Source: Oikopleura dioica (taxonomy: Eukaryota > Animalia > Chordata). From it: a stretch of 64,000 nucleotides of DNA. Position 1 is the stretch's first letter. Each line of letters starts with the position of its first letter. The stretch is from assembly GCA_907165135.1 (NCBI GenBank), contig OU015569.1, positions 4,650,001 to 4,714,000 on the forward strand, read 5' to 3'. This document shows positions 1-64,000 of this stretch, piece by piece. Both the position numbers and the translations under genes were made by a program. Under the pieces are notes generated by a model. The model was not told the DNA's origin and did no database searches. It saw only the letters and a program-made list of their open reading frames with translations.

Positions 1-3000
1 AGCTTATCAGAGAACACAAAGCGGATATCGCCATTGCCCATAATAACTCGTTCTAAGAAGGGATAGATGCCTTCGGACTAGAGCCGGGCGCGATTGGGAC
101 ATTCCAGCGTTTCCGGTTGACTTGTTTAGACAAATTTGCAGGATTATCTACTCATTGCGCTAAATATTTGGACGCGTTGCCGGACACTTTCGATGAGCAA
201 CGCTCGGCAACTTCCAAGCGCTCCGTGGTTGAAGATACGCCACACCTGAGACTCCCTCTTTTTCAGTTTTTTTTTTTTGAAACGTTATCTGGTCTTTTTA
301 TCGGGCGCGCAGATACCCTGCTTCTAAAGACAATCTAGCTCGCCCTTCCTAATCCTGTGGCTAAGGCCGCTCTTAACTTGTGCTCTGAAAAAACTACGCG
401 TTTTGTTCCTAAAATCACATAACAGCATTCACACGATTCACAAGCCCTCTGGAAAGATGACATGCTCCCCTGCTCCTTTCTCAAGAATCTGAAAAATTAG
501 AAATCGAATCAAGAATTTCAGAGCTTTGATTGTAGCCGGGCTTGTAGTACCTCGTACTTGAGACAATTAGACGACCTGGCGAGCCCGCAGAACCCAATTC
601 CGCGGCTCGCTCCGGCCTGCCTAACAGTCTCGGCTCAATTTGAAACCACAGCCAAGAAAAGACGAAATTCGCAAATGATGTTCGCTTTTATACCACTGCT
701 TGTTAGCCCGCGTTCGTACCTACAACTCGCCTTCAAAAGGCCACAGCGGTGCACCTGGACGCGCTCAGGGGTTAAAGGTTTCTCAGCTGAGAGATTACGA
801 GTGTTTCTTCCCCAGTATCACTTCCAGTGCTGTTCCATCTAAGTGCCTGTTGAAGTTCAATTTCCGAAAATCCAGCTGCGCCATAAAAAGGTCGAAAGTT
901 GGCCAAACCAGGCTCATAAATCACCCGCGCTCCCACCATTCCCAAGAGCACTAAGAAAATTTGGGCACCTGGGCGGAAATGGCCTCAGGAGGCCGCAATC
1001 GGAAATGTGAGGCTCTATCGCTTCACGCTGATTTTATGGCTGCGGCGATATTTCGCGACGTTCAATTAACAAAAGCATAGTACCCCCTTATGGCTTTGAA
1101 TTTTTAATCTGCATCCGTTGAGCCCCCCTTTCTCGATTATCTGGGCTAAGCTGCGTGCTGCGGGCGACTTGGCGCTGAGCGATTCAGGTCTCTGCTGGAT
1201 TGATGAATTTCCGACAAAAACGAAAGAAAAACGCAAAAATGGCTCCGCAAGGCCGATTAGTTTCACCCGATTTAGGTTTCAGCGCTTTTCTTTGCCATTT
1301 GTGAACTCATTTACTTTTACCAATATTTCTCATTTCTAAACGCTTTTGAACACACAATTGCTTTCTAAAGTAAAAGACACAAAAGTCGGCTTAGACTGTA
1401 ACTCTTACAGTCGCTAGTTTTGCTTTGCTTCCTTGTACCGGTTGTTATTTGGACTGTTGCTTCTTGCATGCTGTATGCATATTATCCGTAAGTTGGAAAT
1501 AACTTGAGTAGGTGAAATTCGCCGCTAGAAGGTCGGCTTAGCTCGCAACAGAGCTCGCCCTGTCTTAGGGTCGAGGGTTGCGTTTGTATTGGCAATCGGC
1601 GATAAAGAGTCACAATTTCTGTTTCCAAACAAGGAGAAAGGCCCGATACTATCGCCGTGCAAGATGGAGGGGAGCGTTGTTTAGAATATGCTATTTTGAT
1701 TGGTAAACAGTAAATCTATCTCTCGAATCAACACAAGTGTAAACAGCTCTGCAGGAAATAAAGAGCGATAAGAGCGACTTCCAGTCGCTGGATTCCGTGA
1801 TTTCTTGAATATTTACTCTTAATTGCTGCCCCGTGAGAAGTTCGGCGCCGGCTTATATTTGGTTTTTACGGGAAAGAGGATATTCTAGCGCATGTATATG
1901 GATATGCAACTCGACAGGTGCAATCAGCTCGTGAATATTCGCAAAAATGATTTAGCAAAGAGAAAGTCACGCTGCTGCATTACAAGTGGATTACCCGATT
2001 ACTACTGTGAGATAGTTCCGCTACTGGCCGTGAGAAGCGTCGCATTCTGACCAAAACGAGGTCGATCCGATCTATAAGCTGGCTTGGGGTGCGCGATTAG
2101 CCCCGATATACCGATTTAAGCGGCCCTTTCATTACCCCAAAGCCCGTAAGTGTGAATCGGCACTGCTAGTTAAGTACATACACCGTTGCAGCCGCACAAA
2201 TCGCACTGAGCTCGTAACTCTTTAATGCCGCCGCTAGAGCTTTCTAGTCCTCCTTATCACGCAGATAGAGCAACAAGGCGCATCTATCTGCACTTATATA
2301 CATATTATCATTAAAAATATAGCGATCAAATTCTGGGAATCAAGCTTGGTAACGTTTTCGATAATTGAAAGAAGGCTCGCAAGTTTAGCCAGTTTATCGA
2401 GGTGGCAAGTCGGCTTAAATTTCATGAGAGAGAAGTTTTATAAATCGCGATAAGTTGGATTGGCGCTAATTGGAGGAAGTGGACACTTGAGTTGTTCCTG
2501 GATGCAATGTTGGTGTTTTGGACATAACCAGCTCACAAGTGTTGCTCGTCGAAAGAAATTGATAAGTGTAAATTTGGCGTTAGGTGCGAAGAAGTGTGTC
2601 TTATCGCGGAACGGGCAGAGGAGTACTTGGAGGGCGGTTTGTTTCAATAACACTTCTGCTCAGTGTGCACCCAAAGCAGGGCGAGCCCAAGAGATTCATT
2701 TTTATAATTTGGAATGTTAATTTGATTCCGGCCTTGTATATTTTATGTAACTCTCACTTTTCGCCCGAGTAAGTCCTGTCTCGATGAAAGCCTTTAAAAC
2801 AAGTAGAATGGCTTAACTATATAAGAAAATTAGGGTAGGTAGCCTGCTAGCTCTTTTGAAGAATGTTCCGCTTAGCGTGATCACGTGACACCTCAAAAAG
2901 CACGCCCGGTTTCAATTGAGGGATCAATTAGGGGCATCCCGACCAGTGACCACCTGCTAGCTAGTGGTCACTTGCCGAGCTTCAAAAATCCTCGAAATTT

Positions 3001-6000
3001 TTTGCAACATTCCAACTAATTAGAGCCCCAAATCGCGACACTTGGCCCCGCATGCTCAGCTGATCAAAATACCACATGAAGGAAATGCCTTGATACCACT
3101 TAATTAGCGAACCTGCTTGTTGAAAAGCTGCTCAGTTCAGTTCAAAGACCTCATTAACATTTTATCTTACAGATAACCTTTTTGCAGTTTGGTTAAATGA
3201 ATAAATGAGCGTAAATAGCAAAAGCTCGTTTTGGAGGCCGTATTGGATTTTACACGTCTTCAGTTAAAAAAAGACTCTGTTTTGTTATAGATTGACTTTT
3301 ATGGTTTTCCCATGAAATAAATATGCTGTAATCGATTAACGATATTGTCTATCCATGTGATTTTTTTTAATTATCAATTATTGTTATTACTAATTTATTT
3401 TAAAAATATACAATCAAGAACATTATAAGGTTTATTTACTAAAAGTACTCACCAATAAATGTGGAGAGCTTCATTCTTCGTCGCTTTAAGAATAGCTCGG
3501 ATTTCTTCGTTGAAAGTCTCTTGTTTCTTGAGTTTGTTTTTAAGCTTTTAATAAAACTGAGGAACGTTGATTTGTGGAATTTCCTATTCAATGTTTTCAG
3601 TTGTTGTGGGTAAAGGGGCGATTTCAGCGCGGTGCTAGCGCGTGCGTTCTCTTGGAGGTGGCGCGCGTGCGCGCGCTCGGTGGCGGACCTGCGCGTTATG
3701 GGGTTAAAGCGTCCGACTAGCGAGCCTAAACAGGGCTGGGTCGGATACCGTCTACAGGGAAAACATGTGTTCTAGGTTTTCGCCGGGGTCAAATGGCAAC
3801 TCGGCCGAGCCCTTGCGCAACAATGGAACAAGGAACATGCGCCCATGTGCCAAGAATGCCGCCGCTCGACACACTCAAACATCTACGCGCTCATCCGGCC
3901 GCCACAAACGTCCGACTGACGGAAGCAAAAAGTTTAATTGTCGAGCTGTTTGCCAAAGAAAGAGGCAACGGTAAGAAGCTGCACATAGTCCCGCTGCATT
4001 ATGAAGCAGATCAAGTGAAGAAACAAGGAGCCTATCGCGTCAAATAAATAATTATTAAGGCAACAAGGCTTATGCCGACTAGGAATTCATTTATGAGCCC
4101 TGAGTTGTCAGAGTTCGTGGTAAATTGACTTGAGTACCAGTAATTAAGAGCTCGTTTCCTTTTTTTACCGTCAGCTTTGCGGGAGGATATTGATATATTA
4201 TATATAGTTATTATTTAGCTTACGGAACGAAAAGAAAAGTTGGCTATTAAGGTGAGCCGGGATTAGAGCGGGGGCTTAGGAAAGGTGTTAATTACTTGCT
4301 CTGATTGTTAAATATCGTCGGTAATCTTCGATGACACGAGTTGACAACTGTCGGCAAAGGCCTTTTCGAAACGGCCGGACGCTGACATCTTCCGCCAAAT
4401 ATGAAAATATTCAATCCGTCAGCTGACCTCGCCAGATTGAATAAAAACAGTCATTTGACCAAGAACTGATTATGTACTTCGTAATTGGCGCTTTGAATTT
4501 ACTCGTAAATATTTTTGCTTCTTTGTTACAAAGCTACGATTTTTCTACGAATTTTTTATCCCTCCCTGTTTCGAGCTAAACAAATCAAAGAATGTTTTGG
4601 TTACTGCTCAGAAAAACCTCAAAACATAATGAAGGCGATGTTTTACTCCTTGCTTGCATATTGGGTAATTTTTTAGTAAATCAAGTCACAAATCTTTCTA
4701 TTTATAAAAAAAGGACCGCAGCGATAAAAAAAAACCCGTCTTATCCTCGCATATTATCTATAGTCTAACAAGTTTCAAAGCCTTGGTTGATTCGTGCGAA
4801 GGGGTTAAGAAAGGAAGCAAGCCTGGCTCTCCGGAAATTGCAAGGTTTTCAAGCGGGCAAGCTAGTTTTACAGTTATTAGGTTGATCCCGTCTTATTGCT
4901 CGAGTGGCGACAATTCGCTGCTAATCGTTTGAGTCTTCCGGAGTTCTGTTTCTGGCTGAGCAGGAAAAGGGTTAAACAAAATCGACTGTGCCCTGGCCGT
5001 GCGCCAGTCCCGCTCCCAGATGATCACACGAGTAAATAATGTTTAAAACGGGCACAACACAGTTTCTTCCATATTTTAATAAACCAGGACCACCTTCTCA
5101 TTTCCATAATGCAAGTTAATAGTGACAAGCTTGGGGGCGGCTCCACCACCGCCATCAAATGATTTTACGCTCGCCAAGGAAGGAATATATTTCGAGTAAT
5201 CTGCCAAAAGCCCGCCTCTCCCTGCTTACATGTATATTAGCCTTGTAATTTTTTTGCTTATTTCTGAAATGATATTTTCCTAATTCAATGTTTCTGAAAC
5301 GGGGCCAAAGGTGACATATGGGTCCGAGTTTTTAAACTGGTTTCGCTACATATTGCCCAGAGCGAGTTAATAGAGTCTGCATTTTGTAGAGCCGCATAAG
5401 TTCAACGGTAAATAATACAATTTTCCCTTGCTTCTTTCATTCCTCAATCTCCACTGCTCAAGTTTTGTTTGGGGCTGTTGGCAATGCACTCGGAAGTGCG
5501 TGAATATTTTCCTCCCTTATCGCCTCCGAATCGAAATCAGTTCCTGTGGAGGACTCGCCAAGGCGCCAATTTTCGAGCAACTCGGTGTCTCCTTCGTGCA
5601 CCGGCATCCTTCCAACTTTCTAAACAAGAATGTCTGCCAGTTCTTCTTTCTGAGTATTTGCCGGACTGCTCAAGTGGCGCGAATTTTCATTTTGCGGAAT
5701 CTGAGTTCGCCACTTTCCGAATCTTTTATCACAACCGCTTGCACTCGAGATCGGAGAGCTGATCCTCCCCTCCCCCAGAAATTCTGCCAGAAGATCAAAC
5801 GCACCCCGAAGATCGCTTTCGCGCAATTTGGGAGGAAGTCTCACACTCTCACTGCAAATTAAGTAACTCGTTTTTCTGACTAAGACTTATTTCCGAGAAG
5901 ATATCACTGGCAATTAGGGTCCTTTTTCTTTATAAAATTAAGCGATTTTTGTTTTGAGAAAATCACTTTTTCGCCCAAGAAGGTGTTGTTAGGAAGGAGC

Positions 6001-8483
6001 TCAGCTGGATGGATTTATTGTGCGTCGACACGCGCTGCTATTTACAGTAAACACTCGGGTACTTGTGAGGCTCTAAGGCTAATAAGGGTTGCCTGTCCAC
6101 TCCTTGCTCCACCTGTGCATAACCGAATTTGCACAACACTTGCAATTACATTTCAAATTAGCCAGTGAATGTTTTCTTCCAAACTTCTAGGCAGTTGGCA
6201 CACAGGATCAAAGCGCGCCGCAGCGAAGAGAAAACACGCACTGTATGATGATGGTCGGAATTATGCCCTCTTGCCAAGAAAAATTTATAATTCAGCTTCG
6301 GGGCACTCGAGGGCGCCATAAATTCCTCGTCTTCCTAGTTTTGACTTCGATGGAGATTTATTGAAGCCGATCAATGCCGGAATTGCGCTCCAACTTTATT
6401 ATTAATTCAAATTACAGTAGCATGCGTTTGGCATGGACACAGAAAGCTGCAATGCATTGAAGAAACGCGTCAATATCGTCCAAATGGGATCAATTGATTC
6501 AAGGCCCGCTCCTTGGGCAAACGAGGCGGAACTATGCAAAGCGCGTTTCTTAGAAGTCCGATTTTATAGCAGTCCGCCCACCGCAGCGATCAGCTCAGTC
6601 TGGACTTATTTACTCGCTTGTTAACTTTCAAGGCGCACACTTGGGACGAGCGCGGGCACATGTTCCGATTCTTTCGAACGCCCATAAGACAAATGCCAGT
6701 TTTTTATTCTTCGCATTAAACTAAGGCTCTGTTTCATCCCCTAATTTATGGATAAGATGACAAATACATATAAACAGATTGAATTGAAGGTGATTTTCGA
6801 ATTATAAAATAGCCGCACGCGACTTTTTCAAAATTTGTCTATACAGTTGTCTAACTTTTGATAAATACGCAGGAAAAGGTTAAACTTATACTTCGGAGGT
6901 TAATTGTAACATTTGAAAAGATCGCTAGGAAAAACCCGGGTTGAAAAGAAATTGCAGCGGAATTCACGCGGCATCTGCAAGTTTGCCATTAGAGGGGCCC
7001 GTGTTTAGGTTTGTGGAGCAGCCGAGATTTTGGTAGAATTAAAATTCCTCGGCTAATGAATACGGCGGGTGAGGTTTGCGAATCGCCGCGCAACGAGCTC
7101 ATTTTGCTCGGTTTGTTTGAACCTGATTGTGGTTAGTATTCGAGCGCCCCAATCACCCCGTAGCCGCGCGTGAAATTCTATACAAAATCCGGCCCCATCT
7201 GACGTTTACTAATTTCAACAACTTATTATCTAGTTAAATAGCGAGCCATAAACAACCCCGCCTTTCCATTCTGCATAATCGAACTTTCAATAATATCTAA
7301 ATCATCAACTTTTTCAGCAGAGATGCAAAAGCATGAGTAAAATTATCTTGAATAAAAGTCTCATGTCCGAAAATTGGCCGGTATTTGTTTAAAGGGTTAA
7401 CTTTATGTACGATTTACAGGGTTAGATCGATTGGGTGATTGGCGCGACCTTAATTTGTTGGTTAGTGGGTTGTTTACTTTGCATAGAATTGATGGCTTTG
7501 TCAAGAATGCAAACGGCGCAAAGCCGCAAAATATAAATTCCTGGGGTGTGTGCCCCAACGACGACGGAAACGATTAAAATGACCCCTTTCCCGGCGCCAG
7601 TTCGATGGTCTCCCGTCTATTGTAAATTCAATCTTTCCTCATAAATCGACGCCCGGCTCTCTTGAAATTATTAAAACAAACATAATTAACTCCAAGCTAG
7701 AAAGTAGATTCGCCATAATCGCATTGGCCTATTTCTTGTCCAAAATGAGCACCACTGGAAAAAAAGTATTTGAATCGCGGCGCTCCAAAGAGGCGATCTC
7801 GTTATCCAAAAAGAGCCACTTCCGAAGTTTTATTCACCTCAAATATTTATAAACTATTGACAGGTGCTCAGGCGAGATTGTCGAAATTGGATTTTTTGTA
7901 TTTTTACTTTTCATCAAAAGAACCACCACAACCACAGTAAATTGATCATATTTTTCCTCGCCCTGTTTTTTTTTCTGAATCGTGCCAAATATCTGGCCTC
8001 CAGATTCTGGAGTCTATTTAGGAATAAAGAAGATGTATAATTTGATAAGGGGTAGCTACAGATACTCATTACCTTAGCATTCAATCAGTTTAGCACTTGC
8101 GAAAACAAACAATACCACTCCCTTACGGTCATATTTAGTAGCATTCAAACTGAAGGAAACTAGCGCCTCTTTCCGGAGATCTTAGGATATGTCGGAGCCG
8201 AGCTAATCCCCAGGATATGATTCGTATAGGTCGCCTCATTGATAAAGTAGCACTTGAGCAAACATTTGATAATTTGAAATGTGAGCACTCGAGAAAACGG
8301 AAAGCGCGGCGCTTTTATCGCTAAATTTACTAAAAACAATTAAATCCCACTTGCGCTCGATCATAAACCCTTAACAGCACTCGAGCAAGTTGAAAGGCGA
8401 ACAGAAACTTGGCCTCTTTGTTTCTAAAAACAGAATTACCGAACCCTTTCTGCTTAGAGTTAACCCCGGTGTTGAAAATTTAA

Positions 8484-9165
8484 GGGATCCCCCCCCCGAT
8501 CCGAAAAATTTTCCCAAAAAGTATCGAGAGGTACATATTTGGATTCCTCGTGATCTGAGGGTCATTTTTTACTATAATATCAAGGGCCCTGGATCACGTG
8601 ATAACCCGTGACAGCGCTTTGAAATTGCATTATAATCTATACTTAGAGAAAATTTTCGATTTTTTCGAAATTTGTAAGTCTTGATAACGAGGCAAATAAG
8701 GGCTTATTTGAAAGCATATAACGCCCTTATCAAGAAAAAACTAGTTTTAGAGAAAAAAAATTATCACTTGGTGGTGCCAGAGAGCAAAAAGACTCCAAAA
8801 AATGGCTAAAATTACGGCCGAAAGTTTTACAACGAGAAAAATTTTGTCTACTTTTTCAATCATCATGAACATGCATGCAAATGTAGCCGAGGGTCTTAAC
8901 TTTATAAAAATCAAGAGATTTTGGGAATTCAAAAGGCCAAAAAAAAGTAGATACAACTTGAAGTTGGCCCAAAATGGCCATTTTTGCCAACTTAAGTCAC
9001 TTAAGAGGCATCAAATGCATAAGTGAATGTTAGAACCTAGGGCTTATCATGCATGCGTTTGTTCAGTAAAAAACGGGCTTTAATCTGCGCCCAAAATCAG
9101 CCTCATACGTAAGGCGAGAAAAAAGTAGATACGGGTCAAAGTTCAGGAAATTTGGGGGGGATCCC
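8484..9165. mobile_element. Non-autonomous MITE (682 bp) with TTAA TSD, Kolobok-like termini
   Basis: 12-bp TIR GGGATCCCCCCC (8484-8495) / GGGGGGGATCCC (9154-9165), flanked by TTAA on both sides (8480-8483, 9166-9169). No coding capacity. Internal direct repeat AAAAAAGTAGATAC near 8941 and 9119. Confidence 0.8.
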
Positions 9166-10228
9166 TTAAAATATAATTATTCTTTTATTCCAAGCCGACG
9201 CGCGGCTCCGTGAAAAAAAAAGCCGCGTTGGATTCTCTTATAGAAAGAGATCATTTATTCGTTTTTATATATTTTCCGGAAGTGGCTGGTTGCTTTAATT
9301 AAACAATTTTTGAGGGAAATCAAAGCTGTTTTATTTACAAGGGAGAACGCGTAAATACAAATGCTCGTCATAAATATTTTGGCGGAGAGTTACAAGCCTA
9401 ATCCCTTCCCGAGTAAACACGAGCGTCTGTGGATATACACATTATAGAATGCGGCGCAGATGGGGCCAACAACATGAAATTGTATTTGAAGTCGTTTACA
9501 GCTTGTTGTGAGTCTCGGAGAAAAGATTCTAGGGGCACGTGTTAACCGCCTTGTCCTGTAGCTGGCTAAATATTTAGGAATCCTTCGCTACCCTGCTGGA
9601 AAGGCGGCGCATTCCGAGAACGCGCGACCGCCAACGAGGCGAGCGGCAATTGTGGCAGAAATTGTACCGCACGGTTAGACGCTAATTTTCAACGACATGC
9701 AAGTACCGCTCCCGCACGTTCCAAGGAAAGGCCTTGTCATGAGGCCACATCCAACAGCTACCGGCAAAGGTCCTAAACAATTTAGCTGATATAGTCATAT
9801 TATATGAGTAAATTCACATAAGAAAAAGCTGCAGAAGAAAAACAGTTCTTAAAAGTTGTTGTAAAAATCGTGAGTCTCTAGAATCAAAAATGTTGTCTGT
9901 CCTTTTTTCCGAATTTTATCAGTCTTCAGGATTTTCCCAGTCTGAGAATATCAATATCCTAGGTAAATAGCTGACTTTAAAGAAAAGGAGAAAATTAGAC
10001 ACTTTTTTAGAGAACAAGTCGCAGACCTGATCGGCAAAACCGTCAAATGTGCTGACCAAACAGTCAAAGAGACGACCTACAGAGAAAAATTTCTCCTGAA
10101 TAAAATCAATTTGTATATTTATCGTTGTGTATTTGTTTCAAGAGGTTGAATCGTAGAAAAACATGGTTGGCTGAGTCAATTGTAGTCGGTGGTAGTAGAG
10201 AGGTTAGAAGTTTGTTCGAAAGTGGCAA

Positions 10229-11929
10229 CTAGTACACTTCGCTGGAGCATTTGATGTGGCTTCGTTGGTACCACATTTCGGCGATTCGAGAGTTGAAATC
10301 TTAAAGATGCGAGCTTGGCAAAGTAGCATCAGATACCTTTAATGTTCTTTCCAAAGCGATCACTTGTGTAAACTTCTTTGTTCTCACTGGGAACACAATT
10401 ATTTTTATGCAGAATCAGGGGTTTGCTGCACCAGGCTACTCGTAACTCTCCAATAGCATCGATAAAGAACTCACGATGTCCTTTATTTTCGAATTCTGGG
10501 TCTTAAAAAACATAGGTTATCGAAAGGTGATTTCGCTGATTTTGATTTACCGAAGCGAATTTTTCCAACAGTATTTGTGCGAGCAAGGAAAAAGTTTTCA
10601 ATAACATCGACAACCTGGCATTCCTGCTCAAAGCCAGGTAAGTCGAAGTTTCTGTATCTTTTTCGGCGAAAACAGTAACCATCGTTTCCTGATCGTATGT
10701 CGATAAAGTCTTCTTTCGCCCAGCCACCTCGGACATGACTTAAAAATTATATTCAAGTACCGTCTTATTTACAGTAGTTAACATACTTGTCTAACGCGCC
10801 ACCAATAATGTCGAAACCTGTGCTTTCAGCAACATAAACCATATATTTCAAGTCTGTTTCTTTCGAAAAGACGAAGTCGTCGTCAACCCAGAGATAGAAT
10901 TGAGTGCGCACTTGGCTTTGCGCTAGTGCCCTTCCTGCAAACCAGCCTTCTTTTTCTGGCATTTTGTATTGTTTCACGTTTGTTGACGAACTCCTGATCT
11001 GCTCGAACTTGCTGTCGGGATTGTCGTCGGCCACGATTACAGTGATCCCCGGATAAAACTGACCGATCGACTCGATTAGCCTTTTTAGGCAAGGGTAGCG
11101 GAGATAAGTTTTTGTGATCACAGTAACTCTATCAATGATGGCCTCTGTTTTTCGCTGAGTGAGAACAGGTATTTTTGTTCTTTCAATCGTCACTGGAAAT
11201 CGAATCTTGAAGCTGACCTCTCCAGTCACTTCTAAAGTAACAATGTCTTCTAGCTTTCTGCCGTCGTAGATTTGCGGAATGTATTTTGTTTCTTGAAGTT
11301 TCGCGTTAAAATCTTCAACAGTGATTTTCTGATTGAAGGTGGAATGATGCTCGTCTTGAATTTCGAATGTCGAGAAGAGAGGGCAGTCGATGATGCCAAA
11401 ATAGGATGAAAACTTGGCGTTTATTTCTTTTGTTGGAGAATCAGTGATTTTGATTTTTAATTTTACTGATTCAAACGGCTGGACTTTATATCCACTTGAG
11501 ACGAATTCAACTGGCAAATTTGAAGGCGTCATTAAAACAGCTGGTTTAGCAATTTGAAAGAAGTTGTCTCGCTCCCATAATCTGTGATCATGAAGATGAA
11601 CTTCTGATCGATGGCCGGTAAAGCGTTCTTTTCCGCACTCACAATTTTCATGCTCGTTTTTCTTCGTTGCAAAGATATCGGGTATTTTCCTCGACCACGG
11701 TCTCAGCTTTGACGGCTCTATAATTTCGTATTCCAGAATATTTAAACTCGATTCGTCGCTCTGTTTTCTGTAATTATAGAGATCTTGCGTACTCGGATTG
11801 TAGTCAAACATCCCTTTCAAAGATTTACAATTCAGATTTGATAAAAATTATGCTCTGGCTTTTGTAAATCATTCCTGGAAAACATGTTCCCAAAATGAAG
11901 CTAGCTAACAACAAGAAGTATTCTCTCAT
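10229..11929 (-). CDS. Beta-1,4-N-acetylgalactosaminyltransferase (B4GALNT1/2-like, GT-A family), spliced
   Basis: ORF 10765-11820 carries VTVITKTYLRYPCL, VIVADD, GWFAGRALAQSQVRT and YLWVDDDFVF. Spliced downstream exons give VVDVIENFFLART, DPEFENKGHREFFIDAIGELRVAWC and MWYQRSHIKCSSEVY*. N-terminal hydrophobic anchor MREYFLLLASFILGTC. Confidence 0.9.
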
Positions 11930-13115
11930 TTTTAGATTTTTACGAAAGTTCTCTTTTTAGTTGATTTGAAAAAAAAAACGCCGGATTCTGAACGTATACT
12001 CTGAGACGCCCGAAAATTCTAAATCTGTCACATCGGCGAATTTGCCTTTCTCCGGCATTTTTATCAGAGAATCTGCGCTCAGGATATGTCTAAAGAGAAA
12101 GTTGAAATATCATCATAAAGCAGGATCAAATTTAAATATTTTCATTTTTACTTGAATAGTTGCTAATGAGGCTTTTTAGAATAGCCATAGATTCCTTTCT
12201 ATGATGAATTTCCCAAGTCTGTAATCATAAATAAAACGCGGCGGCTCCGAAATTCCGCGGTCGTTTTTCTGTGATGCTTCTCCAATCCTCCGTAATCAGC
12301 GCGAGTAATAAACTCTCCAAACTGTGGTTATTTGCCGAAAACATCATTTACGGTCTTGCTGGCATCAATTTTTTGAAGAAGCGCCCGGGACAAATCCTGA
12401 TAAGCTCGTTTGCGGATAAATATGCTTCTGAGGGATCTAGGCCCTTTTTATTGATGATCGCTTGTGGCAACAAACTTAGACTAGATAAGTATGAAGTGTT
12501 CCCTTAAATCCGCCTTTATGGATGTCAAGTTTTCCGTGTTGGAAAAGGCGTTTACTTTATTAAACTTTATTCTACTCAAGCTGTGATGGGCGATCATCTC
12601 CCATGACTTCCTAAATTAAGGAAAAAAAACTCGATCGATCAACTGACAATTTATATTTAACATTCTCAGCCAGAGTAACAAAATAGCCCCTTTGTTTCTG
12701 ATGATATTTGAATTCGCCGAATTGAGGACTTGTTGATTTGCAAAGTGCGTGCAAACATCGCATCCTTTGTTGGCCTCTTAAAAGCGTACCCACGTCGAAC
12801 TCACGTCTAATCATCCCTTTTTTCCTGACGTCATCTGGGCTTCCTAAGTATTAATGAAACCCACGCGATTGATGGAAACATGATTTTTTGCTTAGAACCA
12901 ACAATAATTTGTTCTGATTGAGGATCCACCGACTGTTGTCAAAGGAAAATATGCTGATAATATTTTTCTGCGAAAAAAGCACGTGAAAAGCATTATTCTG
13001 AGAGTTTTTCAGATAGCTGTTACGCCCTGCGGCAGACATTCAAGGCTGAATCTAGCGCGCTCGCATCCTCAGAACATCCATCCTTGAAGAGGACGAAAGA
13101 CGAAAAATTAAAAAT

Positions 13116-16084
13116 ATGAAATTTTTGAAGACAGCAGTCACTATTCCTGCTGTCTTTGGCAATGAGATTAACTTCGACCCGTCGATGTGCGATGGCACCG
13201 AAATGGCTACGACAAGAGAATATCGCCCAGTTTGTGGTACAAACGGAGAGACCTTCAGCAACCCAAGCGTCGCAAAGATGAACTACTGTATGGGCGTTCC
13301 AGGGCTGAGCGGGATCAAGAGCTTCGGTCAGTGCCTGGATTCGGGCTGTCCTGCCTTTTGCCCGCGCGATTTCCGGCCTGTCTGCGGCTCCGATGGAGCT
13401 ACCTACCCAAACGAGTGTGTACTCAAAGACATGAGCTGTAGAACGGGTCGGTTGGTGATCAAAGTATCCGATGGGCCCTGCGCTGAAGTCGACAATGTTG
13501 ACGTGGAGCTACTTGAAGTCGTAAATCTCAAACAAGCTGGCAAGCCCGCCAAGAAGGGTAAAAAAGGCAAGAAAGGCAAAGGAAAGAAAGCTGGAAAAGG
13601 CAAAAAAGGCGGAAAAGGAGCCAAAGCACCAGCTAAAAGAAAGTGTGCCCACGTCGCTCAAGATGCAGAAGTCTGCGGCTCAGATGGAATCACATACCAG
13701 TCAGCATGTCACCTAAAGCAGAAAAATGAGGAAGGCCTCACAGATGCTATCCGAGCTTATAAGGGAAAATGTAGAGAAGAAGTGGAAGAGGAGGAATCCG
13801 AGAGTATGCAGATGGATGCTACCTACTACGAAGAAGAGGAAGAGGAAGAAATTCTTCAAGGCGACATCGGCCTTAATAGCTGTGAGCAGGGTTCTAAATT
13901 TGAGGCAAAATTTAAAAGTCTAGTCTGTCCGTGTCCGTGTCATCCGCCAAAATCCCAAGTCTAGTCTATCCGTGTCCGGATCGAAAACGGATTTTTGTCC
14001 GGTCTAGTCCCGGACATGTCCGTTTTGTCCGTTTTTGTCCGTAAAATCCTGACACATTTTTTTAAAGAAAAAGTCTGGCCTAAAAAATCTTGTCCGTAAA
14101 TGTCCGTAAAATTTCATGGGTAAAAAACTAATTTTTATCGAAATAAACCCGACAAGACCAAAAAAAATCTTTGAAAATAATTTCGGCAGAGAATACATCG
14201 AAATATCGAGTTCTTTTCAAGCCAATTTAAGAAAATCAAGGGACTTGCCTGGGACAAGAGTCGCAAGTTTATTGCTATTTTTTCGGAAGAAGATACGCTC
14301 AGCTCAAAGACTTCATAAAATTTCTAGCTAAGCTCAGCATCAACTGGTTAAAACCAGCCCGTCTCAGAGTCTCGGAGTCAGAGAAGATAAAAATTTATTT
14401 GAAGAGAGAAATAAGAAGTGATTTTCTCAAGTTAGAGAATAGTCTTTTTGAACAAGACTAGAACTTTCACAACGATTTTTTTAGCTAGGACCTTTTTCTC
14501 AAAGCTGAGCTAAGCTGTATGAAAATTTGCGAAACTGAGCTGAGCTTGCGTTTTCTTAATGTCAGCTGGTGTTATCCAAGCTGACCTTAGCTGGCGTTAT
14601 GAAAAAAATCATTAGTCTGAGCTGAGTTCTCTCAAAATGATCGAGCTGAATGACTGAGCGGGCTAGCCCGACCGCTGACCCTCAACACGTTGAGCTGGCT
14701 TTTTCCGATAATTGCTGTGCTGAAAGTCCCAAATTAGGACTCGCAATGAATTAGCCGAATAATGAAGGACCTAATATAATATTATTTTTTAATTTAATTT
14801 CTTATTTTCATTGAGACTCGGTCCTCAAAGTTCCGGCTTCGGACCAGCAAAAAGACATATCAATTAAAAGTTATCATCGATATTTTCCGGCAAAAAGTCA
14901 AAATTTTGATATTTTCAAATTTTTAACTGAAAACCTGGCTTATATTATCAAACAATGACGTTGGTTCAGGCTTTTTTGAAACGAATTCGAACTCAAATCG
15001 TGCTTTTTTACGGATTTTTTCGGATTCTGCCCGGATTTTACAGACACGGACAAAAGTCTGGGGTTGTCTGGATTTCACGGACAAATACGGACAAATACGG
15101 ATTTTGTCCGGATCGTGACAAAAGTCCGGTCTAGGCTGTCCGTTTTTTCCTCAACCAATAGACTAAAAGTCTAGTCTGTCCGTACGGACAAGACCGGACA
15201 GACACGGATAAAATCCGTACACGGACATGTCCGTTTAGAACCCTGGCTGTGAGGAAAGATGCCCTATGATCCACTCGCCAGTTTGTGGCTCAGATTATCA
15301 AACGTATTACAATGAGTGCGAGCTCCGAAATGCCGCTTGCAGAAAACCTGATCTCAATATTTCCATAATGGAAGAAGGTGAATGCCCATGTCCCGGATTC
15401 ATGTGCCCACGAATGTACATGCCTGTCTGCGCTTCTGATGGAAATACATATGCCCAGTAAGGACGAGATAGAGTTTTTTCGAATATTTTTTTTCGAACTG
15501 TCTCTTATACTTTTTAGTCCCTGTCTTTTCAAATCAGAAGCTTGCGCTTCTGGCACAGAAATGGAGATTCTAAGTGCTGGCGAATGTCCCGAAGACATGG
15601 CGCGGATCGAGCTAAAAGGTGCCTTCTGTCCATGCCCTCGAATTCTCGCTCCTGTTTGTGGTGAAGATGGCAAAGACTATAGGTAAAACGTCACGGGTAA
15701 TCATTAATTCTAATAGGAGGTTGTAGCAACGAATGCGAGGCAGAATGCAACGATGTGGAAATCAAGCAGCACTGCAGCTGCGAGTTCGACAGTTGCGCAA
15801 CTATGCTCGACGATTTCAACATGATGTTCGGAGGTTTCTTCGATGACGTCGAAGAAGAGACAGTAGAGGAAACCGAAGAGGAGGAAGATGCCGAGCTCTG
15901 CTCAAATCAGGCAGCACGAAACTGCAACGCCAGTTCAGGTGAAGTTTGCGGCTGGCGAGAATCAGATGGATACCAGTTCTATCGCAACCATTGTGCCATG
16001 GTCAGACAGACATGCAGAGATGACGACCCCGCAGTGCTTAAACAGGAACCAGTTTGCGTCAGAAAGGTTTGTCTCAAGAAGTAA
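13116..16084 (+). CDS. Secreted multi-Kazal-domain protein (about 7 Kazal-like repeats), interrupted by a hAT-type element in a coding exon
   Basis: Signal peptide MKFLKTAVTIPAVFG. Repeated PVCGSDG/TNG-TY-N-C motifs at 13.2, 13.4, 13.7, 15.27, 15.4, 15.65 and 15.95 kb. GT-AG introns near 15458 and 15683. Removing 13887-15245 plus one TSD restores N-S-C-E-E-R-C-P-M-I-H-S-P-V-C-G-S-D. Confidence 0.9.
13887..15245. mobile_element. Non-autonomous hAT-type DNA transposon (1359 bp)
   Basis: Perfect 12-bp TIR CAGGGTTCTAAA / TTTAGAACCCTG. 8-bp TSD GCTGTGAG (13879-13886, 15246-15253). Dense subterminal TGTCCG/CGGACA repeats in both arms. No transposase ORF. Confidence 0.93.
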
Positions 16085-16291
16085 GCACAAGACTTATTTA
16101 TTGGTTTTAGCCAAATGGAAACTACCGCGAGATCCGTTCTATGTGCCTCTTGATGAATAAATTCCCAGACGCCGAAATCGTCGACGATTCTAATTGTGGC
16201 CTTGGAGCAAATGGATTCTGGGGCTAATGGATTTTTCGACCCTCTTCGCTTTATATTTCAATAAATCATTCCTTCATACTTTTTGACTCAT

Positions 16292-19200
16292 TTATTCGAA
16301 GTCAATAATAAATGTCCGCAGTTCCATCGGGGCAATAACGACGGTTTTGCCAGTTACAGGAAGGCTATCATCCTCTTCTGCGGAAGAGTTCTTCGGCCAA
16401 ATGAGTCGATTTCGTGATCCTTTGACAACGTTCCCGATAATGTTTGTTTCGGTTATTCGTTTGATTATTCTGTATTCTCCATAGAGAGCAGAAAAATCGA
16501 AATTCTCAGCTAATGAAGGAATAATGTAACGTCCGCATGGTAAACATTACCTCGGTTAAACTTGTCACAACTTTGTCCAGGGGCACACAGATGCTCTAAT
16601 CGAATCATATGAGAATTATTTCCGAGTAGTTCCAGGCTTGAAACTGCCACCAACGTATTTTCTTTTTTGAATTTATAAATTTTAAGTATATTAGTACAAA
16701 GTATTTTTAAAGTGCATCTTCGCTTATAAAATCATTCCTTTCGGCATTGAAATATCGCCAAATCTTGTTAATTTGATTTCATTCTCGTTTGACTTTTTAA
16801 ATGCAACCCATGGCTCATTGAAGACGAATTTTTCTATCATTTGGTCTTCTATTCCTTTTAGAGGATTAGACGATCGTTTTTGATTTTTCCCAGTAAAGAG
16901 GATGAGGTGCTTTCCTTGAACTATCAGCCCCTTTCCAAACTGTCCTGGATCATTCAGAGGTTCGTCAACTCCTCGACCGTCGTCTTTCGTCGTCTCTCTA
17001 AAAATATTTTCGAAAATTCTTCAATCAACTTTTCTTCCTTTTACCTGAGGAGCATCAATTCAACTGATCCAGATTTAACTGAGGATCCTCCTTGAGCTCG
17101 ATCTGGAAAAATACTGACACTTCTTCTAGTCGACTCTTCATTTATACGAATCTTGCTTGTTACAGGATAGTAGTTTCCGGCTATTTTCTCCGTCTGATTT
17201 AGTTTCCATGTTTTCCGGGCATCTCGCGTTCTGACCAGTTCTCCTCGTCCATTCGTATCTTAGTCTTACGATGTATTCAAAGAAAAGAATAGTCATCTAC
17301 CTGTTACGAAGGATTTTCCAGTGTTCAGCTTTGTGTCAAGTCGGAAGATCAATTCCATGCCTGGATGAGGTAGTTCGCCGATGATGAATTCATGCTCTAT
17401 GATTGGATGATGCTAAATAGCGAAGTTACTGTAACTGTAAACTCCTTTGAAAATGATTACTTCAAAGAATCGGAATCGCTGCTCAGCCCAAGAATTATAC
17501 TTTAGCCGGACGTCTGTAAAAAGTCGGCCCTTAGTTACTGCAACTCGCGGTTTGCCAACGCAAGCTGCTTTGTTTGAGGTGGGACGAAAAATGTACGCTC
17601 CAGAAGCTTGATCAGAAGCAGTAGAAGATGCATAACTCCAGAGATGGCACTGAGAACGCATAATAATGCCATTTATTGAACGAATTCCAGCACGATCAAT
17701 TTCAAGCTTGTTCGAGCCCACTGTAAGGCGGACTCGTCCCCGTGACCTCAGTTCTACTGGAGACATCTGGGCTGCTGGAACGATGCTACGCCTTCTTCTC
17801 ATTTCTGGACGGCTCTCTTGTTTTTTAGATGATACCTAAAATCATTAGTTTTTTTTGCATTATAAGAGCATTTACTTTAAAAGTGTTTATACTGAAAGGG
17901 TCAAGTTGCCCGGTAAAAACGTTAAGTTGAAAACCAGTCGCACCAGAATGCCCAGTTTGAACCTTGACGAAGTTCTCCATATTTGACGAAATCTGGAAAG
18001 GTTGATTCGCCCCATTAGAAGTTATAATGTATTCTCTGCCACTGTCGTAGTTTATCGGGATGGGAAGAAGTTTAGCTGTCGGAAAGCTTCCAGGATTGAT
18101 GACAACAAATTCAAAGTCGTCATTTTGTGACGATACATCACAAACAGAAATATTCAGGAAGTCGCAACGTGTGAACTCATCTCCAAGAGCAGATTGAATG
18201 ACCTCAGTGCACGCTTTGCTCGGGTTACACTGCTATTTCAATAACTAACAAATAGTATGATTTTAGTGTCCCGAGTCTTGGCGCCCTTCGTATAACCGTT
18301 GGGCATAATCAGCTGCCACATGCTGCCTCTCTGTTCCACTAACGGCGTCGTGATGCTGGGCCACAGCAAATGCACGTTCTAGTATTTCAACTTTATCCTT
18401 CATCTTTCCCTGGAGATGAATGTCAGCCAGTTTGCAAGTAGCCAAGAAAACATTAGTCTCTCGCACGTAACGCTTCAGCGCTGCTCGAGAGGTAAAATAA
18501 CCAGTCTTGATTTCGTGTTTTTGATTTTGCTTCTCTTCTATGACATCAAATTCAAAAAATCAAAAACCATTCCCAAAACATGTGCGGTCCATCTGCATAC
18601 GGGAAGAAATCATCAACGACTTCTTCGAGATCGTTTAGCTCCTCGTTTTTCGCTTTCATGTAGCAGCTTGGAGTTGAGTAAATCAAATTTAAGCCGACAT
18701 CGGCGGCATTTACGTATTTAATCAATTTGTCCAAGTTTTTATACCACATAAACGCATTCCGGTACTTTTGGAAGATGAAATATTGATTCATAAATGCAAA
18801 TTTTTGATAATTCTCATCGTTCCTGAAAATCAGAGCCCATCGTCATCATAATATTATTTCCTTTGAAATGTGCACGCTGCTTCTCGGCTTCAATTTTGAA
18901 TCTTTTGATGACGTCGTCAACATTGTAATCATGGAGGCGCTTGTCGTCCATGATCGGTTGGTCGCCCTCGCAGACCCAATCAAAACAAAATCCAGGTGGA
19001 GGATTGTATCCATTTTCGTTGAGTCCACTTTCACTTGAGTCCAAATGGAAAGTATCAAAAAATGGCTACTTTGGAGATCCTTTGCCTGAACAATGATCCG
19101 ATATTGAAAGACCCGGTTGATCTTGTTTGCCAAAGAAATTCCATCCTCTTGTCTTTTTGCCGCTGCAGTTTGTCTTGATAATCCGCTCGGCCGAAGAAGA

Positions 19201-19919
19201 GTCCGTCAAAACCGGCTAATGCAAAAATCTCTGCTTGCGTTTTTGAATGGCCAAACGGGTCAATCTGCCAACCGACCCTCGGCTGACCACATTCAGAACC
19301 GAATACCTCGCTAAGATATCTTTTCGAGGACGAAAGACCATCAATGATTACACTTTCATATTAATCACGGTGTCACCCTTTCACTAACTCCAAGCGAAAG
19401 CTGTTGGATCATCCCTGTGTAGTGAACAGTCGCCTCGTCATTCATGCACCATCCACCAAGAATAAATTCAAGTTGTCCGCTGAAATTCATTAAATAAATC
19501 GCTAAGACCAAGTACTACGTCTCAACCAATTTGCGAACGTTATCTTTCATCAACTGCTCTTGCTCTTCCCACCATCGCCAAAAGTAAGCAGTTTCCACGA
19601 AGATGAATCGTTTTGACGGATCCGCAAGGAGATTCGGCACAACAGTGTCTAGAATGTACTGGACTCCTGCATTCGCCCATTTGATCGTGTCGTTTGACCC
19701 GTAATAATATTGATCTTGGTTGTAATTAATTTCTCAGAAAAACACAGCAAATAACGTTTCCATACCTACTGTTTTCAGCCAGCCGACGTCATCGTGCGTG
19801 TGTGGTACAAGATGTACGTTAAGCTTATCCGCGACAATGTCATGGCAGTTTCCGTAGAAACACTTTGATTCTTCTCCCAACGAAATCCGCAAAAGAAGAA
19901 AGTAAAAAAGACTCTTCAT
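16292..19919 (-). CDS. MAN2B1: Lysosomal alpha-mannosidase (GH38), multi-exon
   Basis: [108 protein letters not shown], C-terminal PMELRTF...*. Signal peptide at the start. Confidence 0.96.
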
Positions 19920-20975
19920 CGAAATCTATTTCTCTTTTCTTTTAAATCAAGACGGCTGCCAATTCGACTAAGAAGGAAGGAAACGGCGAAAACAACAACA
20001 ACAGTCCAAAATGCTGACATTCGAGAATATTTTAGCGGGGTTCAATCTCCTTCTAAGTCAGTACTTTCCTCGTTTACATAAAACAACAAGAGGACGTGAC
20101 AAATTAGCACTTTTACGATTGATTGAAAAAGATGTTTATTTGTATGAACTTGCAGAAAATTAAACTCAAAAGACATGGAGTTGTTTAAAAACACTACCTA
20201 CAGACTTAGTAATCGAGCCAAGGTGAATTGCTTTGTTTTGTATCCGTAGTCATAAATTAGTGATAGAAGAATTGTACATCTAAAAGCTAAAAGGTCTTTT
20301 CGAAATATAGAGCAGAGATGTTCAAAGTGGGAATGAGATTAATCTGTCAGGGAAATCTACTCCGCTTGAACATTTTAGGGCACCAACACCCGATGATCCA
20401 AAAGATTCCTATCATCAGGTCAAAATGTCGGTTGAGTCAAGGTGGAATAGAGATTTCCTGCATAATTATTCTCGTCACTCATTCATATTCTGATGATCCT
20501 CATTTCTCAGAGACTCGCGATATTTTGTTTACAGTTTGTATAAAATACATAGATAAGGGCACTTGAAAATGATAAATGTTTTTTAGTTAAAGCCAGATAC
20601 ACAATCAACTGACGAGCACAATAAAAATTAAAGTACGGAAATACTGTATAATATGGTTTTATCCTGAGTACGGCCGTCGTGATCGGTAAAAGTAACGATG
20701 CTTTAGTGCGCAGATATCCCAGCCTAGTCATACCATGCGTGAGTTGAGCAAGTAAATGTGCATTAGTGTCAAGAGGCTCTAAAAAGTTAAAGAGTGTTTT
20801 ACATTGGAAAAATCTAGGGCCGAAAACGAAGAATTCCAATATATAAACCATCGCTCAGGTAAAAAACCCTAAAGGCATATGTGTATATATTTCGCGTCGC
20901 TGTTTCTAGGGCTCGAAATCTTGATCGTTTCAAAGTGGTATTTGAATTTCCAAGAGCCTTTCCTTTTTACAGGCA

Positions 20976-23003
20976 TTAGTGGGCAGTAGTGTTTCCGTGG
21001 TGTGCAGAGTTCTCGAGCTCTTTGCTGACGATGATGTAAGTCATGACCGTCTGGTTGAAGATGCCAAACATGATTAAGATCCAGGGTAGCATCGTTTTCA
21101 AACTCAATCTGCGAGAAACTAGTAACAATGAGCTAAAAATTGACCCTACTTTTTGTCCTTGTGGCAGATAAAGATGAAAAATAGTGAAGGGAAGACGATC
21201 ATGAGGTTCGTTGCGGAAATCTGGCCTCCCATCGCGAAGAAGATTTTGAGATCTTCAACTGACACCACGATACAGTAGATGATTGCCATGATGGTGACAG
21301 TCACACCGTAATGGTACTTGCCAGCGATCTAAAGATTGACAACTTAGTTTTTTCTTCAATTCTGTCACTTACAAATTCAGGCTCTTCTTCTGGGAAAATG
21401 TTGAGGAAGATCGACTTTCGGAGAACGAAGCAGAAAAGAGGCGCGGAGAAAGTGACAACGAGGACCATCATGAACTAAGTAAACGTGTTTACATTTCCGA
21501 AATCAACTATGAACGAACCTTGGCAATAACAACTTGGATCTCAGTAGAAGCACTGTCCATTTTAAGGTATTCGAACATAAGCAGGAATTCGGCGTTGACG
21601 TGGTTGAAGAAAGAAAAGTAGCCAAACACAGCAGTAATCGTATAGACGGAAACGACCAAGAGTAGAGATGCAAGGATGATCTTCATCATTTTTCCTTTCG
21701 ACTTGATAAAAGAAATATATGATTTCATTAATAAACACAAGATCAGTTACTTTTCGGCGAAGGTCGCAGTAGATCGGCAACATCGTTCCATGGCATTCGA
21801 AAGAAAATAGAAGAGTTGGGAGCGAATAGATAGCCTAGAATTAAATGTAAGTGGAGAGGATATTTAATCTTCGCACGTCAGAACTGAGTCGGAATGGATG
21901 AGCTTCGCATTCTTGTGTGGTTTCAGGGCAATGTTCACAACCTAAATTTCTACGATAGAGCCTAATAATGTGTATGTCTTTCATTACTTTCAGGATATTC
22001 CAACGGACATTGGCCGGCAGCAAAGTCTTTTTGGGTGATGACAGTAACGACGAAGAAAATGATGGCGAAAATGGCAATAGCGGAGGTGTAACCAAGATTT
22101 TTCACGTTTCGAAGACAGGCGAGTGGTGTGATGATGAAGGCGATAAACAAGCCGACGAGAGTTTTTTCGTTTAGGTACCATCTCTAAAAAGCCAAGTCAG
22201 TCTTCTATGTCTGCATTGATAGACTCACTCCTTCGACGCCACCGTCGGATCGTAGGGTAGCAAGATTTACGGTTTCGCTTCCAGAGACGAGGTTTATTAA
22301 CCTCGCTAGAATGGGGCCGCACTCTTTGCGGATGACGAAGGAATATGCACAGCAACAGGTGAACGTGTGAAACATGACAATTGCGGAGACGATCCGTTTA
22401 CCTTTTTTTATCAATTTTAAAGAAGCTCTTTGGAAAGAAGGACTTACCCAATATTTTGTTTCCTGCAGCAAGGTATCCTAGTTCTTCGTAGCCAGGAATA
22501 ATTAAAGGATCTATCCTCTCTAAGTGTTGAGCGGCTTGATTATTATTAGAAAGGTGTTGAGCCAGTGAATTAATTACCCGAAAGGTTGAAATACTGCGTA
22601 CAACAGGCAATAATGACGACCGTAAATATGGCCATCGTGAAGCCAACATAGCCAAACTACAAGTGTTATTGAGGAGGGGAAGCAAAGGATTTGTACTGAC
22701 TTGTGCGGCAGCAAAAGGAAGTCCGATCACACCGCCGCCGATGACCAAATTCATCATGTTAAAGACGGAGAGTGCGATGCTCCTAGCATCCTTCTTGAAG
22801 TCAGGCTGGGAAACATGAGTCGCTCTCGATCTTCTCGACGCGATAGATTTCTTAAGAACGGCTTAAAAACCAACAATAAAGAGATACAAAGAACCCTAGA
22901 TTGATCTGGTTTGAATCGAGATGTTTCGTTGAGATCGTCAGCGATTCCTGTGAAGGAAACGCCAGATCCCGCTGGGTTTTTTGTATCAACTATGTCATCT
23001 GGG
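20976..23003 (-). CDS. SLC38-family amino acid transporter (5' end unresolved; possible upstream exon at 24372-24502)
   Basis: SVFNMMNLVIGGGVIGLPFAAAQ, YEELGYLAAG, LPIYCDL, MMKIILASLLLVVSVYTITAVFGYFSF and multiple TM exons. Ends ...SKELENSAHHGNTTAH* at 20976. Confidence 0.85.
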
Positions 23004-23877
23004 TCTTAAAACGGGATCAAAATGAATAAAAAACGAAATTCTGAAGAAAACGGAAATCAGCAAAGAGTAAATACACTCTCATAAAAAAATTTGGGAATTA
23101 CTGCTTGATTCAAAATCACTGATAAGGATTGTTTTAGGTAGTTAATAGTTCTTTAGTCTCTTCTCACCTCTGGGTCAATCATTATTTGGGATTTTCCGAA
23201 TGCGGCACAAGCGTGAGAAGGGCAAAGTACACGCGGAATATGAAAGACCCAATTCTAGCACTTCTATAAAAAAATTCTTCCTAGACCCAGAGGCGTGTTC
23301 ATGAATCAATGGGGAGTGAGCTCTCTCATTTATTGTTCGCGATGTCTGACTTTTGCTTAATGCATACGATGGCTTATTTTCAATGATTATTAACTTTTTT
23401 AGCCTGTCTAATTTATTCATTCAAAGCCTTGACTCAAAAGGTTGATTTTTAATCTTCTCATCTGCAATATTTCAAAAGAAATAACTGCATATACCTATTA
23501 GGAAAAAAACTGAAGGTGCCCGAAAAGGTTAACTATCTTTCAGTCATAAATCTTTGGAGTCAAATGCCTCTTCTTATCAGCATCTGTTTCAGATTCTTGT
23601 ATATCTCTAAGGGCGATTTAAGAAATCTCTATCTCCGACAAAAGGCGGTTTGGTCCCGTTTTCTAATCCCTCCAGAAGGTTTTGCTGGTTTAGCGGAATC
23701 CCGTTTTGCATTTTTGTGAGGAGCGGATTATTCACTCAACCCTTGTCAAACTTTTTTGCTTACCTCCTTCGAAGAGCCCCCTGGTTGGACTTCGTGTTTC
23801 TAAAAACCATAAATTAGAAGATTGACAGCGCACACGCCCTAGGCCAGATGAATGTCGACCTGAAACCCAAAGGACCT

Positions 23878-23887
23878 GTCACGTGAT
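23878..23887. promoter_or_regulatory. E-box / CLEAR-like motif GTCACGTGAT upstream of the SLC38-MAN2B1 pair
   Basis: Motif match only. Similar ATCACGTGAC copies at 2880 and 42385 have no lysosomal context. Confidence 0.25.
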
Positions 23888-25733
23888 CATGAATCCAAAA
23901 TTCATCTTCAAAAGGTCACTCGCTAATTTTGGGAAATGAGCAACTTGCTAACTAGATTTGACAAGTTAGTCAAGGCCAGGAGGGTGCTTTGTTAAGGATA
24001 CCTAATTAAAGCAGTTCTTGACTTACACTTCCTAAGAGAGTGCGTGAATTCTCAATCAAATCTCTCTCCACAAAAATAATATCTCAATTCAAAACGACAT
24101 ATTTCCAAAATGTAGATAGACTACAATATACTGTTAATATGAAAATATAGAGATTAATAAAATATTATTAATACTATCATTTGAAATACACCAAGATATA
24201 CGTACTTTCTTTCTTCATTCAAATTTATTTTGCTGTGATTGAAAGAATCTACATTGTAGATTCCACAATCTGCATTATGTAGCGCTATTTTATGTTTTAT
24301 CCGACTTATGCAGCTACAATAAAAGCAAAAATACAGAAAAAAGTAGTCAAGAAAAAATCAAGAGACTTACCACAAGTGCAGCGGAGGAGTGAGTGACGGT
24401 GTCGAGGGAGGAGACGATATTGTTGGAAGACTGGTAGCCAAAATCTTGGGAAATCATAAGTTCGTCGTTCGAGTCCACGATTTTTTGTGAGGAGCTTGTC
24501 ATCGGAAAATAATCGATATTATCCCTACAAGTTGATTATGCTCTGTTTTCTTGTTTTTTCTGAAAAGAAAAGCGGAAGTTATATATGAGGCCTCGCCCTT
24601 TTTCCTTTGGGTAAATTTCTGGCAGTTTTGAAAAAGGAGGGGCCATCCTTTATGATCGATTCATCGTCACATGATTTAGCTCAATATTGGTCGATATCAT
24701 CGCGTAATATTCTGGTTAAAAATATAATGTCCAATGGGATACATCTTTCGTCATGCATTTTTAAGAATATGTCAAACATTTTCCTTCTGCTCAACTGGAA
24801 AAAGGCAAAAGTCCGACTAGTAATAAATTCGAACCAACAAAATAATCATCAAGCTATTTTTTACCGTTGACGGACATTAATACGGCTGCGCCAACTTTTT
24901 ACGGGGTTTGCATCGATTGCTACGATTGAGTCCTTTTTTACGGTTATAAATGCATTGTAGGGACCGTAGCAATCAACGCACAGGTTAGGGTGGGCATCAA
25001 CCAAGGCCTAGATAGCCTCAGAGTTTAATAATTTTCTAAATGAGCGACAAACCCGACCTTGGTTGATGCCCAACCTGGACTGTGCGTTGATTGCTACGGT
25101 CCCTACAAGAGATTCATAGCCGTAAAAGAACGCAACCGTAAAGGTAAATCCCGTAAAACGCAGAAAAGGCGCGCAGTCGTATTGACCAGCTTTTTAGGTC
25201 AGCATTTTTATAACTTTTTTGGCTTGAGGTATCTTCAAAATTTAAATTGGAGGATGATCCTTGGCCAAAAGAAAATTTTCCACCGGTCGAATTTTTTGAA
25301 CCGGCCGGTTAAACTCGCGGTAAATCGCGGTTCAGCCCCTTATGACCCTAGAATACCCCTAATATGGGTATCAATCGACTTCCTATGAAATTTCAAGTCG
25401 AATGAAATATGAACCGCGGTCAACCGCACTTAACCGGGCGGTTAAAATCGCGGTTTAGCCCTTTTTGACCTTCAGAGACCCCTAATACGGGTATCAATCG
25501 ACTTCTTATTCAATTTCTTATCATAATAAATAAAAACCGCGGTTAACCGCGATGAACCGGCCGGTTAATTCGCGCTAAATCGTGGTTCAGCCGATTTTTT
25601 TATGCTCAAACCCCCCTTCAGCAACTCACAACCTTAACTAAAAACACTTATACAAAAAATGAATAAAAAATTTCTGAAAAACGAACACCATAATAGATAA
25701 ACAAGAAGGGGGAATCTGGTAACAAGTAAATAC

Positions 25734-25752
25734 GGGTGAGGGTGGGGTTGGG
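25734..25752 (+). other. G-quadruplex-forming motif GGGTGAGGGTGGGGTTGGG leading minisatellite 1
   Basis: Four G-runs of 3 or more with 1-3 nt loops. Homolog on the minus strand at 36541-36560. Confidence 0.75.
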
Positions 25753-25793
25753 GACAGAACTAAGACTGATCACCTTAGTTTTAATCGCCTTTA

Positions 25794-28700
25794 TCAAGCC
25801 CATTTTTAATAAAAAGCCAGGGACGGGGCTGAGACGGCCCTTCGGGCCGTCAAACCCATTTTTAATAAAAAGCCAGGGACGGGGCTGAGACGGCCCTTCG
25901 GGCCGTCAAACCCATTTTTAATAAAAAGCCAGGGACGGGGCTGAGACGGCCCTTCGGGCCGTCAAACCCATTTTTAATAAAAAGCCAGGGACGGGGCTGA
26001 GACGGCCCTTCGGGCCGTCAAACCCATTTTTAATAAAAAGCCAGGGACGGGGCTGAGACGGCCCTTCGGGCCGTCAAACCCATTTTTAATAAAAAGCCAG
26101 GGACGGGGCTGAGACGGCCCTTCGGGCCGTCAAACCCATTTTTAATAAAAAGCCAGGGACGGGGCTGAGACGGCCCTTCGGGCCGTCAAACCCATTTTTA
26201 ATAAAAAGCCAGGGACGGGGCTGAGACGGCCCTTCGGGCCGTCAAACCCATTTTTAATAAAAAGCCAGGGACGGGGCTGAGACGGCCCTTCGGGCCGTCA
26301 AACCCATTTTTAATAAAAAGCCAGGGACGGGGCTGAGACGGCCCTTCGGGCCGTCAAACCCATTTTTAATAAAAAGCCAGGGACGGGGCTGAGACGGCCC
26401 TTCGGGCCGTCAAACCCATTTTTAATAAAAAGCCAGGGACGGGGCTGAGACGGCCCTTCGGGCCGTCAAACCCATTTTTAATAAAAAGCCAGGGACGGGG
26501 CTGAGACGGCCCTTCGGGCCGTCAAACCCATTTTTAATAAAAAGCCAGGGACGGGGCTGAGACGGCCCTTCGGGCCGTCAAACCCATTTTTAATAAAAAG
26601 CCAGGGACGGGGCTGAGACGGCCCTTCGGGCCGTCAAACCCATTTTTAATAAAAAGCCAGGGACGGGGCTGAGACGGCCCTTCGGGCCGTCAAACCCATT
26701 TTTAATAAAAAGCCAGGGACGGGGCTGAGACGGCCCTTCGGGCCGTCAAACCCATTTTTAATAAAAAGCCAGGGACGGGGCTGAGACGGCCCTTCGGGCC
26801 GTCAAACCCATTTTTAATAAAAAGCCAGGGACGGGGCTGAGACGGCCCTTCGGGCCGTCAAACCCATTTTTAATAAAAAGCCAGGGACGGGGCTGAGACG
26901 GCCCTTCGGGCCGTCAAACCCATTTTTAATAAAAAGCCAGGGACGGGGCTGAGACGGCCCTTCGGGCCGTCAAACCCATTTTTAATAAAAAGCCAGGGAC
27001 GGGGCTGAGACGGCCCTTCGGGCCGTCAAACCCATTTTTAATAAAAAGCCAGGGACGGGGCTGAGACGGCCCTTCGGGCCGTCAAACCCATTTTTAATAA
27101 AAAGCCAGGGACGGGGCTGAGACGGCCCTTCGGGCCGTCAAACCCATTTTTAATAAAAAGCCAGGGACGGGGCTGAGACGGCCCTTCGGGCCGTCAAACC
27201 CATTTTTAATAAAAAGCCAGGGACGGGGCTGAGACGGCCCTTCGGGCCGTCAAACCCATTTTTAATAAAAAGCCAGGGACGGGGCTGAGACGGCCCTTCG
27301 GGCCGTCAAACCCATTTTTAATAAAAGCCAGGGACGGGGCTGAGACGGCCCTTCGGGCCGTCAAACCCATTTTTAATAAAAAGCCAGGGACGGGGCTGAG
27401 ACGGCCCTTCGGGCCGTCAAACCCATTTTTAATAAAAAGCCAGGGACGGGGCTGAGACGGCCCTTCGGGCCGTCAAACCCATTTTTAATAAAAAGCCAGG
27501 GACGGGGCTGAGACGGCCCTTCGGGCCGTCAAACCCATTTTTAATAAAAAGCCAGGGACGGGGCTGAGACGGCCCTTCGGGCCGTCAAACCCATTTTTAA
27601 TAAAAAGCCAGGGACGGGGCTGAGACGGCCCTTCGGGCCGTCAAACCCATTTTTAATAAAAAGCCAGGGACGGGGCTGAGACGGCCCTTCGGGCCGTCAA
27701 ACCCATTTTTAATAAAAAGCCAGGGACGGGGCTGAGACGGCCCTTCGGGCCGTCAAACCCATTTTTAATAAAAAGCCAGGACGGCTGAGACGGCCCTTCG
27801 GGCCGTCAAACCCATTTTTAATAAAAAGCCAGGGACGGGGCTGAGACGGCCCTTCGGGCCGTCAAACCCATTTTTAATAAAAAGCCAGGGACGGGGCTGA
27901 GACGGCCCTTCGGGCCGTCAAACCCATTTTTAATAAAAAGCCAGGGACGGGGCTGAGACGGCCCTTCGGGCCGTCAAACCCATTTTTAATAAAAAGCCAG
28001 GGACGGGGCTGAGACGGCCCTTCGGGCCGTCAAACCCATTTTTAATAAAAAGCCAGGGACGGCTGAGACGGCCCTTCGGGCCGTCAAACCCATTTTTAAT
28101 AAAAAGCCAGGGACGGGGCTGAGACGGCCCTTCGGGCCGTCAAACCCATTTTTAATAAAAAGCCAGGGACGGGGCTGAGACGGCCCTTCGGGCCGTCAAA
28201 CCCATTTTTAATAAAAAGCCAGGGACGGGGCTGAGACGGCCCTTCGGGCCGTCAAACCCATTTTTAATAAAAAGCCAGGGACGGGGCTGAGACGGCCCTT
28301 CGGGCCGTCAAACCCATTTTTAATAAAAAGCCAGGGACGGGGCTGAGACGGCCCTTCGGGCCGTCAAACCCATTTTTAATAAAAAGCCAGGGACGGGGCT
28401 GAGACGGCCCTTCGGGCCGTCAAACCCATTTTTAATAAAAGCCAGGGACGGGGCTGAGACGGCCCTTCGGGCCGTCAAACCCATTTTTAATAAAAAGCCA
28501 GGGACGGGGCTGAGACGGCCCTTCGGGCCGTCAAACCCATTTTTAATAAAAAGCCAGGGACGGGGCTGAGACGGCCCTTCGGGCCGTCAAACCCATTTTT
28601 AATAAAAAGCCAGGGACGGGGCTGAGACGGCCCTTCGGGCCGTCAAACCCATTTTTAATAAAAAGCCAGGGACGGGGCTGAGACGGCCCTTCGGGCCGTC

Positions 28701-29224
28701 AAACCCATTTTTAATAAAAAGCCAGGGACGGGGCTGAGACGGCCCTTCGGGCCGTCAAGCCCATTTTTAATAAAAAGCCAGGGACGGGGCTGAGACGGCC
28801 CTTCGGGCCGTCAAACCCATTTTTAATAAAAAGCCAGGGACGGGCTGAGACGGCCCTTCGGACCGTCAAACCCATTTTTAATAAAAAGCCAGGGACGGGG
28901 CTGAGACGGCCCTTCGGGCCGTCAAGCCCATTTTTAATAAAAGCCAGGGACGGGGCTGAGACGGCCCTTCGGGCCGTCAAGCCCATTTTTAATAAAAGCC
29001 AGGGACGGGGCTGAGACGGCCCTTCGGGCCGTCAAGCCCATTTTTAATAAAAAGCCAGGGACGGGGCTGAGACGGCCCTTCGGGCCGTCAAGCCCATTTT
29101 TAATAAAAAGCCAGGGACGGGGCTGAGACGGCCCTTTGGGCCGTCAAGCCCATTTTTAATAAAAAGCCAGGGACGGGGCTGAGACGGCCCTTCGGGCCGT
29201 CAAGCCCATTTTTAATAAAAAGCC
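25794..29224. repeat. Tandem minisatellite 1, 56-bp unit, about 61 copies, each with a hairpin
   Basis: Unit AATAAAAAGCCAGGGACGGGGCTGAGACGGCCCTTCGGGCCGTCAAACCCATTTTT. Period 56 verified (starts at 25864, 25920, 25976). Contains the 8-bp stem GACGGCCC-TTC-GGGCCGTC. Confidence 0.98.
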
Positions 29225-30333
29225 AAAGGGCTAAACCGCGATTTTAACCGCCCGGTTCAGTGCGGTTGACCGCGGTTCATATTTTGTTCGACTCGAAATT
29301 TCATAGGAAGTCGATTGATACCCATATTAGGGGTATTCTAAGGTCATAAGGGGCTGAACCGCGATTTACCGCGAGTTTAACCGGCCGGTTCAAAAAATTC
29401 GACCGGTGGAAAATTTTCTATTTGGCCAAGGATCATCCTCCAATTTAAATTTTGAAGATACCTCAAGCCAAAAAAAAGTTATAAAAATGCTGACCTAAAA
29501 AAAAGCTGGTCATTGATGCCCCACACCGGTAAAATGGCTTGATGATCATTTTCTTAGTCCGAATTAATTGCTAGTCAGACTTTTGCTTTTTTCAATGCAA
29601 GTAGAAGTTCTGAAATCTTCTATTCGCCCACCCTTACTTTCCTAAACGCTGTTTCTAGGACTTACACTGAAATAAAATGATAATCGTTCAAAATTTCGAA
29701 GTTTCTCTAAGTCGGTTTATTTCGGATTAGTTTGAACGTTCACGATTGGCTTAATTAATTTCGCCCTGTGCAAAAATATCCCCTTCTAGAGAGTTTACCG
29801 ATGTCTGCTCGAGTTCTTCCTCTCCCTGACCATTTTCCCACTTCTCTGATCGAATGTTTTTACGCAATTTTTGACCTAGATAATAAAAAATATTCCAATT
29901 GTCTAGTGAGTAGTCGTAAAATTCAGGCCTACTTCAGTATGAAGTTTTGTTTGGCGCATTCTGACTAGATGACTCATCAAATTAAGAAAGGGCTCATTGT
30001 TCTTGCGCGGATGATTGTTTCCGCTACTCCAATTTATATTTAATATAATTCCTGTCATTTCTTACGTACCTTTATTAAAAAACCAAAAATCTCTCTCCTC
30101 TTGGAAATTAAAGATGAACTTCGAGTTGTCATCGTCGGTCATGGGGGATGATATTTACTTGTTTGATTAAACTTGGGGAATTAAACCAGGTCCACAATGG
30201 GGACCTTTTTCGAAGCTATCATGCGTTCATTGTTAGCTTAGGCTAGTTTGAAATATCTAAGCGAGTATTTTTCCATTTTTTTGAAATGGAAAAGCCGTTT
30301 GAAAACAACTTTTATACGAAAAAATCGGCAAAA

Positions 30334-32754
30334 ATGGACCTCTTACCTGTATCTCGAGCAAGAGTGATTCTGAGCGGGATCCTTGCTCTAAAGCTCGTCT
30401 TGAATGCTTGCTATCAGTCAATTTCGTTGATAAGGATTAATTTCTCACAGTCGTGGCAGCAGCAAAGAATGGAATATTACCAGAGAGGGGCGAAATTTCA
30501 AGTGTGTTTTTGAGCTGCATTCAGCTGTGAATCTTGAACTTGGAGATTGGGCCCTTTCTTTTGATCTCAAAGCCAATTGCTCCCGCGGTGTATTTGATCA
30601 TTTTAAAACGAAACTGATGATTTTACTTTTGCATTGAAGGTCAATAAATAAAGACGTTCAGAAATAACCTTTCCCTGATCATGGCAATATTCGCTTACTG
30701 TATCCAACAGTAAGCTGTTTCCTAATTGAAGAAGGTATTCTTGATCAAGAATTATCATTTTATCCAATATATAAGCCAGTTTTAAGCTCTATGCCGTCAA
30801 TGAATGTAGATAAAACTTCCGATACCGAAATTCTAGTGCCAGGTCGCACATTCTGACCTTGACTAGCCGTGGAACTCGCCCTGCGGGAAGGCAATGGCTC
30901 CTTCTTTTTAGCGCGGCAAAATACTTCCAGCCTTGGCTTAATTCTGTAAGAGAAGAATTTCAACACGTGTGATGGAAACAGGATAGAAGTGGGAGAATGA
31001 GCAGGTCACCTAGGCGCAAACTGATAGTGTGCATCGCGTACTTCTACGCTGGAGTGGCAGGCACCGTCTACGCCTTGCGCATAAGGAAAGGTCACTGACT
31101 CTTTGATTAGCACTTGATTGCGCGATTATCAAACGTGTAGCTTTCGAGCAATGTCAGAACCCAGGAAAGACGTGATGGCCGCGGAGTTCTCGGACAAGGT
31201 AGAGTTCATCAAGCTATCAAATTAGTGCGAAAAAGACACTGCTAAAATGCCGTAGCTCTAATTGAATCTCATTGAACTCAATTCAAGGCGACTCACGACC
31301 CTCTGTCATCAAAGCTATCGGCCTTGCCCAGGAGGCGGATGAAGCAGAAGAAGATGTTGACCCATCGGGTCAGAAGAATATGATTCTAGCGATCTCGGTC
31401 ATCATTGCATTCGTCTTTGCCGTAGCTGGCATATTCATCGGCGTTTATTTCAGAATCGAGCGCTTTTTGAAATGCATCGACAGGTAAATTTCAAAAACGA
31501 TAAAAGAGCGGCTAAATACTGTATCTCAAGAATCGGGGGAACCTCAGAACTAGAAAGGCCGCTCTTAGACGACGACACTAAGTCTATCATTGGCGATGAT
31601 GCGATGAGTACACTGAAGACTCAGAATGAGACTGGCTTCGTTCACTCATGCCCCGCAGAGTCGTATCCAATGAAGAAACAAATCTATGAAAAGGTAAAAT
31701 TTTCAAGATTAATTCGCACAAAAACATTTTCAGGCAAATCGCACGCCTCATGTTGCCCGACGTTCAATCGGACCAGATCTTCCTCAAGCAGATCCGCTTA
31801 TGATAGGTACAGTTTTATTTCGCTACTGTTATCTAATAATTCTTATAGCAACACCAATGACACGGAGAAAGCGAGAAGGATCCATCGCTGGAGACACGAT
31901 GTCGCTCGCTTCGTTCAAGTCCGAATCAGGCCGGTCTATCCGGTCTATGTTCTCAGCCCGATCTATTGGAGCGAAATCATTTGGCTCAATGTTTTCAGCC
32001 ACCTCAAAGGACTCGAAATCCTCTTCAGCTCTCAGAAACAAGATTAAGTACGACGTTGAGTTTTACCTTCAATTTTACTGACAATTTTTAAAGCATGTAT
32101 CGAAAAATGCGCCAGGATAGGAAAAAATTCAAAGACGATGATACTGGTTCCGTTATTTCCGAGGCCAGATCACAAAGATCCATGGTCATCGACGGAAGTT
32201 CCGTAAGACAAATAGCTTACATATGAGACTATTTTTCATCTCAATATTTTAGCGATCAGTTTCTGGCTCAAGCAGACATCGCGGAAAACGAGGAAGCAAG
32301 ACCGAAGAACATTCAGGAGCTTCAGCTGGTTCTAACTTTGGCAATCGACCACAGGCAAGTTTTTAATCGAGCTAGCAAGTTCCTTAAAATTGATGACCCC
32401 CGACTGTGGGAAGCCACCCTGCCCTTCGTAATAAAATGAGCGATGAGTTACCTGTCTGGGAACGTTAAGCAACTGCTTCACGGATAAATTATATAATGAT
32501 TTCAGGAGGATGACGTGATGTCGATGAGATCCGCTCGATCGACGGCTTCACGAGCGTCCAAGGTGTCGCGTCGTTCCACAACATCCGTGACGTCGAAGAA
32601 ATCTACGATGTCACTGAAATCGCTGCGGTCAAAGAAGACGAAAGAGGAACCCGCGCAAACCGAGTTCTTGAACTTCGGGAGTTACGTCCAGCAAGAATAC
32701 AATGACGATCATCAAGATGAGCCGGCTGCTGGCAACTCGGATATGCTCTTCTAA
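30334..32754 (+). CDS. Uncharacterised single-pass membrane protein with a long Ser/Arg-rich cytoplasmic tail
   Basis: Signal-like MDLLPVSRARVILSGILALKLVLNA spliced to HRGSSKEWNITREGRNFKCVFEL. TM segment MILAISVIIAFVFAVAGIFIGVYF at 31.4 kb. GT-AG-linked S/R-rich exons run to 32754. The exon path between 30.6 and 31.3 kb is unresolved. Confidence 0.6.
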
Positions 32755-32950
32755 GCTGACCCTTATCCAATCCTGTAATTGTATATTTCAACGATGAGAA
32801 TACTTTACAGCTACAAATCTTTTGGTTCATTTTCGAGCACTAGCGACTGACAGATATTCTAATTCATATTTTTGTTCCATGTCCAATTTATATACTGCAT
32901 CTACCAATATTGCCATCGAAATAAACTGCATGATATAATACTGACACGAC

Positions 32951-35263
32951 ATGTTGCGATTAATTCCAAGATCGACATTGCATTTAATCCATTCTTTGTG
33001 TCCATGTCCGTGCATTTACGCATTCGCAAGCAAGAGGAATCACGCAGAAAATTGTGCCGAAAAGGATTCAATGAAAAATGCATATGGGTAGGGTGAATAA
33101 GTTCACCGAAGCCTAATACTTTCCGTTGGCATTCGTCTTACCCTCGCATTAAGAGAAATGGGCTACAACTTTGAGATGGGACCCAACGGCCTCGCAATGG
33201 TTTTTAATAAAGAAAATCATCTCATAAGAAGACTTCTGTGGCTAGTTGTTGTTGTTTTTGGCTTGTTTTATTCCGCCCAGAATGTTTACAAAAATAGCAT
33301 ACGGTAACAATGCCGTACTTTTATTCATTATCGTGTTTTTTTAAAGATATCTGTCTTATGCAAGCAGTAGGAAGCCAGTCGCTTCATCGGGAGTAATTCA
33401 TAATACCGATGAACACACGGAGGACTCTTTCGGTCTCGGATTTCCGAAAGTTGTTGTTTGGAAAGGCTGATTTTGATTATAGCCATTCCTATTCAGCTAG
33501 ATCTTTTAACTTCAAAATCTTTCTGAGTTTAAATTCAATGCATTCGATGACAAAGCTGCGAGATTACCACAAAAAGCAAGTAGAAATTGGAAAGACATCA
33601 GCAACGATTGAAGGTGTTCTATTTTCAATTGCTTTAGAAAAAACTTCTAGCCTTTTTGCATTCCATGGCACTTTACTATGTTGGAGATTCCACTGGTGAG
33701 GTGGAGACCAAATTGAATATCAACTACTCTGATTTTGAAAGGGTTACGAATATGATTTCGCACAAATATTTCGAAAATAAACCCGGCAAAGATGAAATAG
33801 ACATAGCGGACCTCTACCGTGAGACCTATCCAACGTTGCAGATAACAATTTGTCAGGTATTCCCATGCATCAAATACCTGAATCATCTTCTAGGTCGGAG
33901 AGACTGACTGCCAGAAATCGTGGAGAATTGAGAAGACTCACTATGGGTCTCGGTTAATGCTGGTTATCAGACAACCTGAATGTGAAAGGCATTAACCCTG
34001 GTCAAGAATGTGCCAAGTTCTCAAAATAGCAGACATGCCCGAGCATCAACGAACGAAGGCTGTTCAAGGACGGCTGAAATTCATCACGACAACGATCAAA
34101 TACAACGTTTCCGACTGGGCATTTGGATGGCAGCAGCATATAGGAAAGATCGAGAACGTAGACACGGTGTGAAAACCACTATGAAATCGATCATCGTTAA
34201 GATGGACTGACGCTGTATGTTGCTGAAGATACAGACGAAGTGATTAATGAAGCATCGGGCATGAAACTGAACTTAGTATTGGGTTTCGAAGTTCAAATAA
34301 TTATGCGCAGCGAACTTCTTTGAACCCTTCTACAGAAAGTATCGGTTACATAGGTTATCAAGATAAATGGTATTTTAAGCTGAAAAGATAATTAAGACTA
34401 TAAAAGATTCCATACACGTCTACTTGGACGACCATACTCAGATTGCGTCCCCTCGGAGAACACAATGGATTTCTTCAATAAATACAGAAGGTGAAGCTGT
34501 CCTCTCCAAGAAAATCATATTTTCAGAGACCACTGTCTTTTCGAATGCATGGCCAAAGAGATCATTAAAAACTGCGAATGCATACCAGGAAAAGTGATCA
34601 GTTTTGAATCTTGGCTACACAAACAAAATTAACGACTCTCCAAAGCTCTTTTCACGGTGAAGGAGATAAACGTCTCGACGTGTACTTTGAAGCAAGGTAA
34701 ATTTTCCGAATGACAGATCGTTATAGAATTGCATTCAGCCACAGTCTGCGCAACTCCTCAGTACTTCCAATTCAATTACAATAAGTGCAACTGCTTGCCA
34801 TCGTGCAACAAGAAAGATTTTACTATAAACTCGGTCCACTATGGAAAGTGGCGGGAATCAATGAGGAGATCGCATCTCATTTCTGGCTCCGCCTCCTTCA
34901 CACTTTACGCATCTGAGCAGGAAAGGAAGAGTGAACTGCGAATTTTACGATGATGCAAAGACTCGACCTTTTAATAGGATGAAATCGTGTATCAAGAAGA
35001 GCCGGATTATCCTTTCCACTCTTTTATTAGCGATATTGGTGGTGCTACAGGGGTGATTCTTGGAATGTCGCTAGTTACAGTAATTAGTTGAGTCAATACT
35101 GATTGTATTTATCTTGACATGTTCCGATTAAGGCAGCCTGGAGTACTTTGTCGCGCGAGCATGGCGCTTTATCGCTAGTCTCTACATCTCAAAGGGAGAA
35201 ACAAAGAAAAATAGAAGAATCAAAAGCTCGCACTCACAAACGGAAGTTTTCGCCACTCTGTGA
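32951..35263 (+). CDS. DEG/ENaC/ASIC-family ion channel subunit
   Basis: TM1 RRLLWLVVVVFGLFY, FPKVVVC-LNSM, THYG-MC, Cys-rich ectodomain (CLFECM, NCECIPG, CNCLPSC), TM2 SFISDIGGATGVILGMSLVT. The start codon is tentative. Confidence 0.9.
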
Positions 35264-35294
35264 TCTTTTAATAATAAAAAATGGCGCGTTTATT

Positions 35295-37250
35295 TTAAAA
35301 ATTCATGCCCTGAATAGAATAGTGTTTAAATTATTAAGTCTTTGTGCTTATGAATTTAATTTACCAAATTCGACTGATCTACGTATTTTGCTCTCTTGCC
35401 TGCTACCGTGGGCGAGAGATATCACGACGGAGTCTGAGGGCCCGGGCCGGGGTTTTGAATATTTCGCGCACATTCAAGTATTTTCCCATGGCTGATGGAG
35501 GACTTTTATCTGGTGGAAGACCCCATTGATGGAAGAAAGGTCTAACCTAGGCTATTTAAGATAAATTAATCTTTAACTAATAAATAGATAATAATTTTGA
35601 AAAATCTTGATCATGTGACTCTTGGAGGACCCCTGGAGGACCTTTTCTGGTGGAAGACCGGCCTTCATGGAAGACCCTTAAAATTCAGCCCCGTTTCATG
35701 ATTTTTAAATTTAAGGGGCTTGACGGCCCTTCGGGCCGTTTCAGCCCCGTTCCATGATTTTTAAATTTAAGGGGCTTGACGGCCCTTCGGGCCGTTTCAG
35801 CCCCGTTCCATGATTTTTAAATTTAAGGGGCTTGACGGCCCTTCGGGCCGTTTCAGCCCCGTTCCATGATTTTTAAATTTAAGGGGCTTGACGGCCCTTC
35901 GGGCCGTTTCAGCCCCGTTCCATGATTTTTAAATTTAAGGGGCTTGACGGCCCTTCGGGCCGTTTCAGCCCCGTTCCATGATTTTTAAATTTAAGGGGCT
36001 TGACGGCCCTTCGGGCCGTTTCAGCCCCGTTCCATGATTTTTAAATTTAAGGGGCTTGACGGCCCTTCGGGCCGTTTCAGCCCCGTTCCATGATTTTTAA
36101 ATTTAAGGGGCTTGACGGCCCTTCGGGCCGTTTCAGCCCCGTTCCATGATTTTTAAATTTAAGGGGCTTGACGGCCCTTCGGGCCGTTTCAGCCCCGTTC
36201 CATGATTTTTAAATTTAAGGGGCTTGACGGCCCTTCGGGCCGTTTCAGCCCCGTTCCATGATTTTTAAATTTAAGGGCTTGACGGCCCTTCGGGCCGTTT
36301 CAGCCCCGTTCCATGATTTTAAATTTAAGGGGCTTGACGGCCCTTCGGGCCGTTTCAGCCCCGTTCCATGATTTTTAAATTTAAGGGGCTTGACGGCCCT
36401 TCGGGCCGTTTCAGCCCCGTTCCATGATTTTTAAATTTAAGGGGCTTGACGGCCCTTCGGGCCGTTTCAGCCCCGTTCCATGATTTTTAAATTTAAGGGG
36501 CTTGACAATGGCTGGGAACTCTGAGGTGATCAATCTCAGTCCCCAACCCCGCCCACACCCATCGTTTTTAAAATTCAAATTGACAAAGTTTTCAATAATG
36601 TTATGGTTTTGAATTTATTTTTTCAATCTAAAGATTTCCTTTTATTATTATTTACAAATTATTATTATTAAGTTTATTCATTATTATTAAAACAAAATCA
36701 AAGTTATAATAATTGAAGGAAGAAGAAGTTTCTTAGGTCAGTTATTGAGAGAGGTGAATTGTGAAAAATGTTTCTAGACGGGGGGTTGTTGTTGTTCTTC
36801 GCGGAGGACCCACTCCCACGTGGCGCAAGATGCGCGCCAAAAAGAGCAAAAAGATTGGGACGAGAAAAACACGCGCAAATGCCCCAATCTATTTCGCCCT
36901 CCGTCGTGAAATCTCTCGCCCACGGTAGTATTTCCTGAATTTAACAAACAAAAGTCAACGAGCCAAGTCGTCAAGATCAACACTGCGCGGTGATTGTTGA
37001 CAACGTGGCACATGAGCCATGTGACATGGCGAATCGATTTTTCCTTGAGGGTCATGTTCGACAATTGTGGCAGTGCACTAGGGCAGGTTTCGACAATGAG
37101 TGACAGGAGATATTCGGATACGAAGTCATCAAGGAGGAATCTGTTTGCAATAAATATATAGTTAAAGACGTAAATGGCGTGTGCGGTAATAGCGGGTACA
37201 GGGATAAATGGACTTGACGACGTCAAGTTGACGTTCACTAAGTAATCGGG
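35295..37250 (-). CDS. Unknown gene whose penultimate exon is split by the TA-flanked element (5' end unresolved)
   Basis: Open exon FLLDDFVSEYLLSLIVETCP...VVNNHRA with a phase-0 donor. Reconstituted 48-nt exon EILAGKRAKYVDQSNL lies between AG (36935) and GT (35364). Last exon GMNF* is followed directly by AATAAA (35289-35294). No family recognised. Confidence 0.45.
35682..36506. repeat. Tandem minisatellite 2, 56-bp unit, about 14 copies, each with a hairpin
   Basis: Unit TTTAAATTTAAGGGGCTTGACGGCCCTTCGGGCCGTTTCAGCCCCGTTCCATGATT. Its reverse complement aligns to the minisatellite 1 unit. Confidence 0.97.
36541..36560 (-). other. G-quadruplex-forming motif GGGTGTGGGCGGGGTTGGGG leading minisatellite 2
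   Basis: The plus strand reads CCCCAACCCCGCCCACACCC. It sits on the same side of the array as the 25734 motif. Confidence 0.75.
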
Positions 37251-37996
37251 TGCTTGTTATTTCAATTTTGAATGAAGCCGACAGTAGGTTCAGTCGCGTT
37301 AGGCAGTAAGGTGGAATGTGAAGATTGAACTCATTTGAAAATTCTATACTTTGTTTAAAATATTTTATGCTGACGAATGGCGACGTGACTAGCGATTATA
37401 TAAGACCCTTGTGCTTTCTCTTGGAGAGACGGAGAACAACCCGTGGATCAGTTCGGTGGAGAGGTTAACGAGTGGGAACAAAAAACAGCCAGGTCTCGCT
37501 AAGATCTATAAATTATCTGATCTATTCGGTCATCCAAAGCGAAGGACGGAGCAATAAACAAAACGATAATTAATCCAGACCAGCTCAAAAAAGGGTGAAA
37601 TGTTTTGTTGCTCGTGCAATAATTCCCTTTTCTCTTGTGTAGTTTTACGCTGGAAAACATAATCGATTCTTAGCCCAAGAATCGTTAGGTTTTGAAAGCT
37701 AAAACAAATCAAAACGCTCATTCAGTTTTCAGATCTTCTTTTACTTGAGCAGTAAATGGAGCAGTAAAGGAAGGATACAAAGAGGGGTGAGCAGCGATAC
37801 TCATTATGTTTCAATAAATATAGGGCTACGCGCTATATAATAAAATGGAGAGCAGTCTCAACCGAGACGGATACAATGGTGATGGTGACATAATAAGAAA
37901 GTCTGACGTGAAGGAGATTTCGACGGACCTAATAATGGAGCAGCGAAACAAAACGAAGAGAAAGTAAAAATCCAACATTTTCTATCAGGGTCAGCA

Positions 37997-40900
37997 TTAT
38001 AGTTTCGAACGAAGGTACGCTTCGAGGTACTGGGATCGCGACAGGTACCCCGTGAGCTCGATAAATTCTTCGGTTGGCATTTTGAGCTTTTCCTCGACCT
38101 CGACCGGGTAGTTGTCCGTCGTGAAAGGAAGCTGAAAATAGATGTTGGAAGGCATAATTTGAAAGTCAGTAGCACCTTGAACTTATTTTGAGTTTGACGG
38201 GTGGGCTGGGGTTTGGGAGTGCTGGGCGCTCGCGTCGCCACCGGTTTCACCGATTTAGAAATAGCGGGCATTGTTCTTCGTCGGGTAGCACGGCCCTCAG
38301 TCTTCGGCTTTTCGGGTTTAATTTCCGTCTCCACTGTCTCCTCCTCGTTCTCTTCTTTGATCTCGTCGCTATTCTCCTCATCCAGTTCAGGAAGAAGAGG
38401 CTTTGGAGATTCAACTAATCCCGCCTCGAGCTTGATGACAGTGTTCGGGCTAATGTATTCCTTCTTTATTTGAGAAAGGTCAACCTCTTTCTTCAAGGCT
38501 GCAATCGCAGGGCTCTTCGAACGCGTAGAACGGGTCTCACTTTTCGGAGGTACTGGTGTCGGCAACTTTTCATCGGCGTCTTTTGAACTTTCTTCGGGAT
38601 TGGACTTTTGAGCGCGGCTGGCTCGGAGGGAAACTCGAGTGGCTCGGCTCGGAGTGGCTTTCTCAGGCGGCTCCTGTTTTACCACGACTTGGGCAGCCAA
38701 AGACAGACGGTCCTCCTTGGCGGTTTCCTCAGTCTGAGGCTGGCGACTTAGACGACGCTTGGGTCGAGTGTTAATCGAGGGTGCTGAAGCTGACTTCGTC
38801 GCTGCTCGTGGTGGGGCAGGCTCGACTCCGTCGCTCTCAGAATCAGAGCTTATAACTTCCTTGCTCTTTTTGCTTCGCTTGCTGAAAAAATACTGTTATT
38901 CGAAGTCGTGCGCGAGAGAAAGAAATTAAAGATGATTGAAAAAAGAAATTAAAGCTTTACGAACCTCGTTGACTCGGTTTGAGTGTCAAGATCCTTTTGC
39001 GGGTACTGCTTTTGCCCAGCCTTGACCTCGGACTCGTCCAGCTTCACATGCGAGAGGAACTTGAATGATTCCGGCACGAAATCCTCAATCTTGGGGGACG
39101 TCGTCTTCGGGGCTTCTCGTCGTGATGGCCGTCCCTTCGGTGTCTCTTGTCGTTTTGGGGTCGGTTTGTCTTCGACAGGTTGCGAAACACGACTGCGAGA
39201 GCGTTGTGGTCGAGAGGGCGTTTCTGAAGCACGATCTGGTGTCTTGTCCTTTCGGAAGCGTTTCGAACGCTCTTCAGATTGAGATGGTTTTGCGGGCTCC
39301 TGTTTGCGCTTCTTGAGCACACGGGACTTCACAGCGTTGCGGTCCTCGGGACCAGAAGAGTCATCAGAGTCTTTGGGAGGGATAATAGCTCTGGATCGAC
39401 GTGTTCTTGCTGTCGGGGTGTTCTCCTTATTAGGATCAGCTTTGGAAAGTTTCGGCGTAACTCGCTTCTCATTCTTTTTGTCTTCTGGCACGACAATCTC
39501 TTCTGCAATGGCTACTCGTGGATATGAAAAAATGATCAGAGGAATTATTTTCAATAAAATAATGCTTCTATTTTAGATATAGTAAAGAGGACGCATTTTC
39601 AAATCCGTTCCCATGAGGGCATCATCGTCGAGGTCACTTGCTTGAGGTGTGACTTGCGCTGCCATTGCTGATCTCAACAGATCTGGACTTTGAATTTCCG
39701 TGCCAGAAATGTAGTAGGACTTGTACGACTTTCCTTGTTGAATTCCCTCTTTGAGACTCGCGACGGTAGCATCGAGCATGCGAATCTTTAGCACTCCCAC
39801 TCCCTTGACAAAGTCGGCCACATCGTCATTGTTTTCGAAGGGACCGTAGAACTGTCTGTAGATGTAGTTGATCATCTTCTGAAGATGGGATGTGCCGAGC
39901 TTCGGGATGTGGACTTCATTGCTCATACATGACTCGCTCGCGACGTAGTCGGAAACAACTGCCAGAATGATCTTGTGAGCTTTCAATTGACCATCGGAGC
40001 ACACCAATGTCAAGTCTAGAATTTTGAGTTTAGGAAAGGAACTTTCCGACAAGTGGAGCTTACCGCAGGAAGGATCGTCATACATCTGTTTGTTAAGAAG
40101 CATACTCATGATACAGTTCTTCGCAGACTTGGTTTGCTTGTCCAAATACTCGTATATCATTGCTCGCGACTCAAAGTCCTGAATTTCGACGTTCGCGTCA
40201 TATCGAATTATTTAAATTTTACCCGGCTTAAAGTGATGTCTTCGCTGTCCCCTGCTAGATACTGTGTTTCGGCGTCTTTTGTGCTTCTCGTGGCTTGAAC
40301 TCCAGCGGCAACTTTGAAGGCTCGTTGGGAGAACTGGTGTCCAAAGTGAGCTTGTTTGGGCTTGCGGAGCTTTTTCTGGGTCGAGGCGTCTTTCTTTCCG
40401 ACGGGCTCGGTAAGGACAGCCATGTCGCGTGTGTACTGCGAGGTCTGAATAGCGCGCGTCGTGGTGATCACTCCAGTCGACGAAGTTTGTTGAGCACCGG
40501 CACCGGGGCGTTCGAGGATCGACGTTCGTCTGTTCGGCAATCCGTTAAGAATCTCGTTCAAGCCGCGGGACTTGTGAGCTGACAAGCTGGTGAATTGGGA
40601 GACGGGCGAAGAGATGCCAGAAGAAGGATGAGAGACGCGACCTGCGCTCGGTGCCTTTTTAAGTTTATTAGAAGAAGTTTTTTTCTTCTTCTCTTTAATC
40701 TTAGTAGGCGGAGGAGTGCTGATCACTAAGGCATTGTCGTCCGAGTCTGAAGCTTGCTTTTAGATTGACATTCGACAGTAAGAAAACAGTAATCTTAGGA
40801 GTGAATTGCGACTGACCTGAATCCTCTCGGGACTGGGCTCGCGAGGCCCGCTCGATCATCGACAATCGCTCATCAAGGGCAGTGGTTGATTTTGGTGCGT

Positions 40901-41980
40901 CTTCGGAAACAGTCGAAGGCGGTCGCGAACGCAAGTTGTTGGGCGAGGAGACCGACGATGGCGTTCGCGTCCTCGTCTGATCGGCGTTGTTGTTGGGCAG
41001 CAGGCCGGCACCAGATGCGCCGCCGTTCAACATTTCCTCGGCCTTTCTGGCGTCCTCGTCCGCGATCTGGCGATGGCGCGATCGTGAAGACCTGGTCTCG
41101 CTTTCTGTCTCACTAGAATTCGCGTTACCACTGGCGTCGCGAAGAGGAAATGGGGCTACCTGTGTGAAAATTCATCGCTGCTTTGCGAGTGTGGTGTGCG
41201 CGACGATCGTTCCGACTTGACTACACGAACCGGCCACTTTTTATCGATGTTTTTCACCTAAACTCTCGAGAAATGACCTCGGGAGTAGCTTAACCCACCG
41301 TACTGTCCAGCTCGTACAGAATTCTTGGTGGGAAAACGTCGTCCCACGTAGTCCTCAACTCGTAGAGCTTCTTGCGGTCCGGATCGGGTGAGCTACCACA
41401 AATCATATTTTTCTGATCGTTGAGTTTGTCTTATTACCTATGCCTGAACGTCTCCGCGAAGAGCTTCACCAAGTTGGTCGAGAAGTGGTGCACGTACTCG
41501 TCGGGGAAGTCCTTGATGATGTGGTCGATGAGGTAGAGCACGGGGATACGGTACTTGGGCGCCTCGCGCAGCCGCTGCTCGATCAAGTCCACGATCTATA
41601 AAAAAAACGGTGGAATGGCGCCCTAGAATAGCATCGCTCCAACCTGATCCGCATGTGCTCGATATTCGCCAGCCAAGATCGCCAAGGTCGTCAAGTGAGG
41701 TCGAGAATTGACACGCAGCTCGTTGAGCATGCCACCGAAGCCGCGGATGATCTAAAATACGAATAATTACTACTTCCAAGCGATGATATCGAAGAAAGAG
41801 CTTATCTATGCTTCGTTGGATGCGAAAGGTACATCTCGCAATCCTTTCGCAATTTTTTTTAGTAACTACGCGCTTATTTAAGAATCATCTGTTCCTTGAA
41901 TTTACATTATCAATGAAGGCTTGATCCGGGTTCGCTTCGATGACCTTCTCTTCCAGGGTGGGTCCATTTTCATTCGGCAT
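37997..41980 (-). CDS. Large protein with an N-terminal PCF11-type CTD-interacting domain (CID), a central BTB/POZ domain and S/T/P/K/R/E-rich disordered regions
   Basis: CID: MLNELRVNSRPHLTTLAILAGEY, IVDLIEQRL, PVLYLIDHIIKD, KLYELRTTWDDVFPPRILYELD, IDKKWP. BTB: YDDPSC-DLTLVCSDGQLKAHKIILAVVSDY...LQKMINYIY. The exons join in phase through GT-AG introns and end ...YLEAYLRSKL*. Confidence 0.8.
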
Positions 41981-42793
41981 TTTTCCCACGATTCATAAAA
42001 ACGTTTATTTCACTTGTCTGAACCCGTTCGATTTGGGTCAGAGTCGGAAATTTCTGAATTCAAAGAGTTTACAGATTATTCCTTCTTTTTTCGTCAAAGA
42101 ACAAAGGTTCAGCAAAGTTTTTAAAAAGGCAACAGACCGGAAATTTAGTCTACTTCTGTTATTAGGACTAGGACTGTTCGAATGCCCTTAGGGAACGAGA
42201 GAAGGAATGACTCCAAAAGTGGCTTGATGATTCATAGATTTCGAAAAATGACGTCACTTTTTCCTACCGGTTTAGAGTGCTTTAAAAAGTTAATTCTTTT
42301 TAGCCAGAAATAAAAATTCCAAAGACTAAATCCACCGAATAAAAGGCATTTTTCATTTATCTTTTCTCTTTATCATCCCCGTCAATCACGTGACCCTTTT
42401 GTAGGTTAACTGGGTTCATAAAAAGAAGGATGAAACTGTAGAATAGGGCGCTTTGCAATATTTCTCTCCGCCCACGCCTTTTTCTCTCAAGTTTTTTAAA
42501 TTCATTTTTTTTGCGATTTCAGTTTTCTCTGATTCGGATTGGTTCGTTCGTGTTTGTTTAGAGAGGGTCGAGTTCAGTTATTGTTTGATTGAAATTCGAT
42601 TATTATTTTTTTTTTTTTGTTGACTTTAGAATTTTTTTTTTGGGGTGGAGTATAATTTTTAGCGTTGGGTTGGGGCTATTGGGGCGAATCGAGAGAATCT
42701 TCGAGCAGGCCAGAGCGTTTTTCTTGGCAGTGACGAGCGAATGGCTTTGGCTGGTGGGAGCGCGCCGCCTACGCGCGCTGAATTGGAGCCCGG

Positions 42794-42809
42794 AGCCAAT
42801 CAGCGCGCG
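42794..42809 (+). promoter_or_regulatory. CCAAT box in extended motif AGCCAATCAGCGCGCG, upstream of the CID-BTB gene
   Basis: NF-Y-type CCAAT in a GC-rich island. A second CCAAT at about 42848. The same extended motif occurs at 45433 and 60941. Confidence 0.55.
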
Positions 42810-43600
42810 CCTACGCTCACATTCATTGATTTCGAGTGCGCGCGGCGGCCAATGAGCGACCAAACTCCACTAGATCGCGCTCGAGACGGGGATGGGACAC
42901 GTAGCCTTCTATTCGCGCAATTTTTCTCGCGAATTTTTGTCACCTCACGTCTCGTCCAGTATTTATTAAATGAATAATTAATAAAATAATCATTACTCTT
43001 GCTGAAAACGACAATTGTTAATTGCATGCAATAGGTATTAGAGTTCTCTATATTGGAGTTTATCTTTTTCTTTTCAAAACTCATTTTCCTGCAAAATTTC
43101 TTCGTGCTTCGATGCGAAATGCTAACAATAACGAAATGAGAATAGTCCTCAATTCTGACTGATCGATCTGCAACTGTATTCAGCAGCAGGGCTCGGCAAT
43201 CTATGTGGAAAAGAAAGAAATCGTCAGGAAAAGCGACACAGAAGTCGACTTTTTAAGCGATAGAAGTGGATTTTCGTTTTTGTTTTATTTTTGGAGGAAC
43301 GTCAAAACCTAGACTGTAACTTCTGGTAATGGTAAGCTGACACAGAAAGATGAAAGAAAATGAACTTGAAATACGGATAAAGAGAATAAGAGTTTTTAAG
43401 TTTTTTTTTCTAGGTCAGAATTACTGTTTTCCAATTACTGTTCGTTAAACTGTAAATACTTAATTAGTAAAAGATAAATTGCACTTTGTTTGAAGAGAAA
43501 GAAGGGCAGCTTCGCTTCATTAAAAAAGGAAATTCTAAACGGAGAAGGTTTTCGGAAGTTTTCGGCTCTTGAAAGTTGAAATGTCGCGGTTTAATTAAGT

Positions 43601-44340
43601 CTACAGTTCGTCTTTGACGCCAGCCGGCCAGTTCTCTTTGGGCACATACTTGGGCATCAGCTCCTTGACGCGCGAGACGAACTCGTCCTTTTCCAGGCAG
43701 TTTTTGCACACTTCGCCCCAAGTCGTCAGAATCTTCTTCAACTCTTTCACCTGATCAAATCGTCAAACACCGATCATTGGGCAAGTCTGGTTACCTTGAT
43801 CTTTTGCCAGTTGATGGCGCTGTAATCGTATGGCTTCGGGTATTTGAGATCGCAGATTTGAGCGTCCTTCTTTTTCAGCGTCGCGCAGATTTTTTGAACC
43901 GGCTTTTTGAACGACATTGGATCCACGATTGACTGAAATTAACATGACTACGATTGTCTACAGACGTTTATAAGTTGGGGAACCGCTTTATTCAAGCACT
44001 TTAAGGCCCTGACTCAGGTTTTGGAGACAGGTTACTTCGCCCAGAGAAGCTGCTCCTCGATAAAAAAAATAATGCGCTAAAAGGCAGCACTCTTCTAAAA
44101 AGTATTAACCTTGTGCATGGTGGTTGCAGCGTCTGGCGTGAGTCCCGTGTAATAGCAGAATCTGTTGTCCTGCTCTTTGGCTTCCTTGCACATGGCTCGG
44201 AGCTTCTTCTCGATTTCGCCCTTGTCACTGATGTTCTCGTCGGTGAGCACCTTCTCGACCTTGCCGAGGAAAGTCTCGCAGACTTCGCACTCGCCAGAAG
44301 CCGCCGCCAAAGTCGCCAGGCCGAAGAAGAACAATTTCAT
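43601..44340 (-). CDS. MANF: MANF/CDNF (ARMET) ER-stress neurotrophic factor
   Basis: Signal peptide, [61 protein letters not shown]-terminal KDEL*. Three exons. Confidence 0.96.
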
Positions 44341-44705
44341 TTTCTGAAAAAGGAAAGAAGTGAAATCAACGAAGAGTAACGTAAAATAATAGAGTTTCTT
44401 GTTTCAATCAATTGCTATCAAAAAAATAATACATGTAGATTGTTCTATAGAAAGTGAAGACTGGGCCCGGCGATCTGTGTAGAAAACCTGAGTCAGGGTC
44501 TTTCGACAAATAACCAATTTGATTTTTTTATTAGATTTCTTTACTGACCCTGACTCAGGTCTTATACACTGGTTGAGGAGCCCAGATTGAAGGGATTTCA
44601 GTGGTCAAGAAAAAATAACATGAAAAAATGGAAATGTATACGATTCTGCGTTTTAGCACTTTTTGTCACAGGTGGATGCGTCTTCTTTGATTCTTGAGTG
44701 ACAAA

Positions 44706-45319
44706 CTAGGCAGTGACTTCTTTTAACTTGTCGCTGGCGGCAACCCATTCTTTGGTCGACTTGTCCGCGGCTTCATCTTCAACAAGTTGTCGGAGAGCGA
44801 TGATGGCTACATTTTTTGTTTAGAATCTACCTTTTTGAAGTTATAAAGTTACCGTTTTGCAGCGCGTTTTCAGTGTCTTTCAAAGCAGCTTTGGTCTCGT
44901 CGATTTGCTGGGGAATCATTTTGGCGCGGTACGCTTCTTCTTCGTCTTTGAAGTTCTGGTTTTGAAGCTTCTTTTCAAAAGCTGCCAGTTCTTTTTGATA
45001 GTATTGCTGGAATGATAAAATTAAACTAATTTCAAAGAGAATTTCAACATAAATTTGAAGCGGTTTTTTAATCATCGGAATCTTTAGAAGAATTTAGAAT
45101 CTTGCGTTAAAAAAAAGCCGCACCACGGCTCTTCATTTGATATTTTTCAGGGCCTGACTCAGATTAAATTAATCGTATTTGTACGTATCGTTGATTACTC
45201 GGAGCCGCAAGCGGCTTCTGGATTAATAATCTCGATCATTATAATAATAAAATTACCTTTTCTTTGAAAGTTCTGTTGACAACGCCAGTTTGGATTCTCA
45301 GTTTTTTCGCGTCAGCCAT
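44706..45319 (-). CDS. TBCA: Tubulin-specific chaperone A
   Basis: MADAKKLRIQTGVVNRTFKEK-QYYQKE matches the TBCA start (IKTGVVKRLVKEK..YEKE). Small three-exon helical protein. Confidence 0.85.
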
Positions 45320-45432
45320 CTTCGTTGTTTTTTTTTTTTGTTTTAGCGTTTTTCGAGTCGAAATGGGCTCTTTTAAAAAAGAATGAATCAACGCAGTAAA
45401 TTTTTCTTTTGGAACACGTCGAGCGGGGGCGA

Positions 45433-45446
45433 CCAATCAGCGCGCG
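45433..45446 (+). promoter_or_regulatory. CCAAT motif CCAATCAGCGCGCG in the divergent TBCA / ORF45786 promoter
   Basis: Lies between head-to-head genes. Same extended motif as 42794 and 60941. Confidence 0.55.
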
Positions 45447-45785
45447 TCTTCGCTCGCGAAAAGCAAATTGCGACTCGATGCGAACGCTGACTTAGCATGA
45501 CGTGGCCGACTCAGTGGAGAATTCTAGAGAATGTGTCTCATCTTGAGAAATTATAAATCGCTCGATGTTTTGCGTAATCTTTGATCATCTTTCATCATTT
45601 ACGTGTTAGAATCATTATAAGATAGAAATTTAGTTAAAAAAATTTTATATCGACAAATAGCTGTTTGAATGTCGAGAAGCCGCTTGGACTCGGCAACCTG
45701 TGTAGAAAACCTGAGTCAGGGTACTGACTAAATTCTTCTTTCTAAAAAAACTTTAGATGGTTTCGTTTAGATTGATTTTGAAAGA

Positions 45786-46268
45786 ATGATGAAACGAAAA
45801 GTCCAGTGCCCGAAATTGATCAAGACGGTCGTCGTAAAGAAAGCACGGAAAATGACGGAAGCGGAAATTAAATCGGCTCAAGAACAAGCACAGAAAGAAG
45901 ACAGACAACGGAAAGTGATGGACGGAATCGCGCAACACCCCGAAAGGCACATTCTAGCGCCGCTTATTTTTAACCGAATGCCGGCAAATGGCTTTGTAGA
46001 CGCGTTGAATGTTCTTGCGCCGCGGGATGGCCAGCCAAATTACGACGATCTTTTACCTTTCTACGACTGTCGAAAAATTCTCGCGAAATTCGGAGAAGAA
46101 GATCCAACGCTGAAATCAATAAGAGCACGGTGCAAAGTACTCGAGGCTTTATTTTTCCTTTATCTTAGCAAGATAAAGAGTATCTTTCATCCTGTCCAAG
46201 AAAATCGTACGAGCAGCGCAATCGGGATTGCCCACTTTCTGGCTTGGCAATCGCCATTTCCTGGATAA
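45786..46268 (+). CDS. Uncharacterised intronless 160-aa protein
   Basis: ATG ORF with protein-like composition, followed by AATAA. No family recognised. Confidence 0.55.
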   Translation: MMKRKVQCPKLIKTVVVKKARKMTEAEIKSAQEQAQKEDRQRKVMDGIAQHPERHILAPLIFNRMPANGFVDALNVLAPRDGQPNYDDLLPFYDCRKILAKFGEEDPTLKSIRARCKVLEALFFLYLSKIKSIFHPVQENRTSSAIGIAHFLAWQSPFPG

Positions 46269-46474
46269 AACAATAAGCAAAAAACAACGAAAACTGCCAA
46301 ATTTACGTCGCATTTTGCCTCTTTCGCTTTTGCGGTATTTTTGCTCACTTACCGCATTCCTGACAAATTGAAACCGAACGACAGTATCTCTTTTACTTTT
46401 ACTGTTAAAATAAAATTGAGAACTTCAAAATCTTGCCGAAATTTTTAAAAATCTCAATTTCAGCAATTTCAGAA

Positions 46475-47574
46475 ATGCTATCTCGCGCCTTCTGCTTCAC
46501 TCGGAATCGGGCGTTCTCGGTGCTCAAAGGAAACCGGGACAGATTTGGCGGCGTCAATGTTTATTCCTACGAGAATACAAGTTCCATGGACGATTTCCCC
46601 GAGACGCTGCAGAACTCGCTGGAGGAATGGAAACAGACGGGCGTCAGGGGAGCCTGGTTCCATGTTTCGGGAGCGCAGACTACTTGGGTAAGTGTGCTTC
46701 GTTTTGAGTTGTCTAATTTGTTAAGATTTCGCATCTGATTTCGGCCGGGTTCGAGTTCCATCACGCAAAGAACGACACTGCCGTATTGACCCGTTGGCTG
46801 CCCGAAGACGAGAGTTCTGGAATCCCCGAGTACCCGCACACCTACCTCGGCGTCGGGACGATCACCATCAACGCGAAAAACGAAATCCTTGTAATCAAGG
46901 AGAAAGTGCGCTTTTACAACAATTGGAAATTCCCCGGAGGATACGTCGACCGCGGAGAGAACATTCTTGACGCAGCCGTTCGAGAGGTTAAAGAAGAGAC
47001 TGGGGTGCAGACTGAAGCCCTCGGCTTGGTTGGATTTCGGCACGTTCTTCCACAGAAAGACATTCCCTTTCCTCCCTTCAAGTGTGCAGGTAGTCACATT
47101 TTCATAATCACTTTTCGGAATTTAAAGATAAATTAAATAATTTTATTTTGCGAAGCCACTTCGCGGCTATTTATTGAAGATCCTTCAGACCCTGACTGAA
47201 TCAGGCTGACACAGGTTTTCTACCCAGGCTCTCGAGTCACGATGTCCATATCTAGCAAGATTAAAAATAGATGGAAAAATTTTGGACAATTGACAAGTTT
47301 AAATTTAGACATTTACGCGATTTGCGCCCTGCGCCCCACGGGGGACGAAACGATTGTTCGCCAAGAGCGCGAAGTTTCCGAGGCCGAGTGGCTCCCCGTC
47401 GACGAGTTTCTGGAAAAAGGCTCTTTGCATAATACGCACTTCTTGAATGCGTATTTGAAAGCGAAGGATCAAAATGTTATAATCTCGCCGCACGACTTTT
47501 CGATGAAATATGGAAATGCAGATAGACACATGCTTATGTACTTTAATGATATTCTTGATTCGAGTTCCGATTGA
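46475..47574 (+). CDS. NUDT6: Nudix hydrolase, NUDT6-like
   Basis: Nudix box WKFPGGYVDRGENILDAAVREVKEETGV. NUDT6-type N-terminus DRFGGV, W...G.RG.W, AGFEFHHAK, LTRWLP, P.YPHTYLGVG. TTTCAG directly precedes AAATG. Confidence 0.92.
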
Positions 47575-47828
47575 ATCTGATTGAACTCTTTTTTCTCCTT
47601 CCAGTTCGAATAAAAATACCTCTTTCAACCAAAGTCTCAACGGGACTAGGCAACCTGAGATTGTTTTTATTTTATTGAGTTTCTGGGTCAGGAGGTCTGT
47701 AAAGAAGTGAGTGGGATAAAGTTAGGTATAATTATCAATTCGTTCATTCACAATGATATCGATAAAATGTGACGCTTTTGAATCTAATGGTCAGTGAAAA
47801 ATTATCAAGCGGCAGTGGAGTAAGTGAC

Positions 47829-48646
47829 TTATTCGAGTTCGGCGAGTTTTCTTTCGAACTCTTGGATTTTTTCGTCGCAGTTGGTCAAATTTCGCGAAGG
47901 CTCCCAAGTAGCTGACTTGCGTGGCCAGTACTTCCAGATGACTTTGTATTGGAAGCCTCGTCCCCAGCGACGCTTGTCGATGATTTCATCCACTTCCCAT
48001 TCGGTCATATCGACCGGCGGTTTGACAGGTTCCTCGTCGGATTGCTCGTCTTCTTCTGTGTAGTCGAACTCGGGCGAGATCTTTGCCGATCGCTTCCTTT
48101 TCGGCGAGCTGCGATTCGAGGAATTAGAGGAAGAGTACTCAAACTCCTTGGTAGTGTCTTCAGAAATCTTCTTCTGTTCTACGACCGGTTGATTTTCGGG
48201 AAAGTCTTGAAGCTCTTCTTCGTCGGACGGGTACTCCCGGAGAGATGCCTCGTATCGGACTACTTCTCCAAGGTTTTGAATCTCATCCAGCGCCCAGTAA
48301 CGAGTCTTGTTACCTTGCTCCATCTAAAATAAAAATGTTAGGGCGATATTTTGACACCATTAAAAATATCAAACCCTTAGATCTACTAAGACACTCTCGA
48401 AATTGAGGAAAGCTAGGCTTGGCAACCTATGTAGAAAACCAGAGCCAGGGTTCTGAAAGAGCTATAATGAAAAGCGGCATGTTGAAAAACCTTATCTGTA
48501 TGATAATCGATTACGTGAATCATCTTTATAGATTTTTCTTGCGAGCTAACCTTGTAGTGGACCATGTTGTTGATGATCTTCCTGTCTGAAATCGTTGTCA
48601 TGAAGTCGGTTCTTTTCAGATTTCCCCGTTTCACTACTTTGTTCAT
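47829..48646 (-). CDS. Chromodomain protein (intact C-terminal chromodomain plus a degenerate N-terminal one)
   Basis: WEVDEIIDKRRWGRGFQYKVIWKYWPRKSATWEPSRNLTNC. The upstream exon MNKVV...ISDRKIINNMVHYK joins in phase 0 to MEQGNKTRYW. Confidence 0.8.
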
Positions 48647-49249
48647 TTTTCTTTCACTCAGTTATTCTCTCCCTTTAATTTATTCTTTTGGGATACCGGC
48701 AAGACAATCCCATGCAGCAATTAAAAAAAAAAACTGATAAGATGAGAAACTAACTTTCCTGGAGATATTGTTGCTTGGTTCAACCATTTTGACTCCTTGA
48801 GGATTCTCTATTTTTAGATTCAGATTTTTTTTTTTTTTGAGTTTCTTTCTTTCTTTGGAATTTAACAACACTCATGTCCCTCGGGGCGCCCTGGCGCGTT
48901 TTCGCACGATCGACCACGAACCCAGAGGAGCAAATTCTATTTGCTTCTCTTCGTTCAAACCATTTTTCAGAACCGTGAAGCTCCCATGATTATTGCTCTA
49001 GATTTCAGGGTTGCACAAACAGCCCATTTGAATGGACGCGAAAATATCGAACAAACTGACACAGTTTTTTAATGAAAAATCAGCAATCTGAATTGGCATA
49101 ACCTGATTTCGCATTTTTGTCTTGAATTTAGTTGTTTATTTTACACGATAGCAGATTAAGGTTAGACTTTGTTTCCGTCGGAAGACTCGATCTCGCCGTC
49201 ATTCGGAAAGCAACTGTTCATTGTCGAGTTTCGTTTCTTAAAAAAGCCT

Positions 49250-49966
49250 TCAATAAAATGAGGGGTGGTGTAATAAAACAGATTTCATCTTTGAATTGCA
49301 CCTCTTATCTGATACCATTTCTTTATTACCTTTGTCCGTGGATAGTTCCGCTCTCGCAGGCTCTTTCGGAACCGCCTGTAGCTTCGCTTGAAACTCACGT
49401 CTTTCATGAGCATCAGTCGAGAGGGGTCTGAAAAGTAAAAAAAGAAAATGAAGTAAAATCAATACCAACCAGCTGGCGTCGCGAATGAAAGGACTTCGTG
49501 AAACATGCAGAATGAGAAATAAAGGATCGCCGCCCAGCCGAATATGACCAACGCTGTCAAGGTCTTTCCTGGGTTTAATAAATAACGTGCACACTGTTTT
49601 CAATTGAAAGAGCAGAAAAATGTTCAACCCGTGTCCAGTCGGACCAATTTGGCTGATCCAAATATTCTTCGTCGATTTCCGAAGTGTCCATAGTTTCCTT
49701 CAAATCAAAAAATTAAATTTTCACGGTATTTTATTAAAGTCGTGTGAAAATGCCGTTTGCGGCTTCGCTTAAAGCCGCGCTAAATGCGGCTACTTATAGT
49801 CACAAGCGGCTTCTCAAATTTTGTAAAGAAGTCAAAGAAAAAAAATGATATTGGTACTAAGGATTTGAGCGTAAGAAGAGAAAGCTCTTAATCCCACCTC
49901 CATGATTTCATGCAGCAAGTCAGACATTTTCTTCATCTTCAGTCTCAGCTGAATTTTGTTCAACAT
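49250..49966 (-). CDS. Small putative membrane protein, unknown
   Basis: Phase-consistent exons MLNKIQL...HEIME / ETMDTSEIDEEY / KTLTALVIFGWAAILYFSFCMF (TM) / basic tail. One intron is unusually short, so the model is tentative. Confidence 0.35.
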
Positions 49967-50473
49967 CGTATTGTTATGTTTCGTATAATTGAAAAGTTTT
50001 GTTATTTCGTCTCTACCTCAGTTTCTCTGTTTGGTGTGTTTTTTTGGCTTTGGAATTAAATTGCTGGCCCCTATTGAGCTGTAAATAGGTCACTTCTGTT
50101 TGAGCCTCAAAGAAATGGAATCAATAAAGACATCAGACAACGAGCGAAGGAAGAAATTCATTTATTCAGAAATTCGATAATCTCATCAAATGATAATAAT
50201 AAATGGGATGGATACAAGCACCATTTGATCGAGCCCGCGATTACTGGCCACGAGAATAATAAATTGATGTCCCAGCTACTATAGTTGAATTATGATTTCA
50301 TGCAAAAAAAAGAAAGAATAACACAGAGCTAGAAACTTCGATTTGGAATTTGGAGCTCATATTTTTTTTAATTTCCTGAAAGGGAATTTATTTTTCAATG
50401 GTTAGATATGAAAAGGATATATTTTTTGATTACAGTTGATTAAATAAATAGCTTGAGACGAGTATTCGACGAG

Positions 50474-51039
50474 TTATTTCTCCGATTTCCATATGTGAAT
50501 GCCGTACACGCCTTGGTAGTACATCATGAGAACTGTGCCTTGAAACAGTTTTGAATATTTTTCCCAGATTAAAATATCTAAACGAATTGAAGTATTCGTG
50601 ATGTTTGAAAACTGGTTCCTTTGACGGCTTGAAATTCACTGTGGAAAGCTTTTCCAATGACAATATTCCAGCCAACGCCGAACTTCTTATTTAATACTTC
50701 AAATGTTTCTAGAACAGTTGTCAGCATTTGTTATTATTCGAAATGTACCTTTAGCCGCGAGTCCGAACGGATGCTTCTCCAAAAGTCCGACAACGAGTTC
50801 TTGAATTTCTGTGCTCATTTCTTCATTCATGTCTGATTCTGGCAATACCAATGGAAATCTTAATTTCAAATTTACCGGTATTCCATAGTGTGGTCTATTT
50901 GCTCCTATTACTTCTTAAAATTTAACGCTTCCACAACGGATATAAGAAAGAACAACCAATATTGTTAGTAAACTTACTGATGTGCTTTGGCATGTTCAAC
51001 GTCAATATCTCGCCGCTCGTTTTCTTCTTCTTTGTTCAT
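50474..51039 (-). CDS. DNAL4: Dynein light chain type 1 family, DNAL4-like (absent from the ORF track)
   Basis: FPLVLPESDMNEEM..E.QELVVGLLEK, LNKKFGVGWNIVIGKAF, GTVLMMYYQGVYGIHIWKSEK* match the LC8/DNAL4 pattern (SDMPEEM, DKKFGSSWHVVIGEGF, LYFGGTLAVCVWK). The last intron is GA-AG. Confidence 0.8.
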
Positions 51040-52396
51040 TTTCCAATTTTGGGCGCGTATAAACTGATTGCGAGACTGAGAAGGAAACGATTCCTGCCTT
51101 GATAATAAAGAGATTCTAGAAATGTTGCTCACGTGATAGCAGGGAGATGAAGTCTTTCGTCATGAATCGCCTTTTATTTTGTTGGAAATATTTACAGAAA
51201 GGGAATAAATCAGAGCTTTTCGCTCTTCTTTGATGACGGCACGAAAGAAGGAGCTGTTTTGGCTTTGCGGCGCAATCTTCGAATCTGAAAATAAAAATGA
51301 GAAATAAAAGCATAATGCTCCGAACTCCATCCGCCAGAGGGCGCGCGGAAAAAGAGGTGGAAGAACGGAAAAGAGGTTGAAGAGCGCTCTTAAGTAGGGA
51401 GCCGGAGGAGAGTGCGCTGAGGAGCGCCAAGGGAGAACCTCCGGAGAGTACACACCGGGTGAGCAAGCACGGAAGGGAGCGCGAAGCCACCTAGTCCCAG
51501 CGTAAAGTGCGTCAATCTCTGTTCAAACACCGCTATCATTTCTGATCGCGTAGTACCCCCTGAATGAGCTAAATTTCGCTAAACTGATTTTTCACGCTCG
51601 TTTTTTTTGAAATTTTGAAAAATTTTTTTGAAATTTTGCGTTGAATCTAAATAAAGGGTCAAAAACATTAAATTTTGATGATAGAGTTTATTTTCAAGTT
51701 AAATGCCTGAAGATTGACGTGTTTTTCAACACATCGTTTTCCCCGGGCATTGAACTCCCCATTTCTGAGTGCAAGGCGATTATCTTCCTTCTACTCATAA
51801 ATGACTTTGCAGGTCTTAGCAACAGTATTTTTGCCCAGACCTGAAAGCTCTCCGATAGTGTGATGGTAGCTCTTGATGGCAGCCATTGGAGTTCGCTACC
51901 TTTATCCGCATCCGGAAGTGCTGGTTCTTTCCGTGTTATTTCTTCCCGTACTTCAAAAGAGGCATAACTCTCAGGGTTCGCTTCTGGGCCGATGTGAAAA
52001 ATATGAGGAACTTCTTTTGATCCCGCATCTTCAGGAATAAGGTCAACTTTTTTCTTTTAATTCCGTAAAACCCATATTCTGCTCGAAAAGAGCTTTCTTC
52101 TGATATATATACCCATGTATGTCCAAAGGTATGTCCAAAGAAACAACTCATCACTCTAACTTGCCTCTAGAATTGATAATAAAGTTGATACTAGCATGGG
52201 TAGAACAAAAATATCCCCTCCGCCCCTGCTGTGCTAACTCCCAGGTGTAACGCTCGATTAGCGTATTTGGGGCTTATCGCCAACTCATCAGTTCTCCCTG
52301 GACTCGCAATGTTCGGAGGATTCAGAGTCCTCCGCGCACCTTGCGCCCTCATGCGAGAAGAGTTCGGAGCATTGTGCTCGACATCCAAAAATGATT

Positions 52397-53698
52397 CTAG
52401 TCTGAAAAGATGTTTTGTACCTGTTGCAGTTCGTTTTTGTCCGCCAGCATTGGTGTGTACGAAACACTGCTAAAAAGCAGATGTGCATTTGGATCACTCT
52501 GCATCTCCTCCCAGTATCGCTTGTAGCCGTCCTTTAACAAGTAGATCTCGGGCCAGTCGAGTTCGGGATAGGCGTTCTTCTTGCGATCCATCGCGCGGAA
52601 GATGTTGTACATTCGCGGCCCGCGCTCTGAGCTAAACTCGCAGTGAAACACCATGATCCGGCGCCTCTTCTCGTCGAACTTCGTCAGTTTCTCATCGAAA
52701 AATTGCGCCAGCTGACTTTCTGCCTGTCCATTGTCGCTTTGCCCCTACAAAGACATTCGGTTTAACATGTTCCGTTAGAGAAGTTCAGCTCACCTGTGAC
52801 GTAATATTATGCGCGTTTTTTATGTGGCCTCCGTTGAACTCGTATGGATATCGCGCGTCGATAATCTCGATTCTCTCCACATTCGGGTGACCGTTTACGA
52901 GCAAATCTCTCAACACTATCGGCTCTATATATTTGAAGCTGCCACGCGGACCCGTTACAATGTCCAACAGACACTAGGAGGTTTTATTATCAAAGGAGAA
53001 AGGTGCCAAGTTCTTACCTTGGCTTTGAAATTTCCAATGAGATTTCCTTCTTCGTCTGTTGCGAAATTCAAAAAGTCCTTTGACGTGTCGATAACCGGCG
53101 CGTGGAAGCCCTGCCGGTGCTTTTTCTTCAGTGGTTCTCTTGGGGACGAGACAGACTGACTGTAGCCAGTTGTGGACATTCGTTTTCTTTTCGTGTGCAT
53201 TTGGCCATTTGCTAACCCGTCGAAGTTGTGATTTTCCTGGTCGTCCTCTAAATTGATGATTAATTTGGCAAATGATAGTTAGAAGGTAACCTTTATTGTC
53301 GAAAACATCTGAATCGCCCTCGCTTTCTTCTAGTGCCTGTATACTTTCCTTCAGACGAAAAGGTGTGCTTGATATCGATGTCTTGAACATTTGGCTTGCG
53401 ATGAGCGGCGAACAGGGAATCGAGTCGCATCGCTGGACAAATCTAAAAAAGCTTGACTGTTTTCTTCGTTGATTTCAACTTACGAGTTAGATCGCAAAAA
53501 GGAGGGTGAGCCAGGTTCAGATTCCATCGTCAAGTTAAACGAATCATCCGATTTCAAAAAGGATTCTTTTCTGGCATCTCTTACTGGCGAGTCGGAAACG
53601 CGTTCCCTGAATCCGACCGACCTCAGTCTCATTCTCTTTATGTCGGCGCTTATGCCTCTCGTCGGCGTGCTTATATCTGTAGCGTTGAGTTTATTCAT
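52397..53698 (-). CDS. CDC25: Cdc25 dual-specificity phosphatase
   Basis: Catalytic HCEFSSERGP, IIDARYPYEFNGGHIKNA, EGNLIGNF, YPEL..PEIYLLKDGYK. Spliced N-terminal regulatory region with SP/TP sites. Confidence 0.95.
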
Positions 53699-53716
53699 TT
53701 GCAATAATTTTGAAAA

Positions 53717-53808
53717 TTTGGCGGTTTTGGAATTTCACTCGATGTGAGTGCGAAATGGTTCGGCATGCAGGGCAATACACCAATTTCAAGCTGTCAGGGG
53801 CGCCAAAA
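53717..53808. promoter_or_regulatory. Two E2F-like sites in the cdc25 / RING bidirectional promoter
   Basis: TTTGGCGG at 53717-53724 and GGCGCCAAAA (reverse TTTTGGCGCC) at 53799-53808. Confidence 0.4.
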
Positions 53809-54158
53809 AGATCGCAGTACGATAGTCAGAGAAAAATGAATTTTTCGGTTTCTACTTTATCGATGAAAATAATCAACCACCTGCAGAGCCTCTGAGGCTG
53901 ACAGCTCTTTTGTGAAATTTTTACTCAGTTTTAACGGAGAAAATAATAATTTTTTTTTTGAATAATCATGATCATGGTTAGTCCCGATCAAAAAGCATCG
54001 ACTTCACTTATGGGTTTGCTCAGATTTTCTCAAGGAATGAATCCTATTTTTCATCGATGATATTTATATAAACCGATTTGTCGTAATTTTTCAACTCGTT
54101 TGTATAAAAGAATCCAGCTTCCTAAAAAGGTTACATAAAGTTTGACGGAAGAAAACCA

Positions 54159-55026
54159 ATGAAGAAATTTAAAAATTTCTTTTTGAAACTTCAGCGAAAG
54201 CGGGAGATAAAAAAGTCAGTACCTTTTGAATTCGAAGAGGAGGCAACTCACAGTGAGAAGGCTTTTCCGAATACTACACAGACATCATCAGTTTTTGGTT
54301 TGATTTTAGATAGCAGTTTTAATGATATAACGCGGTCAAAAAGAGTTAAACCTTTGAAAGTCGATGACTTGATCGCAAAAGTCGAAGAGCTCAAGTTGAA
54401 GTCGAAACAATGCGAAGATAAGATAGAAATTGGACTGGATGTTCATGAAGCAATTCGGCAATACGGCAAAGTGAATTGGAGATTCCTTGAACTTCTGGAA
54501 GAAAACTCCCATGACAGCTACATTTTTGATAATTTACTTGAAGAAGAGAGTAAACTTATGATTTCAAAGCTTCGCCGTAGAGATACGGAGTTAAAACGCC
54601 AATATGAGCGCTGCGAAGAGAGAATTCTAGCTCAAGGAGACGAGAAAGATACTGTTGACGAGGAAATCAAGAATATCAAAAAGAAGGTCTATAAAGGAAG
54701 CGTTTCAATTGAGCATTTGAACGATTTGATACCATAATAGTTGAAACTGCGAAAAGTGCTTGCCGACAAAGAGGACGATGAAGATGCAAACACATGCTCT
54801 ATCTGCTGGGAGCAGTACGATCAGGAAAATCATCGACGTTCCTGCCTCACTGTTTGCGGTCATCAATTCGGAAGCTCCTGCATAAAGGTCGTTGAAAACA
54901 AAACGATAAATGGACAGAATAATAATACAGTTATTTCAACCATAAAAGACACAATTCGAGTACAATTCGAGATGCCCAGCATGCAATAAAACTGCGAAGA
55001 AGACTCATATTTTACCATTGTTTTAA
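54159..55026 (+). CDS. Coiled-coil + C-terminal RING finger protein (RFWD3-type RING, no WD40)
   Basis: Spliced CSICWEQYDQENHRRSCLTVCGHQFGSSCIK-TQFEYNSRCPACNK. Two phase-0 GT-AG introns. Stop at 55024-55026. Confidence 0.85.
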
Positions 55027-55150
55027 ATATAAGTCTTAATAAATCTGCGTCTACTGATTTCAGGCTCAAACAAATTCGTGCATTTATTCACATGTGTAAG
55101 GATACAGAGCTCATCACAATCATTTCTGCTCATTTTCATGTAGTCTTGCA

Positions 55151-55480
55151 TTAGAGATCGCATGCGTCCAAATCGCCACCTTCCATGTAGTAGCCATCCA
55201 TTAGCTCGCCATAAAGACAAGCAGAGGTAAACGCGTCATCCGCTTCGAGTGTCCAGCCGACCGAATATTTCAGAAGGCAGAGCTCGGCGACTTCATTGTA
55301 ACTGTAGCAGTGGCACTCCCAAGTATGTCGGCAGCGCTCGATAGCCTCGTCCATCGATTGGCATTTAAAAGAGCAGATTCCAGCGGCCACTTGTAAAATT
55401 ATCTAAAACTTTCTCGTCAGAAGGAATTTCAAAAAACGCAAGACAATATCAGAATTAACTCTTACCGAAATGATTTTCAT
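55151..55480 (-). CDS. Small secreted PAN/apple-like Cys-rich protein
   Basis: MKIIS-IILQVAAG signal. C..RC...WECHCYSY....LCLLK...TSAC resembles PAN/apple spacing. Confidence 0.6.
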
Positions 55481-55744
55481 ATTCTTCTGATTTCGCTTTT
55501 TCAAATTCTCAGAGTTTGATATTTTTCTCTCTTCTGTGATCTTTTTTGAGCGGACACTATCTGCTTTGTTAGTGAGAACTGATGGGCGTAAAAATGCATC
55601 GTGATATTTATTTTCTGGTTATAAGATTAAATTTATTCAAGGTCAGCTGTTTATGATCTCAAAGATCTTTGAGAATATCTCGCGAAGTGTGTTTGGCTTT
55701 GTTAACGTTTTGTTACAGACAAAATGGTGAGCAACGGCGCAAAC

Positions 55745-56334
55745 CTATACACGGTCAAGTTCGACTTTGATCTGCTTGTCATCGACAAAGGAAACGATCT
55801 TCGCTTTCGCGCGAACTGACTTTGGACGGTCTTTCTCCTGGAACCGCTTCTGAAATATGCACGTTTAAGAGAGCGCCTTTACAAAGCGGTACTTTCCTTA
55901 GGGAAGTTCCCAATTTTCAACAATTATTCAACATTGAACCAAAAAATTATGACCCTCTTCACAATCTGACTCACCTTAATCACATAAACGACAAAACGTA
56001 GCAGCAGCCCAGTTATCTGAAGAAAAAATAAAAGTCAACGAGTATTACTCAACATCGATGTAAAATTATAACTACGTAAACAATTGCAACGCACCCATAG
56101 CCCTATAAATGCTAGCACCGATATGGCAGTCCATGCTTCTACTGTTAGATTTTTCCACGTTAGGGTTGTCAGTGTAACTGCATTTGACGTGGTCGTTGAC
56201 AAGATCGTCGAAGTGATACGAGCCGTCGACTTTTCCAGCGCTCTGCTGGTTTCATCTTCTGCTAGGCTTGTAGCAATAGAATTTGTCTCTGAGAGTGGAA
56301 AAGTAGAAACTGACGAATTCTGCGTTGGGTTCAT
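55745..56334 (-). CDS. Mucin-like single-pass membrane protein (3' part; 5' end unresolved)
   Basis: S/T-rich ORF 56035-56334 spliced in phase 0 to ITGLLLRFVVYVIK and KRFQEKDRPK...ELDRV*. TM segment AWTAISVLAFIGLWITGLLL. Confidence 0.55.
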
Positions 56335-56784
56335 CTAACTAGTCTCGCAACTGGCTGGAACATGTATTGAGTGGAGCGAAACTGAAGTGAGGAAGAGTAC
56401 TGACAGAAAACTAAATTATAGATACTGCGGAGACACAAGAATGTAGCCACCGACACATGCTTCAGCGTGATCGCGCTTATCAATCATTTACCCCAGATCT
56501 ACAACTCTTATCCCAACACGAAACAGTTCCATAGAACATAAAAATTATTAAACTCGTATTTGATGATCATCATTAGTAATAAAAATTGATCAAAATAATC
56601 CGGGTAATATAAATATAAAATAAAACAATTTGATGAGCAGTAAGGATTCCTTCGAAATCGATCGGACAAGAAATTGAGACAAGCTAAATGAGTAAGAGAT
56701 CCTTTGGGAGCTTTGATCTTGAAACTTGGCATCTGTAACTTCACACCCACTTCAAAAAGTACCAAATAGAGAAATTAGGCGAAA

Positions 56785-57782
56785 ATGAGCTGGAAGGTAT
56801 GGAAGCTCAACGATGAAACAATCATCTTTAGATTAAGCAATCTAGCAAGTGCTGCCGACGCCGTTTGCGATCGCGATAGCCGCAGGAACGTGGTACAATG
56901 ACTCGAAACGCAATGGCGCGCTCAACCAGCTGAACAGCAGAAGGGAGATCGTCAACAACCAACTCATGCGAATGTACGCGCCTCTTTACGGAAATCGACT
57001 GATTCACTCTTCCAACTTGAAAGCGCTCGAGAAGAAGGTCGGCAAGTGCGTCAATCAACATCTTGTTGATATTTGCGACAAAAAGGTTATTTCATTGTAC
57101 TTTTAGCCTTGCTTAATCTTTTTAAAAGGACAAGGACGCGTTGGAGAACTGGCGCGGTTTTTACCGACGGTCACTTTCTGCTCTGGACAAAGATGCTGAG
57201 ATCGTTGTTCTTTTTGGCGGGGATTGCTTTTACGACGAAGAGACTAGACTCATAACAGAGGTAAATTCTTCTTCATAAAAACCTATAATGTTCTTATTGG
57301 GTCGTCCATGTTCAAACTCCCAGGTGATTAAAGACACTAAAATAAATTGCTTTCGTTTAGAAATTTATCGAACAAGTGGCTCGTTTCAGTCTGGGTTCAA
57401 TTAGCTGACCTCCTCGAATTTCGACAAGTGATACTTGTTACTTGGTCCGTTGACAGATTTTGAACCGAGTGATAGTTTCAATGAGGAAGTTTGGCGCGAG
57501 AATGGAAAGTGGGACAACAAGCAAGAGTTTCAAAATTAACAATTTACATAAATATGTTACTACGAATCTTTTGTGGAACTAACGATAGGAAAACTACGAT
57601 TCAACAGACTTTCAACCTGAAGTGAATAATATCAAATACGATATCCACAAAGGTTGGTCAATCTACTCTTTGGACAGCAAAGAACACTATTTCAAGAGTT
57701 CACCGATCTGATCACTGCTACTTTTCACAAGCTAGTCCAAGAGCGAAATGACCTCGATGATCAAATGAAGGGTTCAAAATAA
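56785..57782 (+). CDS. Uncharacterised multi-exon helical protein with an N-terminal hydrophobic segment
   Basis: MSWK-QVLPTPFAIAIAAGTWY...EIVNNQLMRMYAPLYGN...ALENWRGFY...KFIEQVARF...ATFHKLVQER*. The first four junctions are canonical and in phase; the path at 57.5-57.65 kb is unresolved. Confidence 0.7.
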
Positions 57783-58147
57783 ATCGTACTTTTGCGTCCA
57801 GTGACCAGTACTCAACCCTTTAAAAGTGCTTCATTTAATTCGCGCCACTTGAAAGCGAGCAGTCTTTTGGGAATATTTAATGTCTAATGCACTTGTTCAA
57901 TTTCTGTTCAATGTTCTGGCGAACGAGGAGAAATGCACTGTAGTTTTGCCGTATAGAATAACTGTTTTACTGCTAACGAAACTGAAATAAATAGATCGTC
58001 TTTCAAATCAGTTCTCAAAAGTTCAATAAATTACGGAAATTTATTCTGAAACGTAATTATCCAACAGTCTATTCGAGAACCTAATTGATTCTTTGGCAAA
58101 CAACAGTATTATACAGAAAATAAAGCGATAAAGAGGAAAACGAGCAC

Positions 58148-60441
58148 TCATCTGACTTGCTGCTTTTCGACAAAGGCGGCGAACTGCCTTCCATCTCTTA
58201 GCAGGTCGCCGAAAGTACCATTTTCAGCAACTGATCCATTATCGAGAAGGAAGATTTCGTCGGCGTTCTTAATCGTCGACAGGCGATGAGCAATAATGAT
58301 AAGGGTGATGTCTTCCTGTGAGAGGTTTTCAATTGCCTCCTGGACATGCGACTCGGATTGAGCGTCCAGAGCAGAGGTCGCTTCATCCAAAATTAACAGC
58401 TTCGGCTTTCGAACAAGGGCTCGAGCAATTACGATCCTCTGGCGTTGGCCTCCACTCAAAAGAATACCGCCTGACATGTGTTCCAATACTTCACTTGAAG
58501 AAGTGCTATTCTATTCAAGAAAAAAGGTTCAAAACGAGTTGAGACACATTCCTTCGCCGATGTTTGTATCAAGTCCATTTTCTAACTTGTCAATGAATTC
58601 CCAAGCGTTCGCCCTTCTACAAGCTTCATTGATACTTTCAGCGGAGACGTCTTGGCCCAGCGCGCCATACGCAATATTGGCTCGAATAGTATCAGAAAAC
58701 AGCTCAGCTTCTTGAGACACTATCGCCACATTTTCTCGCAGCCACTTGTAGTCTAGTTCATGCAGGTTCACCCCGTCGAGATAGATATTGCCTCTTTGGC
58801 AGGCGTAAAACTGCAAGATCAACTTTGTAATGGTGCTCTTTCCAGATCCAGAATGGCCGACAATCGCCGTTGTGAGTCCCGGTTTGATTTCTAGCGATAG
58901 ATTTCTAAAGATTTGTTCGTCTGGACGGCTCGGATAGGAAAAATCAACATTTCTACGATCGAGTTACATTTACTATTCTGTGCGTAAAATAAAGAGTATG
59001 CTTTTCAAATGGAAATTTAATACGTAAATCTAACTCATTTCTTAAAGAAATGCCTCCATGAACATTTTCTAGTTTTCTGGATCCGCCAATAGCAGGCGTT
59101 GCTTCGTCAAGAATCGTCCATAATCTCGTTCCAGCTCCAGCTGCTTTGCTTATCGTCGTATAAGTGTTTCCAATCATCGCCAGTGCTCCGCCCGAGAATG
59201 TTCCATAGAGCAGAAGCGCCGTCACATCTCCAGAAGTCACCATTCCAGATTGCAAGTAAGGCACCGTCGTTTTTAAAATATACAAAAGCAGAAGATTACC
59301 CATGAAGGGATTCATTGACCAGAGCGTCGCATTGGCCTTTGCTTCTTTCGCCGTTGCGGCTTGGACGTTTCTGACCATGGTCGAGTACGAGTCGACTTCT
59401 CGTTCTTCTTGCTTGAAGGCACGCACAGTTCTGAACAAGAAATCTTGTATAGGATTATGTTGTATAGGATTAAATTTCTGGCGAAGACGCTTCGCGGCTC
59501 GGTTTTTACAAAAGCCGCTACGGGTCTTTTTTCGTAAGAGACATATTTCTAGTTATAGCTTTACTAATTCTTCTCCGTTCTTTTACCTTACGTTACCTTA
59601 TGTTAGCAATTCTTTCAGTAGCAAGTCTTCCAGCTTGCGCCGTCCAAGTCTGCTGTTCTTTCGTGAATCTTCGGATCAGCTTGCCGCCAGTTTTGGAAAT
59701 GAGGATAATTGAAGCAATGCCGCCGATGGAAGCGAAAATGAGCTCTGGCGGTGCCATGTAGCAGATCGCGCCGGTCGAGATTAGAAATTGTAGAATTGAG
59801 CGGAAGCCATCGTTTAAATTGGACGTGGCGGCGAGGCCGACCACTTGGCAGTCGGAAGTGAGGCGAGAAACGATCTCGCCAGATTGGTTTCGGTCGAAGT
59901 ACGCGATTTCCTTGTGCAGCAATTTGGAGTACACTCGTTCTCTCAGATTGCGGATGAAGATGTTGCCCGAAGTGTTCGTAAGGTAGACTCTGAAGTAGAA
60001 ATGTAACACCGAAGGTCGAAACAAGAGCGTTTTCGTTACCTGGACCAGTTGCACGACGCTTGCAATAGAAAAACGGCCGCTCCGATGGAAATAATCTGGC
60101 TCGCGTCAATTGTTCCATTCGCCGCGTTGTCGATGATGTATCCAGTCATTGCTGGTATTCCCATCATCACTCCGGAAGAAACGATCGACAATCCAAACGC
60201 AGCGGCCATTCTTTTCTTGACGCACTCCATTTCACTCAGAATCCGACGAAACGAAGCCTTTTTGTCCGCCGCGGTGATCCTCTCCAACTTCTGTAAATAG
60301 TTTAATGACTTATTCGAGGACTAGTATTCGTACTTTTTCATTTTCGTCGCTAGAATCGAGCAGCCTCGAGGAAGAGGAGAATGTTCTTGTGACGATTTTT
60401 GAGCGATTAGCCAAATAAAGTCTACGAGGCAATCGAAACAT
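58148..60441 (-). CDS. ABCB10: Mitochondrial ABC half-transporter, ABCB10-like
   Basis: Arg-rich presequence [18 protein letters not shown] with [16 protein letters not shown] and [14 protein letters not shown]. Walker [45 protein letters not shown]. Confidence 0.92.
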
Positions 60442-60940
60442 CTTCTAATCTCCGAATCCGCGCTTTTTGAAGGTTTTTTCTAGATTCCAAGATTGTTTTC
60501 GTAAAACTGAGGTCAGTAGGGCTTCCCGGCTTCGATGAGCAAACACAGGTTCATTCTAGAAACGCGATGGAAGGGATGATGCGCAGTTTAGAAATCTTTA
60601 TTTGATGCGGCGAAAAGCTTTTGTATCCCACTAATTTAATTTAATAATAGTCGATCTTTCACGACTCTAAACCGAAAATTCAAATTAAAAAAGTAAAAGC
60701 GATGAGATCAATTTAACTGTGCCTCTTTTAGGGATTGAGAGATTCCGTCGGAGTCCTCCAAATTTCTATTGGCGGAGCTAGGCCAATGGCTGAAGCACGT
60801 TTGATTCTTGCGAGTAATTTCCACTCTGAGTCGATAATTCTATTGTGAACCTTTTTTCCCTTGCGAGAAAACATGGTTCCTTGTGTTTATGGTTTTAGGA
60901 AGGTGGCTTGTAATTAACCATTCGGTCAAGCTAATTAGCG

Positions 60941-60970
60941 AGCCAATCAGCACGCGTTGTGGGGAGCCAA
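60941..60970 (+). promoter_or_regulatory. CCAAT boxes (AGCCAATCAGCACGCG and AGCCAATAAG) in the divergent ABCB10 / USP19 promoter
   Basis: Tandem CCAAT motifs plus others near 60768 and 60783, between head-to-head genes. Confidence 0.55.
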
Positions 60971-61620
60971 TAAGGGACCTTATGGGTTCAAATTAGGGGG
61001 TGATTATGGGCGCTAAATTTGAAATTATCTTTAGAAAAATATAATTTTACTAGGTAATTAAAACATAATAGCAGTATCTTCAGTCAAATTAGTAAAGAAA
61101 CGCACTTGTTTTTCTCATCAGCAGTATTTAAGATATTTCACTCTAATTGTCCCTTATTCTCAATATTTTACGAATTTTTGTCTATTTTTAAATAAAAACC
61201 GCGAATAGAAATGACCAAGAGTGAAGCAATTAAAAGATAAGAAGGCTTCTGACCGTTAACTTGTCAAAAGTCAGCCAGAGGCGTGTGAAGGATGAGTCAC
61301 CGTTGTGACAAAGTCTCCTGCTTACTTGCTTTTACTATTTTAATTTTGGAAATTTTGCGAGACCACAGCCAAAAGAGACACTTTCTAACTCCCGGAAGCG
61401 AGGTCCAGTTCAAGGAACAGAGGCTATACTGAATCTTCTCTTTATTACCCGACGTCCATATTAATCGACTTTTCTTCTGAAGAGATTCAGTACCAAAAGA
61501 TTGGTAAATATGGACTGGGTTTGCTAGTCTTCTTTCTCTTTTTATTCTGGATCGAGTCTTTTTGATTTGTTTTCAATTTTCGTAAATTGTTTATCGCTTT
61601 AGAATAAATGTTCTATTTCA

Positions 61621-64000
61621 GTATGAGCCTCGTTTAGCACTGTTTGATCTTGTCGTGCGTGGAATCGTAAGTGAGGTTAAGCGGCGGAGAATGACCACGG
61701 ATGGTGTTATCAGCCACGCCGAGCTGCACGGCTCATCGCAATCAAAACCGGAAAATGAAGAATCCCTCAAAGAAACACAGAATGGACCTGGGATCTCCTC
61801 CGACGAGGCCGAAGAGGACGAATGCATCGATCTTACCAAGAAGATTAAGGTCGAAGACATGAAGATAAACACAAATAAATATAGCCAGGGATATCAATTA
61901 GTAAAAGTCTAAATTGATTAAACGAAAACTGTTAAATGCGGAATGAGTGACGAAACGAATGACTGTAGTATCCCAGAAAAGATATCAAATCTTCGTCCCT
62001 GCTGTGCACGACGTTGATTGCAAATTCATTACACCGGAGAAGCTTTCCGTTCAGTTCACAAGCAAAGACAAAAACTTCCTGGCTGAACATTCGCAGGGGA
62101 GCAATGAGTACTTTTGTGTCAATCTCAAAATGTCTGAGGACGCGATCGACAAAGAGAAGATCGCCATAAGAGGCGTCAGAAGAAAAACATTCGAAGTTGA
62201 AGTCACCTATTTGAAAGGCATGGGAATAAGCACACTTTATGAGAACAAGGGGAAAATAATTGCCGTGGTAGGAAAAAAGGTAGCTCGAACTCCTCAGATC
62301 TTCATTGAGATTATAAAATGCTAAACCCAAGAAACAGGAAAAGACCCGATTCCAAAAGCCCCGCCGCCACCAGCCCCCTCGGCGCGGAGTAGCAGCAGCA
62401 CCTTGAAATTGCGACCCGAGTCAAAGAGCGAAAAGACGGAAAAGCCAGTGGCAACTGTGGCCCCAATGACAAAGGCTGGCTACACCGGGCTGATTAACGT
62501 CGGGAATACTTGCTTCATGGCGTCAGGAAACGCGTTTTCAATAATTTTGTCTGCTTGGAAGCGTGAAATTGAATCTTTGTTTCATCTTTGAGTCGAGTGA
62601 TGAAAGAGTTTCTTAATTGCGACCGCGAAAGTTTATGAAAACAAATCTCTTGAAAACAAAGCAAAGTGATCCAATGTTTATCCAACATTCCAGCGTTGCG
62701 CGATTATTTTCTATCACGAGGTGCGAGTGACCATCTCCATCCGACGAAAAACAAGCAATTCTAATTAACTGCCTTTTAGACTTCGAGAATGACATCAATT
62801 GCGATAACCCGCTCGGCACTGGCGGCAAAATGGCCAACGCTTTCTACTTTCTATTGACACAACTCTGGTCAGGAAGGCTTAGATAGAGTCGAGTAGTGGC
62901 TTTTCGAAGCAGTAGATTTACCAAAAAATAAGCGATACTTTTATCTTTTCAGCATTTTGATTTATCACTTCTCTTCTGTTTTACGAAAAGCTCGATGCAT
63001 CTTTAGAGCCCTTTGGCTACTTTTAATGATGATCGATTAATCTTAGAAATCTTAAGTCTCTGACGATTAGATATTTTCCATCCTAAGCCTGCGACAGGGA
63101 AGCACAAAGCGGTAAAGCCGACGCAAGTGAAGCAAGTCGTCGGAGAGCGAGCCCCGCAATTCCAAGGCTACTCGCAGCACGATGCACAAGAGTTCTGCGC
63201 CTACATACTCGACCTGCTGCACGAGGACGTCAACTTAATCAAATCAAAGCCATACACGGAGTCTAAAGAAGCTGATGGACGCCCGGACAAGGTAGGAAAT
63301 ACAAGCGAGAAGCATTGTCAAGCAATGCTACCAAATCACAGAAATAGATTGTTTCGATATAAGCAGATTAGGTTTTGTTTTCGCGAGTGGCTCTGGACTC
63401 CATCGCCGTTCATCCCATGTTTCGAGCGTAAATAAAATGCTACTCGCGAAAATGAATGATGCATCCACGATTCTAATTCGCATTTGAAAGGTCTCATTAT
63501 AAAGTTAAGCTTGGACATGCATTTTACATTTTCGCGTGTTCTATTGTTTTGAATGCGAAATCAACTCAATTTGTCAAAGCGCGCTCGAGACATGGCGTCG
63601 TATTTTGATAACAGTTTGAGTTGGCTAGTCGCGACCTTTGGCAAAACCAAAATTTTAAGGTGGTGGCGGAGGAGTCTTGGGACATTTTCTCGCGGCGCAA
63701 CAAGTCGAAGATCGTGGATCTACTCTACGGGCAGTACAAGTCCAACCTGCGATGTCCAAAATGTGAAAAACAATCGATCACCTTCGACCCCTTTGTTTAT
63801 TTATCAGGTAATGAGCCAGAACTTCAGTTAACATCAATGTTTTCTACAAACAGTGATATGCAACAAGCATAATAAAAATAGTCAACAAAGGCAGGCGCAG
63901 CAACGGGATAAAGGTCACTTCAAAGGGGGAGGCGATGGTTCAAAAATGCGTATTCAGGAGTAGGGCGATCCCCTTTCGCGGTGTATATGTCCTGGGCTCA
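61621..64000 (+). CDS. USP19: Ubiquitin-specific protease USP19-like (CS/p23-like region + USP domain); 5' exons uncertain, runs off the window
   Basis: GYTGLINVGNTCFM, QCLSNIPALRDYF, NPLGTGG, QFQGYSQHDAQEF...LHEDVN..KPYTE...DGRPD-VVAEESW, GQYKSNLRCPKC...SITFDPFVYL. Confidence 0.9.

Follow-up and report, generated by a model that had tools for sequence, protein, structure and literature searches.

The two 56-bp tandem arrays analyzed here appear to belong to one high-copy family of hairpin minisatellites, which would reside inside non-autonomous cut-and-paste transposons with terminal inverted repeats (TIRs) of Okinawan Oikopleura dioica. Most probably, the module formed by an array and its leader was captured once by an unrelated transposon shell from a more abundant transposon family, and was then moved as passenger cargo. 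The window, i.e. the whole 64-kb stretch that was analyzed, comes from the XSR scaffold (X-specific region) of O. dioica OKI2018_I69 and holds two apparently non-coding TIR elements, el1 and el2, each with its own 56-bp array and G-rich leader (Table 1). The el1 transposon apart from the module is referred to as shell 1.

Table 1. Features of the two carrier elements and their modules; positions are those of the window.
Feature	Positions	Strand	Details
el1 target-site duplication, left	25181..25183		ATT; direct reading; X4 and X7 contigs pass from here into the right flank
el1, 4.3-kb non-autonomous long-TIR transposon carrying module 1	25184..29511	+	Ends GACCAGC...GCTGGTC
el1 left TIR arm	25184..25464	+	281 bp; 96% complementary to 29225-29512 (288 aligned columns)
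Shell-1 subterminal tandem repeat	25322..25568	+	123 bp, 2 copies, 80%
el1 interior, low-copy	25569..25733	+	Ends at capture junction; depth ~1-10x single copy
Leader 1	25734..25793	+	G4 motif GGGTGAGGGTGGGGTTGGGG; small hairpin CTAAG-ACTGATCAC-CTTAG
Array 1	25794..29224	+	62 units of 56 bp; Tandem Repeats Finder
el1 right TIR arm	29225..29511	-	Inner edge adjoins array 1 directly
el1 target-site duplication, right	29512..29514		ATT
el2 TA duplication, left	35404..35405		
el2, 1.5-kb non-autonomous short-TIR, TA-flanked transposon with module 2	35406..36925	-	
el2 left TIR	35406..35432	+	
el2 interior distal to array 2	35433..35683	-	42-bp direct repeat at 35496-35536 and 35634-35674
Array 2	35684..36505	-	15 units of 56 bp; GAA loop in leader orientation; Tandem Repeats Finder
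Leader 2	36506..36560	-	G4 motif GGGTGTGGGCGGGGTTGGGG; hairpin CTGAG-ATTGATCAC-CTCAG
el2 AT-rich interior upstream of leader 2	36561..36898	-	Last ~30 nt match flank of most genomic leaders
el2 right TIR	36899..36925	-	
el2 TA duplication, right	36926..36927		

Both elements have terminal inverted repeats and target duplications of fixed length (ATT/ATT and TA/TA, respectively), while an 8-bp duplication of the hAT type was found at neither, the flanking 8-mers being different. The TIR of el2 is 27 nt long, CCGTGGGCGAGAGAT(A/T)TCACGACGGAG, with 26/27 identical positions (one mismatch), and together with the TA duplication these short TIRs are as expected of a Tc1/mariner-type MITE. A preliminary description made from the same DNA had placed one module in two TIR elements that differ in their ends and target duplications, which was borne out (281-bp TIR/ATT versus 27-bp TIR/TA); its starting position, 25734, is that of the leader and not of el1, which starts at 25184. 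No BLAST similarity was detected between the two shells, nor any similarity between the el1 interior (25569..25733) and el2. The copy number of the 123-bp subterminal repeat differs among individuals, as indicated by contig joints. The longest ORFs overlapping el1 measure 109 and 91 aa, none wholly within el2 exceeds 55 aa, and a 154-aa ORF crossing the right end of el2 lacks a Pfam match. No transposase or Rep gene was identified in the window, only Kazal, chromo and ABC-transporter ORFs, and an Rfam scan of the window gave no match. The locus is rich in nested transposable elements, el1 itself being situated in an older element bounded by inverted repeats.

Tandem Repeats Finder reported array 1 at 25794-29225 (period 56, 61.5 copies, 99% matches) and array 2 at 35684-36506 (period 56, 14.7 copies, 99%). 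As previously described, the units align across strands, and when placed in register with the leader their consensus sequences are identical at 42/56 positions. The conservation is uneven, since the hairpin part without its loop is identical at 28/29 positions, versus 14/24 for the remainder (Fisher p = 0.0012), which agrees with the earlier view of conserved stems and a diverged spacer. The 3-nt hairpin loop is exactly reverse-complemented between the arrays (TTC versus GAA). Within the window the hairpin core, GACGGCCC-TTC-GGGCCGT, is confined to both arrays, with 0 occurrences expected by chance, and single-stranded DNA of each unit is predicted to fold into a two-tier GC hairpin (-14.5 to -16.8 kcal/mol, z -4.1 to -5.8). 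The leaders (~60 nt), rightly called homologous before, align at 73%; a canonical G4 motif opens both, and the small hairpin that follows shows a compensatory change, i.e. CTAAG...CTTAG in el1 versus CTGAG...CTCAG in el2.

The part shared between the two elements consists of leader and array, with no homology between el1 and el2 upstream of GGGTG or beyond the distal array ends. The module borders read AC|GGGTG and AT|GGGTG on the proximal side and GCCA|AAGG and CTGAA|TTTT on the distal side, where the array ends differ in unit phase. No target duplication was found at these borders, and no convincing microhomology at the capture junctions 25733/25734 and 29224/29225. Array 1 is ordered, its first unit and 7 of its last 9 units being of the TCAAGCCC variant and the middle ~50 of the TCAAACCC variant. 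The TCAAGCCC units at both edges are ancestral and the ~50 central units derived, and array 1 grew in place, with old variant units left at the edges around a homogeneous central block. Many single-base length variants, located in homopolymers, are also found in this array. A derivation of the 56-bp units from the 123-bp repeat of shell 1, suggested by the presence of TTCAGCCCC/GGGCTRAAC in both, was rejected, as the 9-10-nt match is within chance (~0.1 expected by our own estimate) and the junction would be left unexplained. When IMG/VR, JGI metagenomes and GTDB genomes were searched for the patterns of hairpin and leader, they returned only single terminator-like hairpins in bacteria and phages, an unrelated 23-bp hairpin tandem, or nothing, and no protein in the protein collection shared words with the peptides of two ORFs that span the leader (50 and 55 aa).

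Publicly available DNA contigs from four sequencing runs were compared with the window; in the summed contig word depths, single copy corresponds to 26, 78 and 53 in X1, X4 and X7, respectively. Expressed as such summed contig word depth, which is not a copy number, the el1 interior lies at ~1-10x single copy and the unit bins at ~3600-6200x, while the outer el1 TIR reaches a contig word depth of ~17-31x. Leader bins amount to hundreds of times single copy, a figure inflated by averaging over contigs that run into array words, and the leader is far more abundant than the el1 interior. The hairpin units number thousands in the genome. All loose-end groups listed at 25734 and 25740 have an el2-like AT-rich upstream flank, the consensus at 25734 in X1, X4 and X7 being ...ATAATTTGAATTTTTAAAACAAT, versus CAATTTGAATTTTAAAAACGAT in el2, and at least 12 distinct contigs in X4 change to the el2-like leader half at 25772. 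Judging by this loose-end consensus of ~30 nt, the homology of most leader copies extends upstream into el2-like sequence, which would make the sharp boundary at 25734 specific to el1. The preliminary description had relied on there being no overlooked flank of a common transposon; for the majority of copies, such a flank was largely found in this el2-like sequence.

X4 and X7 contigs join 25185 straight to the right flank, revealing a precise empty site for el1 in two individuals, as fits a single ATT. Diverged shell-1 contigs have the same interior-to-leader junction, covering 25498-25778 at ~91% identity in X1 and X4 and 25217-25782 at 93% in X7. Transposition of el1 is thus evidenced by the empty site in two runs, the other copies at 91-93% identity and the multicopy outer TIR. 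As the junction is the same in diverged copies, and as el1 is absent as a whole from the empty site, the moving unit appears to be the TIR element. The opposed arrays 1 and 2 were also considered as arms of one giant foldback, an idea rejected because each has its own TIRs and target-site duplication and the allele with the empty site lacks only el1. Other upstream contexts occur at some loose ends, e.g. at 25787 in X4. A sample of 88 kb of other OKI2018_I69 loci, reached via paralogous glycosyltransferase genes, contained no copy of shell, leader or hairpin.

Under the single-capture explanation, the main hosts of the minisatellite would be el2-like elements, TA-flanked and with short TIRs, whose own sequence would include the G4 leader and at least ~30 nt preceding it. 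El1 would be a chimera, in which a transposon from an unrelated family with long TIRs, GAC...GTC ends and a 3-bp duplication gained in one event a fragment that starts at the 5' edge of the G4 motif and extends into the array. The el2-like sequence upstream of most leaders suggests that the GGGTG boundary is the breakpoint of this capture and not the end of a cassette. The acquisition most likely took place when a double-strand gap made by excision was repaired with template switching or end joining, a mechanism suggested by a single pair of junctions; internally deleted elements with filler DNA usually arise from such gap repair. Since then, the transposase of shell 1 would have moved the chimera, with the array as passive cargo whose length may have been altered in place through replication slippage, unequal exchange or repair synthesis, leaving a homogeneous block of ~50 derived units between older edge units. 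The GC palindrome would have stayed intact while the AT-rich spacer drifted and the loop could flip, a pattern which fits intra-strand correction templated by the palindrome, or selection for a turnover-promoting structure.

Several other origins of the shared module can be envisaged. A complete el2-like element could have entered shell 1 and later lost both TIRs and its upstream interior to deletions, leaving leader and array, with all else as under the single capture. We consider this unlikely: nesting is common around el1, and the direct contact of the array with the inner edge of the right TIR is what a deletion would produce, but two separate deletions are required, one of which would have to stop precisely where the G4 motif begins, and no trace of an el2 TIR or of the AT-rich sequence upstream of the leader is left in el1. 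Somewhat more doubtful is recurrent capture driven by structure, in which the G4 motif and hairpin array stall repair synthesis and are repeatedly copied into whichever transposon is under repair. The minisatellite would then be a parasite of transposons, stalling gap repair, provoking template switching, being copied into unrelated DNA-transposon families of several superfamilies, spreading with all of these and expanding in place until it reached ~0.5% of a very compact animal genome, a scenario to which we likewise give little credence. It would account for a breakpoint located exactly at the G4 edge, and the loop inversion shows that template switching within hairpins occurs; against it stand the single capture junction observed, the two shells in which the module was seen and the 88 kb of other loci without a copy. 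The earlier notion of a cassette hitch-hiking on different transposons holds as regards the two shells and a module far more abundant than shell 1, but not as regards repeated capture, given that the diverged copies (91-93%) have the same junction.

It is distinctly improbable that leader and array form a self-mobilizing cassette, which entered both shells independently by rolling-circle (HUH) or fold-back replication, as had been proposed in the preliminary description, or by site-specific recombination. Such a cassette would fit the sharp common proximal boundary of both window copies, the excess of the module over shell 1, and the very stable hairpins with their GAA/TTC triloop, a type of loop that enzymes acting on single-strand DNA use. 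However, most leader copies seem to carry el2-like sequence upstream of the supposed boundary, one junction is common to the diverged shell-1 copies, the distal ends are out of phase, and no target duplication flanks the module. Its ends are not 5'-TC/CTRR-3', its insertion is not A^T, and the Helitron/HUH Rep gene with matching hairpins that had been anticipated has no counterpart among the ORFs of the window, where neither Rep nor Hel was found. What remains of the proposed independently mobile or amplifying unit is thus amplification of the array in place, as seen from its edge and central variants; no support was found for ends of its own, for rolling-circle replication or for autonomous mobility. 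Finally, an assembly artefact or a convergent origin of the two arrays has next to no probability. Nanopore assemblies can misjudge array length, and the many homopolymer length variants point in that direction, but units, leader and el1 junctions are present in the independent short-read contig sets of four runs, by which this reading is effectively refuted, and 60-nt leaders and 29-nt stems are homologous in register.

The genome of O. dioica is among the smallest and most rapidly rearranging in animals, and its DNA transposons are poorly described; no paper on this 56-bp repeat family was found. The absence of the 4.3-kb el1 insertion in other individuals indicates that the carrier is still mobile, and thousands of hairpin units on still-mobile carriers are a plausible source of structural polymorphism, of fragile or recombination-prone sites and of assembly breaks. 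El1 and el2 also make a clear case of transposon families exchanging sequence. On present evidence they reveal no new mechanism of mobility. Chimeric or internally deleted DNA transposons with gap-repair filler are known from Ds, P-element derivatives and Pack-MULE-like capture. Like these, el1 has retained its ends and remained mobile with an interior replaced by foreign sequence, apparently gained once and then propagated. Unlike the host gene DNA found in such chimeras, its filler is a fragment of another transposon's minisatellite, for which gap repair would be the mechanism.

The array of el1 and el2 is a known kind of transposon-satellite association and not a new mobile element, as internal satellites with palindromes borne by transposable elements, and capture of tandem repeats by MITEs, have already been described (PMC3879986, PMC12628747). 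Non-autonomous Helitrons and Helentrons also disperse hairpin-bearing tandem repeats, and rolling-circle read-through can create arrays (PMC7492417, PMC4067079). They are, however, characterized by 5'-TC...CTRR-3' ends and A^T insertion without TIRs or target duplications, whereas el1 and el2 are both bounded by TIRs and target duplications. Neither the module nor its carriers have Helitron ends or an insertion of the A^T or T^T type, and no Rep/Hel gene was found in the window. Foldback elements, e.g. Drosophila FB and Tetris of D. virilis, resemble el1 with its long arms and 123-bp subrepeats in being TIR elements that consist mostly of tandem repeats and can seed satellites, but their arrays lie inverted in both arms (PMC12628747). 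Neither el1 nor el2 has arms of inverted tandem repeats; each carries one internal array, which runs in one direction and lies outside the TIRs. The same review describes Xstir and the Tc1/mariner MITE miDNA4 of Xenopus, the latter being of the TA type with an internal satellite ranging from one monomer to arrays, as here; it reports for miDNA4 no conserved hairpin, G4 leader or second unrelated carrier family, and it places AT-rich microhomologies at the satellite flanks, none of which were seen at el1 and el2 (PMC12628747). Lastly, DTC84 of Donax trunculus and the pearl-type MITEs of bivalves, the latter subsequently allied to Helentrons (PMC7492417), are likewise non-autonomous and carry core repeats in a central array. 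As in O. dioica, there is a palindrome per repeat, proposed to be a hotspot of length change, the variant units are ordered, and the flanks act as a "cassette" for the repeats (PMC3879986). DTC84 has up to five repeats, AA flanks and, at one end of its array, a microsatellite (PMC3879986), whereas el1 and el2 have 15-62 units, a G4 leader in place of the microsatellite, clear TIRs flanked by ATT or TA duplications, and one and the same array in two different shells.

The preliminary description held that one 56-bp hairpin minisatellite, preceded by a homologous leader, is carried by two unlike TIR elements, and this is borne out by units, leaders and carrier transposons (shells) alike.

Coordinates of the two carrier elements and of the leaders and arrays they bear, as window positions.
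Feature	Position	Strand	Description
el1 (carrier of array 1)	25184-29511		Ends GACCAGC...GCTGGTC; arms 96% identical over 288 aligned columns; ATT on both sides
Leader 1	25734-25793	+	Directly precedes first unit of array 1
Array 1	25794-29225	+	Tandem Repeats Finder: period 56 bp, 61.5 copies, 99% matches
el2 (carrier of array 2)	35406-36925		27-nt TIR with one mismatch; TA on both sides
Array 2	35684-36506	-	Tandem Repeats Finder: period 56 bp, 14.7 copies, 99% matches
Leader 2	36506-36560	-	Directly precedes first unit of array 2

Cutting the arrays yielded 62 and 15 units, respectively, whose consensus sequences, read from the leader, are identical at 42 of 56 positions. In the palindrome GGGCTGARACGGCCC-NNN-GGGCCGTCAAGCCC, stem and bulge match at 28 of 29 positions, as against 14 of the other 24, mainly AT-rich spacer (Fisher p = 0.0012), and the three loop bases are exact reverse complements between the arrays (TTC versus GAA). 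Each unit, as single-stranded DNA, gives a two-tier hairpin whose outer stem has 5-6 bp, its inner stem 7-8 bp and its loop 3 nt (-14.5 to -16.8 kcal/mol; z -4.1 to -5.8 versus shuffles). The core hairpin had no occurrence in the 64-kb window outside the two arrays, the chance expectation being none. The leaders, each of about 60 nt, align at 73%; both open with a canonical G-quadruplex motif, GGGTGWGGGYGGGGTTGGGG, and contain a small hairpin around TGATCAC with a compensatory stem pair (CTAAG/CTTAG versus CTGAG/CTCAG). Between the two loci, no homology was found upstream of GGGTG or downstream of the arrays.

The shells themselves show no similarity by BLAST, and since the target duplications are 3 bp in one and 2 bp in the other, they point to different superfamilies. 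Between the left arm and the leader of el1 lie additional copies of a 123-bp subterminal repeat and then about 165 bp of low-copy sequence; at the other end, the last array unit runs directly up to the right arm's inner edge. Copy number and arrangement of the 123-bp repeat (25322-25568) vary between individuals and copies, with contig joints 123 or about 100-111 nt backward and one that skips 179 nt. The el2 target is gcTAgt, a CTAG palindrome (35404-36927). The longest ORFs overlapping el1 encode 109 and 91 aa and none wholly within el2 exceeds 55 aa, while a 154-aa ORF across the right end of el2, the only one searched among those on the two elements, had no Pfam match. A minus-strand ORF (37238-36774) extends from the right flank into el2.

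The el1 locus is a nest of transposons, el1 being inserted in an older element with 84-bp inverted repeats (24798-24881 and 29512-29593, 81% identical), which also holds a small foldback (24940-25110) at 3-14 times single-copy depth. At 10765-11820, an ORF shares 99% identity with Oidioi.mRNA.OKI2018_I69.XSR.g14585, which places the window within the X-specific region in the Okinawan Oikopleura dioica assembly (PMC8008620). ORFs with a chromo domain (47829-48323, minus strand, E = 2e-13) and three Kazal domains (13116-13964, plus strand, E = 1e-23) belong to the host or to retroelements and have no connection with the module, i.e. leader plus array.

Logan contigs of four public DNA runs were aligned to window positions 24700-25910 at 80% likeness, and single-copy flank contigs were found in three of these, at depths of 26 (X1), 78 (X4) and 53 (X7). 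Summed depth was about 1-10 times single copy in the el1 interior (25479-25724), hundreds in the leader bins and about 3600-6200 in the unit bins; such sums are not copy numbers, and the leader figure is inflated by contigs entering array words, so that only the order is used: units far outnumber leaders, which far outnumber the shell-1 interior. In X4 and X7 a contig follows the left flank to 25185 and then continues into sequence that matches 24860 in inverted form. As 29512-29593 and 24798-24881 form an inverted-repeat pair, the joined sequence is the right flank, and these contigs represent a precise el1 empty site. An X1 contig also ends at 25185, with 21 unmatched letters.

Many contigs carry el2-like versions of the module. 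At least twelve distinct ones from X4 follow the leader over its first 39 nt before changing to an el2-like second half (ACTCAGAGTTCAAAGCC..TGTCAAGCCCC), and 8-15 in each of X1, X4 and X7 diverge right after the hairpin into an el2-like spacer (CTTAAATTTAAAAATCA). The flanks of contigs breaking at 25734 or 25740 are not random: their loose-end consensus, AACAAAGATAATTTGAATTTTTAAAACAAT in X7 and near-identical in X1 and X4, matches CAATTTGAATTTTAAAAACGAT, the sequence ahead of the el2 leader. Homology therefore runs upstream of the leader in the bulk of copies, and the sharp GGGTG boundary is peculiar to el1. Furthermore, the interior-to-leader junction is crossed unchanged by contigs spanning 25498-25778 (about 91% identity; X1, X4) and 25217-25782 (93%; X7), i.e. 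diverged shell-1 copies have the same chimeric junction.

Most likely, the leader and minisatellite are thus internal to an abundant, non-autonomous el2-type transposon family, from which an element of another family, with long TIRs, would have acquired, once, the stretch from the G-quadruplex motif into the array. Excision-gap repair with template switching or end joining is the usual route to such elements and probably served here, although no convincing microhomology was seen at the two capture junctions. The chimera would since have been moved by the transposase of its own family, with the array as passive cargo. A full el2-type element inserted into shell 1 and then cut down by two deletions would give the same arrangement, but has left no trace in el1 and is unlikely. 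Recurrent, structure-driven capture of the module into many transposon families is likewise of low probability. The preliminary description favored an independently mobile or amplifying cassette, possibly rolling-circle or fold-back. That interpretation is supported in part: amplification in place stands, by the variant map described below, as does the shared passenger; independent mobility is not supported. A self-mobile or rolling-circle cassette is improbable on several counts, given that most copies have the upstream flank in common, distal ends vary, the module borders lack target duplications and Helitron-type ends, no Rep gene was found in the window, and one junction is common to diverged shell-1 copies. 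Assembly artefact is excluded, as independent contig sets contain the same features.

Array growth is recorded in its variants. Unit 1 and seven of the last nine units of array 1 are of the TCAAGCCC variant, also present in array 2, and about 50 units in the middle carry the derived TCAAACCC, so the array grows in place. As the amplified variant has the weaker outer stem (-12.3 versus -16.8 kcal/mol), this recent, internal expansion is not driven by hairpin strength. Unit phase at the array end differs between the arrays. Intact stems, a drifting spacer and exact loop inversion would fit palindrome-templated correction (intra-strand template switching); alternatively, selection may maintain a structure favoring turnover of the array.

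An Rfam scan gave no match, viral, metagenome and prokaryote collections scanned for the module yielded nothing relevant, peptide look-ups aimed at other copies had no result, and 88 kb of other loci in the same assembly contained none. One marine metagenome contig (L015:1296-1363, Ga0066844_10014326, 44% GC) terminates with the core hairpin, GACGGCCC-TTC-GGGCCGTC, as a 23-bp tandem repeat adjoining a long 10-bp CATATCTGAG satellite; it lacks a leader and shares nothing further with the window. Of the words sampled from the leader and units of el2 (36340-36700), none occurred in O. dioica RNA-run contigs and 7-21% occurred in three marine metatranscriptome runs, which may reflect transcription or DNA carry-over.

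The module is thus a shared passenger amplifying in place, an ordinary, though neat, transposon-borne satellite, and one previously undescribed in the Oikopleura dioica genome: the 56-bp repeat is described neither in PMC8008620, nor in the cryptic-species paper (PMC11067885), nor in other literature found. It belongs with the tandem-repeat-containing MITEs, which are well described, e.g. DTC84 of Donax trunculus, where each core repeat has a palindrome proposed as a hotspot of length change, variants are ordered and flanks serve as a 'cassette' (PMC3879986). Xstir is a further case, as are Tetris and other foldback elements (reviewed in PMC12628747). The Helentron-borne satellites of oysters (PMC7492417) involve another mechanism, whose defining features are not seen in the Oikopleura module. 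What sets the Oikopleura case apart is its long arrays (15-62 units), its G-quadruplex leader and a module transfer documented between two families of TIR transposons, of which one remains polymorphic.

What the first reader, a model, noticed from the sequence alone, without database searches (positions are those of the whole stretch)
37997..41980. Apparent CID-BTB fusion protein: a candidate RNA Pol II-directed CUL3 adaptor
Seen: a complete PCF11-like CID is linked by in-phase introns to a BTB domain, and no PCF11 C-terminal zinc fingers are present. The CTD-binding DSI..N motif reads DHI..D. The weakest link is intron 41160-41224, but the downstream frame has a stop four codons before the acceptor and about 40 open codons before its first ATG, which favours splicing. 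Established: CIDs bind the phosphorylated Pol II CTD; BTB domains dimerise and often recruit CUL3; CUL3-ARMC5 ubiquitylates RPB1. I know no CID+BTB protein. Inference: a lineage-specific link between CTD recognition and ubiquitylation or chromatin repression.
Basis: partly seen in the sequence, partly recalled or inferred. Interest (0 to 1): 0.75.

Follow-up and report, generated by a model that had tools for sequence, protein, structure and literature searches.

The report
Larvacean-specific PCF11-CID–BTB fusion gene
This is a real, expressed gene of the planktonic tunicate Oikopleura dioica that joins the RNA polymerase II tail-binding domain of the termination factor PCF11 to a BTB dimerisation domain; the combination is found only in larvaceans, sits unnamed in public databases and has never been studied.

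Summary
On the minus strand, 41980-37997, twelve exons encode a 1086-aa protein. It is identical to the public model OKI2018_I69.XSR.g14592 (Oikopleura dioica, Okinawa). It has a full PCF11-type CID, a 300-aa disordered linker, a BTB domain, a 450-aa K/R/S/P-rich tail and a small C-terminal three-helix module. No PCF11 zinc fingers or other Pfam domains are present.

The doubted CID-to-linker junction is spliced as predicted in 13-33 RNA reads of a sister lineage, but the intron is 41159-41113, not 41160-41224. Two intron-less mRNA contigs of sister lineages start with the Oikopleura spliced leader. Each carries one ORF from CID through BTB to the tail. The BTB-to-tail intron (39610-39512) is a non-canonical GA-AG intron.

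At least four more distant larvacean sequences share the architecture, and one 7-kb genomic contig shows the parts in the same order. Outside larvaceans the nearest relative is canonical PCF11, similar in the CID only.

The BTB is closest to transcription-factor BTBs (ZBTB17, Kaiso, BACH1, NAC1). It resembles CUL3 adaptors less and has no BACK/3-box. The CUL3 idea is therefore unsupported, though not excluded. My best reading is a dimeric Pol II CTD reader. No paper describes it.

The parts
37997..41980 (-). Whole coding region: 12 exons, 1086 codons plus stop. Equals public model Oidioi.mRNA.OKI2018_I69.XSR.g14592.t1 (P0007).
   Evidence: Every exon translation is found consecutively in P0007. 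Name and Pfam BTB+CID.
41981..42053 (-). Inferred 5' UTR. The spliced-leader acceptor AG is at 42055-42054 (gaattcag|aaatttccg).
   Evidence: By homology only. L005 and L006 mRNA contigs carry the spliced leader (..TTTTTGAGTCCGATTTCGATTGTCTAACAG) joined to sequence that aligns to window 42041-41961.
41160..41751 (-). PCF11-type CID, exons E2-E5 (41751-41644, 41595-41438, 41392-41299, 41257-41160); protein residues about 26-177.
   Evidence: Pfam CID. Best solved match is yeast Pcf11 CID. Introns 1 and 2 are confirmed by same-lineage RNA contigs. The E3/E4 and E4/E5 joints are seen in 58 and 31 sister-lineage reads.
41509..41526 (-). CTD-groove motif D85-H86-I87-I88-K89-D90, equivalent to yeast Pcf11 D68-S69-I70-C71-K72-N73.
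   Evidence: Alignments. D, I and K are invariant in the family; S is kept in non-dioica larvaceans. The pcf11-13 allele is D68A S69A I70A (PMC8263057).
41113..41159 (-). TAG at 41158-41156 follows the donor.
   Evidence: 13 joint reads plus 20 loose-end reads of sister-lineage run X14 read ..GACGAGTTCTCGCATAG|TGAGACGGATAG, that is ..DEFSH-S-ETD... The same joint is in L005/L006. L004 retains this intron.
40223..41112 (-). Disordered Ser/Arg/Pro-rich linker, exons E6 (41112-40817) and E7 (40746-40223). Conserved islands: SDEFS, SRPPS, LDERxS.
   Evidence: Family alignment invariants. The E6/E7 joint is in sister-lineage cDNA. The E7/E8 joint is supported by a 12-nt overhang of a same-lineage RNA contig that equals the end of E7.
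40331..40462 (-). Most conserved linker block, TTRAIQT..(20 aa)..D-STQKKLRKPKQ-HFG-QF (residues 372-415). It holds a candidate LC8-type anchor (R-A-I-Q-T) and a basic NLS-like run.
   Evidence: Invariant columns. Sister-lineage reads map here at 90% or more. LC8 position preferences are from PMC6607443. Binding is inference only.
39740..40178 (-). BTB/POZ domain with N-terminal extension, exons E8 (40178-40064) and E9 (40015-39611). Intron 8 (40063-40016) is in frame but is spliced out.
   Evidence: Pfam BTB. Intron 8 joint is in a same-lineage RNA contig. AF2 model. Foldseek hits are all BTB domains. Profile against PDB.
39512..39610 (-). Intron 9, non-canonical GA..AG (99 nt). It contains the in-frame TAA at 39575-39573, which would end a CID-BTB-only protein if the intron were retained.
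   Evidence: cDNA L005/L006 read ..CTCATGG|CTCTGGCGAAGGAA.., whereas sister genomic L001 reads ..CTCATGG|GAAC. P0007 reads DDDALM-AIAEEIVVP. A same-lineage RNA contig, 39380-39607, is unspliced here.
38176..39511 (-). K/R/S/P/E-rich tail, exons E10 (39511-38965) and E11 (38881-38176). It has PKKRK-like basic clusters and only one in-frame Met, near the end of E11 (TMPAIS).
   Evidence: Open frames and phases. Intron 10 joint is in a same-lineage RNA contig. The tail is contiguous with the BTB in L005/L006 ORFs.
37997..38131 (-). Exon E12: a conserved C-terminal module of about 35 aa forming three helices, then the stop.
   Evidence: Alignment A4. AF2 pLDDT 83-94 over the helices. No significant fold match: Foldseek none, VIA Z at most 3.0.

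Best explanation
Shown: this is a single, expressed protein-coding gene found only in larvaceans. Its product begins with a CID of PCF11 descent. The CID keeps the Tyr/Asp/Ile/Lys groove residues, and in O. dioica it has His in place of the Ser of DSI. After the CID all PCF11 cleavage-factor parts are missing. In their place come a long disordered linker with a few invariant short motifs, a transcription-factor-type BTB domain, a basic low-complexity tail with NLS-like clusters, and a small three-helix end module.

Inferred mechanism: the protein is nuclear and dimerises through the BTB. It therefore presents two CIDs to the repeated, phosphorylated CTD of elongating or terminating Pol II. That is the same logic as the dimeric CID proteins RPRD1A/B and Rtt103. 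It would use its conserved linear motifs, BTB surface and C-terminal module to bring still unknown partners to the polymerase. The candidate LC8 anchor next to the BTB would reinforce dimerisation.

It is most likely a paralogue of PCF11 that shed the 3'-processing function, not the cleavage factor itself.
For: One cistron:
- The exon model equals public protein P0007.
- Same-lineage RNA contigs confirm introns 1, 2, 8 and 10 and the E7/E8 joint.
- Sister-lineage reads join E3/E4, E4/E5 and E5/E6.
- L005 and L006 are intron-less, start with the spliced leader and hold one ORF of 1067/1092 aa with Pfam CID+BTB.

Conservation:
- P0008-P0012 all carry CID+BTB.
- The 7.2-kb genomic contig L007 of a distant species has the CID exons, linker motifs and BTB in the same order.
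- The family alignment shows invariant Y82, D85, I87 and K89 in the groove helix.

PCF11 descent.

BTB:
- Fold and type.
- It is so diverged that an exhaustive HMMER search of 1.84 billion representatives gave only 12 hits, the best three from this family and the rest short fragments or weak multi-stretch matches.

Dimeric-reader analogy: from established knowledge of the RPRD1A/B and Rtt103 architectures (CID plus dimerisation domain).

LC8-like anchor: T-T-R-x-[IV]-Q-T is invariant and fits the published position preferences (PMC6607443).
Against: - No binding, localisation or dimerisation was or could be tested here.
- The BTB model has only moderate confidence (mean pLDDT 65).
- The Ser-to-His and Asn-to-Asp/Glu changes lie in the helix whose D68A/S69A/I70A triple mutant disables yeast Pcf11 CID function, so CTD binding could be altered in O. 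dioica.
- Whether a canonical PCF11 exists elsewhere in this genome was not established. The CID search returned none from Oikopleura, but that search is insensitive.
- A same-lineage RNA contig is unspliced across intron 9, and L004 retains intron 5. Shorter CID-BTB or CID-only products may therefore also exist.
Confidence: 0.6

Rival explanations
1. Pol II-directed CUL3 substrate adaptor. The BTB recruits CUL3-RBX1 and the CID aims the ligase at CTD-phosphorylated RPB1, doing in one chain what ARMC5-CUL3 does.
For: A BTB fold is present. KEAP1, KLHL3 and KBTBD2 BTBs are among the structural matches, with TM by target 0.4-0.6. Met520 and Glu523 are invariant in the loop before strand B3, roughly where CUL3 adaptors carry phi-x-E. 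Some ZBTB-type BTBs are reported to bind CUL3 (my own knowledge).
Against: Sequence and fold rank transcription-factor BTBs first; KLHL3 scores 1.5e-4 and SPOP 0.5. No BACK/3-box is found by Pfam, and the model shows a beta-hairpin then disorder after helix A5. The M-x-x-E spacing differs from phi-x-E, and the alternative register puts Ala or Gln at phi.
Confidence: 0.15
2. PCF11 decoy or anti-terminator. A PCF11 CID without cleavage-factor modules competes with canonical PCF11 for Ser2P-CTD and delays termination. That could be useful in a genome full of operons and very short intergenic gaps. It would work like SCAF4/SCAF8.
For: The CID is PCF11-type with the groove residues kept, and all other PCF11 parts are absent. 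The gene is conserved across larvaceans, which use spliced-leader trans-splicing. SCAF4/8 anti-termination is my own knowledge.
Against: Purely architectural reasoning. It does not explain why a BTB, an invariant linker block and a C-terminal module are conserved. No expression or phenotype data.
Confidence: 0.15
3. The remodelled sole PCF11 orthologue. Larvaceans lost canonical PCF11, and this protein serves in 3' end formation through new partners.
For: The CID-region search (candidates 600-1900 aa) returned no second Oikopleura CID protein. The only non-family hit was a mite PCF11.
Against: That search needs shared exact 5-mers and is very insensitive: 188 candidates in 5.8 billion. No CLP1-binding region or zinc fingers remain, and these are what make PCF11 a cleavage factor.
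Confidence: 0.1
4. Two products rather than one: a CID-only protein ending at the TAG after exon 5, and a separately trans-spliced BTB mRNA. The full-length ORF would then be a minor or artefactual form.
For: L004 is a transcript contig that retains intron 5 only, which puts TAG right after ..SDEFSHR. P0003, a transcript-derived fragment of a distant larvacean, has the spliced leader joined directly to the exon that starts the conserved linker block.
Against: In run X14, 33 reads show the spliced E5/E6 form and none was listed with the intron. L005/L006 are complete spliced-leader-to-3'UTR molecules with one ORF. P0003 has no Met in the 115 aa after the leader although the block is conserved as protein. 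Its species (L007) has the CID exons upstream on the same strand. E6 of L002 and E10 have no in-frame start, and E11 has only one Met near its end.
Confidence: 0.05

Closest known systems
PCF11 (cleavage factor IIm / yeast CF IA subunit)
   Same: The N-terminal CID is of this type. Best solved match is yeast Pcf11 CID, E 6.5e-13. A mite PCF11 is 38% identical over 184 aa, including the LRTTWDDVF..LD..V..D..WPV segment just past the Pfam domain.
   Different: Nothing after residue about 180 is similar. There are no zinc fingers, no CLP1- or CstF-binding regions; a BTB, other conserved motifs and a three-helix end module stand there instead. DSI reads DHI in O. dioica.
RPRD1A/RPRD1B and yeast Rtt103 (CID plus dimerisation domain)
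   Same: The same design logic: an N-terminal CID followed by a domain that makes dimers, giving two CTD-binding sites per particle. This is a functional analogy from established knowledge.
   Different: Their CIDs are of another subtype (RPRD1A only E 1.6e-4). They dimerise by a coiled coil, not a BTB, and they lack the long linker and tail.
SCAF4/SCAF8 (SR-related CTD-associated factors)
   Same: CID followed by long Ser/Arg-rich low-complexity sequence. They compete with the termination machinery on the CTD.
   Different: They carry an RRM and no BTB. Their CID match is weaker (E about 3e-4).
Transcription-factor BTB/POZ domains (ZBTB17/MIZ1, ZBTB33/Kaiso, BACH1, NAC1, myoneurin, PLZF)
   Same: Long-form BTB with an N-terminal extension. 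These are the best profile and fold matches.
   Different: Those proteins pair the BTB, at the N-terminus, with zinc fingers, bZIP or BEN DNA-binding domains. Here the BTB is central and the targeting module is a Pol II CTD reader. Sequence identity is only 15-20%.
ARMC5-CUL3 and other CUL3-BTB ligases acting on RPB1
   Different: ARMC5 recognises Pol II through ARM repeats, and its BTB has CUL3-binding features. Here no 3-box/BACK is detectable and CUL3-adaptor BTBs are the weaker matches.

Membership tests
CID domain (Pfam PF04818) | Match to the family profile above the curated cut-off over most of its length | tested here: met
   P0007: 49.0 bits against a cut-off of 23.9, profile positions 7-117 of 120. 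A single exon already scores 29.2 bits.
PCF11 | CID of the PCF11 subtype | tested here: met
   Yeast Pcf11 CID E 6.5e-13 against 1.6e-4 (RPRD1A) to 7e-4 (SCAF4) for the other CID subtypes. Mite PCF11 38% identical, E 3e-29.
PCF11 | CTD-groove motif D68-S69-I70 (its mutation gives pcf11-13) | tested here: inconclusive
   D and I are kept. S is H in O. dioica but S in other larvaceans; N73 is D or E. The allele definition is from PMC8263057. The effect of His is unknown.
PCF11 | C-terminal zinc fingers and CLP1/CstF-binding regions | tested here: not met
   Pfam finds only CID and BTB. BLASTP against a 1539-aa PCF11 finds nothing beyond the CID. No Cys/His clusters in the sequence.
BTB/POZ domain (Pfam PF00651) | Profile match above cut-off and a BTB fold | tested here: met
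   30.7-35.3 bits against a cut-off of 20.5 in P0007 and orthologues. 49 of the top 50 Foldseek matches are BTB domains, TM by target up to 0.70, though E is only 0.03. Profile against PDB down to 3e-11.
CUL3 substrate adaptors (BTB-BACK-Kelch, SPOP/MATH-BTB and similar) | 3-box/BACK helices after the BTB | tested here: not met
   No BACK hit. The model shows a beta-hairpin and disorder after helix A5.
CUL3 substrate adaptors | phi-x-E motif in the loop before strand B3 | tested here: inconclusive
   Invariant E517, M520 and E523 give M-x-x-E or [A/Q]-x-E depending on register. No residue-level structural superposition was available.
CUL3 substrate adaptors | Physical binding to CUL3 | not testable with these tools
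   Needs a pull-down or a co-fold with O. dioica CUL3.
LC8 (DYNLL) clients | Eight-residue motif in a disordered region, anchored by TQT or a close variant, with a favourable -4, a positive -3 and no charge at +1 | tested here: inconclusive
   T-T-R-A-I-Q-T-S fits (-4 T, -3 R, -1 I, 0 Q, +1 T) and is invariant. The second Q site, STQKK, has Lys at +1, which is unfavourable. No predictor or binding test was run.

The most novel reading that the evidence does not exclude
Larvaceans evolved a dedicated Pol II CTD-docked regulator by grafting the PCF11 CID onto a BTB scaffold. It would act either as an anti-terminator or decoy that keeps Pol II going across the internal poly(A) sites of their many operons, or as a CTD-guided CUL3 ligase adaptor that removes stalled Pol II. 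Either would be a new class of CTD effector.
Probability: 0.2. Interest if true: 0.8.

Novelty: new variant of a known kind. Interest (0 to 1): 0.5.

Why it matters
CID proteins are the main readers of the Pol II CTD code. Each known family couples the CID to a different effector: cleavage factor, RRM, or a coiled coil that scaffolds a phosphatase. A CID coupled to a BTB has not been described. This one is conserved across larvacean species, so it is under selection and is not an annotation accident.

Larvaceans have extremely compact genomes, operons and spliced-leader trans-splicing, so termination control is a live problem for them. O. dioica can be cultured and knocked down, so the function is testable.

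The gene also adds to hints from this scan that BTB domains were fused to unusual nucleic-acid or polymerase-binding modules in this genome. Those notes are unchecked. The practical limit is that everything beyond the architecture is inference.

Tried and rejected
- My first model used a GT donor at 39592 and an acceptor at 39503 for the BTB-to-tail intron. cDNA of sister lineages and P0007 show the GA-AG intron 39610-39512 instead.
- Raw RNA runs X13, X14 and X10 turned out to be from a different O. dioica lineage (90-95% identity). They cover only the most conserved exons and give orthologue joints, not expression of this allele.
- phmmer of the BTB exon against PDB gave nothing; the family profile was needed.
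- NCBIfam gave nothing.
- ESM Atlas feature search gave no usable hit.
- Fold searches of the C-terminal three-helix module gave no match: Foldseek none, VIA Z at most 3.0, with ENY2 and the TFIIH p62 BSD domain among the noise-level rows.
- The weak Pfam hints DUF5743 and REST_helical after the BTB are below cut-off and were dropped.
- Literature searches for CID plus BTB, Oikopleura plus PCF11 and Oikopleura plus BTB found no description.
- I considered that P0003's spliced leader means a separate BTB gene, and rejected it as the main form (see rivals).
- I ran no further search on finding a canonical PCF11, because a blank would have been uninformative.
- I built and sent no joined exon sequence. 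The identical database protein P0007 was used by id.
Full report
ORGANISM AND LOCUS

I confirmed this independently. A protein search returned 'Oidioi.mRNA.OKI2018_I69.XSR.g14592.t1.cds [Oikopleura dioica]' (P0007, 1086 aa). Every exon of my model translates to a consecutive piece of that protein.

GENE MODEL (minus strand)

- E1 41980-41906
- E2 41751-41644
- E3 41595-41438
- E4 41392-41299
- E5 41257-41160
- E6 41112-40817
- E7 40746-40223
- E8 40178-40064
- E9 40015-39611
- E10 39511-38965
- E11 38881-38176
- E12 38131-37997

This gives 3261 nt, that is 1086 codons plus stop. Introns are 41-154 nt, as is usual for this species. Ten are GT-AG.

Intron 9 (39610-39512) is GA-AG. The cDNA contigs of sister lineages read ..CTCATGG|CTCTGGCGAAGGAAATCGTC... 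The matching genomic contig L001 reads ..CTCATGG|GAAC... In the window the same cut gives L-M-A-I-A-E-E-I-V-V-P, exactly as in P0007. My first guess, a GT donor at 39592, was wrong.

Pfam CID is above its cut-off on exon 3 alone. It covers positions 7-117 of 120 on the whole protein. Pfam BTB is above its cut-off. Nothing else is found in 1086 residues, so the PCF11 zinc fingers are absent.

The groove helix reads P-V-L-Y-L-I-D-H-I-I-K-D. It aligns to yeast Pcf11 A-F-Y-A-L-D68-S69-I70-C-K-N73. The pcf11-13 allele is D68A S69A I70A in the CID and is termination-defective (PMC8263057).

The true intron 5 is 41159-41113. The TAG at 41158-41156 does follow the donor.

CID AND BTB ARE ON ONE MESSENGER

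Same lineage. Run X1 is a marine metatranscriptome whose contigs are at least 99% identical to the window. Its contigs:
- confirm introns 1, 2, 8 and 10;
- include one contig ending at 40179 with a 12-letter overhang that equals the last bases of E7, so E7 is joined to E8.

Sister lineage. The raw RNA runs labelled with the species name are 90-95% identical, so they belong to another O. dioica lineage. In X14:
- 58 reads join E3 to E4;
- 31 reads join E4 to E5;
- 13 joint reads plus 20 loose-end reads join E5 to E6, as ..TCGCATAG|TGAGACGGATAG, which reads ..DEFSH-S-ETD.. and is exactly the predicted phase-2 joint.

mRNA contigs. A pattern scan of JGI metagenome contigs with the conserved linker block found L005 (3639 nt) and L006 (4143 nt).
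- Both lack all eleven introns.
- Both begin with the larvacean spliced leader: L006 starts TTTTTGAGTCCGATTTCGATTGTCTAACAG, followed by a 5' UTR of about 70 nt and the ATG.
- Each holds one ORF of 1067 or 1092 aa with Pfam CID and BTB.
- The E6/E7 joint is seen in them and in L004.

No internal start codons. In the close relative L002 the only early Met of E6 is Val. E10 has no in-frame Met at all and E11 has a single one near its end, so neither offers a plausible start for a separate protein. These exons cannot start proteins of their own.

CAVEATS ON ISOFORMS

- A same-lineage RNA contig (39380-39607) runs unspliced across intron 9. That intron holds an in-frame TAA at 39575-39573.
- L004 is a transcript contig that retains intron 5 while introns 6-11 are removed.
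- P0003 is a transcript-derived fragment of a distant larvacean. It starts with a template-switch tail and the spliced leader, joined straight to the exon that opens the conserved linker block. It has no Met in the next 115 residues. Its species has the CID exons upstream on the same strand (L007). I therefore read it as internal trans-splicing, not a separate gene.

Shorter CID-only, CID-BTB-only or CID-less products may thus exist as minor forms.

HOW WIDE THE FAMILY IS

The CID-region search found eight family proteins, all with precomputed Pfam BTB+CID:
- three O. dioica lineages (P0005/P0006, P0007 and P0008; P0008 is named by UniRef 'CID domain-containing protein');
- four proteins 62-67% identical in the CID (P0009-P0012).

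Genomic contig L008 carries linker block, BTB, tail and C-terminal module. The 7.2-kb AT-rich contig L007 carries CID exons, Ser-rich exons, linker block and BTB in order on one strand, with long introns.

The only non-family hit was a canonical PCF11 of a mite. It is similar in the first 184 residues only (38% identical, E 3e-29).

An exhaustive HMMER search of 1.84 billion representative proteins with the BTB ORF gave just 12 hits under E 0.001. The best three are family members. The rest are short fragments or weak multi-stretch matches that I did not characterise. The BTB is very diverged, and the architecture looks confined to larvaceans. I could not run a formal architecture query.

WHAT THE PARTS LOOK LIKE

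CID. PCF11 subtype: Pcf11 E 6.5e-13, RPRD1A 1.6e-4, SCAF8 3e-4. Y82, D85, I87 and K89 are invariant. Ser86 is kept in all non-dioica members, and His is specific to O. dioica.

Linker. Disordered, with invariant islands: SDEFS just after the CID, SRPPS, LDERxS, and a 44-residue block T-T-R-x-[IV]-Q-T ... D-x-S-T-Q-K-K-L-R-x-P-K-Q-x-x-F-x-x-Q-F.
- The first island of that block fits the published preferences for LC8 clients: H-bonding residue at -4, positive at -3, mid-sized at -1, Gln at 0, Thr at +1 (PMC6607443).
- The second does not, because Lys sits at +1. It looks more like a nuclear localisation signal.

BTB. The AF2 model made with the seven-row family alignment has the canonical strand/helix order at moderate confidence (mean pLDDT 65).
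- 49 of the top 50 Foldseek matches are BTB domains, led by myoneurin, PATZ1, MIZ1 and PLZF. KEAP1 and KLHL follow.
- The family profile against PDB ranks ZBTB17/NAC1 (3e-11), Kaiso (1e-7) and BACH1 (2e-6) above KLHL3 (1.5e-4) and SPOP (0.5).
- No BACK/3-box is found.

C-terminus. The last 35 residues fold with confidence into three helices (pLDDT 83-94). They have no significant structural match.

MECHANISM

Shown: a conserved, expressed protein with a PCF11-type CID, a transcription-factor-type BTB, and none of the PCF11 cleavage-factor parts.

Inferred: it is nuclear, dimerises through the BTB (perhaps helped by LC8), and docks two CIDs on the phosphorylated CTD repeats. It thereby brings partners bound to its motifs, BTB surface or end module to Pol II. 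This is the design of RPRD1A/B and Rtt103 with a different dimeriser.

Rival readings:
- The CUL3-adaptor reading is possible but is the weaker fit to the BTB type.
- A decoy or anti-terminator role is attractive for an operon-rich genome, but it is pure inference.
- Whether a canonical PCF11 also exists in O. dioica was not settled.

NOVELTY

The protein is in public databases with both domains flagged, but it is unnamed. I found no paper on it. It is a new variant among CID proteins, not a new kind of system.

RULES FOLLOWED

Exons were searched by reference, and the identical database protein was used by id.

Noticed in passing
P0003 (transcript-derived, distant larvacean); homologous exon at L007:4253-4504; window equivalent about 40480: A transcript fragment begins with a template-switch tail and the larvacean spliced leader (translated MG-THPIFESDFDCLT). 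The leader is joined directly to the exon that opens the conserved linker block. This looks like internal spliced-leader trans-splicing at a cis acceptor, giving a CID-less mRNA with no in-frame Met for 115 codons.
   Followed up: partly
L004:51-96; window intron 5, 41159-41113: A sister-lineage transcript contig retains intron 5 while introns 6-11 are spliced out. A TAG directly after the donor (AG|GTAG) is present in the window, L002 and L004, so retention would give a CID-only protein of about 178 aa.
   Followed up: partly
window 41392-41299 (exon 4): Exon 4 (SPDPDRKKLYELRTTWDDVFPP.ILYELDST) is 95-98% identical at the nucleotide level to sister-lineage cDNA, whereas the rest of the gene is 62-77%. 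Synonymous sites seem constrained.
   Followed up: partly
window 37706-37952 (3' UTR): The 3' UTR is 76-77% identical to sister-lineage cDNA over about 250 nt, more than much of the coding sequence. Sister-lineage reads map at 90% or more to 37721-37833.
   Followed up: no
L002:2690-2830: In the 90%-identical relative, the intron after the BTB exon carries a run of GCTAGGCTAGGCAG-like repeats that the window lacks.
   Followed up: no
window 44098-44403 (-): Exon of a MANF/ARMET homologue (Pfam ARMET_N, E 8e-17).
   Followed up: partly
window 47832-48323 (-): ORF with an acidic Ser-rich region and a C-terminal chromodomain (Pfam Chromo, E 2e-13).
   Followed up: partly
window 46717-47133 (+): NUDIX hydrolase exon (Pfam NUDIX, E 1e-18), with a likely continuation at 47200-47571.
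   Followed up: partly
same genome, other windows (notes s1-393192, s1-406192): The scan's unchecked notes list BTB fused to an HMG box and BTB fused to three dsRNA-binding motifs elsewhere in this genome. Together with CID-BTB this hints at repeated BTB fusions to unusual targeting modules in O. dioica.
   Followed up: no
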